A stretch of DNA of 64,000 nucleotides from an uncultured Acidobacteriota bacterium (GCA_964506795.1 CAZDMR010000001.1:87975-151974); one strand, 5' to 3'. Shown: positions 1 through 64,000, counted from the stretch's first letter. Notes: a model not told the origin generated them from the sequence alone. Translations and numbers: made by a program.

Positions 1-1496
1 TCAGGGTCGGCGACCTTCTCCGGATAAAGCCGGGCGAAAGTATTCCGACCGACGGCGTGGTGGTTGAAGGAGGAAGCAGCGTGGACGAGTCCATGATCAC
101 GGGCGAACCCATTCCGGCGGAAAAACAGTCCGGCGACCGGGTCGTCGGAGGCACCGTCAACCGGACCGGAGGATTTATGATGCGCGCTGAACGCGTGGGC
201 GTCGAAACCCTGCTGGCTCAAATTGTCCGCATGGTTTCCGAGGCGCAGCGCAGCCGGGCGCCCATACAGAAGCTGGCCGACCGCGTTGCCGGTTATTTCG
301 TTCCCGCCGTAATCGCCGTTTCGGTCCTTACGTTCATTGTGTGGTCCCTTTGGGGGCCGGCCCCGAGAATGGTATTCGCTTTGGTGAATGCCATCGCCGT
401 GCTGATTATCGCCTGCCCCTGCGCGCTGGGCCTGGCTACGCCGATGTCCATCATGGTTGCGAGCGGCAGAGGCGCGACCATGGGCGTGTTGTTTAAAAAC
501 GCCGAGGCGATCGAAAATATGCGCAAGGTGGACACGCTGGTCGTTGACAAAACCGGAACTCTGACCGAGGGCAAGCCGAAGATAACCGCCGTCCGGCCTG
601 CAAACAGCTTTGACGAGAACCATCTGATTCAGTTGGCGGCGGGCCTGGAGCGCGGGAGCGAACATCCCCTTGCCGCCGCGGTTTCGGCAAAGGCGGAAGA
701 GCTCCGGGCGGAGGTTTTTCCTGTCGAGGACTTCCAATCGTTTACGGGAAAAGGCGTGCGCGGCCGGGTCAAAGGCCGCCTCGTGGAGCTGGGAACCCGC
801 GAATTCATTGAGGAATCCGGGGTCGACACCACCGCCCTCCTCGACCAAGCAGAATCTCTCCGCCGCGGCGGCCACACGGTCGTTTTTGTCGCGGTAGACG
901 GCACCCCGGCGGGACTCCTCGGCGCTGCGGATCCGGTTAAAGAAACCGCGTCCGATGCCATCCGCCGCCTCCGCAGCGAGGGAATGCGCATTGTGATGCT
1001 GACCGGAGATCATGCGACTGCTGCCTTGATGGCGGCTGAAAAACTCGGAATCGACGAAGTCTTGGCAGAGATCCTGCCGCAAGATAAAAACCAAAAGGTG
1101 AAAGACCTTCAAAAAGAAGGCCGATTTGTAGCGATGGCGGGCGACGGCATCAACGACGCGCCGGCCTTGGCGCAGGCGCAGGTGGGGATCGCAATGGGAG
1201 CGGGCGCCGACGTTGCGGTCGAAAGCGCAGACATCACTCTGGTTAAGGGCGATTTGCGGGGCGTAATCAAGGCCCGGTCTTTAAGCAACGCCACCCTGAA
1301 AAACATCAAACAGAACCTGTTTTTTGCCTTCGTCTATAACTCGCTGGGCGTGCCGATCGCGGCCGGCGCTCTCTACCCTTTTTTTGGAATTCTGCTGAGC
1401 CCGATTATCGCCGCCGCCGCCATGAGTTTCAGCTCGGTATCCGTAATCGGCAATGCGCTTCGTCTGAGAAAAGCAAAACTCGACGAAAAATATTGA
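1..1496 (+). CDS. Heavy-metal (Cu/Zn/Cd-type) P1B-type ATPase, C-terminal part. The gene starts upstream of the window; reading frame begins at nt 3.
   Basis: Frame 3 is open from nt 3 ([38 protein letters not shown]). A CPC metal-binding motif in the transmembrane region ([11 protein letters not shown]), the phosphorylation/hinge motifs and the [11 protein letters not shown] motif are all present. The CDS ends at TGA 1494-1496. Confidence 0.9.
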
Positions 1497-1511
1497 CTTC
1501 AGCGCAGCGAG

Positions 1512-2528
1512 CTATTCTTCCGATCTATCGGCGCGGGATTGGAAAGCCCCCTTCAGCATTTGCATGTAATTCGCACGAGTCAATGCGTCGGGATCCGGAA
1601 CGCTCTTGAAATTCATAACGCCCCGCATCTCCCTCACCGACTCATATCCGTGCTGCTCCATCCACCGCGCAAGCCCTTCGGCCAGAGTTTTAAGGTGCCC
1701 CGTCCCCTTCTGCAGGAGAGCCGAAACGACCTGGACGGCATCGGCCCCGGCCATGATGGATTTGACGACATCTTCTGCGGTATGGACTCCTCCGGTTACG
1801 GCCAGGGAGGCCTTTATCTTGTGGGAAAGCAGAGCAAGCCAGCGAAGCCTCAGCCGCAGCTCTTCCGAAGTGGACAGCTCAAGGCGCGGAACAACATCGA
1901 GGGATCCCACGTCGATATCCGGCTGATAGAAGCGGTTGAAGATTACGATCCCGTCCGCTCCGGCCGATTCCAGCCGGTAAATTGCATTGGCGGTGGAGGA
2001 AAAATACGGCCCGATTTTCACCGCAACAGGGATGGACACGCTCTGCTTGACCTGATTCAGAATTTCAATGCATCGCTGCTCCACCTGTTCTCCCGTTTCC
2101 TCCAGACTGGCGCCCAGAAAGAAGAGATTCAGCTCCAGAGCGCTTGCGCCGGCTTCTTCCATCCGACGCGCGTAATCCGTCCAGCCGCCCGCTGTCGATC
2201 CATTCAGCGAAGCGATGACGGGGACGGTCACCGCGTCCTTAACCCGCTGGATATGCTCCAAATATTCCTCGGGGCCTATCCGAAAATCGGGAAGGTTTGG
2301 AAAATACGAAGTCGCTTCTCCGAAGCTTTCCGCCGGTCCATCCATATGGCTATGCATGGCAAGCTGTTCCTGGAGTATCTGCTCCTCAAAAAGCGAATGC
2401 AGAATTACGGCCGAAGCTCCGGCCTCTTCCAGACGCTTGATTTCCTCCAGATCCTCGGAAAGGGGCGATGCGCCCGGCATCAGCGGACTCTTAAGCTTCA
2501 GTCCAATGTAATCGGTGCTGAGATCCAT
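1512..2528 (-). CDS. Dihydroorotate dehydrogenase-like (TIM-barrel flavoprotein) protein immediately downstream of PFOR
   Basis: 338 aa DHOD/DHPD-family TIM-barrel signature (IPVAVKIGPYFSS...GADGIVIFNR). Co-directional with por and 15 bp downstream of it, a pairing common in anaerobes. Confidence 0.7.
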   Translation of the reverse strand: MDLSTDYIGLKLKSPLMPGASPLSEDLEEIKRLEEAGASAVILHSLFEEQILQEQLAMHSHMDGPAESFGEATSYFPNLPDFRIGPEEYLEHIQRVKDAVTVPVIASLNGSTAGGWTDYARRMEEAGASALELNLFFLGASLEETGEQVEQRCIEILNQVKQSVSIPVAVKIGPYFSSTANAIYRLESAGADGIVIFNRFYQPDIDVGSLDVVPRLELSTSEELRLRLRWLALLSHKIKASLAVTGGVHTAEDVVKSIMAGADAVQVVSALLQKGTGHLKTLAEGLARWMEQHGYESVREMRGVMNFKSVPDPDALTRANYMQMLKGAFQSRADRSEE

Positions 2529-2543
2529 TATGTTGTCTCCTCT

Positions 2544-5500
2544 CTACTCTTTTCCCACGTGTACTGCTTTTCCTGAATCCTGCTTCTGCTCCATGGCGTC
2601 CTCCCTGCGATAGCTCATTTTCGCTATCTGGGTGTACTTGAGCCACTTTAGATCAATGTTTTCCTGGGCCAGCTTCATCAGCATTTTCGCGCGTTCCGGA
2701 TCGGATTTCTCCAGCATGCGGTAGCGGGTCTCGTTCCGGGCATAATCGCGAAACGGCATGGAAGGCGGCTTCGAATCGAGCTGAAGAGGATTCTTTCCCT
2801 CCCCAGCCAGCCGGGGATCGAACCGATATAGGGGCCAATACCCGCTCTGGACAGCCAATTTCTGCTGATCGAGACCGTTCTCCAGGTTGTAGCCGTGGGC
2901 GATGCAGTGGCAGTAACAGATGATAAGAGAGGGACCGGGATAGGATTCGGCTTCAAGGAAGGCTTTGACAGTCTGAGCGTCATTGGCGCCGAATGCCGTC
3001 TGGGCCACATATACGGATCCGTAAGTCATGGCCAGCATCCCAAGGTCCTTTTTCCCGACGCCCTTGCCGGCCATGGCGAATTTCGCGGCCGCACCGAGCG
3101 GGGTGGCCTTGGAAGCCTGTCCGCCCGTATTGGAGTAAACCTCCGTATCCAAAACGAGCAGATTCACATCCCAGCCGAGAGCCAGAACATGATCCAGTCC
3201 GCCGTAGCCGATGTCGTAAGCCCATCCGTCGCCGCCGATTCCCCAAACGCTCTTCTTCGTGAAATAGTCTGCTATCTCACTCAGGCGCCGCGCCTCCTCG
3301 GTGTCCAATGCCGCCAGTTTTTCCCTGAGGGCCTCTACTCGTTTCCGTTGATCGCGCAGTCCCGATTCATTGCTCATGTCGGCATCGACTATTTCCCTTG
3401 CCAGGGTTTCTCCGATTTTCGGGGCAAGGCGGTTGAGCAAGGTGCCTGCAAGCCTGGTGTTTTGATCGATGGCCAGACGCATGCCGAAGGAAAATTCGGC
3501 GGCGTCTTCAAATAAAGAATTATTCCATGACGGGCCCCGGCCTTCCGCATTTGATGTGTAAGGCGTCGTAGGCAGATTGCCTCCGTAGATGGACGAACAA
3601 CCGGTTGCGTTTCCGATTACCGCCCGATCGCCGAAAAGCTGAGTTAGAAGCTTGATATAGGGCGTTTCACCGCATCCGGCACAGGCGCCGGAATACTCAA
3701 AAAGCGGACGGAGAAACTGAGAACCCTTGACGTCCATCCTTACTTTGGTTCTGTCGGGATCGGGCAGCTGCTTGAGGAAGAAATCATAATTCACCCTCTC
3801 CTGTTCCCGCAGCGGAGCCTGCGGGGCCATGTTCAAGGCCTTGCGCTTGGGATCTTTTTTGTCCTTGACCGGGCAGGCCTCGAAGCAAAGAGAACAGCCG
3901 GTGCAATCCTCAGGAGCCACCTGAAGGGCATACTTGTAACCCGGAAATTCCTTGCCCTTATAGTCCATGGACTTGAAAGCGGGCGGAGCGTCCTTAAGCA
4001 ATTCGGGTGGAAATACCTTCGGGCGGATGGCCGCATGGGGGCATACCAAAGCGCATTTATTGCACTGGATACAGATACTTGGATCCCATACGGGAATATC
4101 GAGGGCGATATTCCGTTTCTCCCACGCGGTCGTACCCGTGGGCCAAGTCCCGTCCGCCGGGAAAGCGCTGACGGGAAGATTATCTCCCCGCTCCGCTATG
4201 ATTTCAGCCGTCACCTTGCGAACGAACTCGGGAGCTTCCGCCGAGACAACCGGCGGGCGTCCCATCTGGGCCGTGATCCGGTCCGGGACATGGACCTCAT
4301 AGAGATTTGCAAGAGTATGGTCTACAGCCTCGAAATTGAGACGCACAATCTCGTCTCCCTTCCTGCCGTAGGTTTTTTTAATAGCGCCCTTGATCTTCTC
4401 TATTGCCTCCTCTTTCGGCAAAACGTTGGATATTGCGAAAAAGCAGGTTTGCATGATGGTGTTGATGCGGCTCCCCATCTTTTTTTCTCGCGCTATCCGA
4501 TAGGCGTCGATGACGTAAAATTTGAGCTTCTTTTTGATTAAATCTTCCTGCACTTCCCGCGGCAGATGATCCCAGACTTCATCCGGGCCGTAGGGAGCAT
4601 TCAGAAGGAAAACCGCTCCAGGAGCCGCATATCGCAGCATGTCATACTTCTCCAGGAATACCAGCTGGTGGCAGGCGACGAAATTGGCTTTCCGGATCAG
4701 GTAGACGGAGCGGATAGGCCGCGGGCCGAAGCGAAGATGGGACACGGTTACGGAACCCGATTTTCTGGAGTCGTAAACAAAGTATCCCTGGGCGTAGTTA
4801 TCGCTTTCCTCGCCTATGATTTTGATGGAATTTTTATTGGCCCCCACAGTCCCGTCCGCGCCGAGGCCGAAAAAGACGCTGCGGATTACGTCATCGGGTT
4901 CGATGTCAAAATCAGGATCGTAGTCTAAAGACGTTTGGGTGACATCATCGCGGATTCCTATCGTAAAATGATTCTTGGGCCGGGCGGCGGCCAACTCGTC
5001 GAAAACCGCTTTTATCATGGCCGGAGTGAACTCCTTGGATGAGAGGCCGTACCGGCCGCCTATAACCGAGGGGTCCGTTTGCAGGAGCGCTTGATTCTCC
5101 CGCCGGTTTTCCGCCAGCGCATTGCTCACATCCAGATAGAGAGGCTCTCCGGTGGCTCCGGGCTCCTTGGAACGATCCAGAACCGCGATGGCCTTTACGC
5201 CGCGCGGCAGCGCCGCCAGAAAATGGCGCGCCGAAAACGGGCGGAACAACCGTACCTTGATCAAACCCACCTTTTCCTTGCGGTTTGCCGCCAGCCATTC
5301 CACTGTTTCGTGAACCGTTTCCGCGGCGGATCCCATGATGACAATCACGCGCTCCGCATCGGCCGGCCCCACATAATCATAAAGATTGTACCGGCGGCCG
5401 GCAACTTCGGCGAATCGGTCCATGGCTTCCTGGACAATTTCCGGGCACGATAGGTAAAAAGGATTCACCGCTTCGCGGCCTTGAAAAAACACATCGGGAT

Positions 5501-6164
5501 TTTGAGAGGTTCCCCGAAGCTTGGGATGATCCGGAGAAAGAGCGCGCCGCCTGTGTTCCCGGATCGATTCCTCATCGATCATTTGCCGAAGCTCGTCATT
5601 TGAGAGCTCGACGATCTTGCTTACTTCGTGGGATGTCCGGAAGCCGTCGAAAAAGTGAATAAAGGGAATCCGCGCCTTGAGGCTGGCTGCTTGCGCGATG
5701 CAGGCAAAATCATGCGCCTCCTGCACCGGCCCCGCGGCCAGCATGCCCCACCCTGTTTGCCGGCAGGCGTAGATATCCGAATGGTCGCCGAAAATGGAAA
5801 GCGCATGGGTCGCCAGAGAACGCGCGGCTACATGAAATACCGCCGGGGTAAGTTCTCCCGCAATCTTGTAAAGCGTGGGAATCATGAGAAGCAATCCCTG
5901 GGACGCGGTGAAAGTCGTCGTCAATGCTCCTGCTTGCAGCGCGCCGTGCACCGCGGCCGAAGCTCCTCCTTCCGATTGCATTTCAACCACCTGAGGCACC
6001 ATGCCCCAAATGTTTTGATTCCCCTGGGCGGACCATTCGTCGGCCCATTCCCCCATATTTGAAGATGGAGTTATGGGATAGATGGCAATCACTTCATTGA
6101 TTCGGTGTGCAACCGATGCTGCGGCCTCATTCCCGTCGATAGTAATATATCGTGCCCTTTTCAT
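2544..6164 (-). CDS. por: Pyruvate:ferredoxin (flavodoxin) oxidoreductase, homodimeric NifJ/PFOR type
   Basis: 1206 aa. The N-terminus MKRARYITIDGNEAAASVAHRINEVIAIYPITPSS is typical of PFOR. Two 4Fe-4S ferredoxin motifs are present (CIQCNKCALVCPHAAI, CTGCSLCFEACP), and a TPP-binding domain with the GDG motif lies near the C-terminus. Confidence 0.95.
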   Translation of the reverse strand: MKRARYITIDGNEAAASVAHRINEVIAIYPITPSSNMGEWADEWSAQGNQNIWGMVPQVVEMQSEGGASAAVHGALQAGALTTTFTASQGLLLMIPTLYKIAGELTPAVFHVAARSLATHALSIFGDHSDIYACRQTGWGMLAAGPVQEAHDFACIAQAASLKARIPFIHFFDGFRTSHEVSKIVELSNDELRQMIDEESIREHRRRALSPDHPKLRGTSQNPDVFFQGREAVNPFYLSCPEIVQEAMDRFAEVAGRRYNLYDYVGPADAERVIVIMGSAAETVHETVEWLAANRKEKVGLIKVRLFRPFSARHFLAALPRGVKAIAVLDRSKEPGATGEPLYLDVSNALAENRRENQALLQTDPSVIGGRYGLSSKEFTPAMIKAVFDELAAARPKNHFTIGIRDDVTQTSLDYDPDFDIEPDDVIRSVFFGLGADGTVGANKNSIKIIGEESDNYAQGYFVYDSRKSGSVTVSHLRFGPRPIRSVYLIRKANFVACHQLVFLEKYDMLRYAAPGAVFLLNAPYGPDEVWDHLPREVQEDLIKKKLKFYVIDAYRIAREKKMGSRINTIMQTCFFAISNVLPKEEAIEKIKGAIKKTYGRKGDEIVRLNFEAVDHTLANLYEVHVPDRITAQMGRPPVVSAEAPEFVRKVTAEIIAERGDNLPVSAFPADGTWPTGTTAWEKRNIALDIPVWDPSICIQCNKCALVCPHAAIRPKVFPPELLKDAPPAFKSMDYKGKEFPGYKYALQVAPEDCTGCSLCFEACPVKDKKDPKRKALNMAPQAPLREQERVNYDFFLKQLPDPDRTKVRMDVKGSQFLRPLFEYSGACAGCGETPYIKLLTQLFGDRAVIGNATGCSSIYGGNLPTTPYTSNAEGRGPSWNNSLFEDAAEFSFGMRLAIDQNTRLAGTLLNRLAPKIGETLAREIVDADMSNESGLRDQRKRVEALREKLAALDTEEARRLSEIADYFTKKSVWGIGGDGWAYDIGYGGLDHVLALGWDVNLLVLDTEVYSNTGGQASKATPLGAAAKFAMAGKGVGKKDLGMLAMTYGSVYVAQTAFGANDAQTVKAFLEAESYPGPSLIICYCHCIAHGYNLENGLDQQKLAVQSGYWPLYRFDPRLAGEGKNPLQLDSKPPSMPFRDYARNETRYRMLEKSDPERAKMLMKLAQENIDLKWLKYTQIAKMSYRREDAMEQKQDSGKAVHVGKE

Positions 6165-6815
6165 AGCAAATTTTCCTTCCCCTCCTGAACGGGCTGTAAA
6201 TGGTTTTAAGAAAGGCGCCCGGCGATAAGGAGGCTTGATTGTAATATCACGGCTGACTGCTCTTGAGGAATGTCTCGATTCGGGCGTAAAAAGCCGGCAA
6301 ATCGCGAGGATTGCGGCAAACGATCAGATTCAAATCGACCGCACCCTCCTTATCCGCAAAACCGAATCCGGCTTTCATGACATCATCCTAATATCGCAAA
6401 AAAACATGTGGCTGTATTTCCTGTCGGTATTCCTGCGGAAACCGGAACGACAACTCCGTCGAAATCCAATACCCTCATATCCCTGGTATCTTTTTTCGAA
6501 GAATTATATAAGATACACCATTTTTCGGCCCCATCCCACAAATATTGTCGCCGCAGATAACTGCCTGATTCCTGTTCGCATTGGCGGCGTTTTATGTTCC
6601 CAATCCCGGCGGCATCGGATGCCGCCGTCGCGCATCTTATTCAGTACAGCGCGCCATGAGATCCGGCCTCCGAAGACGGAAGTTCGACGGAATGATTATT
6701 TGCCCTGCCGTTCCAAAAGCGGATACCGTATGATTAAGAAGGAGCGAGAGATCGCTCCAATGGAACCTTATAGATGTTGACCCATACTGCTTTTATGTCT
6801 TGACGGGGGGCTGCC

Positions 6816-7568
6816 ATGGCATCAACGCCGATTCTTGAGATTATCAATGTGGGGCTCAGACTGGGAAGCAAACACATTCTGGACAATTTGAGCATGGAAT
6901 TTTGGCCCGGCTATGTACACGCGGTCATAGGCCCCAACGGCGCTGGAAAATCCACATTGGCATCCACCATCATGGGCCTTTCAGGGTACGGCAATTTCAC
7001 CGGCGATATCCTTTTTGAGGGCAAATCGATCCGGACGCTATCCATCGATCAACGCGCTAAAATGGGAATTACCCTGGCTTGGCAGGAACCGGCGAGATTT
7101 GAAGGACTTTCGATTCGTCGCTTCCTCCAGGCCGGGGCAGAAGACAAATCCATCGATAGAGTCCGGGAGGCTCTGGAACTGGTGGGGCTCAGATCGGAAA
7201 ATTACATGAACCGGGCCGTCGACACCACCCTTTCCGGCGGAGAGAGAAAGAGAATCGAACTCGCCTCCTTGCTGAACATGAAGCCCAAACTGGTCATGAT
7301 GGATGAACCCGATTCAGGCATAGACGTCGACGCACTGAATCACATTTTCGAAGCCATCCAAATACTTAAAAAGAACGGCAGCACCGTTCTTTTGATCACT
7401 CACAGCCTCACCGTGCTCAAGCAGGCGGATCACGGATTCCTCATCTGCTGCGGCAAATTGCTGGAAGAAGGAACTATCGATAAGCTGGCGCTTTTCTTCG
7501 GCGAGAAGTGCATCCCGTGCGACCACAATAACGTACCGGTACTGGAGAGCCTGAATGAGTCAAAATGA
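6816..7568 (+). CDS. sufC: Fe-S cluster assembly ATPase SufC
   Basis: Walker A GPNGAGKSTL and the ABC signature LSGGERKRIELASLLNMKPKLVMMDEPDSGIDVDAL align closely with SufC. There are no transmembrane segments. Confidence 0.85.
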   Translation: MASTPILEIINVGLRLGSKHILDNLSMEFWPGYVHAVIGPNGAGKSTLASTIMGLSGYGNFTGDILFEGKSIRTLSIDQRAKMGITLAWQEPARFEGLSIRRFLQAGAEDKSIDRVREALELVGLRSENYMNRAVDTTLSGGERKRIELASLLNMKPKLVMMDEPDSGIDVDALNHIFEAIQILKKNGSTVLLITHSLTVLKQADHGFLICCGKLLEEGTIDKLALFFGEKCIPCDHNNVPVLESLNESK

Positions 7569-8493
7569 CAATGAATTGATAAAAAGGATGTATGAGAGCT
7601 TGGGGGAATCTCATGAACACGCCCCTAACGTCGCTCATGTGGAAATACATCACAATAAGGTTCTGGGGCTCCACCTGGTTGAAGGGCTGCATATCGAGGC
7701 AAAAGAGCTTGACCAGGGGCTCGATGTCGAAATTGTGGTCGACAAAAACGTACAGATAGAAAACCCCGTGAAAATCTGTTTTGGGATGTTCCCGGAAGAA
7801 GGCGTTCAAGAAATTGTCATCCGCACGCATATTCAAGACAACGCCAAGGTGGGGATTATCGCCAGCTGCACTTTCCCTTTCGCCAAGGATATTGTTCATG
7901 CAATGGATGCGGATCTTACCATCGGCAGGAACGCCGAATATGCCTATATCGAGCGACACGTGCATGGGCCGCGGGGCGGCGTGAGGGTAATACCCAAGGC
8001 CAGAGTCCACCTTAAGGAAGGCGCGCGGTTCAGGACCGATTTTGAGTTGATCAAAGGAATGGTAGGGGACATTGATATAGATTATGAGGCCGTGTGCGAG
8101 GCAAAGAGTATTTTGGAAATGACCGCCCGGGTAAGCGGCAGAGGCAAGGATGTCATCAAAATCAATGAAAAGTGCACTCTGCTGGGCGAGGATTCGCGCG
8201 GGGTCCTGACAACCAACATCGCGGTACGCGACCAGGCGCAGGCCTTTATTAAAAACACGCTTATCGCCAAAGCCGCCGGGGCCCGCGGGCATGTCGATTG
8301 TAAAGAGATTATCCAGGATCAAGGGGTGGCAAAAGCGATTCCGGTTGTGGAAGTACACCATCCCAAGGCGCATGTCACTCATGAAGCGGCCATCGGCAGC
8401 GTGGATTCAAAACAGCTGGAGACTCTTATGTCCCGCGGATTGAGTGAAAATGACGCAACGGATTTAATTATTGAAGGATTATTGAGCCCTTAA
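7555..8493 (+). CDS. SufB/SufD-family Fe-S cluster assembly protein (short, 312 aa)
   Basis: Overlaps the sufC 3-prime end by 14 nt. The beta-helix SufBD-like C-terminal region is present. The sufC-sufBD pairing is typical of the minimal SUF system of anaerobes. Confidence 0.6.
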   Translation: MSQNDNELIKRMYESLGESHEHAPNVAHVEIHHNKVLGLHLVEGLHIEAKELDQGLDVEIVVDKNVQIENPVKICFGMFPEEGVQEIVIRTHIQDNAKVGIIASCTFPFAKDIVHAMDADLTIGRNAEYAYIERHVHGPRGGVRVIPKARVHLKEGARFRTDFELIKGMVGDIDIDYEAVCEAKSILEMTARVSGRGKDVIKINEKCTLLGEDSRGVLTTNIAVRDQAQAFIKNTLIAKAAGARGHVDCKEIIQDQGVAKAIPVVEVHHPKAHVTHEAAIGSVDSKQLETLMSRGLSENDATDLIIEGLLSP

Positions 8494-8566
8494 CCCGGAT
8501 GTTTCATGAAGCTTATACGGCGCCGGTGCTTGTCACCGAGCGGATAGCGGGATACATCCGGCGATA
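8490..8566. repeat. Repeat-family copy with inverted ends (CCGGATGTTTC ... GGATACATCCGG), overlapping the xylB 3-prime end
   Basis: TTAACCCGGATGTTTCATGAAGC begins at the sufBD TAA stop. The right arm GGATACATCCGGCG is its inverted match. Confidence 0.5.
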
Positions 8567-10018
8567 AGCTCGATAGCGTTCTTGCATCAAATCCGAGGTT
8601 TCCCGCTGCGGGGCGATTATTTTGTCGGTTTTCACAACTTCGCCGCACGCGGCATCCACCGAGCCCCATCTTCTTGCGCCGACGCCCGCGAGAATCGCCG
8701 CTCCGAAAGCCGCGCCTTCTTCGGCTTTGACGGTCTCCACTTCCCGGCCGTATACGTCCGCCTGAATCTGCCTCCACAGGGACGACCTGGCGCCGCCGCC
8801 GCCGAGCCGGATTTGTTTCACGGGAACGCCCAACTCCGCAAAAATAGTGAACGAGTCTTTCAGGCTGAAGGCCACTCCCTCGAGTATGGCGCGGATCACA
8901 TGCCCCCTCGTATGCACCGCCGCCAGACCCACCAGAGCGCCGCGCGCATTTGGATCGATATGAGGGGTGCGCTCGCCCATCAGATAGGGAGCCCACAGCA
9001 GGCCGTCCGATCCCGCCGGCGCCCGGGAGGCTTCTTCCGTCAGCCGTTCATAGGCATCCCGTCCGTCCTCGGCGCCCGCGCCGAAGCGGTCTCGAAACCA
9101 TCGCAGAGAAAGCCCGGCGGCTTGCGTCACTCCCATCACGTGCCATCGTCCGGGCACTGCGTGGCAGAAAGTATGCAGCCGCCCCCCGGGATCCAGCGCA
9201 GGGCGGTCGGTTGCCGCAAACACCACGCCGGAGGTTCCTATGGTGGCGCTCACGGCGCCGGGCGCAACTATTCCCATGCCGGTAGCCCCCGCCGCCTGGT
9301 CACCGGCACCGGCGACTGTCGGCGTTCCCGCTTTCAGCCCCGTTGCCGCCGCGCCCTCAGCGCTCACTTTTCCGCATATTTCCTGGGATTCGTACAATTG
9401 CGGCAGCATCGACTCGTCGATTTCCGCGGACTGGAGGATCTCAGCGGACCAGCGGCGTTTCGCCACGTCCAAAAGGAGCGTCCCCGAAGCGTCGGCGACA
9501 TCAGTGGCCCGTTCTCCGGTCAGCCGGAAGCGAACGTAATCCTTGGGAAGCATGACGAAACGGACGCGCTTCCAGTTTTCGGGCTCCTTTTCTCGAACCC
9601 ATAAAAACTTGGTCAGGGTGAAATTGGGGAGCGCCGGATTGCAGACAAGCCGGATTAAACGGTCCGCTCCCACTTTTTGGGTGAAATCCCGGCATTGCTT
9701 TTCAGTGCGGACATCGCACCAGATAAGAGCCGGACGAACGATGCCATGCCCCGCGTCCAGCATTACGGCTCCATGCATCTGGCCTGAGAATCCGACGCAC
9801 TCGATCCGATCTCCGCTCAGGTTTGCATTTTCCAGAGCCCTGCGCACAGCCAGCCCGCATGCGCGCCACCAGTCTTCCGGATTTTGTTCCGCCCAGCCGA
9901 TTTCGGGCGAGGCGAACGCCTGGTGTTCCTCCGTAGCGGATCCGGCCACGGTTCCCTTTTCATCGAGAATCAACGCCCGTGTCCCGCCGGTGCCGACATC
10001 AATTCCGAGAAAATACAT
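8513..10018 (-). CDS. xylB: Xylulokinase (FGGY carbohydrate kinase)
   Basis: MYFLGIDVGTGGTRALILDE...GQMHGAVMLD...LWVREKEPENW...LPKDYVRFRLTGE is collinear with E. coli XylB. The start is placed at the internal ATG 10018, preceded by GGAGGAC; the 31-aa upstream extension in the ORF track has no RBS. Confidence 0.88.
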   Translation of the reverse strand: MYFLGIDVGTGGTRALILDEKGTVAGSATEEHQAFASPEIGWAEQNPEDWWRACGLAVRRALENANLSGDRIECVGFSGQMHGAVMLDAGHGIVRPALIWCDVRTEKQCRDFTQKVGADRLIRLVCNPALPNFTLTKFLWVREKEPENWKRVRFVMLPKDYVRFRLTGERATDVADASGTLLLDVAKRRWSAEILQSAEIDESMLPQLYESQEICGKVSAEGAAATGLKAGTPTVAGAGDQAAGATGMGIVAPGAVSATIGTSGVVFAATDRPALDPGGRLHTFCHAVPGRWHVMGVTQAAGLSLRWFRDRFGAGAEDGRDAYERLTEEASRAPAGSDGLLWAPYLMGERTPHIDPNARGALVGLAAVHTRGHVIRAILEGVAFSLKDSFTIFAELGVPVKQIRLGGGGARSSLWRQIQADVYGREVETVKAEEGAAFGAAILAGVGARRWGSVDAACGEVVKTDKIIAPQRETSDLMQERYRAYRRMYPAIRSVTSTGAV

Positions 10019-10201
10019 ATTTTGTCCTCCGGAATCTCCCGATCGCAAGCAACCAAAATGCCGCATCCGCCGGATGCCGCCGCAACCGGGATTGGCATCG
10101 TCCGATTTCAATAAATTGCTTACCGTGCATGTTGACGGGGTGCTATAGTACCACGCGTTCGCCGGATTTCAACCTGCGCCGGCCGTCATGGAGGATACTC
10201 T

Positions 10202-12586
10202 ATGAAGCCCCTGATCCAGGCCTGCAGAAACTCATTAAAAGCCGTTTTTCTGCCGTTCCTGCTATGCGCCGCCGCGGTTTCTTTGCTCTCGCAGGAACCG
10301 CTCCCTTATCGGGACTCGAAGCTGCCGACTGAACATAGGATTGCGGACTTATTGGCGCGCATGACTCTCGAGGAGAAGGTCGCCCAGCTCACAAGCGCGA
10401 TGGAAAGGACCGTAAACGCGGCGGATCCCAAATCCTCGTTTGTGGATTCCAAGGGATCCTTTTTGCCGGAACGGGCGGCGGAATTAATGAAAGACGGCAT
10501 TGGCCAGATAGCGCGGCCCAGCGGAATGCGGGGCCCGGGCGAAATGGCCGAGTTCACCAACGCCGTCCAGAAATGGTTCCGGGACAATACGCGGCTTGGC
10601 ATTCCGGTTCTTTTCCACGAAGAATGCCTGCACGGCCACGCCGCTCAAAAAGGAACTTCCTTCCCCCAAGCTCTAGCATTGGCTTCGACCTGGGATCCGG
10701 AAATTGTGGAAGCCGTCTTCTCCGCTACGGCTCGAGAAGTGCGGGCTCGCGGATCCCAGCAGTGTTTGACCCCGGTGCTGGATCTGGCGCGCGATCCCCG
10801 GTGGGGCCGGACGGAAGAAACCTACGGAGAGGATCCCTATCTCGCATCGCTCATCGCAGTTGCCGCAGTCAAGGGCTTTCAGGGCGCCGGCCCATGCATT
10901 GACAAGTCCCACGTGATCGCCACCGCTAAGCACTTCGCTGTTCATGGACAGCCGGAAGGAGGGAAGAACACGGCTCCGGGGAATTATTCGGAGCGCATCT
11001 TGCGCGAGTATTTCCTGAAGCCTTTTGAAGCGGCGGTTCGCGAAGCGGGAATCCATAGCGTCATGGCCTCGTATAACGAGATCGACGGCATTCCGGCGCA
11101 CGGCAATCCATACATCCTGAACGATATCCTGAGGCAGGAATGGGGGTTTGAAGGCATCGTCGTCTCGGACTACTTCGGGATCAGACAACTGAGGTCGAAG
11201 CATTCCGTCGTGGGGACCGACGAAGAGGCCGCCAAGCTTGCGCTGGAAGCAGGCGTCGACATCGAGCTGCCCTATGCCGAGGTAAACCACCATCTGCTGG
11301 ACATGGTAAAGCAGGGGAAGTTGTCTGAATCCTATGTAGACCGCGCCGTATGCCGCATCCTGCGCGCAAAATTTCTGGCCGGACTTTTCGATGATCCTTT
11401 CGTCGATCCGCGCGAGGCGGAAAAAATAACCAACAGCGAAGCGCACCGGCGGCTGGCCCTGCAAGCGGCTCACAGGGCCGTAATCCTTCTTAAAAATGAA
11501 GGGAATTTGCTTCCGCTTAGGGCGGCGGATTACAAAAGGATTGCCGTTATCGGTCCCAACGCAGCCGAAGTGCATCTCGGCGGCTACAGCGGCATGCCTG
11601 GGCGGGGAGTGAGCATTCTGCGGGGAATCAGGGAAAAGGCTGCGGCGGCGGGCATTGAGATTTTGTACGCCGAGGGCGTCAAAATCACCGAAACAAAAGC
11701 GGATTCGGAAACCTTCCCGACTTGGCAGGATAGAGCCGTTCTTGCCGATGCCGCGTCGAACGCAAAACGCATCCGGGAAGCTGTTCAAGCTGCCGACAAA
11801 TCCGACCTTATCATTCTTGCGCTGGGCGGGAATGAGCAGACGTGCCGCGAAGCTTGGGGACCGAACCATTTGGGAGACCGAAGCAGCCTGGATTTGCTCG
11901 GCAACCAGGACGACTTGGCCAGAGCGATGGTCGCTCTGAAAAAGCCGATCGTGGTGTTTCTGATTCACGGCCGGCCGAATTCAATCAATTACGTGGCGGA
12001 AAACGTTCCCGCCATCCTTGAAGGGTGGTACCTGGGACAGGAAACCGGAACGGCCGTCGCCGATGTTCTTTTCGGCGATTATAATCCGGGAGGCAAGCTG
12101 CCCCTATCGGTGCCCCGCTCCGCAGGCCAGCTGCCGGCATACTATAATCGAAAACCTTCGGCCCAGCTTCAGTACGTGGATTCAACCGATACGCCCCTGT
12201 TTCCTTTCGGCTGGGGCCTCAGCTACACCGCTTTCAAGTATGGAGATATTTCCCTGACGCCCGATACCATCGGACCGGGCGGAAAGACCAGGGTTTCTGT
12301 TGAAGTCGCCAATTCCGGCGCCGTGCGCGGCGATGAAGTCGTGCAGTTGTATATCCGCGATGAAGTCAGCTCGGTCACGCGGCCGATCAAGGAACTGAAA
12401 GGATTCCGGCGCATCACGCTCGATCCCGGGGAGTCCAAAACGGTGGAGTTCATCCTGGGCCCCGAGGAGCTTTCTTTCCTTGGCCGCGACATGCGGAGAA
12501 TCGTGGAACCCGGGACTTTCAAGATCATGGCGGGAGGCAATTCGGCAGATCTTATAGAAACCACATTGAACGTAGCTGCCCGATAA
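10202..12586 (+). CDS. bglX: Glycoside hydrolase family 3 beta-glucosidase (BglX-like), secreted
   Basis: 794 aa with an N-terminal signal peptide. GH3 motifs are present (LTLEEKVAQL, GFEGIVVSDY with the catalytic Asp) plus a C-terminal fibronectin-like domain. Confidence 0.88.
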   Translation: MKPLIQACRNSLKAVFLPFLLCAAAVSLLSQEPLPYRDSKLPTEHRIADLLARMTLEEKVAQLTSAMERTVNAADPKSSFVDSKGSFLPERAAELMKDGIGQIARPSGMRGPGEMAEFTNAVQKWFRDNTRLGIPVLFHEECLHGHAAQKGTSFPQALALASTWDPEIVEAVFSATAREVRARGSQQCLTPVLDLARDPRWGRTEETYGEDPYLASLIAVAAVKGFQGAGPCIDKSHVIATAKHFAVHGQPEGGKNTAPGNYSERILREYFLKPFEAAVREAGIHSVMASYNEIDGIPAHGNPYILNDILRQEWGFEGIVVSDYFGIRQLRSKHSVVGTDEEAAKLALEAGVDIELPYAEVNHHLLDMVKQGKLSESYVDRAVCRILRAKFLAGLFDDPFVDPREAEKITNSEAHRRLALQAAHRAVILLKNEGNLLPLRAADYKRIAVIGPNAAEVHLGGYSGMPGRGVSILRGIREKAAAAGIEILYAEGVKITETKADSETFPTWQDRAVLADAASNAKRIREAVQAADKSDLIILALGGNEQTCREAWGPNHLGDRSSLDLLGNQDDLARAMVALKKPIVVFLIHGRPNSINYVAENVPAILEGWYLGQETGTAVADVLFGDYNPGGKLPLSVPRSAGQLPAYYNRKPSAQLQYVDSTDTPLFPFGWGLSYTAFKYGDISLTPDTIGPGGKTRVSVEVANSGAVRGDEVVQLYIRDEVSSVTRPIKELKGFRRITLDPGESKTVEFILGPEELSFLGRDMRRIVEPGTFKIMAGGNSADLIETTLNVAAR

Positions 12587-12607
12587 AGCGGGCCGGAGTC
12601 TTTCGTT

Positions 12608-13384
12608 ATGACCTGCAAGCCTTTGAGCTTGGAAAACCGCACGGCGGTCGTGATCGGCGGCACGACGGGCATCGGGAAAGCCTTGAGCCTCGGTCTTGCG
12701 GAAGCAGGCGCCGACGTGATTGCTTCCGCGCGGCATATGGAGCAGATCCAGTCCGTCTCGGCGGAAATTGAGGAGCGCGGACGGCGGACCTTGCGCAGAC
12801 AATGCGACGTCACCGATGCCGCTTCCATCGAATCCCTGCTCAAGGCGGCCATCGGGGCTTTCGGCAAGGTCGACATCCTGATTAACTGCGCCGGGAAAAC
12901 AAAACGCGTTCCTACGCTTGAGATGGGAGAGCAGGACTGGAACGAGATATTGGAAACCAATTTTACCGGCACCCTGCGCGCTTGCACCATTTTCGGCCGC
13001 CACATGATCGAGCAGCGGTACGGCCGGATCATCAACATTGCGTCCTTGGCTTCGTTCCTCGGTTTTTTTGAGGTCGCGGCCTACGCCGTGAGCAAGGCGG
13101 CCGTGGCGTCCCTTACCAAATCGCTCGCCGTAGAGTGGGGCGCCTACGGGGTTTGCGTGAACGCGATAGCCCCGGGCGTTTTTCGCACTCACTTAAACCA
13201 GGCGCTTCTGGACGGCACGGAACGCGGCAGGGAATTCCTGCTGCGCACGCCGATGAAGCGTTTCGGCAAAGTGGAGGAATTGGCCGGCGCGGCGGTTTTT
13301 CTGGCGTCCGAAGCGGCAAGTTTCGTCAACGGCGAGATCCTTGTCGTGGACGGCGGTTTTCTCGCAAGCGGCGTAAATCAATAG
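12608..13384 (+). CDS. SDR-family oxidoreductase (KduD/gluconate-5-dehydrogenase-like)
   Basis: Rossmann motif TAVVIGGTTGIGKA, NCAG, and the YxxxK catalytic motif (YAVSKAAV). Placement next to uxaC suggests a role in hexuronate catabolism. Confidence 0.8.
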   Translation: MTCKPLSLENRTAVVIGGTTGIGKALSLGLAEAGADVIASARHMEQIQSVSAEIEERGRRTLRRQCDVTDAASIESLLKAAIGAFGKVDILINCAGKTKRVPTLEMGEQDWNEILETNFTGTLRACTIFGRHMIEQRYGRIINIASLASFLGFFEVAAYAVSKAAVASLTKSLAVEWGAYGVCVNAIAPGVFRTHLNQALLDGTERGREFLLRTPMKRFGKVEELAGAAVFLASEAASFVNGEILVVDGGFLASGVNQ

Positions 13385-13468
13385 GGGCGGAAACGCCGTT
13401 CCATGGCGCAGTCGATTCCCGCGCCCGCGCAAGGCAGCTTCGGCGGCCGGGATAGGAATTTTGAGAAA

Positions 13469-14884
13469 ATGAGTCCTGAACTGGTTCTGCACGAAGACCG
13501 CCTGTTCCCTTCGGATCCCGGCCAGCGCGCTATCGCCCGCCGCCTGTATAACGGGGTGCGGAATCTGCCGATCATCAGTCCCCACGGCCACACGGATCCC
13601 GAATGGTTTGCCGAGAATAAAGCATTTTCCGATCCCGCAACGCTGCTGATCACCCCGGATCATTATATCTACCGCATGCTTTACAGCCGCGGTGTTGCTC
13701 TCGAGTCGCTGGGAATACCCCGAACGGACGGGGGGGAGGTCGAGCGGGATCCCCGCAAAATATGGCGCCTTTTCGCACAACACTGGCATCTCTTCCGAGG
13801 CACGCCCACGCAGCTGTGGCTCCATCATGCTCTGCACGAAGTGTTCGGCGTCCGGGAGCGCCTGACGAGCGAATCCGCGGACCGCATATACGACGCCGTC
13901 TCCCATTGTCTTTCGAGCCCTGAATTCCTGCCGCGCGCGCTTTTCGAGCGTTTCCGCATTGAAGTGCTTGCCACCACCGAGTCCCCCCTGGATCCGCTCG
14001 CGCACCATCTCAAGCTGCGCCGGTCGGATTGGAAAGGCCGCATTGTTCCGACCTATCGGCCGGATCCCGTGGTGGATCCGGAATACGAGGATTTTTCCGC
14101 AAATGTCCGGCGGCTCGGTGCCATCACCGGAGAGGACTCCGAAACCTGGACCGGCTACCTGAAAGCGCTGGAGGACCGCCGCCGCTTTTTCAAATCCCTC
14201 GGCGCAACGGCCACGGACCACGGGCATGTTTCGGCCGCCACTTCCGACCTGTCGCGTTCCCAATGCGAATCCCTTTTTGAAAAAGCCGTCTCGGGGACAA
14301 TATCGCCGGCGGAGGCCGAACTATTCCGGGGCCAGATGCTTATGGAAATGGCGCGCATGAGCATCGAAGACGGTCTTGTCCTGCAGCTTCATCCCGGCTC
14401 TTTTCGCAACCACAACTCGGCGATTTTCCGCGGCTTCGGCAGGGACAGGGGGGCGGACATTCCGCTGCCGACGGACTTTGTGCGCAATTTGAAGCCTCTG
14501 CTCGACCGCTACGGAAACGATTCGCGGCTGTCCATCATCCTTTTCACTCTGGACGAGTCGGCCTATTCCAGAGAACTGGCGCCGCTGGCCGGCCACTACC
14601 CGGTTTTGACCCTGGGCCCGGCCTGGTGGTTTTACGACAGCCCCGAGGGAATGCGCTTCTACCGAGAGCGGACTATGGAAACGGCCGGATTTTACAATAC
14701 CGCGGGCTTTAATGACGATACGCGCGCATTCCCGTCCATACCGGCGCGCCACGATGTTGCGCGGCGAATGGATTGCGCTTTTCTTGCGCGCCTGGTTGCC
14801 GAACACCGGCTCGATGAAGATGAAGCGCGGGAAGTCGCGGTCGATCTGGCGTACCGTCTTGCCAAGCGGATATACAGGCTCTAG
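13469..14884 (+). CDS. uxaC: Glucuronate (uronate) isomerase
   Basis: ARRLYNGVRNLPIISPHGHTDPEWF matches the UxaC N-terminus ([21 protein letters not shown]). 471 aa from ATG 13469, the same length as E. coli UxaC. An alternative upstream ATG at 13403 would add 22 aa. Confidence 0.85.
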   Translation: MSPELVLHEDRLFPSDPGQRAIARRLYNGVRNLPIISPHGHTDPEWFAENKAFSDPATLLITPDHYIYRMLYSRGVALESLGIPRTDGGEVERDPRKIWRLFAQHWHLFRGTPTQLWLHHALHEVFGVRERLTSESADRIYDAVSHCLSSPEFLPRALFERFRIEVLATTESPLDPLAHHLKLRRSDWKGRIVPTYRPDPVVDPEYEDFSANVRRLGAITGEDSETWTGYLKALEDRRRFFKSLGATATDHGHVSAATSDLSRSQCESLFEKAVSGTISPAEAELFRGQMLMEMARMSIEDGLVLQLHPGSFRNHNSAIFRGFGRDRGADIPLPTDFVRNLKPLLDRYGNDSRLSIILFTLDESAYSRELAPLAGHYPVLTLGPAWWFYDSPEGMRFYRERTMETAGFYNTAGFNDDTRAFPSIPARHDVARRMDCAFLARLVAEHRLDEDEAREVAVDLAYRLAKRIYRL

Positions 14885-14972
14885 CAGCCCGCACGCTTGG
14901 AAGCCTCGGCTGTTTTTCGATGGTGGACGTTGAACGAAGAAGAGCCGCGCGGCCGCTTTCGCATAAACGCCT

Positions 14973-16274
14973 ATGGCAAAAAAAATAGAAATAAAGGGAT
15001 TGCGCTGGTGGATTGTCATCCTGCTTATGGGGATCACCACCATCAATTATCTTGATCGCTTGACCCTATCCGTTGCCGCTCCCGAACTTAAACGGAGCCT
15101 GGCCATCGATGAAGTCGATTTTTCCCATATCGTTATGGCCTTCCAGCTGGCCTACATGATTATGATGCCCGTCATGGGGCGCGTCCTCGATTGGCTCGGC
15201 CTGCGGCTGGGATTCACCCTCTCGATCATTACATGGTCGATCGCTCAAATGGCTACGGCAGCTGCAACGGGCTGGCGATCGTTCGCGTTGTTCCGCGCAT
15301 TGCTCGGAACAACGGAGGCCGGCAACTTCCCCGGGGGGATCAAGGCCGTTTCCCAATGGTTTCGGCCGAAGGAGAGGACAGTCGCCACGGGGCTTATGAA
15401 TGTGGGCGCGGGCCTGGGAGCTATTATCGCGCCCCCCCTGGTGGCCTTCCTGATACTCCGATACAGCTGGCAGTCTGCGTTTGTCGTGACCGGCGGCGTC
15501 GGCTTGGTTTGGTCCGTCTTCTGGATGCTTCTATACAGATCCCCTGAAGAGCATCCTTGGCTTTCAAAGGGAGAGCTGGACTATATCGCGGACGGCAAAG
15601 GGGAGCTTTCAGTGGAGGAAGCTCCAGACGCGAAAGGCGTGTGGAAGGTCATCCTCCCCCAGAGGAATTTCTGGGCCATCGGCATCGCCCGATTCTTTTC
15701 AGAACCCGCCTGGCAATTTTTCAGCTACTGGATCCCATTGTACCTGGCCACCGAAAGGCAGCTGGATTTGAAACAGATCGGCTACTTCGCATGGCTGCCG
15801 TTTCTTGCCGCGGACCTCGGCTCGGTATTCGGAGGCTACCTTTCGCCGTTCTTTATCAAGAGGGGGCGCATGCCCGTCATCAAGGCGCGCAAGTGCTCCG
15901 CGGCCGTGGCCGCTTTTTTGATGGTGTTCTCCGCCTTTATCGGGAAAGCGCCGTCGGTCGAATGGGCGATCTTCTTCTTCTGCATCGGGGCTTTTGCACA
16001 CCAGGCCATGTCCGCGACCCTGATGACGCTGCCGGCGGATGTCTTTCCCAAAAGGACGGTCGCCACCGCAAACGGCCTGTCCGGAACAGTCGCCATATTC
16101 AGCGGCATGGTTTTCACCAAAATCGTGGGCATCGTGGCCCGGGATATCGGATACGGGCCGTTGTTTATTTCCATCGCATTTCTCGATATCATCGGTGTTT
16201 CATTTCTCTGGCGGCTGCTGCGCGAACCCAAACGCTTCGCCGCAGATAATACCGAAGAGCTTCCGCTTCAATGA
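14973..16274 (+). CDS. exuT: MFS transporter, hexuronate/ExuT-like
   Basis: 433 aa with 12 predicted transmembrane segments. The MFS motif GRVLDWLG...LLGTTEAGNFPG matches the anion:cation symporter (ExuT) family, and the gene lies immediately downstream of uxaC. Confidence 0.75.
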   Translation: MAKKIEIKGLRWWIVILLMGITTINYLDRLTLSVAAPELKRSLAIDEVDFSHIVMAFQLAYMIMMPVMGRVLDWLGLRLGFTLSIITWSIAQMATAAATGWRSFALFRALLGTTEAGNFPGGIKAVSQWFRPKERTVATGLMNVGAGLGAIIAPPLVAFLILRYSWQSAFVVTGGVGLVWSVFWMLLYRSPEEHPWLSKGELDYIADGKGELSVEEAPDAKGVWKVILPQRNFWAIGIARFFSEPAWQFFSYWIPLYLATERQLDLKQIGYFAWLPFLAADLGSVFGGYLSPFFIKRGRMPVIKARKCSAAVAAFLMVFSAFIGKAPSVEWAIFFFCIGAFAHQAMSATLMTLPADVFPKRTVATANGLSGTVAIFSGMVFTKIVGIVARDIGYGPLFISIAFLDIIGVSFLWRLLREPKRFAADNTEELPLQ

Positions 16275-17446
16275 CGTCGAGGGCTGATTCAATGAAGTTT
16301 AAAACACTGCCGGTCTTTTTGGCTTTTTTCCTCATGGGGCTTGCCGACGCCATGGGCCCCATGTCCGACGGAGTGAGAGAGAAGTACGAAATCAGCAATG
16401 TGGCGGCGACTTTACTGCCGTTTTTTGTTTTCATCGCCTTCGCGGTATTCAGCCTCCCGGGCGGACTTTTGGCCGCCCGCATCGGAAAAAAGAAACTGCT
16501 GCTGCTGGGGCTGGGTATCAATGCGGTCGCGCTGCTGGTTCCGTCCATTGACATGCCCGATTTTGTTCTTTTGCTGGGATGCATATTTTTATTGGGCATA
16601 GGAACCACGTTCCTGCAGGTCTCGGGCAATCCCATCATGCGGGACGTCAGCCCTGAAGGGGCGTACAGCCGCAATCTCAGCCTGGCCCAGGGTATAAAGG
16701 GCATCGGCAGCACCCTGTCAACCTATTTGGTGACCGCCATGACGGGCTTTGCTTTATTCCGCGGCATGGGGTGGAGGGGAGCCTTCCCGCTGTTTTTTGT
16801 TCTCATGGTCTTGGCGTTCATCGCGGTTACGTTTTTGAAGGTCGAAGAAACCAGGGCAGCCGAGCCGCCCAGTCTGCGATCCAATCTCCGTCTTTTGAAG
16901 GAACCTGTTTTTCTTTTCGCGGTGATCGGCATTTTTCTTTACGTGGGGGCCGAATCCTGCATGGGCCGGTTTCTCAAGCCGGCGCTCCAGAGTCTCGGCA
17001 TGGCCGACCGGGCCGCCGGGAAATGGGGGCCCTCTCTTTTCTTTCTATTGCTTACCCTCGGCCGCCTGCTCGGCGGCGCGGTTCTCTCGGTCATGAGCCC
17101 GCGCAGTTGTTTTCGCCTCTCGGCTCTGTTGGGCGCCGCAGGCGCCGCAATTCTTTCATCCGGGCACTCCTCCCTGGCGGTTCCGGCTGTTATCGCGGCA
17201 GGGTTGGGCTTTGCCAACATTTGGCCGATGCTCTTTTCAATCACCATAGAAAACAGACCGCAATGCGCAAACGAGCTCAGCGGTCTCATGTGCATGGCAA
17301 TTTCCGGCGGCGCGCTTTTGCCGTTGCTCATGGGCTGGCTGGTCGATTTGGGATGGGGGAGCGCCTCTTTTATCGTTCCCGCCCTGTCGTTCCTCTATCT
17401 GCTGCTGCTTTCACTCAAAGGCCGGGAGAAGGTCCAGGAAGCCTGA
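16271..17446 (+). CDS. MFS sugar transporter (FucP / glucose-galactose permease-like)
   Basis: 391 aa, about 12 transmembrane segments. The FucP-like N-terminus (LPVFLAFFLMGLADAMGPMSDGVREKY) is present. Overlaps the exuT stop by 4 nt. Confidence 0.7.
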   Translation: MTSRADSMKFKTLPVFLAFFLMGLADAMGPMSDGVREKYEISNVAATLLPFFVFIAFAVFSLPGGLLAARIGKKKLLLLGLGINAVALLVPSIDMPDFVLLLGCIFLLGIGTTFLQVSGNPIMRDVSPEGAYSRNLSLAQGIKGIGSTLSTYLVTAMTGFALFRGMGWRGAFPLFFVLMVLAFIAVTFLKVEETRAAEPPSLRSNLRLLKEPVFLFAVIGIFLYVGAESCMGRFLKPALQSLGMADRAAGKWGPSLFFLLLTLGRLLGGAVLSVMSPRSCFRLSALLGAAGAAILSSGHSSLAVPAVIAAGLGFANIWPMLFSITIENRPQCANELSGLMCMAISGGALLPLLMGWLVDLGWGSASFIVPALSFLYLLLLSLKGREKVQEA

Positions 17447-17673
17447 TCGATTTATTTCGCAAAAGCGCCGTCGGGAAAATCGGCATGAATCACAGCGATG
17501 ACAGGCGCATCGCACGGAAGCCCGAAGATTTTTTCGGCATTCCGCCTGTATTGTCCATCACGCAGAGCTTTTCGCTTATGGAGAAGCAAACGCCGTATTG
17601 TTGCACGCATCATCTCGGAGCATGCGCCGCCATAGGGCGCTCAAAGAAGACAGCTTGAGGAAGGAATAATAGA

Positions 17674-19011
17674 ATGATGGAAAAACCGGGAAATTGGAGT
17701 TTATGGACGGCCGAAGAAAAGCGGAAGTTCAGGCTGGATGCCTGGGTCCGCGGCGAAGGCATAAAGTTCGAAAATGCCGAGGCGCGTACGAAATATCGGG
17801 AACGGGCTCAACGGCTGCGCGATGCGTTGGAATTAAAGACGCCCGACAGGGTGCCGGTCGTCGGCCTCGGCGGCGCTTTTGTCTATCGCCGCGCCGGCGT
17901 CCCCCAGAAAGCAACCATGTACGACCGCTGGGAAGAAGCTTGCCAGGCGGCCGTCAAGTTCCAGGAAGACTTCGAGCCTGATTGCTCCTCACCGACATTC
18001 ATGATGTCGGGGGATTCCATGGCATTGTTGGGACTCACCAACATGAAATGGGCCGGGTACGGACTTGCCGACGACGTGCAGTACCAGTTTGTTGAGAAGG
18101 AGCTTATGAAAGCGGAAGAATACGACCATTTTCTAGAAGATCCTTCAGACTTCGTGCTGCGGCGCTATCTTCCCCGCATGTACGCCTCATTAAAAGGACT
18201 GGAGAGGATGCCCTGGTTCGGAAGCGACGGCATTCAACTCGGCGGCAGAACCATATCCGCTTTCATGGAGCCGGAGGTCCAGGAGGCTTTGTCTATTATG
18301 AAAAGAGCGGCTGAAATGTCCGTTCTGCCCGCGAAAATCTCGATGGAATACTCGGACCGAATGAGAGAAATGGGTTATCCCAGAATGTTCATGGGATTCG
18401 GCGCCGCGCCTTTCGACGTCATCGGAGATACGATGCGGGGGACGCGCGGAATCATGACCGACGTGTACCGCTGCCCGGATAAGGTAATAAAAGCCTGCGA
18501 AAAGGTGGTACGGCTCGTATCCGCTCCGGATGTCCCCCTGGGCGAGCCGCCCCTGATCATGATGCCTCTTCACAAGGGAGACGACACCCACATATCTCTG
18601 CAGCAGTTCGAAAAGTTCTATTGGCCCACCTTCAAGCAGACCATGATGAATATGATCGAAGAAGGGTTGATTCCGGCTCCGTTTGCCGAGGGGGCTTACA
18701 CCAGGCGATTGAACCACCTTACGGAGCTTCCCCCGGCTTCCGTATTGTGGCTTTTCGACCGTACGGACATGCATCGGGCAAAAGACATCCTGGGCGGCCA
18801 CAGCCCCTTCATGGGCAATGTCCCCATTCCCATGATCGCGACAGGAACTCCCGGACAAGTCAAAGCCTATTGCAAAGATCTCATCGATTATTGCGGCAAG
18901 GGAGGCGGCTATATCCTCTGTTCCGGCGCCCAGCTGGACGAAGCCAGAGACGATACAGTTCGCGCAATGATTGACTCTGTAAAGGAATACGGCGTTTATC
19001 GACAGAGCTGA
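17674..19011 (+). CDS. Uroporphyrinogen decarboxylase (URO-D) family protein
   Basis: 445 aa. The C-terminal two-thirds carry URO-D-like blocks (PLHKGDD...FEKFYWP...GN...GTP..V...GGGYIL..G). The substrate is unknown. Confidence 0.5.
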   Translation: MMEKPGNWSLWTAEEKRKFRLDAWVRGEGIKFENAEARTKYRERAQRLRDALELKTPDRVPVVGLGGAFVYRRAGVPQKATMYDRWEEACQAAVKFQEDFEPDCSSPTFMMSGDSMALLGLTNMKWAGYGLADDVQYQFVEKELMKAEEYDHFLEDPSDFVLRRYLPRMYASLKGLERMPWFGSDGIQLGGRTISAFMEPEVQEALSIMKRAAEMSVLPAKISMEYSDRMREMGYPRMFMGFGAAPFDVIGDTMRGTRGIMTDVYRCPDKVIKACEKVVRLVSAPDVPLGEPPLIMMPLHKGDDTHISLQQFEKFYWPTFKQTMMNMIEEGLIPAPFAEGAYTRRLNHLTELPPASVLWLFDRTDMHRAKDILGGHSPFMGNVPIPMIATGTPGQVKAYCKDLIDYCGKGGGYILCSGAQLDEARDDTVRAMIDSVKEYGVYRQS

Positions 19012-19199
19012 TGTTGCAGCGGCTTGCCGGCCCGGCGCTGGCTGCGCGCTTGCGCGCACCAACGGTCCCGCACAGCGACAGATGCCTCAGCAGCCCCTGG
19101 TATAAGCACAAAACGCCGCGCGCACAGCGATCGCGAGGCAATCTCAAGGCGCGGAGGAGCCGCTCAATGCCGCAGTAGAAGCTTCATGAATCGATCGGA

Positions 19200-19544
19200 T
19201 TAACGCGCGACCAGCTTATTGACAAGCACAACAAGATCAAGCGGAGTGCGCCCGAAGCGAACGGCGATTCTGTTCATCGGTTCGTGCTCGGACATTATTC
19301 GGGACGTCCGGAGGACATTGCCGGTCAACGACAGGGGCTCCTTCAGAAGCGGAGTCCGCAGCGTGATGCTTATTTCGCTCCCTGCGGGCGCCGGAAATTT
19401 TGACGACACCAGCGCTCCCTTTATCGAAAGGTCCACGATCACACCTTCATAGATTCCATCTCCGCAGGCAATAGTGCAATCCATGCGCGCGATGACGCGC
19501 GAATTGCTGCGCCGATCCTGCGTCTCTTTCCCGCTTAGGCCCAT
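19200..19544 (-). CDS. PilZ-domain (c-di-GMP-binding) protein
   Basis: An RxxxR motif (RRSNSRV) and a D/NxSxxG-type motif (DLSIKGALV) are present. The start is placed at ATG 19544, preceded by AAGGAAGGG. Confidence 0.7.
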   Translation of the reverse strand: MGLSGKETQDRRSNSRVIARMDCTIACGDGIYEGVIVDLSIKGALVSSKFPAPAGSEISITLRTPLLKEPLSLTGNVLRTSRIMSEHEPMNRIAVRFGRTPLDLVVLVNKLVAR

Positions 19545-19813
19545 AACTTTGCCCTTCCTTAATGTCTTGATCGGAAGCAATCGTCAAAACATTAACCGGC
19601 ATTCCTATGATTATTCCCCGAATGGCGCTTCGCGCATCCGGCGACGCCTGAAGATTAAAGCCGGGATTGCTGATGACGCCGGCCTTAACGCGGCTATTTA
19701 TATCGGCGGGGCAAACACGCTTCAAAATTCTTACAAAATTATGAAATAGCTTTTTAGTTACTTACCGATATACATATTTTACCCTTTAATCTTTATAGGC
19801 AGGCCGTCAAAAA

Positions 19814-21103
19814 ATGGATGAAACCGTAGGGCGAACCTGGGATAAATTCGTCGCCCGGCAGCCGATCATGGACAGCCGTAAGAATATAGTTGCCTACGAG
19901 CTGCTGTTTCGTTCGGGCCTTGAAAACTTTTTCGAGTCTTCATTGCCCGACCATGCATCTTCCAGCGTGCTGGTCTCCAGTTTCCTCCTTTTGGGCATCC
20001 AATCGCTCACCGGAGGCCGCAGGGCGTTTGTCAATTTCACCGAAAAACTCCTCGAGGGGGGATATGCAACTCTTCTTCCACCGGAACGTGCAGTCATTGA
20101 AATCATCGAAGACGTGCGCCCCGGGAAAGCGGTTCTGGATGCCTGCCGATACTTGAAGCAAAAAGGGTATATGCTTGCCCTGGACGATTATCCCCCCGAC
20201 GGCCGGATGGCGCCGTTGCTTCCCTATGCCGACATTGTTAAAGTGGACTGGCTGCAAACACAGACGCAGGCTTGCCGACAATTGGCCGAGGAGCTTGCTC
20301 TCAAAGGGATCCACCTCCTCGCTGAAAAGATCGAGACTTATGAGCAGTATCATCAGGCCCTCGGAATGGGTTATCGTCTTTTCCAGGGATTCTTTTTCTG
20401 CCAACCGGAAATCCTTACGGGACGCGACATCCCGCTGCTTCAAACCAACAGCCTCCTGCTTCTGCACGAAGTGAACAAAGAAGAACCCGATCTCGCAGCC
20501 ATCGAGCGGATTTTGCTGCGGGAACCGTCGCTCTGCTACAAACTGCTGCGGTATCTCAACTCCGCCATCTTTTATTTCCATGGCCCCATCACATCCATAC
20601 GCCATGCGCTTTCGCTTCTGGGAATGCAGGAAGTGCGGAAGTGGATCTCCATCATAACTCTTGCCAGCATGGGAGAAGAAAAGCCGGATGCCCTGGTTGT
20701 CACCTCCGTGATCCGGGCAAAATTCTGTGAATCCATCGCAAGAGCCGCGGGGCAGACGCCGCATTGCACCGATTGTTTTCTGACGGGGCTTTTTTCGCTT
20801 ATAGACGCCATCCTGGACAAACCCATGGAAACGCTGCTGAGCGAATTGCCTATATCGGAGGAAATACAATCTGCGCTTCTTGGGAAAGAGAGCCACTGCC
20901 TGCCGGTTCTCGATCTGGTTTGCGCTTACGAAAAAAGCGACTGGGACCGCGTTTCCATCATCGCAGGCGCGCTTAATCTGGAGGAAGCGCGAATTACGCA
21001 ATCCTACATTGATTCCATCTCTTGGTTCCAAGAAATCGCCGCCGCGGATGCGCCCGCCTCTGAACCGGACGCTCGCGCGCAGCTTTTGTTGGAGACCCAT
21101 TAG
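19814..21103 (+). CDS. EAL-like (ELL variant) plus HDOD-domain signalling protein
   Basis: The N-terminus QPIMDSRKNIVAYELLFRSG is the EAL-domain start with the catalytic glutamate retained. The EAL core (ALDDYP...KVD...QGFFFCQP) is followed by an HDOD domain (LLREPSLCYKLLRYLNSAIF...LSLLGMQEVRKWI). Confidence 0.75.
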   Translation: MDETVGRTWDKFVARQPIMDSRKNIVAYELLFRSGLENFFESSLPDHASSSVLVSSFLLLGIQSLTGGRRAFVNFTEKLLEGGYATLLPPERAVIEIIEDVRPGKAVLDACRYLKQKGYMLALDDYPPDGRMAPLLPYADIVKVDWLQTQTQACRQLAEELALKGIHLLAEKIETYEQYHQALGMGYRLFQGFFFCQPEILTGRDIPLLQTNSLLLLHEVNKEEPDLAAIERILLREPSLCYKLLRYLNSAIFYFHGPITSIRHALSLLGMQEVRKWISIITLASMGEEKPDALVVTSVIRAKFCESIARAAGQTPHCTDCFLTGLFSLIDAILDKPMETLLSELPISEEIQSALLGKESHCLPVLDLVCAYEKSDWDRVSIIAGALNLEEARITQSYIDSISWFQEIAAADAPASEPDARAQLLLETH

Positions 21104-21443
21104 AGCTCTCCTCGCTGCGTCACGGGGTTTTTATCTGCGCCGGAAGTAAAAGAGAAAGAAGCTAGGAGCAAGAAGCCGGAAGTCAGGCTTTTCATGCATT
21201 TCTCCTATGCCGCCTCAAGAAGGTTGTCCGGCGCTGCCGTAGCCGCAACAACCAGCTTCCCGAGATTGTCAGTGCACCCGGTCGCCGCTCGTCTGATCAA
21301 CAGCCATCGGCGAGCTGTTCCGCCTTCCGGCTTCAGTAACTCGCTGTTTTTAGCTGGACATCAGGCTCGGAGCACTTGCCGGGTTTAATTGCTGGCGCAG
21401 CCGCGCGCATCTGTGCAACCATGAGGGGACCTGGGAGCTTTGC

Positions 21444-23009
21444 ATGAATAAAGGACCTCATCCCCTGACGCTCTTGTTCGCGTCCGTTCTCGGATTAAGT
21501 TTCCTATCCGCCTGCAACCGGACAGATGAGCCCGTTCGCATCCAGGGAGGCCTGGTATCCGGCGCGAGAGGGGCCGATCCCTCCATTAAAATATACAAGG
21601 GCATTCCATTTGCTCAGCCCCCCGTGGGCGATTTGCGCTGGAAGGAACCCCAGCCGCCGAAACCGTGGCAAGGAGTGCGGAAAGCGGACAGCCTGCCTCC
21701 CGCCTGCGTTCAGAATGTTGTAAAGTCGAGACTCCCCTGGACGGAGGAGTATATGCACCAGGGGGAAACCAGCGAGGATTGCCTCTATCTCAACATATGG
21801 ACAGGGGCGGCCGCCGTAAAAGAAAAGCGCCCCGTGATGGTTTACGTTTACGGAGGAGGATTCACGGAAGGATCCAATGCAGTGGCCGTTTACGACGGCG
21901 AGGAGCTTGCCGGAATGGGGGCTGTCATCGTCGTTATGAACTATCGCCTCGGCCCCCTGGGATTTTTGGCTCATCCCGAACTCTCCGCGGAATCCGCGCA
22001 TCATACCTCCGGCAACTACGGCTTGATGGACCAGGCGGCGGCGCTCAGGTGGATCCGTGACAATATCGAGGCCTTTGGAGGAGATCCGCAGCGGGTCACG
22101 GTTTTCGGCCAATCGGCTGGAGCCATGTCGGTTTCGGCACTGCTCGAGTCTCCGCAGGCCCAAGGATTGTTTGCGCGGGCGATTATTCAAAGCGGCCCGG
22201 GATTGCTTCCCCCGAGCATTTTGAGCGGAAGCGTTCCGCTGGACAAAGCGGAAGAGAACGGGGCGCGGTTTGCCGCAGCCATGGGCGCGGCCTCTCTGGC
22301 GGATTTGCGTGCAATACCGCCTGAAAAACTGATCGGCGGCGCGGGATCCGTCCGGTTCGGGACCGTTATCGACGGCTGGTTTCTCCCCGAAAAAAACTCC
22401 GATAAGGGCCCGCTCCCTTTGATCAACGGGTTTACCGCGGATGACCTTGGGGTTGACGGCGGATTCGGTTCTCCGCCGCCGGCAACCGTTGAAGCCTATG
22501 AAGGGGAAGCACGCAAGCTTTACGGGGACGAAGCGGGAGCTTTCCTTTCCCTGTATCCGGCGAATTCCGACGCAGGCGTGCCTGCGCTTCGCAAAGCGGC
22601 GGCTCAAGACCGCGCGCGGATATCGCTGTATCTGTGGGCTTCGAAACAAGCCGCCGCCGGCAGTTCCGTCTACACCTATTATTTCGACCGTGCGATCCCC
22701 TGGCCGGATCATCCCGAGTTCGGGGCGTTCCATTCCGGAGAACTGCCGTATGTTTTTAATAATCTCAAGATCTTTGACCGGCCGTGGGAAACAACCGATT
22801 ACGCGATAGCGAACCAGATTTCCCGCTATTGGATCAATTTCGCCGAGCGGGGCGATCCCAACGGGCCGGGACTGCAACCATGGCCGGATTTCAATCCATC
22901 GCAGCCCGTCACCATGCGGCTCGGCGCGCGGATGGGAGCGATGCCTATCGCGGATCCGGCAGAGACGGCATTCTGGAAAAGGATTCTTGCCGCGCCTGAC
23001 GGCCAATGA
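21444..23009 (+). CDS. Carboxylesterase type B (secreted lipoprotein)
   Basis: A lipoprotein signal (LSFLSAC), the nucleophile motif GQSAGA and the oxyanion-hole motif YGGGF are present. 521 aa. Confidence 0.88.
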   Translation: MNKGPHPLTLLFASVLGLSFLSACNRTDEPVRIQGGLVSGARGADPSIKIYKGIPFAQPPVGDLRWKEPQPPKPWQGVRKADSLPPACVQNVVKSRLPWTEEYMHQGETSEDCLYLNIWTGAAAVKEKRPVMVYVYGGGFTEGSNAVAVYDGEELAGMGAVIVVMNYRLGPLGFLAHPELSAESAHHTSGNYGLMDQAAALRWIRDNIEAFGGDPQRVTVFGQSAGAMSVSALLESPQAQGLFARAIIQSGPGLLPPSILSGSVPLDKAEENGARFAAAMGAASLADLRAIPPEKLIGGAGSVRFGTVIDGWFLPEKNSDKGPLPLINGFTADDLGVDGGFGSPPPATVEAYEGEARKLYGDEAGAFLSLYPANSDAGVPALRKAAAQDRARISLYLWASKQAAAGSSVYTYYFDRAIPWPDHPEFGAFHSGELPYVFNNLKIFDRPWETTDYAIANQISRYWINFAERGDPNGPGLQPWPDFNPSQPVTMRLGARMGAMPIADPAETAFWKRILAAPDGQ

Positions 23010-23065
23010 ATCCTTTTCGGCAAGCCTTCCCGTATCGGAACGGTTATTCTCCCGCTTCGCCCGGC

Positions 23066-23093
23066 TTGACAACACCGCTTTTGAAAGTAGAAT
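23066..23093 (+). promoter_or_regulatory. Candidate sigma70 promoter for asnA
   Basis: TTGACA (23066-23071), a 16-nt spacer, then TAGAAT (23088-23093), about 55 nt upstream of the asnA ATG. Confidence 0.35.
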
Positions 23094-23146
23094 ACGTGCG
23101 TGATTGCGAACGGAAAACGGCGGGCGACGATCAATAGGAGAACACC

Positions 23147-24274
23147 ATGGCGGACAAGAAAGCGGATCTGGCAGGGCCGGGCATAGGAAATTACAACGAT
23201 CTGGAAAAAGAGCTGCCGGAAGACTACGAGGCCCTTCTCCCTCCGATGGAGCGGATGAGGGCCGTTTACGCGATAAAGAACTACATTGAGGAAAACCTGG
23301 GCAAGGAGCTGAACCTGCAGATGGTGCGGGTTCCCTTGATTGTCGACAAGGACAGCGGCGTGAATGATTACCTGGACCGCGACGGATCGCGGACGCCGGT
23401 CGAATTCCGGTGCGGACTCGGACTCGACAAGCCCATCACGGCGCAGGTGGTGCAAGCCGCAACGAAATGGAAGCGGATGGCCCTCACACAGTTCGGCTGC
23501 GGCGTCGGAGAGGGCCTCTGCACCGATATGAGAGCGGTGCGCAAGGACTACTTTCTGGATCATGATCACAGTTCCTATGTCGACCAGTGGGACTGGGAAC
23601 GGACGATAACGGCCGAGGACCGCACCCTCGATTTTCTCAAGGACGTCGTCAGAAAATTATGGAAGGTGATTTTAGGGGCGGGAAAGATGATTCAAGAGCG
23701 TTATCCGGAGCTTAAAACGGACACATATCCGGACTTCCCCGAGGACATCGAATTTATCCACGCCGAAGAAATGCTCGACCTCTATCCGGACCTTCCTCGC
23801 AAGCAGCGCGAAGCTCGAACGCTGCAGGAAAAAGCCGCGGCGCTCTTCATCATAGGCGTCGGCTGGCCGCTGAAGGACGGCTATCCTCACGAAATGCGCG
23901 CGGCCGACTACGACGACTGGGCCACCGAGACCATCGTTAAAAACGGCGAACAGTACCACGGCCTCAACGGCGATATCCTGGTTTGGAATCCCGTAACCAA
24001 GAGGCGACATGAGTTGAGCTCGATGGGGATACGCGTCACAAAGGAAACCCTGAAGCTGCAGTTAAAGATGGCCGGCCAGGAAGACTTCCTGAAGCTGCCT
24101 TATCACCGGGCTATTCTAAACGATGAAATACCGCTCAGCATCGGAGGCGGCATCGGGCAGTCGCGCACTTACATGTACCTGCTGCGCGCGGCCCATCTCG
24201 GCGAGGTGGAAGTCTCCGTCTGGCCCAAGGTGCTCAAAGATATCTGCGCAAAGAAGAATATCCATGTGCTGTAG
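23147..24274 (+). CDS. asnA: Aspartate--ammonia ligase (asparagine synthetase A)
   Basis: VDQWDWERTI, LNGDILVWNP...ELSSMGIRV and GGGIGQSRTYMYLL align with E. coli AsnA along the whole length. The RBS AGGAGA lies 6 nt upstream. Confidence 0.9.
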   Translation: MADKKADLAGPGIGNYNDLEKELPEDYEALLPPMERMRAVYAIKNYIEENLGKELNLQMVRVPLIVDKDSGVNDYLDRDGSRTPVEFRCGLGLDKPITAQVVQAATKWKRMALTQFGCGVGEGLCTDMRAVRKDYFLDHDHSSYVDQWDWERTITAEDRTLDFLKDVVRKLWKVILGAGKMIQERYPELKTDTYPDFPEDIEFIHAEEMLDLYPDLPRKQREARTLQEKAAALFIIGVGWPLKDGYPHEMRAADYDDWATETIVKNGEQYHGLNGDILVWNPVTKRRHELSSMGIRVTKETLKLQLKMAGQEDFLKLPYHRAILNDEIPLSIGGGIGQSRTYMYLLRAAHLGEVEVSVWPKVLKDICAKKNIHVL

Positions 24275-24316
24275 CCGCGCTCGGAACACGGCATAGCCTA
24301 ATACTCGGACAGGCTC

Positions 24317-25387
24317 CTAACCAAAAGAGCCCGCATAGCCCGCGATGACGGCCGAGGCGATCAAAAGCAGGAGGCCGGCCGCCAGAAGAGACCGGGTTTT
24401 TTTGCCGGTCCCCTTCCATTCTCCGAGAGTGACTCCCAAAAGCTGGCTGAAGAGGATCTGGCTCGCCATCAAAACGGCCCAGCCTATATAGGAAATGTCG
24501 CCCATCTTGGGCTCCCCCGTTTTGAAGCAAATAAACTGCGAGCACCAGATCGCGCCCGCAATGGCCGCGAAAATCAAATTCTTCGCGATGGGAGCGCTTC
24601 GGTCGACATAGTCTTTTGCCGTGCGGTTTTTCACATTCAGCAGCAGGCACCAACACAAATTCACGAGGAAGCCGCCGAAAAGCACGACAACCAGAACAGG
24701 CATTCCGGCCCAGGTTACGGAAGTCGCCGGCGGCGTTACCCGGGCGGCTTCCTGTATCGACGGGCCGCCTTGAAGGCCGAAACTCATCGCGGCGCTCATC
24801 AAACCGGAAAAGACCGCGACCAGAATTCCCTTTCGAAAATTGAATTCCGCGACCGCCTTGCTCTTCTGCTCGGCGGAAAGTTCATCCTCCTTGGACATGC
24901 CCGCCATCCCGACAAAGACAATGCCCGCCAGCGACACAACAGCCGATCCGAGGGACACCATGCCCGCGGGCGTTGTAAACATCGCCGCGACCGCCGGACC
25001 GCCTTTAAGCAAGGGCGGGACTAATGTCCCCGCCGCCGAAGTCAATCCCGCGCCCAATGCAAGTCCAAGGCCGAATCCCAAGTACCGGATCATCAGCCCC
25101 CAGGTCAATCCGCCAAAGCCCCATGCGGCGCCGCACAGCAGGCAGTATACAAGTTCATCGGCCGGCGCGTTTCGCAGCACCGACAGGACGTTCGGCGAGG
25201 CAGCAAAGGCCAGGAGCCACGGGACAACGACCAGCCCAAAAACCGCATAAACCATCCAGTAGCTTTCCCACGCCCATCCTTTCACCTTCTTAAATGGAAG
25301 ATAAAAGACGGCGCCCGCCAGGCCGCCCAGCGTAAAAATCAAAATCCCCACCGGAGCATTCAGCGAGTCAACCGGAACCGCATCCAT
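24317..25387 (-). CDS. rhaT: L-rhamnose:proton symporter RhaT
   Basis: GILIFTLGGLAGAVFYLPFKKVKGWAWESYWMV aligns with the E. coli RhaT N-terminus ([33 protein letters not shown]). The start at ATG 25387 follows GGAGGA. An alternative ATG at 25411 overlaps the rhaA stop as ATGA. Confidence 0.85.
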   Translation of the reverse strand: MDAVPVDSLNAPVGILIFTLGGLAGAVFYLPFKKVKGWAWESYWMVYAVFGLVVVPWLLAFAASPNVLSVLRNAPADELVYCLLCGAAWGFGGLTWGLMIRYLGFGLGLALGAGLTSAAGTLVPPLLKGGPAVAAMFTTPAGMVSLGSAVVSLAGIVFVGMAGMSKEDELSAEQKSKAVAEFNFRKGILVAVFSGLMSAAMSFGLQGGPSIQEAARVTPPATSVTWAGMPVLVVVLFGGFLVNLCWCLLLNVKNRTAKDYVDRSAPIAKNLIFAAIAGAIWCSQFICFKTGEPKMGDISYIGWAVLMASQILFSQLLGVTLGEWKGTGKKTRSLLAAGLLLLIASAVIAGYAGSFG

Positions 25388-25410
25388 AGCGTCCTCCACG
25401 GACTGAGCCA

Positions 25411-26679
25411 TCAATTGCGTTTGGACAAAACCGCATCCTCGTATTTCTTCACTTCGACGATCCAATTCATGCCGACGGGTACGAGTTTTTGCATGCAGTA
25501 GTAATCCCACACGGCGGCCCACGGCAGAGCCTTCATTTCCTCCAACAAAACCAGCCGTCGGGTGTAATCTCCGCTGCGCTCCGTTTTTTTCAGTTCATCG
25601 AACGGCTCCAGCAGCGCCACCAGCAGCGCTTTGATCATATTCCGCGTTCCGATCACCCAGGCCGCGACCCGATTGATGCTTGCGTCAAAATAGTCCAGCC
25701 CGATGTGAATTCTGTCCGTTTTGCCGCCGCGGATCACCTCCTTGGCAATAGCCTGAAGCTCGTCGTCCAGAATAACGACATGGTCGCTGTCCCAGCGGAC
25801 CGGGCGGCTGACGTGCAGCAGCAACTGCGGGCAGAACATTAAAACGGACGAAATTTTCTCAGAGATCATTTCCGTGGGATGGAAATGCCCGGCGTCCAGG
25901 CACAGGAGTTTCTGACGCGAGGAGGCGTACCCCAGGTAAAATTCATGCGAGCCGACCGTGTAGCTTTCCGCGCCGATTCCGAACAGCTTGGACTCCAAAG
26001 CATCCAGATGGATCGTCGGATCTATTTTTTCCTCAAATATCCTATCCAAAGAAACCGCCAGCCTTTCGCGCGGGCCGCTCCGGTCCGCAGGGATGTCTTT
26101 GTATCCGTCCGGTATCCAAAAGTTCGTTACTGTCGGCGTTCCCAGCTGCCGCCCCATTTCGGCGCCGATTTTACGGCACCGGACGCCGTGTTCAATCCAG
26201 AACTCCCGGATGCCTTTATCCGAATGGCTGAGCGTAAAGCCGTCCGCCGCCTTATCGTGCGAAAAATACGTCGGATTGAAATCCAGCCCCAATTTATTGC
26301 GCTTCGCCCAATCCATCCAGCTTTGAAAATGCCGGGGTTCCACCTCGTCGCGGTCGATGAATTTCCCCCCGTTGTCCAGATAGCAAGCGTGCAGATTCAC
26401 GCGGTGCCGTCCCGGAATCAAGCTGAGCGCTTTTTCCATATCGCTGCGCAGCTCGGCGATGGTGCGCGCCTTGCCCGGATAATTTCCGGTCGCCTGAATG
26501 CCGCCGCCGGAGAGCTCCGCGCCGGGCGTCTCAAAACCACCTACGTCATCGCCCTGCCAACAATGAAGGGATATCGGAATCGCCTCCAGCCGCTTTAGGG
26601 CGGCGTCGGCGTGGACCCCGTGCTCCGCATAGGCTTCTTTGGCGAATTCGTACGCCTGGGCAATATTGGCTTCATTCAT
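25411..26679 (-). CDS. rhaA: L-rhamnose isomerase
   Basis: The N-terminus ...[18 protein letters not shown] matches the E. coli RhaA block [17 protein letters not shown]. 422 aa. Confidence 0.92.
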
Positions 26680-26690
26680 GGTTTTCTCCT

Positions 26691-28199
26691 CTAAATAGAT
26701 TTATCCGCCGGCTCCAGATAACTGAGAAACCGCCTGTATCGCGCGTCCCAACGGTCCACCGCAAACGGCTCGAATCTTTCAACCGGGAAAGAACGCTCAA
26801 TAAGCTCCCGGGCCTCGGCCAGCGATCCCACGGCTCCGGCGGCAAGCATCTGCATGGCTATATTTCCAAGAGCCGTCGCCTCGGCGGGCCCCGCAACAAC
26901 CGTTCGCCCGGTTGCATCCGCCGTGAACTGATTGAGCAGCCGGTTCCTTGAACCGCCCCCCATAATCCGAATCTCTTCAAACCGAATTCCCGTCAATTCC
27001 TCCAGAGAGTCAAGCACCGTTCGATACTTGAAGGCAAGGCTCTCCAATATCGCTCTTGTGTATTCCCCCGGCCCCGAGGGAACCGGCTGCTCCGTGCGGC
27101 GGCAATATTCCGCGATGGCGGAAGGCATGTCGTCCGGATTCAGGAAAGACGGGTGGTCCGGGTCGAACAGCGAAAGGAACGCGCGCCGATCGTCCGCGGC
27201 GGCCTCCATCAATTCCTCGTAGGGGAAGTCCCGCCCTGATGCGGCCCAGCTCCGCCGGCACGACTGCAGAAGCCACAGCCCGCCGATGTTCTTCAACAGG
27301 CGTATGGTCCCGCAGACGCCGCCTTCATTCGTGAAATTCAAATCGCGCGCCCTTGCCGTAATCACCGGCTCGGCCAGCTCCGCGCCCAGCAAAGACCAGG
27401 TGCCGGAGCTTAAGAAAGCGCTTTTGCCGGAGGCCCCTACCGCGGCCACCGCAGAGCCGGTGTCGTGGCAGGCCGGCGCCACCACCGGCGTCCCCTCCAA
27501 AGCAGTCGAGACGTCGCCCCGGATCCCGCCGACAACCGTTCCGGGTTGAACGATGGGCTGCAGCAGCCGCGAAGGGAGATCAAGTTCGCCCAGCAAGCCG
27601 GCGGCCCATCCGCGGCTTCGGCCATCGACCAACTGGGTGGTGGTCGCATTGGTATACTCCGATACCAGGTTGCCGCAGAGCCAATAGTTCAATAAATCCG
27701 GGATGGTCGCCAAAGCCTGGGCCGCGAGGATCGTTTTCGGAGTCAAGCGGGAAGCGGCGAATAACTGGTACAGCGTGTTGAAAGGCAGGAACTGGATGCC
27801 GGTGACTTGGTAGATTCTTTCGCGCGGAACGATTGAAAATACCGCATCCATGATTCCGTCCGTGCGCGAGTCGCGGTAATGATAGGGATTTTCGAGCAAT
27901 CGGCCCTCTTCGCCCAGCAGCGCGTAATCGACGCCCCAGGTATCGACGCCGACGCTCTCGAGTTTAGGAAGAGATCCTTCTCCCAGTGCTTTTTTAACCT
28001 CATGCCACAACCGGAGTATGTCCCAATGCAGCTCCCCTCTGCAGCGGACGGGTTCGTTGGAAAAACGATAAATCTCGCTTACTTCGAGCGCACCGTTTTG
28101 AAGCCGCCCGAGAAGCGCGCGGCCGCTTTCCGCGCCGAGATCCAGTGCCAAAAAATTCACCCGCTTCCTGCCTCTCCCCGGCGCATAAATCCGGCACAA
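26691..28199 (-). CDS. rhaB: Rhamnulokinase (FGGY kinase)
   Basis: [17 protein letters not shown]..., the FGGY fold, and its position between rhaA and the aldolase support this call. The true start may be GTG 28160 (VNFLALD). Confidence 0.85.
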
Positions 28200-28221
28200 G
28201 AATTTTAAAGCAGTGCTTGTT

Positions 28222-29418
28222 TTATCCGCGCTTTATCGCCGCCGCCATGGCGTCGGCGGCGGCTTTTGCCACGGCTTCGACATCCGCGTCGCTGAGCGTC
28301 CTGATCGAGCTGCGACTCGGATTGCGCGCGGCCGGAGGAGCCAGCGCAATCTCGCCCGGACGCTCCTCCTGATCCGGCGGCTCGCTCCCCCCTTTTTCAA
28401 ACCGGGCATCAGGCTGGCCAAGACGCTTTTTGATTTTGAGGAGATCCTCCCGCTTCTCCGGCGGTATCTTCACGTACGGGACTCCGAGCTGCCGGCTTAT
28501 CAACAGCGTCCAGCAATAGGTTTCGAGGTTCTCCGCATACCATTCGGCATGGGTGGGAGTATCGGCCCAACAGACAATTCCGTGATTCCCGAGCAGAATG
28601 GCGTTATGGTTTTTCACGAAAGGCAGAACGGTTTCCGCAAATTTTTTGGTGCCGGGAGTTTCATAGGGCGTGACGGCAACGCTGCCGACGAACACGTCAA
28701 ACTCCGGAATGACCGGCGTGGGGGGCACGCAGCCTGTAACCGCGTATGCCGTGGCATGCGGAGGATGGCAATGCACCACGGCCTTTGCCTGGGGCACCGC
28801 CTTAAAAATTTCGAGATGAAGATAAATCTCGCTGGTTCGTCGCAAGGGCCCCGCGATTTGGTTTCCATCAAGGTCAACCAGACAGAGATCTTCCGGTCTA
28901 AGATCCGCCTTGCTTAACAGCGTGGGCGTGCAAATCACCGCATTGCCGCCGATGCGGCAGGATATATTTCCTCCGTTGCCGTCCACGTAACTGCGCTCCC
29001 AAAGCTTGCGGCCGACTGCGCAAATTTCCTCTTTTACGGATCTCGCGTTGGATGAATAAAACAGGCCGGCCGTTTCCTCAGGAAAATCGTTGAGAGCGTG
29101 CGAATCAGCGCCCGGCTTTAAGCCGTCGGCAGGCAAAGCGATTTCCAAGGCATGAAGCACGCGCTCAAGAGCACCGTGAACCTGCGGGATCACATGCGAG
29201 CGGACGACATCGCCGCCGAGCGATTTTACGGCCGCCGCGCCGGCCTCCACGGCCGCACTCACCGCGCATGGGTCCCCGGCAATGAACGCCGTACATTGAT
29301 CGCCGCCGATTTGTTTCCATCCCTTGAATTCGACGCTTGCGGCCTTCAACATGGCGTCCGCCGCCTGAACCAGCATCACGAAACCCTTCGTTTCAATCAT
29401 TCCCAAAGCTTGCTTCAT
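28222..29418 (-). CDS. Fusion of an N-terminal BMC-H (microcompartment shell) domain to a class II aldolase (putative rhamnulose-/fuculose-1-phosphate aldolase) with a C-terminal encapsulation-peptide-like helix
   Basis: Residues 1-90, MKQALGMIETKGFVMLVQAADAMLKAASVEFKGWKQIGGDQCTAFIAGDPCAVSAAVEAGAAAVKSLGGDVVRSHVIPQVH, align nearly residue-for-residue with PduA/CcmK BMC-H. Residues ~120-330 match the class II aldolase fold (GGNISCRIG..., HCHPPHATAYAV, NHGIVCWADT). The tail has a Pro-rich linker followed by the amphipathic helix DVEAVAKAAADAMAAAIKRG. Confidence 0.85.
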   Translation of the reverse strand: MKQALGMIETKGFVMLVQAADAMLKAASVEFKGWKQIGGDQCTAFIAGDPCAVSAAVEAGAAAVKSLGGDVVRSHVIPQVHGALERVLHALEIALPADGLKPGADSHALNDFPEETAGLFYSSNARSVKEEICAVGRKLWERSYVDGNGGNISCRIGGNAVICTPTLLSKADLRPEDLCLVDLDGNQIAGPLRRTSEIYLHLEIFKAVPQAKAVVHCHPPHATAYAVTGCVPPTPVIPEFDVFVGSVAVTPYETPGTKKFAETVLPFVKNHNAILLGNHGIVCWADTPTHAEWYAENLETYCWTLLISRQLGVPYVKIPPEKREDLLKIKKRLGQPDARFEKGGSEPPDQEERPGEIALAPPAARNPSRSSIRTLSDADVEAVAKAAADAMAAAIKRG

Positions 29419-29522
29419 TATGAATCACCTCGCCGCCCGGATTAATCCGTCCCGGCAACCGAAATATTATGCTATTTTAAATCCAATGAGAGCCATTTTA
29501 TCCTCGGCGAAAGGATTGTTCC

Positions 29523-30836
29523 ATGAAACGCTTCCTGGTTCTTTTAGCTGTGGTTTTTTTGTCCGCTTCCCAGGCTGCTTCGCAACAAGAGGGGCAATGC
29601 ATGGTTTGCCACAAGCTTGTGTCTCCCGGTCTGTACAATCAATGGCACGAATCGCAGCACGCTGTTCACGGCGTGAGCTGTGTGGACTGCCACGGCGCCC
29701 AGCAAGGCGAAGAGGATGCTTTTGAGCATCACGGAGCCTTTATCGCCACGCTTGTAACTCCCCGCGATTGCGGACGCTGCCATACCAAGGAAGCCCGCGA
29801 AGTCCAGAATTCCTATCACGCCTCCGCCGGAGAGATTCTGCATTCGCAGGACGCGTATCTCGCCCACATAGCCGGCGGGCAGCCGGCAGCCGTCGCCGGC
29901 TGCGAAAACTGCCACGGCGCCCGCATTGTCATCGATCCCCATTCGCCCAACAGGCTTTCGAAAAAATCGTGGCCCAACTCCGGCATCGGGCGCATAAATC
30001 CCGACGGATCTAAAGGATCCTGCAGCGCCTGCCATACCCGCCATAATTTTACGAAGTCCCAGGCCCGCCAGCCGGAAAGCTGCTCCAAATGCCATCTCGG
30101 CCCCGATCATCCCCAAAAGGAGATCTACGAGGAGTCCAAACACGGCAATACCTATTACACAAATGTCAAAAAAATGAACTTGGATGCCGATCCGTGGGTG
30201 GTCGGGAAGGATTATTATGCCGCTCCAACCTGCGCGACCTGCCATATGTCCGCGACCTCCGTTCTGAAATCATCGCACGACGTCGGAGACAGAATCAGCT
30301 GGACCCTGCGGCCCGCGGTTTCCGTCCACAAGGATAATTGGCTCGCCAAGCGCGAGAATATGTTCACCGTCTGCCAATCATGCCATGGAAGCTCCTTTGC
30401 CAAGGGACATTATTACCAGTACGATGCCCTGGTTCGGCTCTATAACGGCAAGTTCGCGGAACCGGCGGCGGAGATCATGAAGCTTATCAGGGCTCAGAAG
30501 CTTCTGGAGAATCCGGCGGAATTCGGCAATAAAATAGAGTGGACCTATTATGAATTATGGCATCACGAAGGACGGCGGGCGCGGCACGGCGCGGCCATGA
30601 TGGGTCCGGACTACACCTGGTGGCATGGCATTTATGAAGTCGCCCAGCATTTTTATTTCAAATTCCTTCCGGAGGCGCGCGCATTCAACGATCCGAAAGT
30701 AAACGCGGCCATTGAAAAGCTTTTGAAAGAAGATCCCATGCATCAATGGCTGTCGCGCGATACCGAAACTCTTAAAAAAGCAATTCGCTCCGGCGACTTG
30801 CAGAAACAATACGACAAACTGTTCCAACAGGACTGA
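29523..30836 (+). CDS. Octahaem c-type cytochrome, secreted
   Basis: A signal peptide and 8 CxxCH motifs in 437 aa (CMVCH, CVDCH, CGRCH, CENCH, CSACH, CSKCH, CATCH, CQSCH). Confidence 0.85.
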   Translation: MKRFLVLLAVVFLSASQAASQQEGQCMVCHKLVSPGLYNQWHESQHAVHGVSCVDCHGAQQGEEDAFEHHGAFIATLVTPRDCGRCHTKEAREVQNSYHASAGEILHSQDAYLAHIAGGQPAAVAGCENCHGARIVIDPHSPNRLSKKSWPNSGIGRINPDGSKGSCSACHTRHNFTKSQARQPESCSKCHLGPDHPQKEIYEESKHGNTYYTNVKKMNLDADPWVVGKDYYAAPTCATCHMSATSVLKSSHDVGDRISWTLRPAVSVHKDNWLAKRENMFTVCQSCHGSSFAKGHYYQYDALVRLYNGKFAEPAAEIMKLIRAQKLLENPAEFGNKIEWTYYELWHHEGRRARHGAAMMGPDYTWWHGIYEVAQHFYFKFLPEARAFNDPKVNAAIEKLLKEDPMHQWLSRDTETLKKAIRSGDLQKQYDKLFQQD

Positions 30837-30843
30837 CAACCCC

Positions 30844-32424
30844 GTGTGGAAAACCTATTGGAAATTCATCCGCGCCCTGGCGGTCAACCGTTTGGGAAAA
30901 ATCGGCGTCCTTTTGGCTGCGTTGTCTTTTGTCATTTTCCTTCTACTCGAAGCCGCCCGTATCGCCGGCATCCTAAGGAGCGCCCGCATAGGATTGATGA
31001 CTTACATGGCGTTGCCGGCGCTCTTTATCATTGGATTGCTGCTTATTCCTTTAGGATGGGACCTGCTCCGGCGGCGGACCGGCGGGACGGTTTTACAGCT
31101 TCTCAACCGGAAGTTTGACAGCTCCGAACTGGAGGGCGGCTTTTTCGGTTCCAAGCTGGTTCTCAAGGCGGGCTTCCTCACGCTGGTCGGCCTCTTGTTC
31201 GTGATATTTGCGGGCGCCCGGATGCTTTCATTTATGGACCAGCCGCGTTTCTGCGGAACCGCGTGCCACAGCGTCATGAACCCTGAATGGGTGACTTTCC
31301 AGCAATCGCCCCACGCCAGTATTCGCTGTGTGGATTGCCATGTGGGAGAGGGCGTCGATGCGCTGGTAAAGAGCAAATTAAACGGGCTTTGGGAAATCCT
31401 ATCCGTGACATTGGACCTTCTGGAACGTCCGATTCCGACGCCTATTCACCAGCTGCGCCCGGCCCGCGAAACTTGCGAGAAATGCCACTGGCCGGATAAG
31501 TTTTATGGGACCCGGCTGAAGACCTACACTCGCTATCGCACGGACGAAGCGTCGACGCCAAGCTATACAACGTTAATGCTGAAGATCGATACGGGGAAGA
31601 AAGGCGAAAAAGCCGGGATTCACTGGCACATCGGCCCCACAAATCAGATCCGCTATTCTTCGGTGGACGATGAACGCGAAAAAATAATCCGCGTTGAAGT
31701 CCTTGAGCGCAGCGCCGTCCGCAAGCGTTTCTATAATTCCGAATTGGCCGGCGCCGACGGCGGGCTCGACAACGACATGCGCGTCATGGACTGCGTGGAT
31801 TGCCACAATCGCGCGACCCATATTTATGAGGATCCCGAGCAGGCGCTGGATGAGCGGATCTCCGCGGAACGGGTCGGCCGGAATCTGCCCTTTATCAAGA
31901 GAGAAGCGCTCAGGGTCCTCACCAATGATTATCCCGATAAGGAAGCGGCAATGGCGGCCGTTGAAAGGCAGATCAAAAGCTTCTACCGCCGCTATTATCC
32001 GGAGCTGGCGGCATCGGAAGCGGCAAATATCGAGACATCCATCCGGACGCTGCAATCGATATACGGGCGCAACATTCACCCGGAAATGAATATTGAATGG
32101 GGAAGCTACTCCAATCACATCAACCATGATAAAAACGGAGGCTGTTTCCGCTGCCATAATGAAAACATGGTGTCCGACGACGGGGAACATATCTCCTATG
32201 AATGCACGTCCTGCCACTCCTTCCTGGCCTACGGTGAATCCGATCCCCTGAAGTACCTCATGCCGGTCCGGACTCGCGACCGCGAATCCGAAATGCACCG
32301 GTATTTGCGCGAAGAATTTCTAGACGGCTACGCCAAATACCGCGCGCGGCCGAGAATCCGAATCCACCCGAATTGTCTGTTGTTTCTCCGTCAAAGGCCG
32401 TGTTCGATAAGACGGCTTACTTAA
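30844..32424 (+). CDS. Membrane-anchored hexahaem cytochrome c: a NapC/NirT-like tetrahaem module plus a C-terminal dihaem extension
   Basis: 2-3 N-terminal transmembrane helices and 6 CxxCH motifs. The first four have NapC/NirT-like spacing (CGTACHS, CVDCHV, CEKCHW, CVDCHN). Two more follow (CFRCHN, CTSCHS). Confidence 0.8.
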   Translation: MWKTYWKFIRALAVNRLGKIGVLLAALSFVIFLLLEAARIAGILRSARIGLMTYMALPALFIIGLLLIPLGWDLLRRRTGGTVLQLLNRKFDSSELEGGFFGSKLVLKAGFLTLVGLLFVIFAGARMLSFMDQPRFCGTACHSVMNPEWVTFQQSPHASIRCVDCHVGEGVDALVKSKLNGLWEILSVTLDLLERPIPTPIHQLRPARETCEKCHWPDKFYGTRLKTYTRYRTDEASTPSYTTLMLKIDTGKKGEKAGIHWHIGPTNQIRYSSVDDEREKIIRVEVLERSAVRKRFYNSELAGADGGLDNDMRVMDCVDCHNRATHIYEDPEQALDERISAERVGRNLPFIKREALRVLTNDYPDKEAAMAAVERQIKSFYRRYYPELAASEAANIETSIRTLQSIYGRNIHPEMNIEWGSYSNHINHDKNGGCFRCHNENMVSDDGEHISYECTSCHSFLAYGESDPLKYLMPVRTRDRESEMHRYLREEFLDGYAKYRARPRIRIHPNCLLFLRQRPCSIRRLT

Positions 32425-33763
32425 CGCTTAAAACCAGAGAAGCGCTGTTAACCGGACGCGGTTCGCAGGAGTAGGAGGGAAGTTCCATCAGTTTGGCCAC
32501 GGAACTGGGCACCAGGCTGTAATAAAGCGTCGCCGATATGTTTACTTGCTGCGCGGAAAGCTCCTTGGGAACATTCCATGTATAGGTTTCCACTTTGGTT
32601 TCCATCGGCCCTATGCGATAGTCGATTTCGTTGTTTTTCGCCGTGAACCATTGGCAAATGGTCATCCGGCCCTGCGGATCGAAATACGGCCGCCGGAAAA
32701 TGCGGGATCCGTCAGGCACGTCCCCGTCGCGGAGAACTCCTTTATATCCGGGCGCGTCCATGATTTCTCCCATGGCCTGGTAGGCGAGGGCGTTGGAATC
32801 AGCGATGGTGAACTCTTCGCCGGGGAACCCTTTCTTATCAACGGGAATGCGATAGACGCGGCCCTCATGGTCCTTTCCTTGGACCTCCAGCCACAGCATC
32901 CTTTCTTCAGAGGATCCCGAGGGGATAAAGTGCCCGGCTTTGCCGTTATAAAGCACGGCCCGGATTACGACTTTGGACCCAGCCTTCACTTCGCTTTTGT
33001 CTGCGTATAGCGCTAGGTCTACGCTTCCTTTCAACTTTTGGCTGAAATGGGGGCCGTGAAATACATGATGGGCGATATCGTCCCTTTGTTTTCCGCCGAC
33101 GGACGATTTGCCCGGAGCATGGTGCATATGGCAATCCTGGCACCTGATCCCCTGCCCGGCGTACGGACTCGCCTTCCATTCCCGATAGGTTTCCTTAACC
33201 CAGGCGCCGTAAGGACTTTTCTCGTCATGGCAGGTGGCGCACAACTCGGGGCTCGCCGTAAAAGCCGAATATTCTGTTTCGTGAAACCGCGATTCTGCGT
33301 CCTTGCGGACCCCGTATTTTGTTTTGCCGGGATTTACCGTATAGCTGAAGTTGAAAGGCTCTTTTCCCGAGGACCCCGTCATGCTGTGGCACACGTCGCA
33401 GCTGACCCCCTCGTTGACACGGGTGCCTGCGGCGGGCGGCTTCGGCGGGATGTCGCCGGTCAAAAAAGCGAGCGGTCCGTGGCAAGCAATGCAATCCGAT
33501 TTAACTCCGGCGACTTTTTCGAGCTTGAACGCATGGGGCAAAGCCAGCTTGAAATACTCTGCGTCATCCCACGGATGAGTAAAGGATTGGGACATCAGGC
33601 TCTGTTGCCACTCCTGATAAATTTCCTTGTGACAGGCGCCGCATTGCATCGGTTTGCTGAAATCGTCGTAGGCAAAGTCCGCCTTTTCCGCAGCCTGCCA
33701 GGAAGGCAGGCCTATAAAAATCAAGGCGGCCGCCAAACCGAATGACAGCCATGTCCTTTTCAT
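32417..33763 (-). CDS. Pentahaem c-type cytochrome, secreted
   Basis: A signal peptide (MKRTWLSFGLAAALIFIGLPSWQA) and 5 CxxCH motifs. The start at ATG 33763 follows GGAGGGGG. The 3-prime end overlaps the convergent cytochrome gene by 8 nt. Confidence 0.8.
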   Translation of the reverse strand: MKRTWLSFGLAAALIFIGLPSWQAAEKADFAYDDFSKPMQCGACHKEIYQEWQQSLMSQSFTHPWDDAEYFKLALPHAFKLEKVAGVKSDCIACHGPLAFLTGDIPPKPPAAGTRVNEGVSCDVCHSMTGSSGKEPFNFSYTVNPGKTKYGVRKDAESRFHETEYSAFTASPELCATCHDEKSPYGAWVKETYREWKASPYAGQGIRCQDCHMHHAPGKSSVGGKQRDDIAHHVFHGPHFSQKLKGSVDLALYADKSEVKAGSKVVIRAVLYNGKAGHFIPSGSSEERMLWLEVQGKDHEGRVYRIPVDKKGFPGEEFTIADSNALAYQAMGEIMDAPGYKGVLRDGDVPDGSRIFRRPYFDPQGRMTICQWFTAKNNEIDYRIGPMETKVETYTWNVPKELSAQQVNISATLYYSLVPSSVAKLMELPSYSCEPRPVNSASLVLSVK

Positions 33764-33830
33764 AATCCCCCTCCAAGGCTTGACCCGCATTATTCATGAA
33801 CCTTCTGCCGCGGTTCGCGGAATAAGCGGT

Positions 33831-35237
33831 TTAATCGATTCGCACCGCATCCCCGTAATGAGGAACGAGCACCGACAACCCTTTTTCTCTGGCGAGAAAT
33901 TCTCCGTACTTCGCCGCCGCTTCTTCCTCGCCGTGGGTGATGAATACGCGTTTCGGATTTGGCGTGATCGCGGAAAGCCATCTGACGAGCTCGTCCCTGT
34001 CCGCATGGCCGGAGAATCCGCCGATCTGGGCGATACGGGCACGGACGTCGTGATTGCGGCCGAAAATGCGGACGCTTTTGGCTCCGTCAAGAATATGCCG
34101 GCCGAGGGTGCCGATGGCCTGATAGCCGACAAACAGGATGGTGGATTCCGGCCGTTCAATGTTGTTGGAAATATGATGCTTGATGCGGCCGCCCGTGGCC
34201 ATGCCGGAGCCGGCGATGATCATGGAACTCTTTTTGAGGTAGTTGAGGCGCTTGGATTCGTCCGTAGTCTCGACCATCTTGAGGCCGGGGAAATCAAAGG
34301 GGGATCGGCCGGTTTTCAGAAAGTCCCTCATTTCCTTATCGAAGAGATACTCGTGGCGCTTGAATACCTCGGTAATCCGGATGGCCATCGGACTGTCCAG
34401 ATAGACGTCGAGAGGTCCGATGCGGCCCTTTATGAGCAGATCATTCAAATAGTAAAGGATCTCCTGCGCGCGCTGCAGGGCGAAGCTGGGGACGATGAGG
34501 TGGCCTCCGGCTTTAACCGTGCTTGTGACGATCTCGGCAAGCTCTTCGCCGACATCGCGGCCGTCCCTATGGTTTCGATCTCCATAGGTGGACTCGGTGA
34601 CTACGTAGTCGGGGCTGTGAAAAGTATGGGGATCTTCCAACATGGGCCGGTCCCAGCGGCCGATATCCCCTGAAAAGATGATGCTGCGTTCATCCACGCC
34701 TTCTCTAATGACGATCTTGATCATGGAGGAGCCGAGAACATGGCCTGCATCATGGAATGTCGCTGTGACCCCTTCCGCGACAGCGACCGGAACGTCGTAA
34801 TCAACGGTCTCGAAGAAAGGGAAAGTCCGCTCGGCGTCTTCAGAAGTATAAAGAGGAACTTCCGGGTGCGGACCCCGGCGGCCTTCACGAAGGTGCCGTT
34901 TCTTCTTGTAGGCGGCGTCTTCTTCCTGGAGTTTTGCGGAATCCAGGAGGATTATTTTGGCGATGTCCCCTGTTGCGGGGGTGCAGATAATACGGCCTCT
35001 GAATCCCTCCGCCACCAGCTTTGGAAGCATTCCGCAATGGTCCAGATGGGCGTGTGTGACGAGAACAGCGGCGAGCTCCGATGGCGGAACGCGGAACTTT
35101 TCCCAGTTCCGATGCCGGAAGTCCCTTTCCTGATGCATGCCGCAGTCGACAAGGAATCGTACGTTTTCGGTTTCTAAGAGGTAGCGGGAGCCCGTCACGT
35201 TGCGGGCGGCGCCGCAGAAAGTCAGTGTTATGCTCAT
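33831..35237 (-). CDS. MBL-fold beta-CASP ribonuclease (RNase J / CPSF-like)
   Basis: The HxHxDH motif (THAHLDHCG) and beta-CASP motifs are present. The start at ATG 35237 follows AAGGATAG. Confidence 0.8.
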   Translation of the reverse strand: MSITLTFCGAARNVTGSRYLLETENVRFLVDCGMHQERDFRHRNWEKFRVPPSELAAVLVTHAHLDHCGMLPKLVAEGFRGRIICTPATGDIAKIILLDSAKLQEEDAAYKKKRHLREGRRGPHPEVPLYTSEDAERTFPFFETVDYDVPVAVAEGVTATFHDAGHVLGSSMIKIVIREGVDERSIIFSGDIGRWDRPMLEDPHTFHSPDYVVTESTYGDRNHRDGRDVGEELAEIVTSTVKAGGHLIVPSFALQRAQEILYYLNDLLIKGRIGPLDVYLDSPMAIRITEVFKRHEYLFDKEMRDFLKTGRSPFDFPGLKMVETTDESKRLNYLKKSSMIIAGSGMATGGRIKHHISNNIERPESTILFVGYQAIGTLGRHILDGAKSVRIFGRNHDVRARIAQIGGFSGHADRDELVRWLSAITPNPKRVFITHGEEEAAAKYGEFLAREKGLSVLVPHYGDAVRID

Positions 35238-35369
35238 GTCTCTATCCTTTGCGGCGCCCATCATAGCACAGCAACGCGCCGAAACCTAAAAATGGGCGAT
35301 GCGCGGAGGGAGACACGCCGACTCAATGCTTGCCTGCGCCGTCAACGGAAGAAAAACACGCCGGTCCCA

Positions 35370-36338
35370 TCAAAAGGGGCAGTATGTTTCACATAGGAAT
35401 TGGGAAATATCAGAAACGTTTGCGCTGCTGCCTGATGCCGCTTGCCTCAGGTTCACCAGGCATATGGGGCACATGGTGACGATGCGGTCCCCCACGGCGG
35501 TCAGCTGTTCCACGCGCTGCTTGGCGATTCTGTGTGCCTCGCTCGGGAACAGAGTTTCAACAGGGCCGCCGCAGCAGAATGTATTGCGGCCCGAATACTC
35601 CAAATCAGGAAGCCCGGCGCCGGCTTTGCGCAGCAAATCCCGAGGCTGCTCCACCATATCCTCATAACGCGCATAGACGCAGGAATCATGCACGACCACG
35701 TCGGCGTCCAGCTTGCGCAACGTGCTTAATTTGCGTTCCGCAAGAACTTCAATATAGCTTTGCACTTGCAGATTAAAATCCTCGACCGTCGACGGGAAAA
35801 CGCTTCTGAGCATATTTGTGGTGTGCGGATCCACCGTTATCACGCGCTTCACATTATGCTTTTTGAACAGTTGATGGACCTTGAGCGCATGTTCCTTGAA
35901 AGCGGCCATGATTCCTTCGTCGTAAGCCAGCGTCCCCAGATAGAGTTCCTCGTCGTACAAATAACCGAAATCAACGTCGGCCGCTCTCAGAAGGAGGGCG
36001 ATCTTGCGGAGCAATTCGTTGAATTCCGCCTCATCCTTTGAAGACACCATCAAAGGCGTCAACATTGAAAAATCGGCGATCTTGTTCGCAGCCCGCCCTA
36101 TTCCGGAGAGGCGGGTGATCGAGGAATTCTCAAACCGAGCCGTTAATTTCCCAAGGGCGAGAAGGGAAGGCATCAACTGATACATGTGGCCCGTATATAT
36201 AATCGTTCTGCCGCCGACGGGGATATCCAGTCCTTTAGCCCAAGCCGTCAGCGCCCGCGAGGGAAGCGGTAAAATACTCCCCCGCTTTCTCAGATTATCC
36301 GCCAGTATTCCCAGAATCGTTCCAGTCGGTAAAGGCAT
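35370..36338 (-). CDS. HdrB/GlpC-like CCG-domain protein (first CCG domain degenerate, second intact)
   Basis: The C-terminal CCG domain is intact (HDSCVYARYEDMVEQPRDLL...GRNTFCCGGP). The N-terminal repeat keeps the fold signature but has no Cys (TIIYTGHMYQLMP). Confidence 0.7.
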   Translation of the reverse strand: MPLPTGTILGILADNLRKRGSILPLPSRALTAWAKGLDIPVGGRTIIYTGHMYQLMPSLLALGKLTARFENSSITRLSGIGRAANKIADFSMLTPLMVSSKDEAEFNELLRKIALLLRAADVDFGYLYDEELYLGTLAYDEGIMAAFKEHALKVHQLFKKHNVKRVITVDPHTTNMLRSVFPSTVEDFNLQVQSYIEVLAERKLSTLRKLDADVVVHDSCVYARYEDMVEQPRDLLRKAGAGLPDLEYSGRNTFCCGGPVETLFPSEAHRIAKQRVEQLTAVGDRIVTMCPICLVNLRQAASGSSANVSDISQFLCETYCPF

Positions 36339-36340
36339 AG

Positions 36341-36649
36341 CTAAGTCTCTAAACTATATAACTTCCTATTGATATAACAGCGAAGGCATCTCACATTATC
36401 AGCGATGTGCACTTTCGCAGGGCAGTTTTCTTCGCACATTTTGCAGAGCAGACATGAAAAGACAGTCTCCGTGTTCTCTAAAATCTTGTCTTCCAAGCCA
36501 AGCAGTGCGTAACGAAACAAGCGCCTGGGAAGGAGATTGAATCCGACCGGGCAAACCGCGGTGCAAACTCCGCAGTGCATGCAGGCGGAAGCGTTGAAAT
36601 CTTCGGAACACTTCATTTCATCCAGAAACGATGAGTTTACTTTTGCCAT
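36341..36649 (-). CDS. HdrC-like 2x[4Fe-4S] ferredoxin
   Basis: CMHCGVCTAVCP and CLLCKMCEENCP motifs in 102 aa. Lies 2 nt upstream of the CCG protein. Confidence 0.8.
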   Translation of the reverse strand: MAKVNSSFLDEMKCSEDFNASACMHCGVCTAVCPVGFNLLPRRLFRYALLGLEDKILENTETVFSCLLCKMCEENCPAKVHIADNVRCLRCYINRKLYSLET

Positions 36650-36658
36650 GGTGGCTTT

Positions 36659-36907
36659 CTATTCCTTTTCCTTTGCCTGGTAAAAGCAGTAACCGTTTTC
36701 GTCCGGGTCCCCTTTTTCCTCCACAAGCCCGTATCTCCACATCCCCATTATCCACATCGTCACTTCGCGGGAAGGGGCTCCGAGAGTTTGCGCAATTTCC
36801 GGGATGGTCATTGCTTTTTTGTTGATGATAGAGAGGATGGCGTCTTTCATGACCATTTCATCTCTCATGATTTCGGAAATCTCGCGGTTTGTCTGATTAG
36901 TGCTCAT
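36659..36907 (-). CDS. Small (82 aa) winged-helix-like protein of unknown function inside the Hdr-like operon (DsrD-like fold is possible)
   Basis: The ORF is tightly packed between hdrA-like and hdrC-like genes, with 9-10 nt gaps on each side. It has a helix-turn-helix-like segment (IPEIAQTLGAPSREVTMWIMGMWRYGLVEE). Confidence 0.5.
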   Translation of the reverse strand: MSTNQTNREISEIMRDEMVMKDAILSIINKKAMTIPEIAQTLGAPSREVTMWIMGMWRYGLVEEKGDPDENGYCFYQAKEKE

Positions 36908-36916
36908 CGTATCTTC

Positions 36917-38629
36917 CTACGCTAATGCATCGATTGTCGCCGTGATCTGCTTATCCGTGTAACCCTTCAGATCAATGGCATCCTGGGGGCAGACCGGGAT
37001 ACAGGCCCCTCCGCCTTTGCATAGACTGCTGTCTATCCGGGCAACTTCCTTGTCTCCGGCGGCAATCTTCGTTATGGCATCATACTGGCAGGCGGCGACG
37101 CATTCGCCGCACCAGGTGCATTTTTCAGCATCCACTTCGGCGATAAAAGGATCGAGATCGACATAACCTTTCATCAATAACCCGGCGCTCTTGGAAGCGG
37201 CGGATAAGGCCGACGCAACACTTTCGGGCAGATTCTTTGGCCCCTGCGCGGTTCCGGCGATAAAAATTCCATCCACGACCGTTTCCACCGGCCTGAGCTT
37301 GGGATGGATTTCATTAAAGAAGCCGTCCTTGCCCACCGGCAATTTCAGAACATCGATGAGTTCTTCATTCTTTCTCGGAACCATGCCGACAACGAGCACC
37401 ACCATATCGGCGGGAATCTCCACATCCTCACCCGATAGAAGCCGATCCGATACGGTGACGCAAAGCTTTCCGTTCGCGCGTTTGACCACAGGCGGTTTAT
37501 CCGGCTCGTAACAGAGGAACGCGGATCCTTTGGCGCACGCTTCGTCGTAAAGCAGTTCATATTGGCCGTAGGTCCGCATATCCCGATAAAGGTGGAACTG
37601 ATGTATGTCCGGATCCGCCTTGTGAGCGCATAGCGCCGTGTGCACGGTGGTCGTACAGCAGTATCTGGAGCAGTAAAGGTTTTTCCCTCCTTCATTGGGA
37701 TTCTGCCTGCTTCCAACACAGTAGATATAGACGATGTCCTTAACGCGGCGGCCGTTATACATGATGGCGCCGTCGGATTTATCGATTAATTCGCGAAATT
37801 CCGGGAGCAACAGAACTCCCTCTTCGCCGTAGCCGTATTCCCCTTTGGCCGGCTGGTAAACCTCAAATCCGGTGGTAACGACGATGGCTCCCACATTCAG
37901 CTGCAACGAGTCGTTGTCCGGCAGTTTTATTTTTACGGCGAAATTGCCGATGCTGCCTTTCTTTTCCACGACCTCCGCGTTGGTAAAAACGGTTACGTTT
38001 TCGTTCCCGCTTATTTGTTCCTTCAGTTTTCCGATGATTTCGAATCCCAGCTTGTCGTGTGGGAACATTCTTCCCCACTTTGCCGTCCAACCGCCGACTT
38101 GCCCTGTTTTTTCAACAACAAACACATGCAATCCGAGATCGGCCAACGCCAAAGCGGAGCGCAATCCGGCGACTCCTCCCCCGACGACAAGCACCTTGGG
38201 AGTGGTCTCCATCCTAAAACTGCTGAGAGGTTCGCTGTTGCGGCATCGGGCGATACCCGCCCTGACAAGATGGATGCCTTTTTCGGTAGCGTGCTCGCGT
38301 TCCGCCCGATGAACCCAGGAGCATTGTTCCCTCAAATTAACCTGCACATACATATAGGGATTGAGCCCCGCCCGTTCAGCCGCGCCCCTGAACGTATACA
38401 GATGGAGCTTAGGAGAGCAGGAAGCAACCACCATGCCGTCCAGCTTTTCGGAATTGATATCGTCGATGATTTCTTGCTGCGCGGCGTCGGAACAGGTGAA
38501 CATGCTCGTTTTGGCGAGAACGACTCCCTCTTCGTTCTTGACCGCATCCCGCACTTTCTCCACGTCTACATAGTCCGAAATGTTTCCGCCGCAATGGCAG
38601 ATGTAAACGCCTATCCGTCTTTGATTCAT
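36917..38629 (-). CDS. hdrA: HdrA-like flavoprotein (N-terminal CxCG 4Cys cluster, FAD domain, C-terminal 2x[4Fe-4S])
   Basis: IGVYICHCGGNIS...CSPKLH matches the HdrA N-terminus. The FAD motif VLVVGGGVAGLRSA is present. C-terminal ferredoxin motifs are CTWCGECVAACQ and CKGGGACIPVCP. Confidence 0.75.
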   Translation of the reverse strand: MNQRRIGVYICHCGGNISDYVDVEKVRDAVKNEEGVVLAKTSMFTCSDAAQQEIIDDINSEKLDGMVVASCSPKLHLYTFRGAAERAGLNPYMYVQVNLREQCSWVHRAEREHATEKGIHLVRAGIARCRNSEPLSSFRMETTPKVLVVGGGVAGLRSALALADLGLHVFVVEKTGQVGGWTAKWGRMFPHDKLGFEIIGKLKEQISGNENVTVFTNAEVVEKKGSIGNFAVKIKLPDNDSLQLNVGAIVVTTGFEVYQPAKGEYGYGEEGVLLLPEFRELIDKSDGAIMYNGRRVKDIVYIYCVGSRQNPNEGGKNLYCSRYCCTTTVHTALCAHKADPDIHQFHLYRDMRTYGQYELLYDEACAKGSAFLCYEPDKPPVVKRANGKLCVTVSDRLLSGEDVEIPADMVVLVVGMVPRKNEELIDVLKLPVGKDGFFNEIHPKLRPVETVVDGIFIAGTAQGPKNLPESVASALSAASKSAGLLMKGYVDLDPFIAEVDAEKCTWCGECVAACQYDAITKIAAGDKEVARIDSSLCKGGGACIPVCPQDAIDLKGYTDKQITATIDALA

Positions 38630-41334
38630 CTATTCGCTCTCATTCTTTCCACGTATATGGCGGCCTGCACCGCCGCGGCTCCTGCATGGGCGATGGTATC
38701 GGGAATATCGCGCGCAGCCGTGGCCGAGCCGGCGGCAAAAACGCCTTCAATACTTGTCTGTCCCGGGTTGACATCCGCCTGTGTTTCCCGGACCCAGCCG
38801 CCCTCATCCGTTTCAAGGGCTTCGCTTTTAAAGACCCCAACGGCGCTGGTATCGGGAAGCAGTCCCACAGACAGAACAACCAGATCGTGCTCCGCCTGTT
38901 TCAAGCTTCCTTCTCCGCCGATGTCCTCGTAATGGACGATGAGATTGCCCCCTTTGGTTTCTTCTATCCTGGCGACTCTGCCCTTCGTCATATTGACTCC
39001 CATCGCTTTCGACTGTTCGTAAAACTCGTCGTAACCCTTGCCGAAGGCGCGGATGTCGATATAGTAAATGGTAACTTCCGCGAGAGGGAGCGCTCCCATA
39101 ATAAGCTGCGCCTGTTTGAGGGAATACATGCAGCATACCCTCGAACACTGGCGATTATTTACGGTGTAATCGCGAGAACCGGTGCAAAGCACGTAGGCGA
39201 TGTTATCCGGCATTTTGCCGTCCGACGGGCGAAGCACCCGGTTATAGGGACGCGTCGGGGCCAGGATACGATCCATCTGCATGGCCGTGATCACATTCGG
39301 ATAGCGCCCGTAACCGTAAGGTTTTTTCAGGGATGCGTCAAAAAGCTGAAATCCCGTCGAGATGATCACGCTGCCGGCTTCTGCGATTTCCTCTTTATCC
39401 TGCATATCGAATTCAATGGCATTCGCGGGACAGGCGCGGACGCACTCGCCGCATTCCGAACAGGATCCGCAGTCAAGGCATCGCGAGGCATTATAACGGG
39501 CATCTTCTTCGCTTAGCGTGGATTCGACCTCGGCAAAACTCCGCGACCGCTCAGCGGCCGGCAACAGCGCCGCCGCCCTGGACGGCTTCAAAGAAATCGA
39601 CTTCCAGCGCGCGATAACCGATTCCCTGTCCACAGCGGGCAAAGGCTCGAAATAGGCGTCCTCCAGAGGCTCTCCCCGCATCTGCCGGTCCATGAAAAAA
39701 GCCGCTCTTTTACCCTGGCCGATTGCGTCGATAATCATAGACGGTCCGGTAACATTGTCCCCGCCGGCAAAAACCGAGGGCATTGAAGTTTCCAGCGTTT
39801 TTTCATTTACCTTGATGGTTCCATTGCGATTCAATTCAAGCTCGCCGCGAAACGGCGAAGTCGTCGGCTTGAGCCCGATAGCCTTAACGACGATATCCGC
39901 CGCAGTGAGCTGTTCCGAACCTTCAATCGGCACCGGACGGGGCCGGCCTCCGGCATCCGGTTCGCCCAATTTCATCGACAAGCTTTCCACCCCCACCAGC
40001 CGTCCATCTATGCCGATGAAACGATTGGGATTCCTGAGCGTACGAAGCTCCATCCCTTCTTCCAATCCGGCCTCTACTTCCCAGGAATGAGCGGGCATTT
40101 CCGCCCGGCTGCGCCGGTACTCCACAATGACTTTCCGGGCTCCCAAACGGATCGCCACCCTGGCCGGATCCATACAGGCATTCCCTCCTCCGACCAGGAG
40201 TACGGTCTTCCCCTTAACATGGGACATTTTTCCTTCAAACGCCGCCTTGAGGAAAGACATGCAATCCATGACCCCTTCCAAGTCTTCGCCGGGCAGGGAC
40301 ATCCTCTGCGGTTCCCAGGCGCCGACCGCCACAAAAACGGAGTCAAACCCTTGCTCCTGCAAATCTTTCAAAGAGCTAACAGGAGAATTGGTGCGGATAG
40401 CAACCCCAAGAGCGGTAATGTTTTTGATATCTCTATCCAGCACACGCTTCGGCAGCCTGTATTCCGGGATTCCGTACCGCAACACGCCGCCCGCATGCTC
40501 CTGCGATTCGAAAATGGTAACTTGATATCCGCGCCTCGCCAGATGGTAAGCGGCCGAAAGCCCGGCCGGGCCCGATCCCACAACGGCCACCTTCTTGTCC
40601 AGGCGCTTTTCGGGGATTCCGTACTCCGGTTCCGGATGCCGTTGATAGTAATAGTCCACCATGAAACGTTTGATGGCCCGGATGGAGACCGTGCCGTCCA
40701 GAGCGGCGCGCGTGCAGTTTTGCTCGCATGGCGCGTAACAAGCCCTGCTTAGAGTGCCGGGGAGCGGCGCGTCTTCCATGTGAAGGCGGAATCCCTCCTC
40801 GTATTTTCCGCTTCGGACCAGGGAGACAAAACCATGGGCCTTGACTCCCGCCGGACAGGCAAAAGTGCACGGCGAGGTACCCTGCCGGTCCAGGATTGCT
40901 TTTTTCGGCACCGCCTGGGAGTATGGGATATAGGCCGCGCGCCGAGCCACCAATTGGAAATTAAACTGGTCGGGGACGGCAACCGTACAGGCTTCTTCGC
41001 ACTTTGAACACCCGGTGCATGCCGACGGATTCACATAAGTCGGCTTCTTGCGAATTTTTATGATAAATTCCCCGTTCGCCCTTTTGGCTATCTCTTTGAC
41101 TTCCGAATAAGTCAGGGTCGTAATGTTCGGGTGGTGGCTGGTGGCCGCCATTTTGGGCGTGGAAATGCAACTCGCGCAATCCAGCGTGGGGAAAACCTTG
41201 CTTAGAAGCACCATTTTGCCCCCGATACTGGCATCTTTTTCCACCAGCAACACCTGATACCCCATATCTCCCAAAGTCAGAGCCGACTCCATGCCGGCTA
41301 TGCCTCCGCCGACGATTAGCATGTCATGCTTCAT
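38626..41334 (-). CDS. HdrA-like FAD protein with an inserted GltD/NfnB-like NAD(P)H-binding module and a ferredoxin domain (902 aa natural fusion)
   Basis: The HdrA N-terminal half (MLIVGGGIAGMESA...DCASCIS) is followed by a GltD-like 2-cluster region (CTFACPAG, CYAPCEQNC) and a second Rossmann motif VAVVGSGPAGLSAAYHLARRG...GGVLRYGIPEYRLPK. Then comes a 2x4Fe4S domain (CLDCGSCSECGECVRACP), then the HdrA C-terminal half (CSRVCCMYS...GVFAAGSATAARDIP). Overlaps the downstream hdrA start by 4 nt. Confidence 0.75.
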   Translation of the reverse strand: MKHDMLIVGGGIAGMESALTLGDMGYQVLLVEKDASIGGKMVLLSKVFPTLDCASCISTPKMAATSHHPNITTLTYSEVKEIAKRANGEFIIKIRKKPTYVNPSACTGCSKCEEACTVAVPDQFNFQLVARRAAYIPYSQAVPKKAILDRQGTSPCTFACPAGVKAHGFVSLVRSGKYEEGFRLHMEDAPLPGTLSRACYAPCEQNCTRAALDGTVSIRAIKRFMVDYYYQRHPEPEYGIPEKRLDKKVAVVGSGPAGLSAAYHLARRGYQVTIFESQEHAGGVLRYGIPEYRLPKRVLDRDIKNITALGVAIRTNSPVSSLKDLQEQGFDSVFVAVGAWEPQRMSLPGEDLEGVMDCMSFLKAAFEGKMSHVKGKTVLLVGGGNACMDPARVAIRLGARKVIVEYRRSRAEMPAHSWEVEAGLEEGMELRTLRNPNRFIGIDGRLVGVESLSMKLGEPDAGGRPRPVPIEGSEQLTAADIVVKAIGLKPTTSPFRGELELNRNGTIKVNEKTLETSMPSVFAGGDNVTGPSMIIDAIGQGKRAAFFMDRQMRGEPLEDAYFEPLPAVDRESVIARWKSISLKPSRAAALLPAAERSRSFAEVESTLSEEDARYNASRCLDCGSCSECGECVRACPANAIEFDMQDKEEIAEAGSVIISTGFQLFDASLKKPYGYGRYPNVITAMQMDRILAPTRPYNRVLRPSDGKMPDNIAYVLCTGSRDYTVNNRQCSRVCCMYSLKQAQLIMGALPLAEVTIYYIDIRAFGKGYDEFYEQSKAMGVNMTKGRVARIEETKGGNLIVHYEDIGGEGSLKQAEHDLVVLSVGLLPDTSAVGVFKSEALETDEGGWVRETQADVNPGQTSIEGVFAAGSATAARDIPDTIAHAGAAAVQAAIYVERMRANR

Positions 41335-41764
41335 TAGATTTTTCCTTCGCGTCGGCTTCGAGAAGCCTTAACGAGTTCTTAAAATTTTCCATATGGGATA
41401 CAAAAGACTCCGCGCAAACAGAACAAATGGCCGCCATTTTAACCCGCTGCGCGCTGTGTCCATTTTCTTCAAGAAGCTTTTGCGCCCTTTGCGTCAAGGC
41501 GGCCGTCCGTTCGGTGCAGTCCTGGGTATACACGCAATCGCTTCCATCCGCCGCAATGAACACGCCGTCGAATCCCGCATTTACAGCGCGGAGGACCCAA
41601 CTCGGCTTTATGCTGCTTGAACAACGCAACGGTATGACAAACACCGAAGGCGAATAATGCAAGTGAGAGCTTCCGGCTAAATCAATCCCGGGATCCGAAA
41701 TTGTCTCCGTCGAGAACACAAGGATCTTGGGATCTTTCCCCTCGCTCTTTTCCCCTTCCGCCAT
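41324..41764 (-). CDS. MvhD/FlxD-like domain protein lacking the canonical first Cys pair
   Basis: KILVFSTETISDPGIDLAGSSHLHYSPSVFVIPLRCSSS...GFDGVFIAADGSDCVY aligns with MvhD (KIVVFACNWCSYAGADTAG...VMCSGR...GADGVLVGGCHFGDCHY). The CNWC pair is replaced by STET, and one of the two distal Cys is Ala. Confidence 0.6.
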   Translation of the reverse strand: MAEGEKSEGKDPKILVFSTETISDPGIDLAGSSHLHYSPSVFVIPLRCSSSIKPSWVLRAVNAGFDGVFIAADGSDCVYTQDCTERTAALTQRAQKLLEENGHSAQRVKMAAICSVCAESFVSHMENFKNSLRLLEADAKEKSNEA

Positions 41765-42018
41765 TACTTTCCTTTCTTTACGAATATTCGCGAATAACCT
41801 GCTTCCTCGATGGCTCCCAAATATTCATGGCCGACCTTTTTGGCCCATAGGGGGATATCCCTCTTAGTGCTCGCATCGGAAGAGAGCACTTCCATAACGC
41901 CCCCCACGGGAACCGCGGCGATGGATCGTTTTGCTTCCAGCAAAGGCCCCGGGCAAGCAGTCCCCCGGGCATCAACTTTTTGGGCGACTGTCAGACTTGC
42001 AAGTTCTTGTGTGTCCAT
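41764..42018 (-). CDS. tusA: TusA-family sulfurtransferase
   Basis: VDARGTACPGPLLEAKRSI carries the TusA CPxP active-site motif. 84 aa. The stop overlaps the start of the MvhD-like gene as ATGA. Confidence 0.85.
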   Translation of the reverse strand: MDTQELASLTVAQKVDARGTACPGPLLEAKRSIAAVPVGGVMEVLSSDASTKRDIPLWAKKVGHEYLGAIEEAGYSRIFVKKGK

Positions 42019-42112
42019 GATGACTCTCCATTTCTTTTAATGGATTAAAGGTTTTTTTACGCTTTTTTTACGTACTGTAATGAATTACGCCGTATGCATG
42101 CCACACGTTGAA

Positions 42113-42475
42113 TTAGGTGAAGGTTAAGACAGTATCCGCCTGCATCGCGCCGTTCACAAAAGTCGCCACTCCGCCGCATTCGATTCCGGGGATGAGATCT
42201 TCTTCGGTGCAATTGACAATGGGAAATGCCGCAGAACAGGCAATCATCCTAACGCCGCCTTCCTGGAGAATCTTGATGTACTCCGGAAGAGTTTTGGCCG
42301 CGCCCATCAGGGTAATATGCTCGGCGCCGCCTTTTCTTATAATGTTCAATCCATGCATGGTGAAGAACATCGTCACTTCCACATCCAACGCCAGCGCTCC
42401 CGCAGCTAACATGAAAGGAGGGAACGCTCTTTGGGGATTGTCCGAACCGCAAAAAATCCATAATGTTTCTGCCAT
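42113..42475 (-). CDS. DsrE/DsrF-family sulfur-relay protein
   Basis: 120 aa DsrE fold with a conserved Cys (RMIACSAAFPI). Confidence 0.7.
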   Translation of the reverse strand: MAETLWIFCGSDNPQRAFPPFMLAAGALALDVEVTMFFTMHGLNIIRKGGAEHITLMGAAKTLPEYIKILQEGGVRMIACSAAFPIVNCTEEDLIPGIECGGVATFVNGAMQADTVLTFT

Positions 42476-42497
42476 GTATTCTCTCCAAGTCTTGGAA

Positions 42498-42923
42498 TTA
42501 CGAGTCGGCGGACGCTTTTTCTCTGCCTGACTCCTTCCTTATTTTCGTGCCGCCGCGCGCTTTTTGGGTCTGCCGGAGCACCCATAAACGATCCCTCTTT
42601 CTCCTGGGATGATCCGCGCGCAGCAACGCGATCAAGCTTCGCACAAGCGTCGGCCGAACGATGTAGTAACAGCGCAATGAGCCGGAAATGCAAAAATCCA
42701 CCAATTGCGCTTTTCGCAAAGCCGCCATATGTTGTGAGAAGTGAGGCTGAACCACGGGAACCAAGCTGTTGAGATCCTTGACGCATCTGGGGCTTTCGCT
42801 CAACGAGTTGAGAATCATCAGTCGAACAGGATGAGAAATCAAGCGAAGCAATTCAGCGGGTTCGCGCCATTGATCAACTGGAACCGTCGAATGGATCACT
42901 TCTTCCATATCTTTTCCATACAT
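42498..42923 (-). CDS. ArsR/SmtB-family transcriptional regulator
   Basis: The HTH block LRLISHPVRLMILNSL...VKDLNSLVPVVQPHFSQHMAALRKAQLV is typical of ArsR. Three Cys are present (PRCVKDL, DFCISGSLRCYY). Confidence 0.85.
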   Translation of the reverse strand: MYGKDMEEVIHSTVPVDQWREPAELLRLISHPVRLMILNSLSESPRCVKDLNSLVPVVQPHFSQHMAALRKAQLVDFCISGSLRCYYIVRPTLVRSLIALLRADHPRRKRDRLWVLRQTQKARGGTKIRKESGREKASADS

Positions 42924-42947
42924 ATTATCTAATATAAGACTGCGATT

Positions 42948-42957
42948 ATATAATATT
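42948..42957. promoter_or_regulatory. Perfect 10-bp palindrome ATTATATAAT in an AT-rich region ~25 nt upstream of the ArsR start; candidate operator
   Basis: The sequence is its own reverse complement. It sits in the 268-bp AT-rich intergenic region between arsR (start 42923) and dsrE. Confidence 0.3.
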
Positions 42958-43162
42958 TTTTTAATAAGCCAAGAAAATTTTTCGGGCGCCTCATTCCAAA
43001 GAATCGGGCCCCATGAATCACGAAACCCGCCGCGCGCGCCCGCGCGCTTGCGCTTCGCGAATTTCCCGCGGCGGCCGAAATTTCGGAATCAAGGGAGCCG
43101 GGCCTTTTTTTATGCGGCCTGGGCGGGGCCGATAGGGGCCCCGCCGGCCTTGGGGCCCGTCG

Positions 43163-43190
43163 TTAAAGCGGATTATTCACGGGGGCCGAG
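43163..43190. repeat. Repeat-family copy (TTAAAGCGGATTATTCACGGGGGCCGAG) directly downstream of the dsrE stop
   Basis: Matches the family core GGATTATTCACG. Confidence 0.45.
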
Positions 43191-43191
43191 G

Positions 43192-43563
43192 TTAAAAGGA
43201 AATTATTTTATCGGCTTCGCTGATTTCCTCATGCACGCTGATCGCCGATCCATCCAAAGTGCCTTCCACCATATCCTCCCCGCTCAGGCCGCGAGCCTTA
43301 ATACAGGGCCCGCAATAAATAACTTTCCCTCCGTCGGAAAGGAAACTATCCATCAACGTATTCAATGGGAGCCTTTCGTCGGCGTGGACCGTTTCCGCGT
43401 ATCCTTTTTTTGCCAGCAAACTGGCATCTCCCAAGAGAATGATGACGACATCGTTTTCCATGGACAGGGCAACGTTGGCAAGCGTGAAACCTATGATGGC
43501 ATCCTCAGCGCGATCGCCGGCGCCCGTTAAAATATACAGGAACTTCTGTTTTTGATCCGACAT
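43192..43563 (-). CDS. DsrE/DsrF-family sulfur-relay protein (second copy)
   Basis: 123 aa with the YILTGAGD... fold signature and an active-site Cys context (VIYCGPCIKARG). Confidence 0.7.
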   Translation of the reverse strand: MSDQKQKFLYILTGAGDRAEDAIIGFTLANVALSMENDVVIILLGDASLLAKKGYAETVHADERLPLNTLMDSFLSDGGKVIYCGPCIKARGLSGEDMVEGTLDGSAISVHEEISEADKIISF

Positions 43564-43659
43564 ATGTTTCCTCCAGGGCGGGCATTATGTCTCATGCAAC
43601 GCGGAATTGACAACCTCTTATGTCCTGAAGAGGCAAATGATGCCCGCGCGGCGGTCCCA

Positions 43660-43692
43660 TTAACCCGGATGATTCACGAGGATTCGCGGCCG
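43660..43692. repeat. Repeat-family copy (TTAACCCGGATGATTCACGAGGATTCGCGGCCG), left end only
   Basis: Shares 28 nt with the copies at 53259 and 61161. Confidence 0.5.
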
Positions 43693-43828
43693 GGCGGCGC
43701 AGGGCGATGGAATCAATCCACGGCGGGAATAGGGAGCAATGGAGCACTTCTCTCTTTTATCATTTTTGTCGAAAGTGTAGAGTGAACGGATTTGATATCG
43801 GAGGCGCAAGAAAACCAAACCCGCATTT

Positions 43829-45931
43829 GTGACAAGCATGAACGATACGCGCACTCGAAAAGCAAACAACCATTCCGGGCGATTCCTGTGCCTGGCCGCA
43901 CCCGCGCTGACCGCGTTATTATGGGCGGCGGCCGCCTTCGCGACCGACAGCCGCCCCGTTCATATAGTGTCCGCAGGAGACACGCTTTCCGAGATCGCCG
44001 AACGCCACGGCATTACGGTGGCAAATCTGAGGGAATGGAACGGCCTGAGGTCGGACCGCATATTGAGGGGACAGCGCCTCTTTTTGGCGGCCGAGCCGGA
44101 TGGCGGAACCGTGCCCGCGGACGATTCGCAGAATGAGGATGATACGGATGCGGCCGGTATGCCGAGCGGACCGGCTGCCTATACGGTGCGTTCCGGAGAC
44201 ACTCTCGGCGACATCGCCCGCGCACACAGCCTGCCGATCAACACGATTAAGGACATCAACGAGTTAGAGGGCGACCGGATTTATCCGGGCCAGGTGCTTC
44301 GGCTTCGAGATCCCAAGCCGTCCGCAGCGGGCGCAGGCGAAGCATCGCCCGCGGATGAAGCCTTCCAGGAAGACTACATCGTTCAGCGCGGGGATACGCT
44401 TTCGCACATCGCACAGCGATTCGACGTCAGCATTTCCCTATTGAAGCGCCTGAACAGCATGCGCGGGAGCCGCATATACGCGGGCCAAAAGCTCAAGCTG
44501 CGGCCCGCAACCGGACGCGACCGCGGATTCCACATTGTTCTGAGCGGCGAAACCCTGTCCGAGATCGCCGAATGCTACGGCATCCCCGTGAAAACGCTGC
44601 AGGAGATCAACGGCATTGAAGGGAGCGCTATATTCGCCGGCCAGCGGCTTCTCCTTCGCGCCGTCTCCAAAACGGTACACATTGTGGAGCCGGGCGATGC
44701 CTTATCGGAGATCGCCCAAACGTATGGAATGCGCGTGACTGAATTGATGGCCCTCAACGGCCTTAAATCCAGCCGCATTTATCCCGGGCAGGAGTTGAAG
44801 CTTTCCGATCCCGCGGCCGGCCGCTTGACGACATATACGGTCTGCCCCGGAGATTCGCTCATTGAGATTGCGCAGCTGCACCGCATGACCCTGCCTGAAT
44901 TGAGGAATCTGAACGATATCCGCGGATCCGTGATCCATCCGGGGCAGATACTCAAGGTCCGGCCGATTCTCGGCCGGGGAGAGCATCCGCTTCCTCTTCT
45001 GACCCCTGAAGAGATTGATTGGTCCGCATTCAACGTTGCCCTTGCGGACATGCCTCGGCTCGATTGCGGCAACGGGCCGTATTACGGCTACGCCCCCCGC
45101 GTCGGCGAGCAGAACGGGTGCGATTACCTGGAGGAAAGTCCTTCGCGGCCTCTCACCTGTTACCGCCGCGCCCGCCGGCTATTTGAAGCGTTTGAGCGGG
45201 AAGTCGAGGCCATAGGCCGCCTCAGCCGGAAGCTTGAAGGATGGCATATCGTACTGGATCCCGGCCACGGCGGAATCGATCCGGGCACCATTACAAGGAC
45301 CACGGACGGGACGGGAAAACCCGTTTACGTCGTCGAAGACGAGTACGTTTACGACATTACCTTGCGCGTCTACGTTCTGTTGAAGCTGCACGGAGCGAAT
45401 GTGACACTCACGATTCTCAGCCCCAACCACCTCATCCGCCGCTCGGATCCGCCGACGCAGACGTTCGTCCATCAACGCGACGAAGTTTACAACAGCGAAA
45501 CGCTCAACCGCAAAAACGGCGATAAGCAATGGCCGATAGGGGGGCGCCGGGGCCTGGAAGCCAGGGTCCGGCTTGCCCGGGAAGCTTTCAGGAATGTACC
45601 CTCAAGCCGCCGAATTTTTCTGTCCATCCACGCCGACAACAGCCCGAATACGCCGAACGTCCCGGTGGTGCTTTATTATTCCAGCTCGAAATACACCGAC
45701 CGCAAGTCCCGCAGCTTCGCCCGCGCCCTGCTGCCGGCTTTGGGGGCGGGAGCCCAAATCCGAGCACAGCGCCTGGCGGTTTTACGGGACAACCCGGCTT
45801 CGTATAAAGTTCTGGTGGAAATACGGAACATGGTCCATCCGGACCACTCATGGGCTCTGCGGTTCGAAGAACTGAGACAGCGCGACGCCGAGAAAATCGT
45901 CCGAGGATTATTGGATTGGGTCTCGCGGTAA
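43829..45931 (+). CDS. N-acetylmuramoyl-L-alanine amidase with six LysM repeats
   Basis: A signal peptide, six LysM repeats (HIVSAGDTLSEIA..., YTVRSGDTLGDIA..., etc.), and a C-terminal Amidase_3 domain (HIVLDPGHGGIDPG). Confidence 0.85.
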   Translation: MTSMNDTRTRKANNHSGRFLCLAAPALTALLWAAAAFATDSRPVHIVSAGDTLSEIAERHGITVANLREWNGLRSDRILRGQRLFLAAEPDGGTVPADDSQNEDDTDAAGMPSGPAAYTVRSGDTLGDIARAHSLPINTIKDINELEGDRIYPGQVLRLRDPKPSAAGAGEASPADEAFQEDYIVQRGDTLSHIAQRFDVSISLLKRLNSMRGSRIYAGQKLKLRPATGRDRGFHIVLSGETLSEIAECYGIPVKTLQEINGIEGSAIFAGQRLLLRAVSKTVHIVEPGDALSEIAQTYGMRVTELMALNGLKSSRIYPGQELKLSDPAAGRLTTYTVCPGDSLIEIAQLHRMTLPELRNLNDIRGSVIHPGQILKVRPILGRGEHPLPLLTPEEIDWSAFNVALADMPRLDCGNGPYYGYAPRVGEQNGCDYLEESPSRPLTCYRRARRLFEAFEREVEAIGRLSRKLEGWHIVLDPGHGGIDPGTITRTTDGTGKPVYVVEDEYVYDITLRVYVLLKLHGANVTLTILSPNHLIRRSDPPTQTFVHQRDEVYNSETLNRKNGDKQWPIGGRRGLEARVRLAREAFRNVPSSRRIFLSIHADNSPNTPNVPVVLYYSSSKYTDRKSRSFARALLPALGAGAQIRAQRLAVLRDNPASYKVLVEIRNMVHPDHSWALRFEELRQRDAEKIVRGLLDWVSR

Positions 45932-46777
45932 AGAACCGCTTGAGGCCGGCCCGCTGGGAACCACCAGCAGCGGTCCTATCGCCAGCTGCATCACGCTGAT
46001 TGTCGTGCTGCTGAAGAACTCTCCCATGACCGTCGATTTGGACTCCGCCCCCATGACGATGAGGTCGGGTTTCAAGCTTTTTGCCGCTTCGGCGATCGTT
46101 TTCGCGGCGTTGCCGCGGTGATGAATTTCTTCAATGCTGCAGCCTTTGCCGGTCTCTTCGTCCACAAGGGGGCAGTCCGGCGGTTCGTTTTCATGTTCGA
46201 TGACATGGAGTACGGTCAGGCGCGCTTTCAGCGATTTGCTGATTTGGGCCGCATAGTCGAGCGCGTTCCTTCCGGGACCGGACAGGTTCATAGGACAAAG
46301 GATATGCCCAATGGGAGCATCCGACGGAGGATTGCGTACGGCCAATACAGGAAGGGAACCGCGCCGGATCACTTGCTCCGTAACCGATCCCATCCACAGC
46401 CGCTGCAAGCCCCGATAGCCGTGCATTCCCATAAGGATCATGCCGATGGGGTCCTTTTGGGACGTCCTGAGAATTGCCTCGACCGGCGAGCCTTCCGCAA
46501 TTTCCGTTTGGGGCGCAAATCCGAGCGTAGGCTCGCTCTGCCTGCGAACGTGATCCTCCGCGACCCGCTCCAATCTTTTTAACTCGCCCTTAAGGGTGTC
46601 CAGCTGCCCGCTCGAAAAATAGGGAGGCAGGTCCAATTGATGCGCGTGGAGAACAAGCACATCGGATCCGAGGCGATCGTGAAAATAGCGCGCATAGCGG
46701 AGCGCCGATTCCGATGCAGCACTCAAATCGGTCGGGACCAAAATTTTCCGCGGCGGGAATTCATACGGCGCATTCAT
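45908..46777 (-). CDS. Universal stress protein (tandem UspA domains)
   Basis: Two USP domains (KILVPTDLSAASESAL...; LVVPSG... C-terminal). 289 aa. Confidence 0.8.
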   Translation of the reverse strand: MNAPYEFPPRKILVPTDLSAASESALRYARYFHDRLGSDVLVLHAHQLDLPPYFSSGQLDTLKGELKRLERVAEDHVRRQSEPTLGFAPQTEIAEGSPVEAILRTSQKDPIGMILMGMHGYRGLQRLWMGSVTEQVIRRGSLPVLAVRNPPSDAPIGHILCPMNLSGPGRNALDYAAQISKSLKARLTVLHVIEHENEPPDCPLVDEETGKGCSIEEIHHRGNAAKTIAEAAKSLKPDLIVMGAESKSTVMGEFFSSTTISVMQLAIGPLLVVPSGPASSGSLPRDPIQ

Positions 46778-46789
46778 CTTTTGGGCTCC

Positions 46790-49700
46790 TTATGAATGTC
46801 CCGTTTGAGGCGGCGTGAAACGACGCAGTTCGCGGCGCCGCATCCTATAAAAAAGAATCGGCACTGTCAGCGGCGCGAGCAGCAGAGAAGCGACTTCCCC
46901 GGCCATCAAGGAGATCGCCAGCCCTTGGAATATCGGGTCGAAAAGAATCACGGCGGATCCGACCACGACTGCGGCGGCGGTAAGCATAATCGGACGAAAC
47001 CGGACTTCGCCTGCGTCCACGACAGCCTCGGCGAGAGAAGCGCCCATGTTCAGGCGCAGCTCGATGAAATCTACCAGGATGATCGAATTCCGCACCACAA
47101 TACCCGCTCCGGCGATAAAGCCGATCATTGAAGTTGCCGTGAAAAACGCCCCCATCGCCCAGTGTGCGGGAAGTATGCCCACAAGAGAAAACGGGATGAC
47201 CGCCATGATGACCAGCGGCGTCTTGAAGCTCTGGAACCAGGCGACCACCAGGATATAAATCAGGATTAAGGCGGGAACGAAGGCCAAGCCGAGATCCCGG
47301 AAAACTTCGTAGGTGATATGCCATTCGCCGTCCCATTTCATTGCAAGCCGGTCCGTAAACGAGGGCTGGCGGGCCGTGTAGGTTTTCAGGCGGTATCCTT
47401 CGGGAAGGCGCAGATCCTTTATTCTCTTGTTCATGCTCAAGATCGGATAAACCGGACTCTCCTCGCGCCCCGCAACGTCCGCGGTGACATAAACCACGGG
47501 CATCAAGTTCTTGTGATAGATGTTTCTTTCCCGCGTTGATTCTTCCCAGGAACCCAATTCTCCCAGCGGCACCAGATTCCCGGCTGCCGATGGGACCCGC
47601 AGCTCGTTCAAGCTTTCGATCCCGGAACGTTCCGAGAGCGGCAACCTTACAATGAGCGGGACATCCTCCGCTTCTGATTCCAGGTGCAGAAGACCCGCTT
47701 GCGACCCCCCGATTCCCAATGACAGAGCTTGCTGCGCTTCTCTAAGCGAAACGCCCGCCATGGAGGCCTTGAGACGGTCCAAGTGAAATACCATTTCCGG
47801 CTGCCGATCTTCGACGTACCAGTCCACGTCTACGACGCCCGGAGTCTGCTCCAGCATTTTGCGAAACTCTGCGGCCAGTTCAATCTGGCGCTCGTAATCG
47901 GGACCGTAGATTTCGGCTACCAGGGTTTGGAGCACGGGGGGGCCGGGAGGCACTTCGGCCACCTTCATGCGAACGCCGTACCGCGCCGCTACCGGCTTCA
48001 GAATATCCCTGACCTTGCGCGCAATTGCGTGGCTCTGGTCTGAACGTTCCCCTTTGGGCGTCAAATTAACCTGAATGTCCGCCACGTTTTCGCCTCCGCG
48101 CATGTAATACTGGCGCACAAGACCATTGAAGTTGAATGGGGACGCCGTCCCGATGTAGGTTTCGTAATCGGTGATGCCGGGGATTTTGTTCAGTTCTGCG
48201 GCCAGCGCGCGGGTTGCCGCCGCAGTCTGTTCCAGACTTGTCCCTTCCGGCATATCCACGACAATCTGGAACTCGCTCTTGTTGTCGAACGGGAGCATTT
48301 TTACCACAACGAGCTTGAAATAGAAGGTGCTCAGGGCTGCAAGCACCAGAAACCACGCAATTCCCAGAAAAATCAGCTGATTCTTGTTGCTGGAGAGAAG
48401 TTTGCTCATAAACCAGCGATATAGGCGCGTTGTACGCTGCTCCGCATCTTCTGCTTCCTGCTTTCCCCGCGTTCCGCGCAGCATGAGCTGGGCGGCCCAG
48501 GGAGTGATCAAAAACGATACCAGTAGCGAAAAGATCATAGCGGCCGAGGCGCCGACAGGAATCGGACGCATATAAGGGCCCATCAGCCCCGTGACCATTG
48601 CCATCGGCAGGATGGCCGCGATGACCGTGAATGTCGCCAGGATGGTTGGATTCCCGACTTCATCGACTGCTTCCACAACGACTTGAGGGAAAGACCGGTT
48701 TCGGTTCTGCGGCATGCGCCTGTGGCGGACGATGTTTTCGATCACAACGATGGCATTGTCCACCAGAATTCCTATGGAAAAGATGAGCGCAAACAAGGTG
48801 ATGCGGTTGAGCGTGTAGCCGTAAATGAAAAATACCACCAGGGTCAGCGCAAGAGTCACGGGAATCGCCACGGCAACAATTCCGGCTTCCCGGAGACCCA
48901 GGGTCAGCCAGATCAGAAGCGTGACGGAAAGCACGGCAATCATCATATGAAGCAGCAGCTCGTTGGACTTTTCCGATGCCGTTTCTCCGTAGTTTCGCGT
49001 GACTGTCATCTGAAGCCCCGCGGGGAAATTCCGCGCTCGGTAGCGTTCCGCCTTTTCCAGAACAGTCTCCGAAAGGACGACGGCGTTTTTGCCTTTGCGC
49101 TTGGCGAACGTGATCGTTACCGCCGGCGCAAGATCGCCGCCGATGGCGCTTTCCGATTGCGGCGGCCGGTTTGCCGAGTCCTGGATCTCCTTGATCGATG
49201 CGGCCGGCCCCGGAGAAAAAAATACATAATCCGCCGGCTCTTCGGGGCCGTCGGTTATTTTGGCCACATCGCGCAGATAGATGGGCGCATTGCTTTGCAA
49301 CCCCACCACGACATTTCCAAAATCTTCGGCATTTTTGAAAAAACCGTCGAAGCGCACGGAGAAAGCTTTATTTGCCTGTGTGATGATGCCGGCATGAACT
49401 TCGCTGTTCTCCGTCTGCAAAATTCCCTGCAGTCTCGAAACGGGGATGCCGTACGACGCCATCCTGGCCGGGTCCGGCTCGACAAGCATCGTTCGCCGCT
49501 GTCCTCCTATGATCTGAATCGCGGATATGTCGCGGATTTGCTGGAGGTCGTTACGGAGCTCCGCCGCGGCGCGCCTGAGCTGGAAGCCGTCCACCTCATC
49601 GCTCCAAAGAGTCAGGGCCAAAAAAGGGACATCATCGATCGATCTCGGCTTTATCAGCGGCTGCGAGGCTCCCGGCGGAATGAGGTCGAAGTTGGCGAAC

Positions 49701-50059
49701 ATTTTCTGGTTGAGCTGTACGATGCTTTCTTCCTCATCCTCCCCCACGTAGAAGCGGACCGTGGCCAGACTCCTCCCGGGCCTTGAGGCGCTGTAGACAT
49801 ATTCCACACCCGGGATTTCCCACAGCAGCCGCTCCATAGGCATGCTGATGCGCGTTTCCACTTCCTTGGCGGATGCTCCGGGGAAGGAGACCATCACGTC
49901 AATCATGGGGACTATGATTTGCGGCTCCTCCTCCCGGGGGAGCATAAATACGGCCGCGCTTCCCAGAATGATGGACGCCAAAAGCAAAAGGACCGTGAGT
50001 TTCGAGTGAATGAAAGAGCTGGCCAATCTGCCTGCGATCAGCGGTTTGCCCATTGCCAA
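46790..50059 (-). CDS. Efflux RND transporter permease (AcrB/CzcA superfamily)
   Basis: 1089 aa with 12 transmembrane segments, large periplasmic loops and a conserved TM4 block ([14 protein letters not shown]). Confidence 0.9.
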
Positions 50060-50099
50060 ATCTCCGATGCCCGGGCGGCTTTTCGCCGCCGTCCCGGCT

Positions 50100-51308
50100 T
50101 TAATGCCTCGCTGCTACGTGAATTCCGTCAACAACGTGTCGGCTCAAATTCATAATGATGTCTTCCCCGGCCTCGACGCCGGAAAGGACCTCCGCGCGAT
50201 CGGAATCATAGGAAGCGGTTTTAACTAGCCGGAATCGAGCCCTGGATCCGTCGTCGACCACGAAAACTCCCGCGAGCTGACCGGTGGTTCGAACGGCTCG
50301 ATGCGGAACAAGAACGGCCTCTCGATCTCCCACCGGAACCTCGACCTTGACAAAATGCCCGCTGGGCAGCGCAAAGCCCGCCGGAAGATCCAGTTTGAAT
50401 TGAACGCTGTGCGTCGCGGGATTGGACACCGGAACGATTTCCGAGACTCGGCCCTCACAGCATGCCGCCGAATCCGCGGATCGGACGCACAGGTTCATGC
50501 CAATCCGCAGGCTGCCCGCATGCGCGGTCGGCAGATCCGCCAGGGCTTGCGGGTTCCCTATCGATTCGATGGCCACCAGAGGGTTTCCGGGGAAAACTGC
50601 GGTCCCCGCATCCGCGGAGCGCTCGACGATCCTGCCGGACTCAGGGGCTTTTATCCGGGTCCAACTCATCACCACCTCCGCGCGGAGCAATTGGGCCCGG
50701 GCCTGCTCAAGCTTGGCTTCCACCTGGCGGATGCGGCCCTCGGCCGCGGCAACCATCGATTCGCGGGAAGCCAGTTCCGCGGCGCTTGCAAGGCGCCGCG
50801 CCGCGACCTCGTCCATTTCCTGCAGCGAAACGGACTTGGACTCCAAAAGCTTTTGATACCGGACGTAGGTCTGTTCGGCCAGGCGGGCGGCCGCTTTCGT
50901 CGCCGACCGTGTCTCCACCGCCGCCTCGTGGCCCTTCTGTGCTTCCGTCAGCGCTGCTTGCGCTTCTTCAACCGCGGCCTGCGCGGCTGCTTTTTGGCTC
51001 TCCGGCTCCCGGGCGTCCAGAGAAACCAGCAGCTGCCCGGTCCTCACGATGTCTCCCTCTCGGACATGCATTTCCCGAACGAATCCGTTGATCTGCGAAG
51101 AGAGGGAGATGCGGTGGCTCGCCTGCACGATTCCGGGCGCATCCAGGATGAGTGGAACCTTTTCGTAGCGAACCGTAGTGACGGTTACCGGCACCGGTTC
51201 GGATTCTCCGGGCAGCCCCCTGGAATGAGCCTGCCGGTCGCTGCAGCCCAGCTGCAGCGCCGGCCAAGAAAGAAGCAAGAGAAGCAAAACTTGATGTCTC
51301 ATATCCAT
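50100..51308 (-). CDS. Efflux RND periplasmic adaptor (membrane fusion protein)
   Basis: A lipoprotein-like signal, a coiled-coil hairpin and HlyD-like beta-barrel domains. Positioned between the OMF and RND genes. Confidence 0.85.
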
Positions 51309-51376
51309 ATTCCTCTCTCCATACCGGACGCTGTCCGAGAATGAATCTCCGGGTCCGTCATCGCCCGATTTCTTCG

Positions 51377-52747
51377 CTACTTCAAATTCATGGACTCCGA
51401 CGCAGGGCTCAAGATCCCTGCGGCATACTCCATCTGCGCGTAACTCACCCGCTGCCGGTAGATAGCCTCAGCCAACGCGGTGCGCGCGGCACTGCGTTCA
51501 GTCTCCACCGAAAGAAGATCGGTCATCGTGGCCAGCCCTGCTTCGTAACGGTTCTTTAGAATTCGAACGCCTTCTTCGCTCTGGGCTTCGGCCGCCTCGG
51601 CGGCGGCAACCTGCTGCTCTGCGGAACGGCACTGGATCAACGCGTTGTGGATTTCAAGCGCCATGCCGGACTCCATCGCCTTAGCCTGAAGCTTCCGTTG
51701 CAGGAGGCGCTTCCCGGCCGCATCGCGCCGCGCTGCGTCTGCGCCGCCCGCGAACAGGTTCCATTGAAGAGTGACGCCGGCAGCCCAGTTGTCGGCCCCG
51801 TAGTCACTTAAAGAGGGGTTGTCCATTTCCCACGTGCCGTATCCGGATATCAGCGGCAGAAATTCTTTCCTGCGGGCCCGGACCTCCGTTTCCGCCGCCT
51901 GCACCGCCGTCAGGAGACTCGCGTAATCGGGGCGGTGTCTTTTTTGTTCTTCGACAAGAATTTCCTCCGGCGGCAGGGGAATGCTCCGCGGCATCAGCGG
52001 GATCGTTTCGCCGACCGGGTTCCCCAGTTCATTTGCCATAAGGCGGTTGAGCTGAGCTTCGGCGCTTTTGAGACGGCCTTGCGCTTCGATTTCCTGCTGC
52101 CTTGCCGCGGCCAGGTATACCCGGCTGCGCAGCAGATCCGCTTCGACGGCTGTTCCGCTGTCCACGTGAGCTTGAGCCCGGCCTTCAATCGCTTCGGCGG
52201 ATCGAAGCGCCAGGCGCGCCGTCTCAAGCGAAGCACGCGCAAGGGAAACGCCATAATAGCTTTTGAATACATCCAGCAAAACGCGCAGCCTGGTTGCTTC
52301 GTAGGAAAGGTCGGCTATTTTTACGCCCGCTTCCGCCTGGTCTCTCCGGCTGCCTGTCCGGCCGAAATCCCAGATCATCTGCTGCACCGTCACACGGGTC
52401 TGCAGGTTATCCTCCGCAGACGGCGAGTTCAGAGCCGGCAGGGCAAAATGATCGGAGGTGAACCGGTTTTGTGTCAGCAGCGTGCTGAAAACAAAAACAG
52501 GATTATTGCCTGCGAGATAGGACTGTTCAAAATCCAGGCGCGGCAGATATCCGGCCGCGGCCGCCCTGAAATCCAAACGCGCCGCCTCCCCCTCCGGCTG
52601 TACTGCGGCAAGTTCCGGATTGCGCTCAAGGGCCCGGGATACCGCTTCGGCCAATGACAACGTCTGTCCTGCCGCATGCGGAAGGGGCAGCAATATCGCC
52701 GTGATGCTCAGGATCAAGTTTCTACAATTCCGCGACCAAGGATGCAT
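51377..52747 (-). CDS. TolC-family outer-membrane efflux protein
   Basis: A signal peptide and two OEP repeats. 456 aa. Confidence 0.85.
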   Translation of the reverse strand: MHPWSRNCRNLILSITAILLPLPHAAGQTLSLAEAVSRALERNPELAAVQPEGEAARLDFRAAAAGYLPRLDFEQSYLAGNNPVFVFSTLLTQNRFTSDHFALPALNSPSAEDNLQTRVTVQQMIWDFGRTGSRRDQAEAGVKIADLSYEATRLRVLLDVFKSYYGVSLARASLETARLALRSAEAIEGRAQAHVDSGTAVEADLLRSRVYLAAARQQEIEAQGRLKSAEAQLNRLMANELGNPVGETIPLMPRSIPLPPEEILVEEQKRHRPDYASLLTAVQAAETEVRARRKEFLPLISGYGTWEMDNPSLSDYGADNWAAGVTLQWNLFAGGADAARRDAAGKRLLQRKLQAKAMESGMALEIHNALIQCRSAEQQVAAAEAAEAQSEEGVRILKNRYEAGLATMTDLLSVETERSAARTALAEAIYRQRVSYAQMEYAAGILSPASESMNLK

Positions 52748-52796
52748 AGCGCCACCGAAAAAGATAATTTGGATTCTATTTTCGAGAAATTTTGAC

Positions 52797-53147
52797 TTAA
52801 CGGCGGATCATCGAAGCAAGCTTCTCTTCCTCTTTCAAACGGCGGTACAGAATCTTGCGCATCAGCGCGCAGGTTTTGTGAATTTCGGGATCGGTGATGT
52901 GGTACAACTGCTGCCTTCCGTCCCGCCTCGATTCCACGATTCCCGCATGGACCAGCAGTGACATATGCTTGGATAGGTTTGCCTTGGACACTTCAAACTC
53001 CGCGATCAAATCGCAGGCGGAGGCTTCTTCGGCATTGAGCCGGTCCACAATGGCAAGCCTGAGCGGATGAGCCAGGGCCTTGCAAATCCTGCATTGCATT
53101 TCAAGGATCCTATGCTGAGCCGTTTTCTCCGCCTGCAAAGGTTTCAT
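52797..53147 (-). CDS. ArsR/SmtB-family metalloregulator
   Basis: ILKALAHPLRLAIVDRL...ACDLIAEFEVSKANLSKHMSLLVHAGIV. This is the first gene of the TolC-MFP-RND operon. Confidence 0.85.
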   Translation of the reverse strand: MKPLQAEKTAQHRILEMQCRICKALAHPLRLAIVDRLNAEEASACDLIAEFEVSKANLSKHMSLLVHAGIVESRRDGRQQLYHITDPEIHKTCALMRKILYRRLKEEEKLASMIRR

Positions 53148-53258
53148 TATTTCTCTATTTCATTGTTGCGCAATAAAGAAACTGTTTATACGACGCACGG
53201 CCCCGCATGTCAACCGAAAATTTTGCGCCGCCATGGAATCGATGGATGCATCTTTCGC

Positions 53259-53442
53259 GTTAACCCGGATTATGCATGAGGATTCGCATCGACGCGGAGT
53301 AGACGGGCACGGATGCAACGCGCGAGACCGAGATCACCGCAGGCGCACTCGACGGTACGTCGAGGAGCTCGATGGAGCGCAACGCCGTAAGCATACCTGG
53401 ATGAGCCGCCGGAGCAGAAGCCTCATAGATTATCCGGGTGAA
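53259..53442. mobile_element. MITE-like element (184 bp) with 22-bp terminal inverted repeats; member of the TTAAYCCGGATTATTCACGAGG repeat family
   Basis: The left end is TTAACCCGGATTATGCATGAGG (53259-53280). The right end, CCTCATAGATTATCCGGGTGAA (53421-53442), is its near-perfect reverse complement. It lies in the intergenic region between arsR and the Sec-peroxiredoxin. Confidence 0.6.
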
Positions 53443-53678
53443 CCGCCCGCCGTTTTCCCGCGAAAACGCTCCTGCCGGGAATTATCTTGATTGTAAGTCC
53501 GTCGAATCCCTATCATATAAATTATTGCCCCCCTAAGAGCCTGTCCGCATCTCAGAAAGGAGATTTTATGGCGGAAGAAATGGAAGTCGGTTGCGCCCGT
53601 CCGACGGGCGGACCGGTCGGCGAACAACCTTCAGAAATGCCAACGCCCGCAACTCAATCCGAAAAGGAGAGCAAGCCT

Positions 53679-54287
53679 ATGATTCAAGTCGGCAAAAAAG
53701 CACCGGATTTCATCGCCCCAGCCTATCAAAAGGGCAAATTCATTTCCGTAAAGCTCTCAGAATATCTCGGCAAATGGGTTCTGCTTTGTTTCTATCCCGG
53801 CGATTTCACGTTTGTATGAGCGACCGAGATTTCGGCGGTCGCCGAAAAATATCCGGAGTTCCAGAAACTCGGCGTCGAAGTGCTCTCCATGAGCATCGAC
53901 AGCATTTATGTGCATAAAATGTGGGACGATAACGAGCTGTCCAAAATGGTAAACGGAGGCGTCCCCTTTGCGATGCTTTCCGACGCAGGGGGGAGGGTAG
54001 GCAAGGTATATGGAATCTATGATGAGGACGCCGGCGTGGAAACCCGGGGCCGTTTTATTATAGATCCCGACGGCATCGTCCAAGGCTTCGAGGTATTGAC
54101 TCCGTCCGTCGGCCGGAATATCAACGAATCCTTCCGCCAGGTGCAGGCTTTTCAGACGGTGAGAAACAGCAAGGGCAAGGAAGCAACCCCCTCGGGCTGG
54201 AAACCGGGCAAACCGACACTCAAACCGGGTCCGGATTTGGTGGGCAAAGTTTGGGAAGTTTGGAAAACAAAAATGGCCTTCGACTGA
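53679..54287 (+). CDS. Selenocysteine-containing peroxiredoxin (AhpC/Prx1 family; in-frame TGA at 53817-53819 read as Sec)
   Basis: [11 protein letters not shown]...[52 protein letters not shown] aligns with AhpC FYPLDFTFVCPTEI, with TGA exactly at the peroxidatic Cys codon. The frame continues without interruption to TGA 54285-54287, giving 202 aa. The RBS AAGGAGA lies 8 nt before ATG 53679. An alternative ATG at 53568 would add a 37-aa disordered extension. Confidence 0.85.
53820..53842 (+). ncRNA. SECIS-like hairpin immediately 3-prime of the in-frame UGA
   Basis: GCGACCG-AGAUUUCGG-CGGUCGC forms a 7-bp GC-rich stem starting at +1 after the UGA. Position and size are consistent with a bacterial SECIS. 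Confidence 0.55.
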
Positions 54288-54389
54288 TTTTCCCCGGTTT
54301 TGCCGCGGCAGGGCGAATGAAGGCATTCGCCCTGCCCTCTACCGCATTTTCCGCCGGCAGATCCGCAATGCGATTTACGGCCGCAGACG

Positions 54390-54698
54390 CTACTTGGATC
54401 CGGCTTTCGGCACTTCCGTTCCCAGGTAGCTGTTGCTTTCGAAATAGCGAAACCAATCCAAATCAACGAGGAGCGCATGATGCTTTTGAACCGCTTCAAT
54501 GCTCGGGAAGGACTCAACGCCCCAGCCTAAATACTGTTCCGACTCCCACCCGGAAAAGCACATGATGATTTCCTTGCCGCCCACTTTTTTAAGCCCTTGG
54601 GCAAGCTGATTTTTAATTTTGGTTTTTTTCTGTTCGGAAAGCTGATACCAGGCTTCGGTCGGTTTAAACATAAAGTTCTTGTAAATTGCGCGTGCCAT
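54390..54698 (-). CDS. Hypothetical small protein (102 aa)
   Basis: The start at ATG 54698 follows AGGAGA with a 7-nt spacer. The longer ORF in the track has no RBS. Confidence 0.5.
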   Translation of the reverse strand: MARAIYKNFMFKPTEAWYQLSEQKKTKIKNQLAQGLKKVGGKEIIMCFSGWESEQYLGWGVESFPSIEAVQKHHALLVDLDWFRYFESNSYLGTEVPKAGSK

Positions 54699-54747
54699 AG
54701 CTGGTCTCCTTTTTATTGGACGATTGGTGAACGTTTGCATATATGTT

Positions 54748-54779
54748 AACAGCCCGTGGTAAAAGTACAACGGGCTGTT
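54748..54779. terminator. Stem-loop (10-bp stem AACAGCCCGT / ACGGGCTGTT) downstream of the O-methyltransferase gene; no U-tract
   Basis: Perfect 10-bp inverted repeat with a 12-nt loop. Located between the methyltransferase stop and the start of the next gene. Confidence 0.35.
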
Positions 54780-54815
54780 AAGCCGGATTATTTTCGAGGA
54801 TTCCTGGCGAGGCGG
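54778..54815. repeat. Repeat-family copy (TTAAGCCGGATTATTTTCGAGGATTCCTGGCGAGGCGG)
   Basis: Near-identical over ~38 nt to the copy at 61161 (TTAATCCGGATTATTCACGAGGATCCGCAGCGAGGCGG). Confidence 0.55.
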
Positions 54816-54878
54816 CAAACATGCCTGGATCCGCCGACGCCATAGAAGCTTTTTGAATAACCCGCACTAAGGCCTGAT

Positions 54879-55982
54879 TTATTTTCGGCGTTTGAATCCT
54901 TCGACGATGTCGTCCATATTGGCGCCGCGCCGGAGAAGCTTGATGCGGACAAATCCCGCCTCAGACAGGCCGGATTTGATTTCTTTATAGGTGTACGTGC
55001 CGCCGCCCGAGGTCGCCGCCAGCATATTGACGGCAAAGATCGCACCGCTCCTGGGATAAGTCCGGTCCGGATCCATAACGTGATCTCGAATCAGCACCCG
55101 CCCTCCCGGAATCAGCGCTCGGTAAACCTTTTGGTACAGTTCCAAATTCTCTTCGAGGCTGTTGGAATGGATGACGGCCGACAATAAGGCGAGGTCGTGG
55201 CCGCCCGGGAGTTCATCCTTATGATAACTTCCCCCGACCAGATTCACGCGGTCGATCAGGCGTTCCCGGCTCAGCCGTTCTCGGGCCATTTCGAGAACTT
55301 CCGGAAGGTCGAACACCGTCGCTTTCATGCCGGGCGCCGCGCGGAGGAATGCGATTGTATAAGTTGCGGACGCACCTCCTACATCCAGCAGATTTTTTGA
55401 TGCGCCGGCATTGACCGAGGCCGCAATTTGCCCCGCGAGGGGCGCTGCGACCACGTTCATGGCGCCGATAAAAGCGCGAAGTTCCTCGGCATTGCGGAAG
55501 AAGCGGGATTTTGCTTCCGCCGGAGGGGCGCCCTTTGCAATGGCCGTAAGGCGGGACCATCGCTTCCATAGCGACGCCATGTGCAGAACCATGGGCAGAA
55601 TCGATTCCTCGGAATCGTCCGCGAGCAGGCGCGAAACGGGACGAATGCATTGGTACCTTCGTCTCCGCTTGGATAAAAGCCCCATGGCCGCGACCGCGTC
55701 GAGCAGAACAGACAGGGCGCGGACATCGCCGCCGATTTGGTCCGCGACTTCTTGTGCGGACAGCGGCGCTGGATTAAGAATTGTGAAAAGATTCAACTCG
55801 GCGGCGCAATGAAGAATCTTGCTTTCCATAAATCCCTGCGCTGTTTCCAGGATCTCTCCCGCGATGCTTTTGCTCGCCGTACTCTTTTTCGTTTTTGCCC
55901 CATCCCGTCGCCGCAATGCTTTGCTCCCGTGAAAGCTCCTTCGTTTAAGTCCTATCCGTTTCTTTTTTCGTTCGTTGGCCAT
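54879..55982 (-). CDS. Class I SAM-dependent O-methyltransferase (family 2, with dimerisation domain)
   Basis: The SAM motif LDVGGASATYTIAF, a DLP motif and the OMT dimerisation N-domain are present. ATG 55982 follows a strong GGAGGA RBS, which implies a Lys/Arg-rich ~45-aa N-terminal extension. Confidence 0.75.
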   Translation of the reverse strand: MANERKKKRIGLKRRSFHGSKALRRRDGAKTKKSTASKSIAGEILETAQGFMESKILHCAAELNLFTILNPAPLSAQEVADQIGGDVRALSVLLDAVAAMGLLSKRRRRYQCIRPVSRLLADDSEESILPMVLHMASLWKRWSRLTAIAKGAPPAEAKSRFFRNAEELRAFIGAMNVVAAPLAGQIAASVNAGASKNLLDVGGASATYTIAFLRAAPGMKATVFDLPEVLEMARERLSRERLIDRVNLVGGSYHKDELPGGHDLALLSAVIHSNSLEENLELYQKVYRALIPGGRVLIRDHVMDPDRTYPRSGAIFAVNMLAATSGGGTYTYKEIKSGLSEAGFVRIKLLRRGANMDDIVEGFKRRK

Positions 55983-56022
55983 ATTTCCTCCTCAACTTGA
56001 GCCGGGGGTGGCTGCGGCCTGT

Positions 56023-56175
56023 TCGGGTTGCAGGACCGGATGTTGCAATAAACAACGCGCTCAGGAACGCGCTTTCCGTGATTCGGACGGTCTGCGCCAA
56101 AGGGGGAAGCATTCAATACTCCGGGCCTCGGCAGGCATTGCGAATGTTTAGCGTTTTATAATATCCTGCAACCCG
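56023..56175. repeat. Perfect 12-bp inverted repeats (CGGGTTGCAGGA ... TCCTGCAACCCG) bracketing ~130 bp of intergenic DNA
   Basis: Left arm at 56023-56034, right arm at 56164-56175. The region is non-coding, between the divergent methyltransferase and Yip1 genes. Confidence 0.45.
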
Positions 56176-56289
56176 ATGCGGTTTTATAAAAAAACGCAGA
56201 AAGTGGACAGTGGGGAAGTTTTTAACCTCGTTTTTCCTGTATGATTACAAAAGCTTTGGGCCGTATTTCCTAAAAAAGGGGGAGGCGCC

Positions 56290-57069
56290 GTGCAACCAGA
56301 AAATAAGAATACATCCGTCCCGGATATGGATTCGATCAGGCCGAAAAATTTCTTCAGCCGTTTGGGGGGTGTTTATTTTTCTCCGCGTGAGACTTTCACA
56401 GAAATCGGCCGCTCGCCCGGAGTGCTAGTCCCCATTATCGCCGCCATCATCATTGGGCTGGCTTCCGGTTTTTATTTAACGCAAAGTCTGGATCTTGAAA
56501 GCCTGGCCGCTGCGCAATTTGAGGAAATGGTCCGGCAAGGCAGAATGACGCAGGAACAGATGGATCAACAATTGCCCATGATGTCTCGCTTCGCGGGAGT
56601 TTTCTTGATGATTCCCGCGGCGCTCGGCAGCCTGGTCCTTGGTCTGATCATAGCGGGATATGCCAAACTGTTCAGCACTTTCGCCGGCTCCGAAAATCGA
56701 TTCAAAGCAGTCTTTTCGGTCACGCTTTACGCCATGATCGCGGTCTCCATCATCCAGTCCGCCTTGCTCATCATCGTCCTCCATTTCAAGAACCCGCAGG
56801 CCATAGACATCAACAATATCAATTCAGTGCTTGCTTCAAATATGGGCGCGGTGGTTGCGGGCCTTATGGGAGAAGACGCTCTTCCGAAATTCGTGATGAA
56901 CCTGCTGGGCTATGTTGACATTTTTGCCATCTGGATGATCGCCCTGTTTGCAATCGGCTATTCGGCGGTGTCGCGCAAACTCAAGACCGGTACGGCCGCC
57001 GTTTGGCTCAGCGCCGCGTACGCGCTTATTGCGGTCATCGGATCGCTTTTCCGCGGCCGCGCGGGTTAA
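56290..57069 (+). CDS. Yip1-domain membrane protein
   Basis: 259 aa with 5 transmembrane segments and the Yip1/DUF1282 pattern. The RBS GGGGGAGG lies upstream. Confidence 0.6.
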   Translation: MQPENKNTSVPDMDSIRPKNFFSRLGGVYFSPRETFTEIGRSPGVLVPIIAAIIIGLASGFYLTQSLDLESLAAAQFEEMVRQGRMTQEQMDQQLPMMSRFAGVFLMIPAALGSLVLGLIIAGYAKLFSTFAGSENRFKAVFSVTLYAMIAVSIIQSALLIIVLHFKNPQAIDINNINSVLASNMGAVVAGLMGEDALPKFVMNLLGYVDIFAIWMIALFAIGYSAVSRKLKTGTAAVWLSAAYALIAVIGSLFRGRAG

Positions 57070-57296
57070 TCCGGATTAGCCCCCCCTGTTTTGCAAAGAC
57101 GTTATAGATAAAGAGTCCCCTCCGTCAGGCGGCCTGGGGCGCAATTCGCTGAAATTGAAGCATAAATTCCCGGATAAAGATGGAATTTCCGCCGCCTGGA
57201 GAGACTCCCTATTGCGCGGCGGATGCCGATGCTATACTGGCGGGAGCGGCGTGAATTCGGTATGTTTTCGCAGGGGAAAGGAGCGAAGGATAGAAA

Positions 57297-58583
57297 ATGG
57301 CGGCTGGCGCTTTCGATGAACTGAAATGGCGGGGATTGATCTACGACAACACCGAAAACGTCCCCGAAATGCTTTCCTCCGGGCCGGTGACCGTTTATAA
57401 CGGCTTCGACGCAACCTCCGACAGCCTGCATGTCGGGCATATGGTTCCGCTGCTGGCCCTGGCTCGATTGCAGCGGTTCGGGCATATCCCCATCGCCGTC
57501 GCCGGGGGCGGGACGAGCATGATCGGCGATCCCAGCGGCAAAAAGGACGAACGCCAGCTTCTTTCGCGCGGCGCCATAGACGCCAACATCGAGATCATCA
57601 AGACGCAGCTTGCTCAATTCCTCGATTTCAACAATAAAACCAATCCGGCCCTCCTCGTGAACAACGCCGACTGGCTTCTTTCGCTGAACCTGGTCGATTT
57701 CCTCCGCGATATCGGCAAGCATTTTACGGTGAATTACATGATCAACAAGGATTCCGTAAAGATGCGCCTCGATCGCGAAGACGGCATTTCCTTCACCGAG
57801 TTCAGCTACATGCTGCTGCAATCCTACGATTTTCTTCATTTGCACGATCGCTTCGGATGCATGCTTCAGACCGGCGGCAGCGACCAGTGGGGAAACATTA
57901 CGGCGGGCGTTGAATTGATCCGCCGCAGGCGGGGAAAGAATGCGGGCGCCCTGGTGTATCCCCTCATCGTCAAGGCGGACGGCACCAAATTCGGGAAAAC
58001 GGAATCCGGCGCCGTATGGCTTTCGGCGCAGCGCACGTCGCCGTACCGTTTCTATCAATTCTGGCTGAACACGGACGACCGCGATGTAATCGGCTATTTG
58101 AGATTCTTTACCTGGCTCGGCGAAAACGATATCCGTGAGCTTGAAGCCGCGGCGGCGCAACGTCCCGAACAACGGGAAGCGCAACGCCGTCTGGCGGCCG
58201 AGATGACCCGCATGGTTCATAACGAAACGGCGCTTAAGAAAGCGGAACAGGCATCCCAGGTTCTCTTCGGAGGGGACATCGCGGGCCTGACGGCGGTCGA
58301 GGTTTCCGAAATCTTCGCCGATGTGCCTTCGAGCCAGATGTCCGGTTCGCAGCTGCGGGGCGGCGGTCTTCCGGCGCCGGAGCTCCTTCTGGCTTGCGGG
58401 ATGGCCGCTTCCAAGGGAGAGGCCCGGCGCGCGCTGGAATCCGGCGGCATTTACATCAACAACCGCCGCATCAATGACGCGGCATCGAGGATTACGCTTG
58501 AGGACGTCATCGACAATCAATTCATCGTTATGCGCAAGGGCCGCAAAAACTATTTGCTGGTCCGCGTAGTTCCGGGCGATTGA
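57297..58583 (+). CDS. tyrS: Tyrosine--tRNA ligase
   Basis: The HIGH-type motif ([11 protein letters not shown]), the KMSKS-type motif (KFGKTESG) and a C-terminal S4 domain are present. 428 aa. Confidence 0.92.
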
Positions 58584-58764
58584 TCCCACTGCGCGCTTCC
58601 GGAGAGCGCCGCGGCTTTCGCGGCAACGCCGTTCGGCAAATCAATTCATAAAGCGGCCGTCTCGATGCATACGGCCGGTTGAAGGCATGGAAACAAGCGG
58701 GAAAGCAATCCAGTAGTTTCGTTCCTTTTTATGGAGGACACCCATTAAACGGGGGGCGGGCGAT

Positions 58765-61164
58765 ATGAGCGACTTCGAAAAGCTGGGCCAGTTTTATTTG
58801 GGCAGGCGATTCAATCCTTCGACCGGCAGCTTGGGAAAAGACCCGGTCCTGTATGACTCAAAGGACCTTGTCACGCACGGAGTCTGCGTCGGCATGACCG
58901 GCAGCGGAAAGACCGGTTTGTGCATCGCGCTGTTGGAAGAGGCCGCTATCGATAATATTCCTTCGATCGTCATCGATCCAAAAGGCGATATGACGAACCT
59001 GCTGCTGAATTTTCCGAACCTCAGCGAGGCTGATTTTCTCCCCTGGATCAATGCCGATGACGCCGCAAGGGCCGACAAATCCCCCGAGCAATATGCCGCC
59101 GAACAAGCCGAGATCTGGAAGAAGGGATTGCAGCAATGGGGTCAGGACGGGCGCCGCATACTCAAGCTGGCGCAATCGGCCGACTTCGCTCTCTATACCC
59201 CCGGAAGCACCTCCGGAATGCCCGTATCGGTTCTCAACAGTTTCAACTGCCCCGCCGCTGCGGTTCTGGAAGACCGGGAAGCAACGGCCGATTTGATATC
59301 CTCGGCGACCACCGGCCTCCTGGGACTGGCGGGAGTCGCGGCGGATCCCGTCAGCAGCCGCGAACACGTCCTGATATCAAACATCATCCAGCATAGTTGG
59401 AAACAGGGGCATGACATCGATATCGCCTCGTTGATCCGCTCGATTCAGTCGCCTCCCTTCGAGCGGGTGGGCGCTTTCCCCACCGACTCTTTTTTCCCCG
59501 AGCGGGAGAGGTTTGAATTGGCTTTGAAGCTGAACAATCTCCTTGCCGCCCCCGGATTCGGCGCCTGGCTGGAAGGCGAACCTTTGGACGCAGGGCGCTT
59601 TCTGCATACCGCCGAAGGCCGTCCGCGCGTATCGATTTTCAGCATCGCTCATCTAACCGATGCAGAGCGCATGTTTTTCGTGACGCTCCTTCTGAATCAG
59701 ACGGCAGCCTGGATGCGAAGCCAGCCCGGGACCACAAGCCTGCGCGCTCTGATTTATATGGATGAAGTTTCCGGCTACCTTCCTCCCGTCGCCGAACCCC
59801 CTTCCAAGAAGCCTTTAATGCTTCTTTTCAAGCAAGCCCGCGCCTTCGGCCTCGGCGTGCTGCTTGCCACGCAGAATCCCGCGGATCTGGATTACAAAGC
59901 GCTGTCCAACGCGGGGACTTGGTTTATCGGACGTCTGCAGACGCCTCAGGACATCGACCGGCTGATTAAAGGACTGGGCGCTGATTCCGAGGAATCCGAA
60001 GAGAATTTGCGCAAATTGCTCGGTTCCTTGGGCAAGCGCGTCTTCCTGATGAAAAATATTCACGAAAACGCCTTGGAAGTTTTCTACACGCGCTGGTGCC
60101 TGTCCTATCTTCGAGGGCCGCTCGCGCCGGCTCAGATAAAGCTGTTGAGCTCCGGCAAAAAGGAGAGGCATCGGGATATACCCGGGAACGCCGCTCCGCA
60201 CTCGGCAAATGTCCCCGGCGCCCTTGCGGCAGACCGTCCGAGCCTGCCTCCATCCGTCCCCGAGTTCTTTTTGCCGCTGCGAGGGGCCAAACCTTCCGGC
60301 GCCTCCGTCTTATACAAACCCGTAATCTGCGCTTTCGGCAATGTAAATTTCGCCGGCAGCCTGAACCTCCGCAAAACATTCATGGCGGACATCGCCGGGG
60401 AGGTCTTCTCTTTGAATTGGGATGAATCCCAGGCCGGCGATTTTGATGAAACTCAGATGGAAAAGGAGCCCATCGCGCCGGCGGAGTTCGCGCCGCTGGC
60501 CGCGGCAGCCTCCAAGCCCGAGAACTATAAGGTCTGGAGCCGGGACTTTGAAAATTTCCTTTATCGCACCGCAGCGATCGAAATGTACCGGAGCCCGGAA
60601 TTCAAAACAACTTCAAATCCCGGAGAATCCGAGAGCGATTTCCGCATCCGATTAAGCCAGCTCGCGCGCGAAAAACGGGATTTGACGGTGGAAAAACTGA
60701 GGGACAAATACGGGGCGAAAATCGCCCGCCTCGAGGATCGAATTCGGCGTGCGGCACAGCGCCTCGAAAAGGAAAAATCCGACGTCCAGCAGGCCGGCGT
60801 TCATACGGCTATTTCTCTCGGCGCAACCTTGCTCGGCGCCTTCCTGGGCCGCAAAGCTTTTTCCTCGGGAACGCTCGGGCGCGCATCCACGACCATGCGA
60901 AGAGGGATGAAGACCGCAAAGGAACGATCCGATATCGAAACCGCTTCTGAGGATCTGCAATTCCTTCAGCGGCAGAAGGAAGATCTTGAGGCCGAATTCA
61001 ATTCCGAAATAAAGGCGTTGGAAGGATCCACCGATCCCCTCCAGCAGAAAATTCAAACGGTCGTCCGGCGCGCAAAAAAGGCCGATATTTCCATCTCCCT
61101 GGTTACGGTTCTATGGCTTCCGCACTGGAAGACCCCTCAAGGCACGATTCATCCGGCCTATTAA
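58765..61164 (+). CDS. HerA/FtsK-like (DUF87/DUF853-type) P-loop NTPase with a long C-terminal coiled-coil region
   Basis: Walker A motif CVGMTGSGKTGL followed by IVIDPKGD. The 799-aa protein ends in coiled-coil segments (EKLRDKYGAKIARLEDRIRRAAQRLEKEK). Confidence 0.6.
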   Translation: MSDFEKLGQFYLGRRFNPSTGSLGKDPVLYDSKDLVTHGVCVGMTGSGKTGLCIALLEEAAIDNIPSIVIDPKGDMTNLLLNFPNLSEADFLPWINADDAARADKSPEQYAAEQAEIWKKGLQQWGQDGRRILKLAQSADFALYTPGSTSGMPVSVLNSFNCPAAAVLEDREATADLISSATTGLLGLAGVAADPVSSREHVLISNIIQHSWKQGHDIDIASLIRSIQSPPFERVGAFPTDSFFPERERFELALKLNNLLAAPGFGAWLEGEPLDAGRFLHTAEGRPRVSIFSIAHLTDAERMFFVTLLLNQTAAWMRSQPGTTSLRALIYMDEVSGYLPPVAEPPSKKPLMLLFKQARAFGLGVLLATQNPADLDYKALSNAGTWFIGRLQTPQDIDRLIKGLGADSEESEENLRKLLGSLGKRVFLMKNIHENALEVFYTRWCLSYLRGPLAPAQIKLLSSGKKERHRDIPGNAAPHSANVPGALAADRPSLPPSVPEFFLPLRGAKPSGASVLYKPVICAFGNVNFAGSLNLRKTFMADIAGEVFSLNWDESQAGDFDETQMEKEPIAPAEFAPLAAAASKPENYKVWSRDFENFLYRTAAIEMYRSPEFKTTSNPGESESDFRIRLSQLAREKRDLTVEKLRDKYGAKIARLEDRIRRAAQRLEKEKSDVQQAGVHTAISLGATLLGAFLGRKAFSSGTLGRASTTMRRGMKTAKERSDIETASEDLQFLQRQKEDLEAEFNSEIKALEGSTDPLQQKIQTVVRRAKKADISISLVTVLWLPHWKTPQGTIHPAY

Positions 61165-61200
61165 TCCGGATTATTCACGAGGATCCGCAGCGAGGCGGTA
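61161..61200. repeat. Repeat-family copy starting on the TAA stop of the HerA-like gene
   Basis: TTAATCCGGATTATTCACGAGGATCCGCAGCGAGGCGGTA. A 13-nt partial copy (TTAATCCGGATTA) also sits on the Yip1 stop at 57066-57078. Confidence 0.55.
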
Positions 61201-61294
61201 CGGGCGCCTAAGGGGTTGGGAGGTGCCGCGCCGCCCCGCGATGAATTTTCACGAACGAGGCGGCGCCGGCGTCCTTTCCGTGTCTCGAAGCGCT

Positions 61295-62872
61295 TTATTC
61301 GCCCGGCTCGACGCAGGTGAAATTGGCCGCGTCGTCGATATCGCCGCTCCCGTTATATTTTGCTACTTTGGGATAGGGACATGTGGGCCGGGTGCGGTAG
61401 ACCTCTCCGGGCTTGCCCATCCCGGACGTCTGGCCTCCGCCTTTTCGATGAGAGTAGATGATCCTGTCCGGAGCCTTGCCTTCCTCGACCCACCGCTCCA
61501 TGGCCTCAAGAGCGGGATAATCCCCAACATTCGCAATGAAACCCGGGCAGCCGCCCGATCCGGGCACGGTGAAAAGCCGCACGAAATCCTGCGTCTGCCC
61601 GCGCCCGCCCATCACCTTCTCAACGCTTTTGTAATATTCGATAAGCTGCCTCGGCGGAAGCCCCATGCTGTTCCAGGACATGATCATGATGAGCTTGCCG
61701 CCCGCCTTCTTAAAAGCCCTCAGATCGGGACTGTTCCCATCCACATACTTGCTCGTGCGTTCTATAGCAAGCCGGGTATCCCTATCCAGGTCGAAGGTGC
61801 GGAAATCCCAATCGCGGTCCTGAAAAACCATGCCCTTGAAATAGTTGATGTTGACCGAGAAGGGTTCCTTCTCAATCATAAAGGCCCAATTCAATTCGCT
61901 TCCCCGTTCAAATCCCGTGTAGATCGGCGTGCCGTCCTTAAATTTAGCCCCTTCATAAATCTTTCTTGCCGTATCCACCTGTGCGGCGGTCAGGCAGGTC
62001 GGAGCATCCGGGCCGTCGCACTGAATGCTTGCCGGATCGAATTTGCAGCGCGTGGGATCCTCTATGAGGCCGTCGACAAGCCCGTCATTCCCGTCGCAGG
62101 CATCCATCACCGCCTTATTGAGCACGGCGAGCTTGGCTGTTGGAATATACCCGGGAGCGCCGATTCCGTCCTTTAGAGCCAGCCAGCTGACGTACAGGGA
62201 ACCCGGCTGCAGGTGCGATATGTGGAAAGCGGGATCGCCGGCGACAATCCCGTCGAAGTCTTCGGGATATCGCTGCGCTTCGTTAAGTCCCTGGTTGCCG
62301 CCGTTATGGCAGCTGTTCCAATAAGAATATTTAATGGGCTTGCCGTAATATTTACGGGCGAGCTCCTTGGTCAGCACCGCCATTTCATGGACGGCTCGAT
62401 ATCCCCAGTCCGCCCATTTTTCGGGATGGCCGATGGCCCATTCAAAGCCTTCGTCCACATGTCCCGTGTCGGTTCCCGCGGCTACGTACCCTCTTTGCAT
62501 GATCTGCGCCAGCCCCACGCTGGAGAGCGAGCCGATGAACCCGGGATTGCCTGCAGCCAGAAATTTCCCGTTCCAGTTTGCCGGGTCCGGGAGCCACACT
62601 TCGAGGCCGATATGAGAATCGCTGGTCGGCGCCGAATAAGCTTGGACTCTGCAAAAAGCGACGGGGACTTTCATGGCCGGCATAACCCCGATAAAGCCGG
62701 GTTGGGCGGGTAATTCAAATCCGGGCTTGCCGGCCGTTGCGGAAGTGATGGTGACGTTGGGAATTTTAACGGACATCAAGCTTTCGCAGGACTGCTGGGC
62801 GGCCGCCGGAAGCGAAACAAATGCCAAAACTGCCGCTAAAGCTGCATATAAAACGGGTCCGGGATGCTTCAT
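61295..62872 (-). CDS. Tannase/feruloyl-esterase family hydrolase, secreted
   Basis: A signal peptide and tannase-family Cys-rich blocks. The start at ATG 62872 follows AAGGAGG. Confidence 0.65.
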   Translation of the reverse strand: MKHPGPVLYAALAAVLAFVSLPAAAQQSCESLMSVKIPNVTITSATAGKPGFELPAQPGFIGVMPAMKVPVAFCRVQAYSAPTSDSHIGLEVWLPDPANWNGKFLAAGNPGFIGSLSSVGLAQIMQRGYVAAGTDTGHVDEGFEWAIGHPEKWADWGYRAVHEMAVLTKELARKYYGKPIKYSYWNSCHNGGNQGLNEAQRYPEDFDGIVAGDPAFHISHLQPGSLYVSWLALKDGIGAPGYIPTAKLAVLNKAVMDACDGNDGLVDGLIEDPTRCKFDPASIQCDGPDAPTCLTAAQVDTARKIYEGAKFKDGTPIYTGFERGSELNWAFMIEKEPFSVNINYFKGMVFQDRDWDFRTFDLDRDTRLAIERTSKYVDGNSPDLRAFKKAGGKLIMIMSWNSMGLPPRQLIEYYKSVEKVMGGRGQTQDFVRLFTVPGSGGCPGFIANVGDYPALEAMERWVEEGKAPDRIIYSHRKGGGQTSGMGKPGEVYRTRPTCPYPKVAKYNGSGDIDDAANFTCVEPGE

Positions 62873-63028
62873 AAAAAGGCCTCCTTGAACGGTTTTCGAT
62901 TCCAAATCGGACAAGCTGCTAGATGCTGCGCATTATACTTTAACCGCCAGGATGTTTGCTCTGGAAATCGGCTTTCCGCTTGCCTATATTGAAGGGTTTG
63001 TTTATTTATGCCGGCGCAATAAAAGTAC

Positions 63029-64000
63029 ATGAGAGAAAACGAACTGAATGATCTCGGCATTTTCCGCATTCCTTTGCCCATTCCCTTCGCCAAGGCCGGG
63101 GGCCCGGTCAACGTTTATTTGATCGAAGAGGAACGGGGGCTGTTGCTCTACGACGCGGGGCTTGGCACGGAAAGCTCCCTGGCGGCTCTCGCCGATGGCT
63201 TCGCGCGCACGGGGCACCGCTTTCAAGACGTGAACCGTATTGTCCTGTCCCACGGGCATGTCGACCATTACGGCGCGGCGACCTGGATTCTTGAACACAT
63301 CGGGGAAAAAATTCCTATACTGATTCACAGTGCGGACGCGGAAAAAGTTCTGGAATCAGGCATGGCCTTGCCGGATATGCTCAAGCGGAATCGCCGTTAT
63401 CTGCTGCGGCTGGGATTCCCTCTCAAAGTGTTTGAAGAAATGGTTTCCGCCGTCAACAGCGAGCCCCACATGGGCGAAAGACTGGCGGAAGTGGCGCCGC
63501 TTTGCCCCGGAGACCGGTTCCGGTGCAAACACGTCACCCTTGAAGTCCATCACATGCCCGGCCATACGCCCGGCCTTTGCTGCTTCTACGATCGCGCCCA
63601 TCGGATTTTCTTTTCGGCCGACCACCTCCTCGAGCGCGTGTCCCCCAATCCCGTCATCGACCTCGACCCCGGCGGGGAGCCTTCGTCTTTCAAACCTCTC
63701 GTTTCCTATTTCAATTCCATCGACCGGCTGAACTCGTTGAATATTGATCTCGTCCTTCCCGGCCATGCATCTCCTTTCACGGGGCACCGGGGCGTCATCC
63801 GCTCGCTATCCGCCTTTTATCACCGCCGCCAGGCAAAGCTGCTCAGCGCCTTGGGCCGCGAGCCGCGCACTGTCTATGAAGCCATGCGGGCGCTTTTCCC
63901 TTTCAGCAAGGCTTTCGAGCTCGTCTTGACGCTGTCTGAAACTCTGGGAAACCTGCAGGTGCTGGAGGAAAAAGGAAAGGTTGAGCGCGATGCCGGGGGC
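63029..64000 (+). CDS. MBL-fold metallo-hydrolase (3-prime partial; runs off the window; absent from the supplied ORF track)
   Basis: Frame +2 is open from ATG 63029 to the window end (324 codons). The MBL motifs are present: HGHVDHYG, a His in MPGHTPG, and D in FFSADHL. Confidence 0.75.
   Translation, partial: MRENELNDLGIFRIPLPIPFAKAGGPVNVYLIEEERGLLLYDAGLGTESSLAALADGFARTGHRFQDVNRIVLSHGHVDHYGAATWILEHIGEKIPILIHSADAEKVLESGMALPDMLKRNRRYLLRLGFPLKVFEEMVSAVNSEPHMGERLAEVAPLCPGDRFRCKHVTLEVHHMPGHTPGLCCFYDRAHRIFFSADHLLERVSPNPVIDLDPGGEPSSFKPLVSYFNSIDRLNSLNIDLVLPGHASPFTGHRGVIRSLSAFYHRRQAKLLSALGREPRTVYEAMRALFPFSKAFELVLTLSETLGNLQVLEEKGKVERDAGG

Follow-up and report, generated by a model that had tools for sequence, protein, structure and literature searches.

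A probable selenocysteine-encoding prxU gene with a covarying SECIS minihelix in an uncultured Acidobacteriota bacterium

The prxU Locus and Its Reading Frame

The window analysed here is a stretch of 64,000 nucleotides from an uncultured Acidobacteriota bacterium, and all positions are counted from its first letter. In the mechanical ORF list of the window, one ORF ends at 53819 and another starts at GTG 53880, and the two are joined through a TGA codon into a single frame running from 53568 to 54287, in which the TGA at 53817–53819 is the sole internal stop. The initial annotation had taken both ORFs as one gene of the AhpC family, and this is borne out by the continuous frame and by an HMM domain that spans the TGA. 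The gene is called prxU below, and its main features are as follows.

53568–54287, plus strand: prxU coding sequence, 239 codons including Sec84, with its own TGA stop at 54285–54287 (single-frame translation)
53556–53562, plus strand: Shine-Dalgarno-like AAAGGAG, 5 nt upstream of ATG 53568, read from the sequence
53817–53819, plus strand: UGA codon, assigned to Sec84, the peroxidatic residue of P77-x-x-x-T81-x-x-U84, by alignment to solved peroxiredoxins

The start at ATG 53568 is backed not only by the Shine-Dalgarno-like motif but also by homologues that share the N-terminal arm of the protein from Met1 onwards. Around the TGA, the motif reads P77-G-D-F-T81-F-V-U84. When Cys is placed at the TGA, the protein can be aligned from one end to the other with solved peroxiredoxins of the typical 2-Cys type, and the TGA falls in the column of the Cys in FTFV-C-PTEI, so that the exact coincidence with the peroxidatic Cys (FTFV-C-PTE) that had been proposed for this codon is confirmed. 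In addition, 1917 bp of the Logan assembly of SRR8556479, which is maybe from the same sample as the window, are identical to this region, TGA included.

prxU is a solitary gene, flanked by a divergent regulator of the ArsR family (52797–53147, minus strand; HTH_5/HTH_20) and a convergent DUF6616 gene, and no neighbouring gene of the window is conserved beside prxU in 80 related loci. Its GC3 is 0.61, against 0.665 ± 0.035 for the long ORFs of the window, and horizontal acquisition of the gene is possible. A 189-aa antisense ORF (53757–54326, minus strand) overlaps prxU and has tblastn matches in all 80 loci; it is the shadow of the conserved prxU frame and no independent gene. Downstream of the stop lies one further element.

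54307–54336, no strand assigned: perfect 13-bp inverted repeat GGCAGGGCGAATG-AAGG-CATTCGCCCTGCC, 20 nt past the stop, where prxU and the DUF6616 gene converge

From its sequence, this inverted repeat is likely to serve as a bidirectional transcription terminator; it carries no T-run, and the consensus terminator scan made no call at it.

Family Assignment and Fold

The protein is matched by the curated NCBIfam equivalog model NF040737 (peroxi_PrxU) with E = 3.6e-125 and 416.3 bits, the cut-off being 270, and its residues 7–236 are aligned to profile positions 2–233 of 233. The AhpC equivalog TIGR03137 gives 182.5 bits, below its cut-off of 272, and in Pfam the protein contains PF00578 (AhpC-TSA) followed by PF10417 (1-cysPrx_C). 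That is to say, the marks of PrxU are found together, i.e., a score at the equivalog level, Sec at the peroxidatic position of PxxxTxxU and a C-terminal end that lacks the resolving Cys, while the assignment to the typical 2-Cys/AhpC type (TIGR03137) fails on the score below the cut-off and on the Thr at the resolving position of EVCPA. The window gene is thus very probably a genuine Sec-encoding orthologue of prxU, as far as can be judged from the sequence.

The structural comparison was made with the AlphaFold model of P0014, a natural Cys-form homologue that is 69% identical to the window protein. The core of this model is confident, and its TM score is about 0.9 to 5zte (PrxA of Arabidopsis), 7kiz (human Prx2) and 1n8j (AhpC of Salmonella). 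The typical 2-Cys peroxiredoxins (1n8j, 7kiz/1qmv and 5zte) therefore resemble the window protein in fold (TM about 0.9), in sequence (40–44% identity), in the PxxxTxxC/U motif, in the conserved Arg and in PF10417. However, the window protein differs from them in that its peroxidatic residue is Sec in place of Cys, its C-terminal resolving position is occupied by Thr and not Cys, position −10 is Cys where they have Phe, and an extra N-terminal arm with a Cys is present.

PrxU of Eubacterium (Peptoclostridium) acidaminophilum corresponds to the "Prx, TxxU" family in the selenoproteome surveys of Zhang and Gladyshev. The window gene shares with this family Sec at PxxxTxxU, Thr in place of the C-terminal resolving Cys, the existence of natural Cys-form orthologues, and a SECIS element inside the ORF, directly 3′ of the UGA. 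The difference lies in the N-terminal region: the window protein and most of the relatives found bear an arm of about 37 residues with an invariant Cys (GCxRP), whereas the characterised PrxU of E. acidaminophilum is reportedly about 203 residues long, so it would be without the arm. Two reviews (PMC9312934, PMC13188914) list "Prx, TxxU/PxxxTxxU" among the experimentally verified bacterial selenoproteins, and the verification is attributed by them to the work of Sohling et al. on E. acidaminophilum (2001, Biol Chem 382:979).

Conservation of the TGA among Homologues

In the genomes of the 80 closest species, the peroxidatic codon is TGA in all 80. These species include members of Thermodesulfobacteriota, Spirochaetota, Calditrichota, KSB1, Cloacimonadota, Chitinispirillaceae, Anaerolineae and Thermodesulfovibrio. 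Moreover, in a scan with one genome per species, at least 597 species-representative genomes were found to encode relatives, and the earlier statement that Sec-peroxiredoxins are rare in bacteria is wrong.

The best 120 database homologues are 59–86% identical to the window protein. In the Sec column, W is printed in 107 of them, G in one and Cys in 10, where W and G represent TGA as read by gene callers in genetic code 4 or 25 (the codon was checked directly for P0006). Counted in this way, 108 Sec-forms stand against 10 Cys-forms, an example of the latter being P0048 of Desulfoferula mesophila, and the comparison with Cys-containing orthologues that had been recommended at the outset thus finds Cys at the Sec position in 10 of the best 120. 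The Trp and Gly mistranslations come from metagenome gene callers that changed to code 4 or 25 on short contigs.

The reading through the TGA is also reflected in the divergence of the coding sequence. When prxU is compared with its six closest sequences, pS is 0.65–0.9 (saturated) and pN is 0.05–0.10 on either side of the TGA, a sign of strong purifying selection. Over the 20 codons from the TGA to 53880, protein identity is 91%, and no restart codon is conserved. Orthologues with a true stop and a separate downstream start had been named beforehand as evidence against a selenoprotein; the TGA is present in 80 of 80, and the restart site is unconserved. In the window, TGA is an ordinary stop for 10 of the 35 long ORFs, and it also ends prxU itself. 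A scan of the window for other in-frame TGA joins gave 39 candidates; by inspection of the flanking sequence only, none except prxU resembles a split gene, and the rest have the appearance of neighbouring genes or of frames that do not code.

SECIS Element

The mRNA region behind the UGA was analysed in an alignment of 63 nt around the TGA from 81 sequences, which is free of gaps and in which the conserved helix occupies columns 23–30 and 33–40. The corresponding features in the window are given below.

53820–53829, plus strand: spacer of 10 nt separating the UGA from the SECIS minihelix, as given by the position of the conserved helix
53830–53847, plus strand: SECIS minihelix UUUCGGCG-GU-CGCCGAAA, with the 5′ arm at 53830–53837, the apical GU at 53838–53839 and the 3′ arm at 53840–53847

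The innermost pair (53837–53840) closes a GGUC tetraloop. In 80 distinct sequences, 99.4% of the cells of the 8-bp helix are paired, and compensatory changes occur at four pairs. For example, columns 27–36 contain all four Watson-Crick types (GC 47, AU 26, UA 5, CG 2), columns 24–39 contain UA 57, CG 18 and AU 3, and columns 30–33 contain AU 45 and GC 34. None of 500 shuffles reaches the observed pairing values, and the pairing falls to 39–69% when the 3′ partners are slid by 1–3 columns. RNAalifold independently gives the same helix (53830–37/53840–47). The covariation falls on the third positions of codons for Ile/Val, Ser, Ala, Val, Ala and Glu, and therefore the pairing is kept by selection on the RNA and not on the protein. 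The loop nucleotides G 53838 and U 53839 are invariant in 81/81 sequences, and in the window copy all eight pairs and the loop GU are intact. In other words, a conserved, covarying stem-loop within about 10–40 nt 3′ of the UGA, an exposed apical G-U and Cys-containing orthologues, by which bacterial selenoprotein genes are recognised, are all present. No curated family of Rfam matches the SECIS region.

The initial annotation had noticed a different SECIS-like hairpin, as follows.

53820–53842, plus strand: 7-bp helix of GCGACCG (53820–26) with CGGUCGC (53836–42), present in this sequence

This GC helix is physically present right after the UGA as described, but it is not the conserved element. 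Of its seven pairs, the two that vary are open in 36/80 and 47/80 sequences, the other five are fixed by conserved codons, and it overlaps the SECIS minihelix so that both cannot form together; it was rejected as the SECIS on these grounds. Single-sequence folding is no better than that of shuffles (z = −0.58 for 76 nt and z = −1.34 for 40 nt). Thus, the search for a SECIS in the region 3′ of the UGA did yield a covarying minihelix, the stem of which starts 10 nt after the UGA, and the conserved helix is that at 53830–53847 rather than the unconserved one first noticed.

The best-known point of comparison is the SECIS of E. coli fdhF, a minihelix with a GGUC loop that is bound by the C-terminal domain of SelB, with its GU at +23/+24 and with a bulged U in the 5′ arm that is not universal among bacteria. 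The prxU element is similar in being a hairpin that follows closely on the UGA inside the coding region, and it closely resembles that of fdhF in the 10 nt from the UGA to the stem, in a GGUC-type loop that exposes G-U, and in the place of this GU, at +22/+23 from the U of the UGA. It differs from fdhF in that the 5′ arm contains no bulged U and the 8-bp stem is perfect.

The Cys-forms provide a further comparison. In three of them (L083, L085 and L086), 3–4 of the 8 SECIS pairs are broken. The loop GU comes from the GUN codon of Val91, a residue found in 108/108 Sec-forms versus 5/10 Cys-forms (Fisher p = 1.4e-6). In a fourth Cys-form (L082; 3001–3612 of JGI 3300038988 Ga0416724_13405, codon TGC), a perfect SECIS minihelix is retained, which suggests a fossil SECIS and a recent switch from Sec to Cys. 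The annotated start of L082 is too far downstream, and its GCxRP arm runs on in frame upstream.

Sec Machinery and Other Genes of the Window

In the 64-kb window, no tRNA gene was found, including that of tRNA-Sec (selC), and neither the 30 largest ORFs nor motif scans of the window gave a match to SelA, SelB or SelD. The remark that the window holds no sel genes is thus correct for the tRNA search, for these ORFs and for the motif scans alike. Since sel genes seldom lie beside selenoprotein genes, their absence from 64 kb says little, and from the intact UGA, SECIS and ORF we infer that the Sec machinery is present in the organism. An AIRS-family gene near the Desulfoferula Cys-form was considered as SelD and discarded; by sequence it is PurM, and it has no match in the window.

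Other genes of the window are recorded here as observations in their own right. Four genes form a cluster at 35370–41764 on the minus strand. One product, of 322 aa, is HdrB-like with a CCG domain, two, of 570 and 902 aa, are HdrA-like flavoprotein/ferredoxin proteins, and the fourth, of 146 aa, is an MvhD/FlpD protein. In other organisms, HdrA and MvhD count among the selenoprotein families; the ORFs of the window are uninterrupted, so they are presumably Cys-forms. The PFOR of the window is 100% identical to the database protein P0121, and among named organisms its nearest relative is that of Thermoanaerobaculum (71%), a weak hint at an Acidobacteriota-like organism. At 25411–29418 (minus strand), an L-rhamnose isomerase, an FGGY kinase and a 398-aa fusion of a BMC shell domain with a class II aldolase suggest a microcompartment-linked rhamnose/fucose pathway, and a BMC gene and an aldolase gene are also located near prxU in the related locus L087. 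Three adjoining multihaem cytochrome c genes (Multi-haem_cyto, NapC/NirT-like and cytochrome c3/c554/MtrC-like) occupy 29523–33790. The ORFs at 21504–23075 (minus strand), 57102–58589 (minus strand) and 58765–61164 (plus strand), of 523, 495 and 799 aa, are without a Pfam hit at E ≤ 1e-5.

Alternative Explanations of the In-Frame TGA

Taken together, the match to the PrxU model, the TGA in 80/80 closest species and the covarying SECIS support the core of the original reading, namely a selenocysteine peroxiredoxin. It has nevertheless been considered that prxU could be a dead or silent gene, acquired horizontally by an organism without Sec machinery, in which the TGA terminates translation and leaves an inactive fragment of 83 residues. 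The failure to find sel genes and tRNA-Sec in the 64-kb window, the lack of synteny with related loci and a GC3 somewhat under the window mean would agree with it. However, the 155 codons downstream of the TGA are intact, with 84–89% protein identity to the closest homologues and low pN, the eight SECIS pairs and the loop GU are preserved, neither a frameshift nor an extra stop has appeared, and sel genes seldom adjoin selenoprotein genes anyway, so that a silent gene is an improbable account. A sequencing or assembly error in place of a true TGC or TGT (Cys) codon would need one base change only, and Cys-forms do exist (10/120); against it, the same TGA is found in the Logan assembly of SRR8556479 over 1917 identical bp and in 80/80 related species, and the SECIS is intact here and degraded in 3/4 of the Cys-forms examined. 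An error of this kind is therefore regarded as extremely improbable.

Two further explanations concern the way in which the codon is read. Gene callers list two ORFs, as they would for a genuinely split gene with two polypeptides and a restart at GTG 53880, but the 20 codons ahead of this GTG are 91% conserved in protein and code for the beginning of the active-site helix, the 81 sequences have their first start-like codon behind the TGA at seven different offsets, and one HMM domain spans the TGA; hardly any weight can be given to a restart. As for a genetic code in which TGA stands for Trp (code 4) or Gly (code 25), which is what the W printed in 107 database homologues and the G in one would literally mean, it is disfavoured because TGA is a normal stop in the window (10/35 long ORFs) and for prxU too. 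Moreover, Cys is otherwise the only residue that natural homologues have in this column, the classic mark of a Sec/Cys pair, an enzyme with Trp or Gly as its peroxidatic residue would be inactive, and in P0006, where the W is a TGA, the gene is otherwise normal. A reassigned code is accordingly close to negligible in probability, and the preferred reading of the codon is still Sec.

Cysteines and the Resolving Residue

Besides Sec84, three positions of the protein are of interest for the resolving step, together with the arm in which one of them lies.

53568–53678, plus strand: N-terminal arm, residues 1–37, with a conserved M-x-E-E-x-K-x-G-C-x-R-P head and then a variable linker predicted to be disordered
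53592–53594, plus strand: Cys9 codon TGC, in the GCxRP motif at the tip of the N-terminal arm
53787–53789, plus strand: Cys74 codon TGT, 10 residues ahead of Sec84, within the beta-strand LLCFYP
54186–54188, plus strand: Thr207 codon ACC, at the canonical position of the C-terminal resolving Cys, by alignment to 4fh8 and 5zte

At the C-terminal site, the motif GEVCPAGW of 4fh8 and 5zte corresponds to KEATPSGW in the window protein. Position 207 is Thr in 77/81 genomic sequences, with Cys in none, and Thr in 107/121 database sequences. From the aligned sequences, Thr at the C-terminal resolving position is a family trait.

Cys9 is present in 105 of the 106 arm-bearing database homologues and in 81/81 genomic sequences, and Cys74 in 118/120 database homologues and again in 81/81 genomic sequences, the residue at the latter position being Phe in solved Prx1/AhpC proteins. 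Exactly two Cys plus Sec are contained in 76/81 proteins. The Cys-forms retain both Cys9 and Cys74, and the individual cases are as follows: in the Cys-form P0087/L082, Cys74 is lost (Gly) and the arm Cys is kept, the arm being missing from its database entry only through a mis-called start, and L086 is a member of the family that is genuinely without the N-terminal arm. In the AlphaFold model of the 69%-identical Cys-form, the pLDDT of the arm is about 63 for residues 1–18 and below 50 for residues 19–35.

The initial annotation had reported the absence of a resolving Cys and, from this, a "1-Sec" peroxiredoxin. The first part stands as far as the C-terminal site is concerned, where EATPS with its Thr is indeed found. 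The "1-Sec" part is unproven, because a 1-Cys type would have no second conserved Cys, and here two other cysteines, Cys9 and Cys74, occur in every one of the 81 genomic sequences. On this pattern of conservation, either Cys9 or Cys74 could resolve the selenenic acid.

Between them, Cys9 on the mobile arm is preferred as the resolving residue, a choice held with rather less than even confidence, the alternatives being Cys74 or direct reduction by an external thiol. In its favour are the invariance of Cys9 within an arm that otherwise varies and is modelled with low confidence, the exact two Cys plus Sec in 76/81 proteins, and the loss of Cys74 but not of the arm Cys in P0087/L082; members such as L086 that have no arm speak against it. 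There is also an analogy with the mobile C-terminal tail that bears the resolving Cys in typical 2-Cys enzymes. It may tentatively be proposed that in arm-bearing PrxU the N-terminal arm has taken over from the C-terminal tail as the site of the resolving residue, with a selenenylsulfide between Cys9 and Sec84 formed within or between subunits. A parallel may be drawn with the mammalian selenoprotein MsrB1, in which the resolving Cys is in the N-terminal region (PMC1278935): it is also a Sec redox enzyme whose resolving Cys is placed elsewhere than in its Cys-containing homologues, although its fold and chemistry are unrelated, and in PrxU the arm Cys is kept by Sec-forms and Cys-forms alike. 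In the literature searched, a resolving Cys in an N-terminal arm was not found described for Prx1/AhpC-type peroxiredoxins.

Proposed Decoding and Catalysis

In the proposed process, the UGA at 53817–53819 would be read as Sec during translation. The mRNA just 3′ of it would be folded into the minihelix 53830–53847 with the GU presented at the apex, and, according to established bacterial SECIS biology, this minihelix would recruit SelB-GTP together with Sec-tRNA(Sec) to the ribosome. In the finished protein, the selenolate of Sec84 in the PxxxTxxU site is expected to attack the hydroperoxide, giving a selenenic acid. Since the usual C-terminal resolving Cys is a Thr, this selenenic acid would most likely be resolved by one of the two other conserved Cys; with Cys9 in this role, the flexible arm would form a selenenylsulfide with Sec84, which may then be reduced by thioredoxin. 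In terms of function, the sequence makes the product of prxU most likely a thioredoxin-dependent peroxiredoxin of the AhpC/Prx1 structural class with Sec as the peroxidatic residue.

Significance

The PrxU family, known since 2001 and covered by a curated NCBI model, is widespread, and the window gene is a correction of annotation with nothing new at the level of the family. In place of the ORFs that end at 53819 and start at 53880, a single selenoprotein gene should be annotated. The Sec codon is also mistranslated in 108 of the 120 closest database homologues (107 as Trp and one as Gly), which amounts to a systematic mis-annotation of selenoproteins. For the organism, the result on prxU suggests that UGA is decoded as Sec, and for the family, the one point that stands out is the invariant Cys in the N-terminal arm, which may act as the resolving residue.
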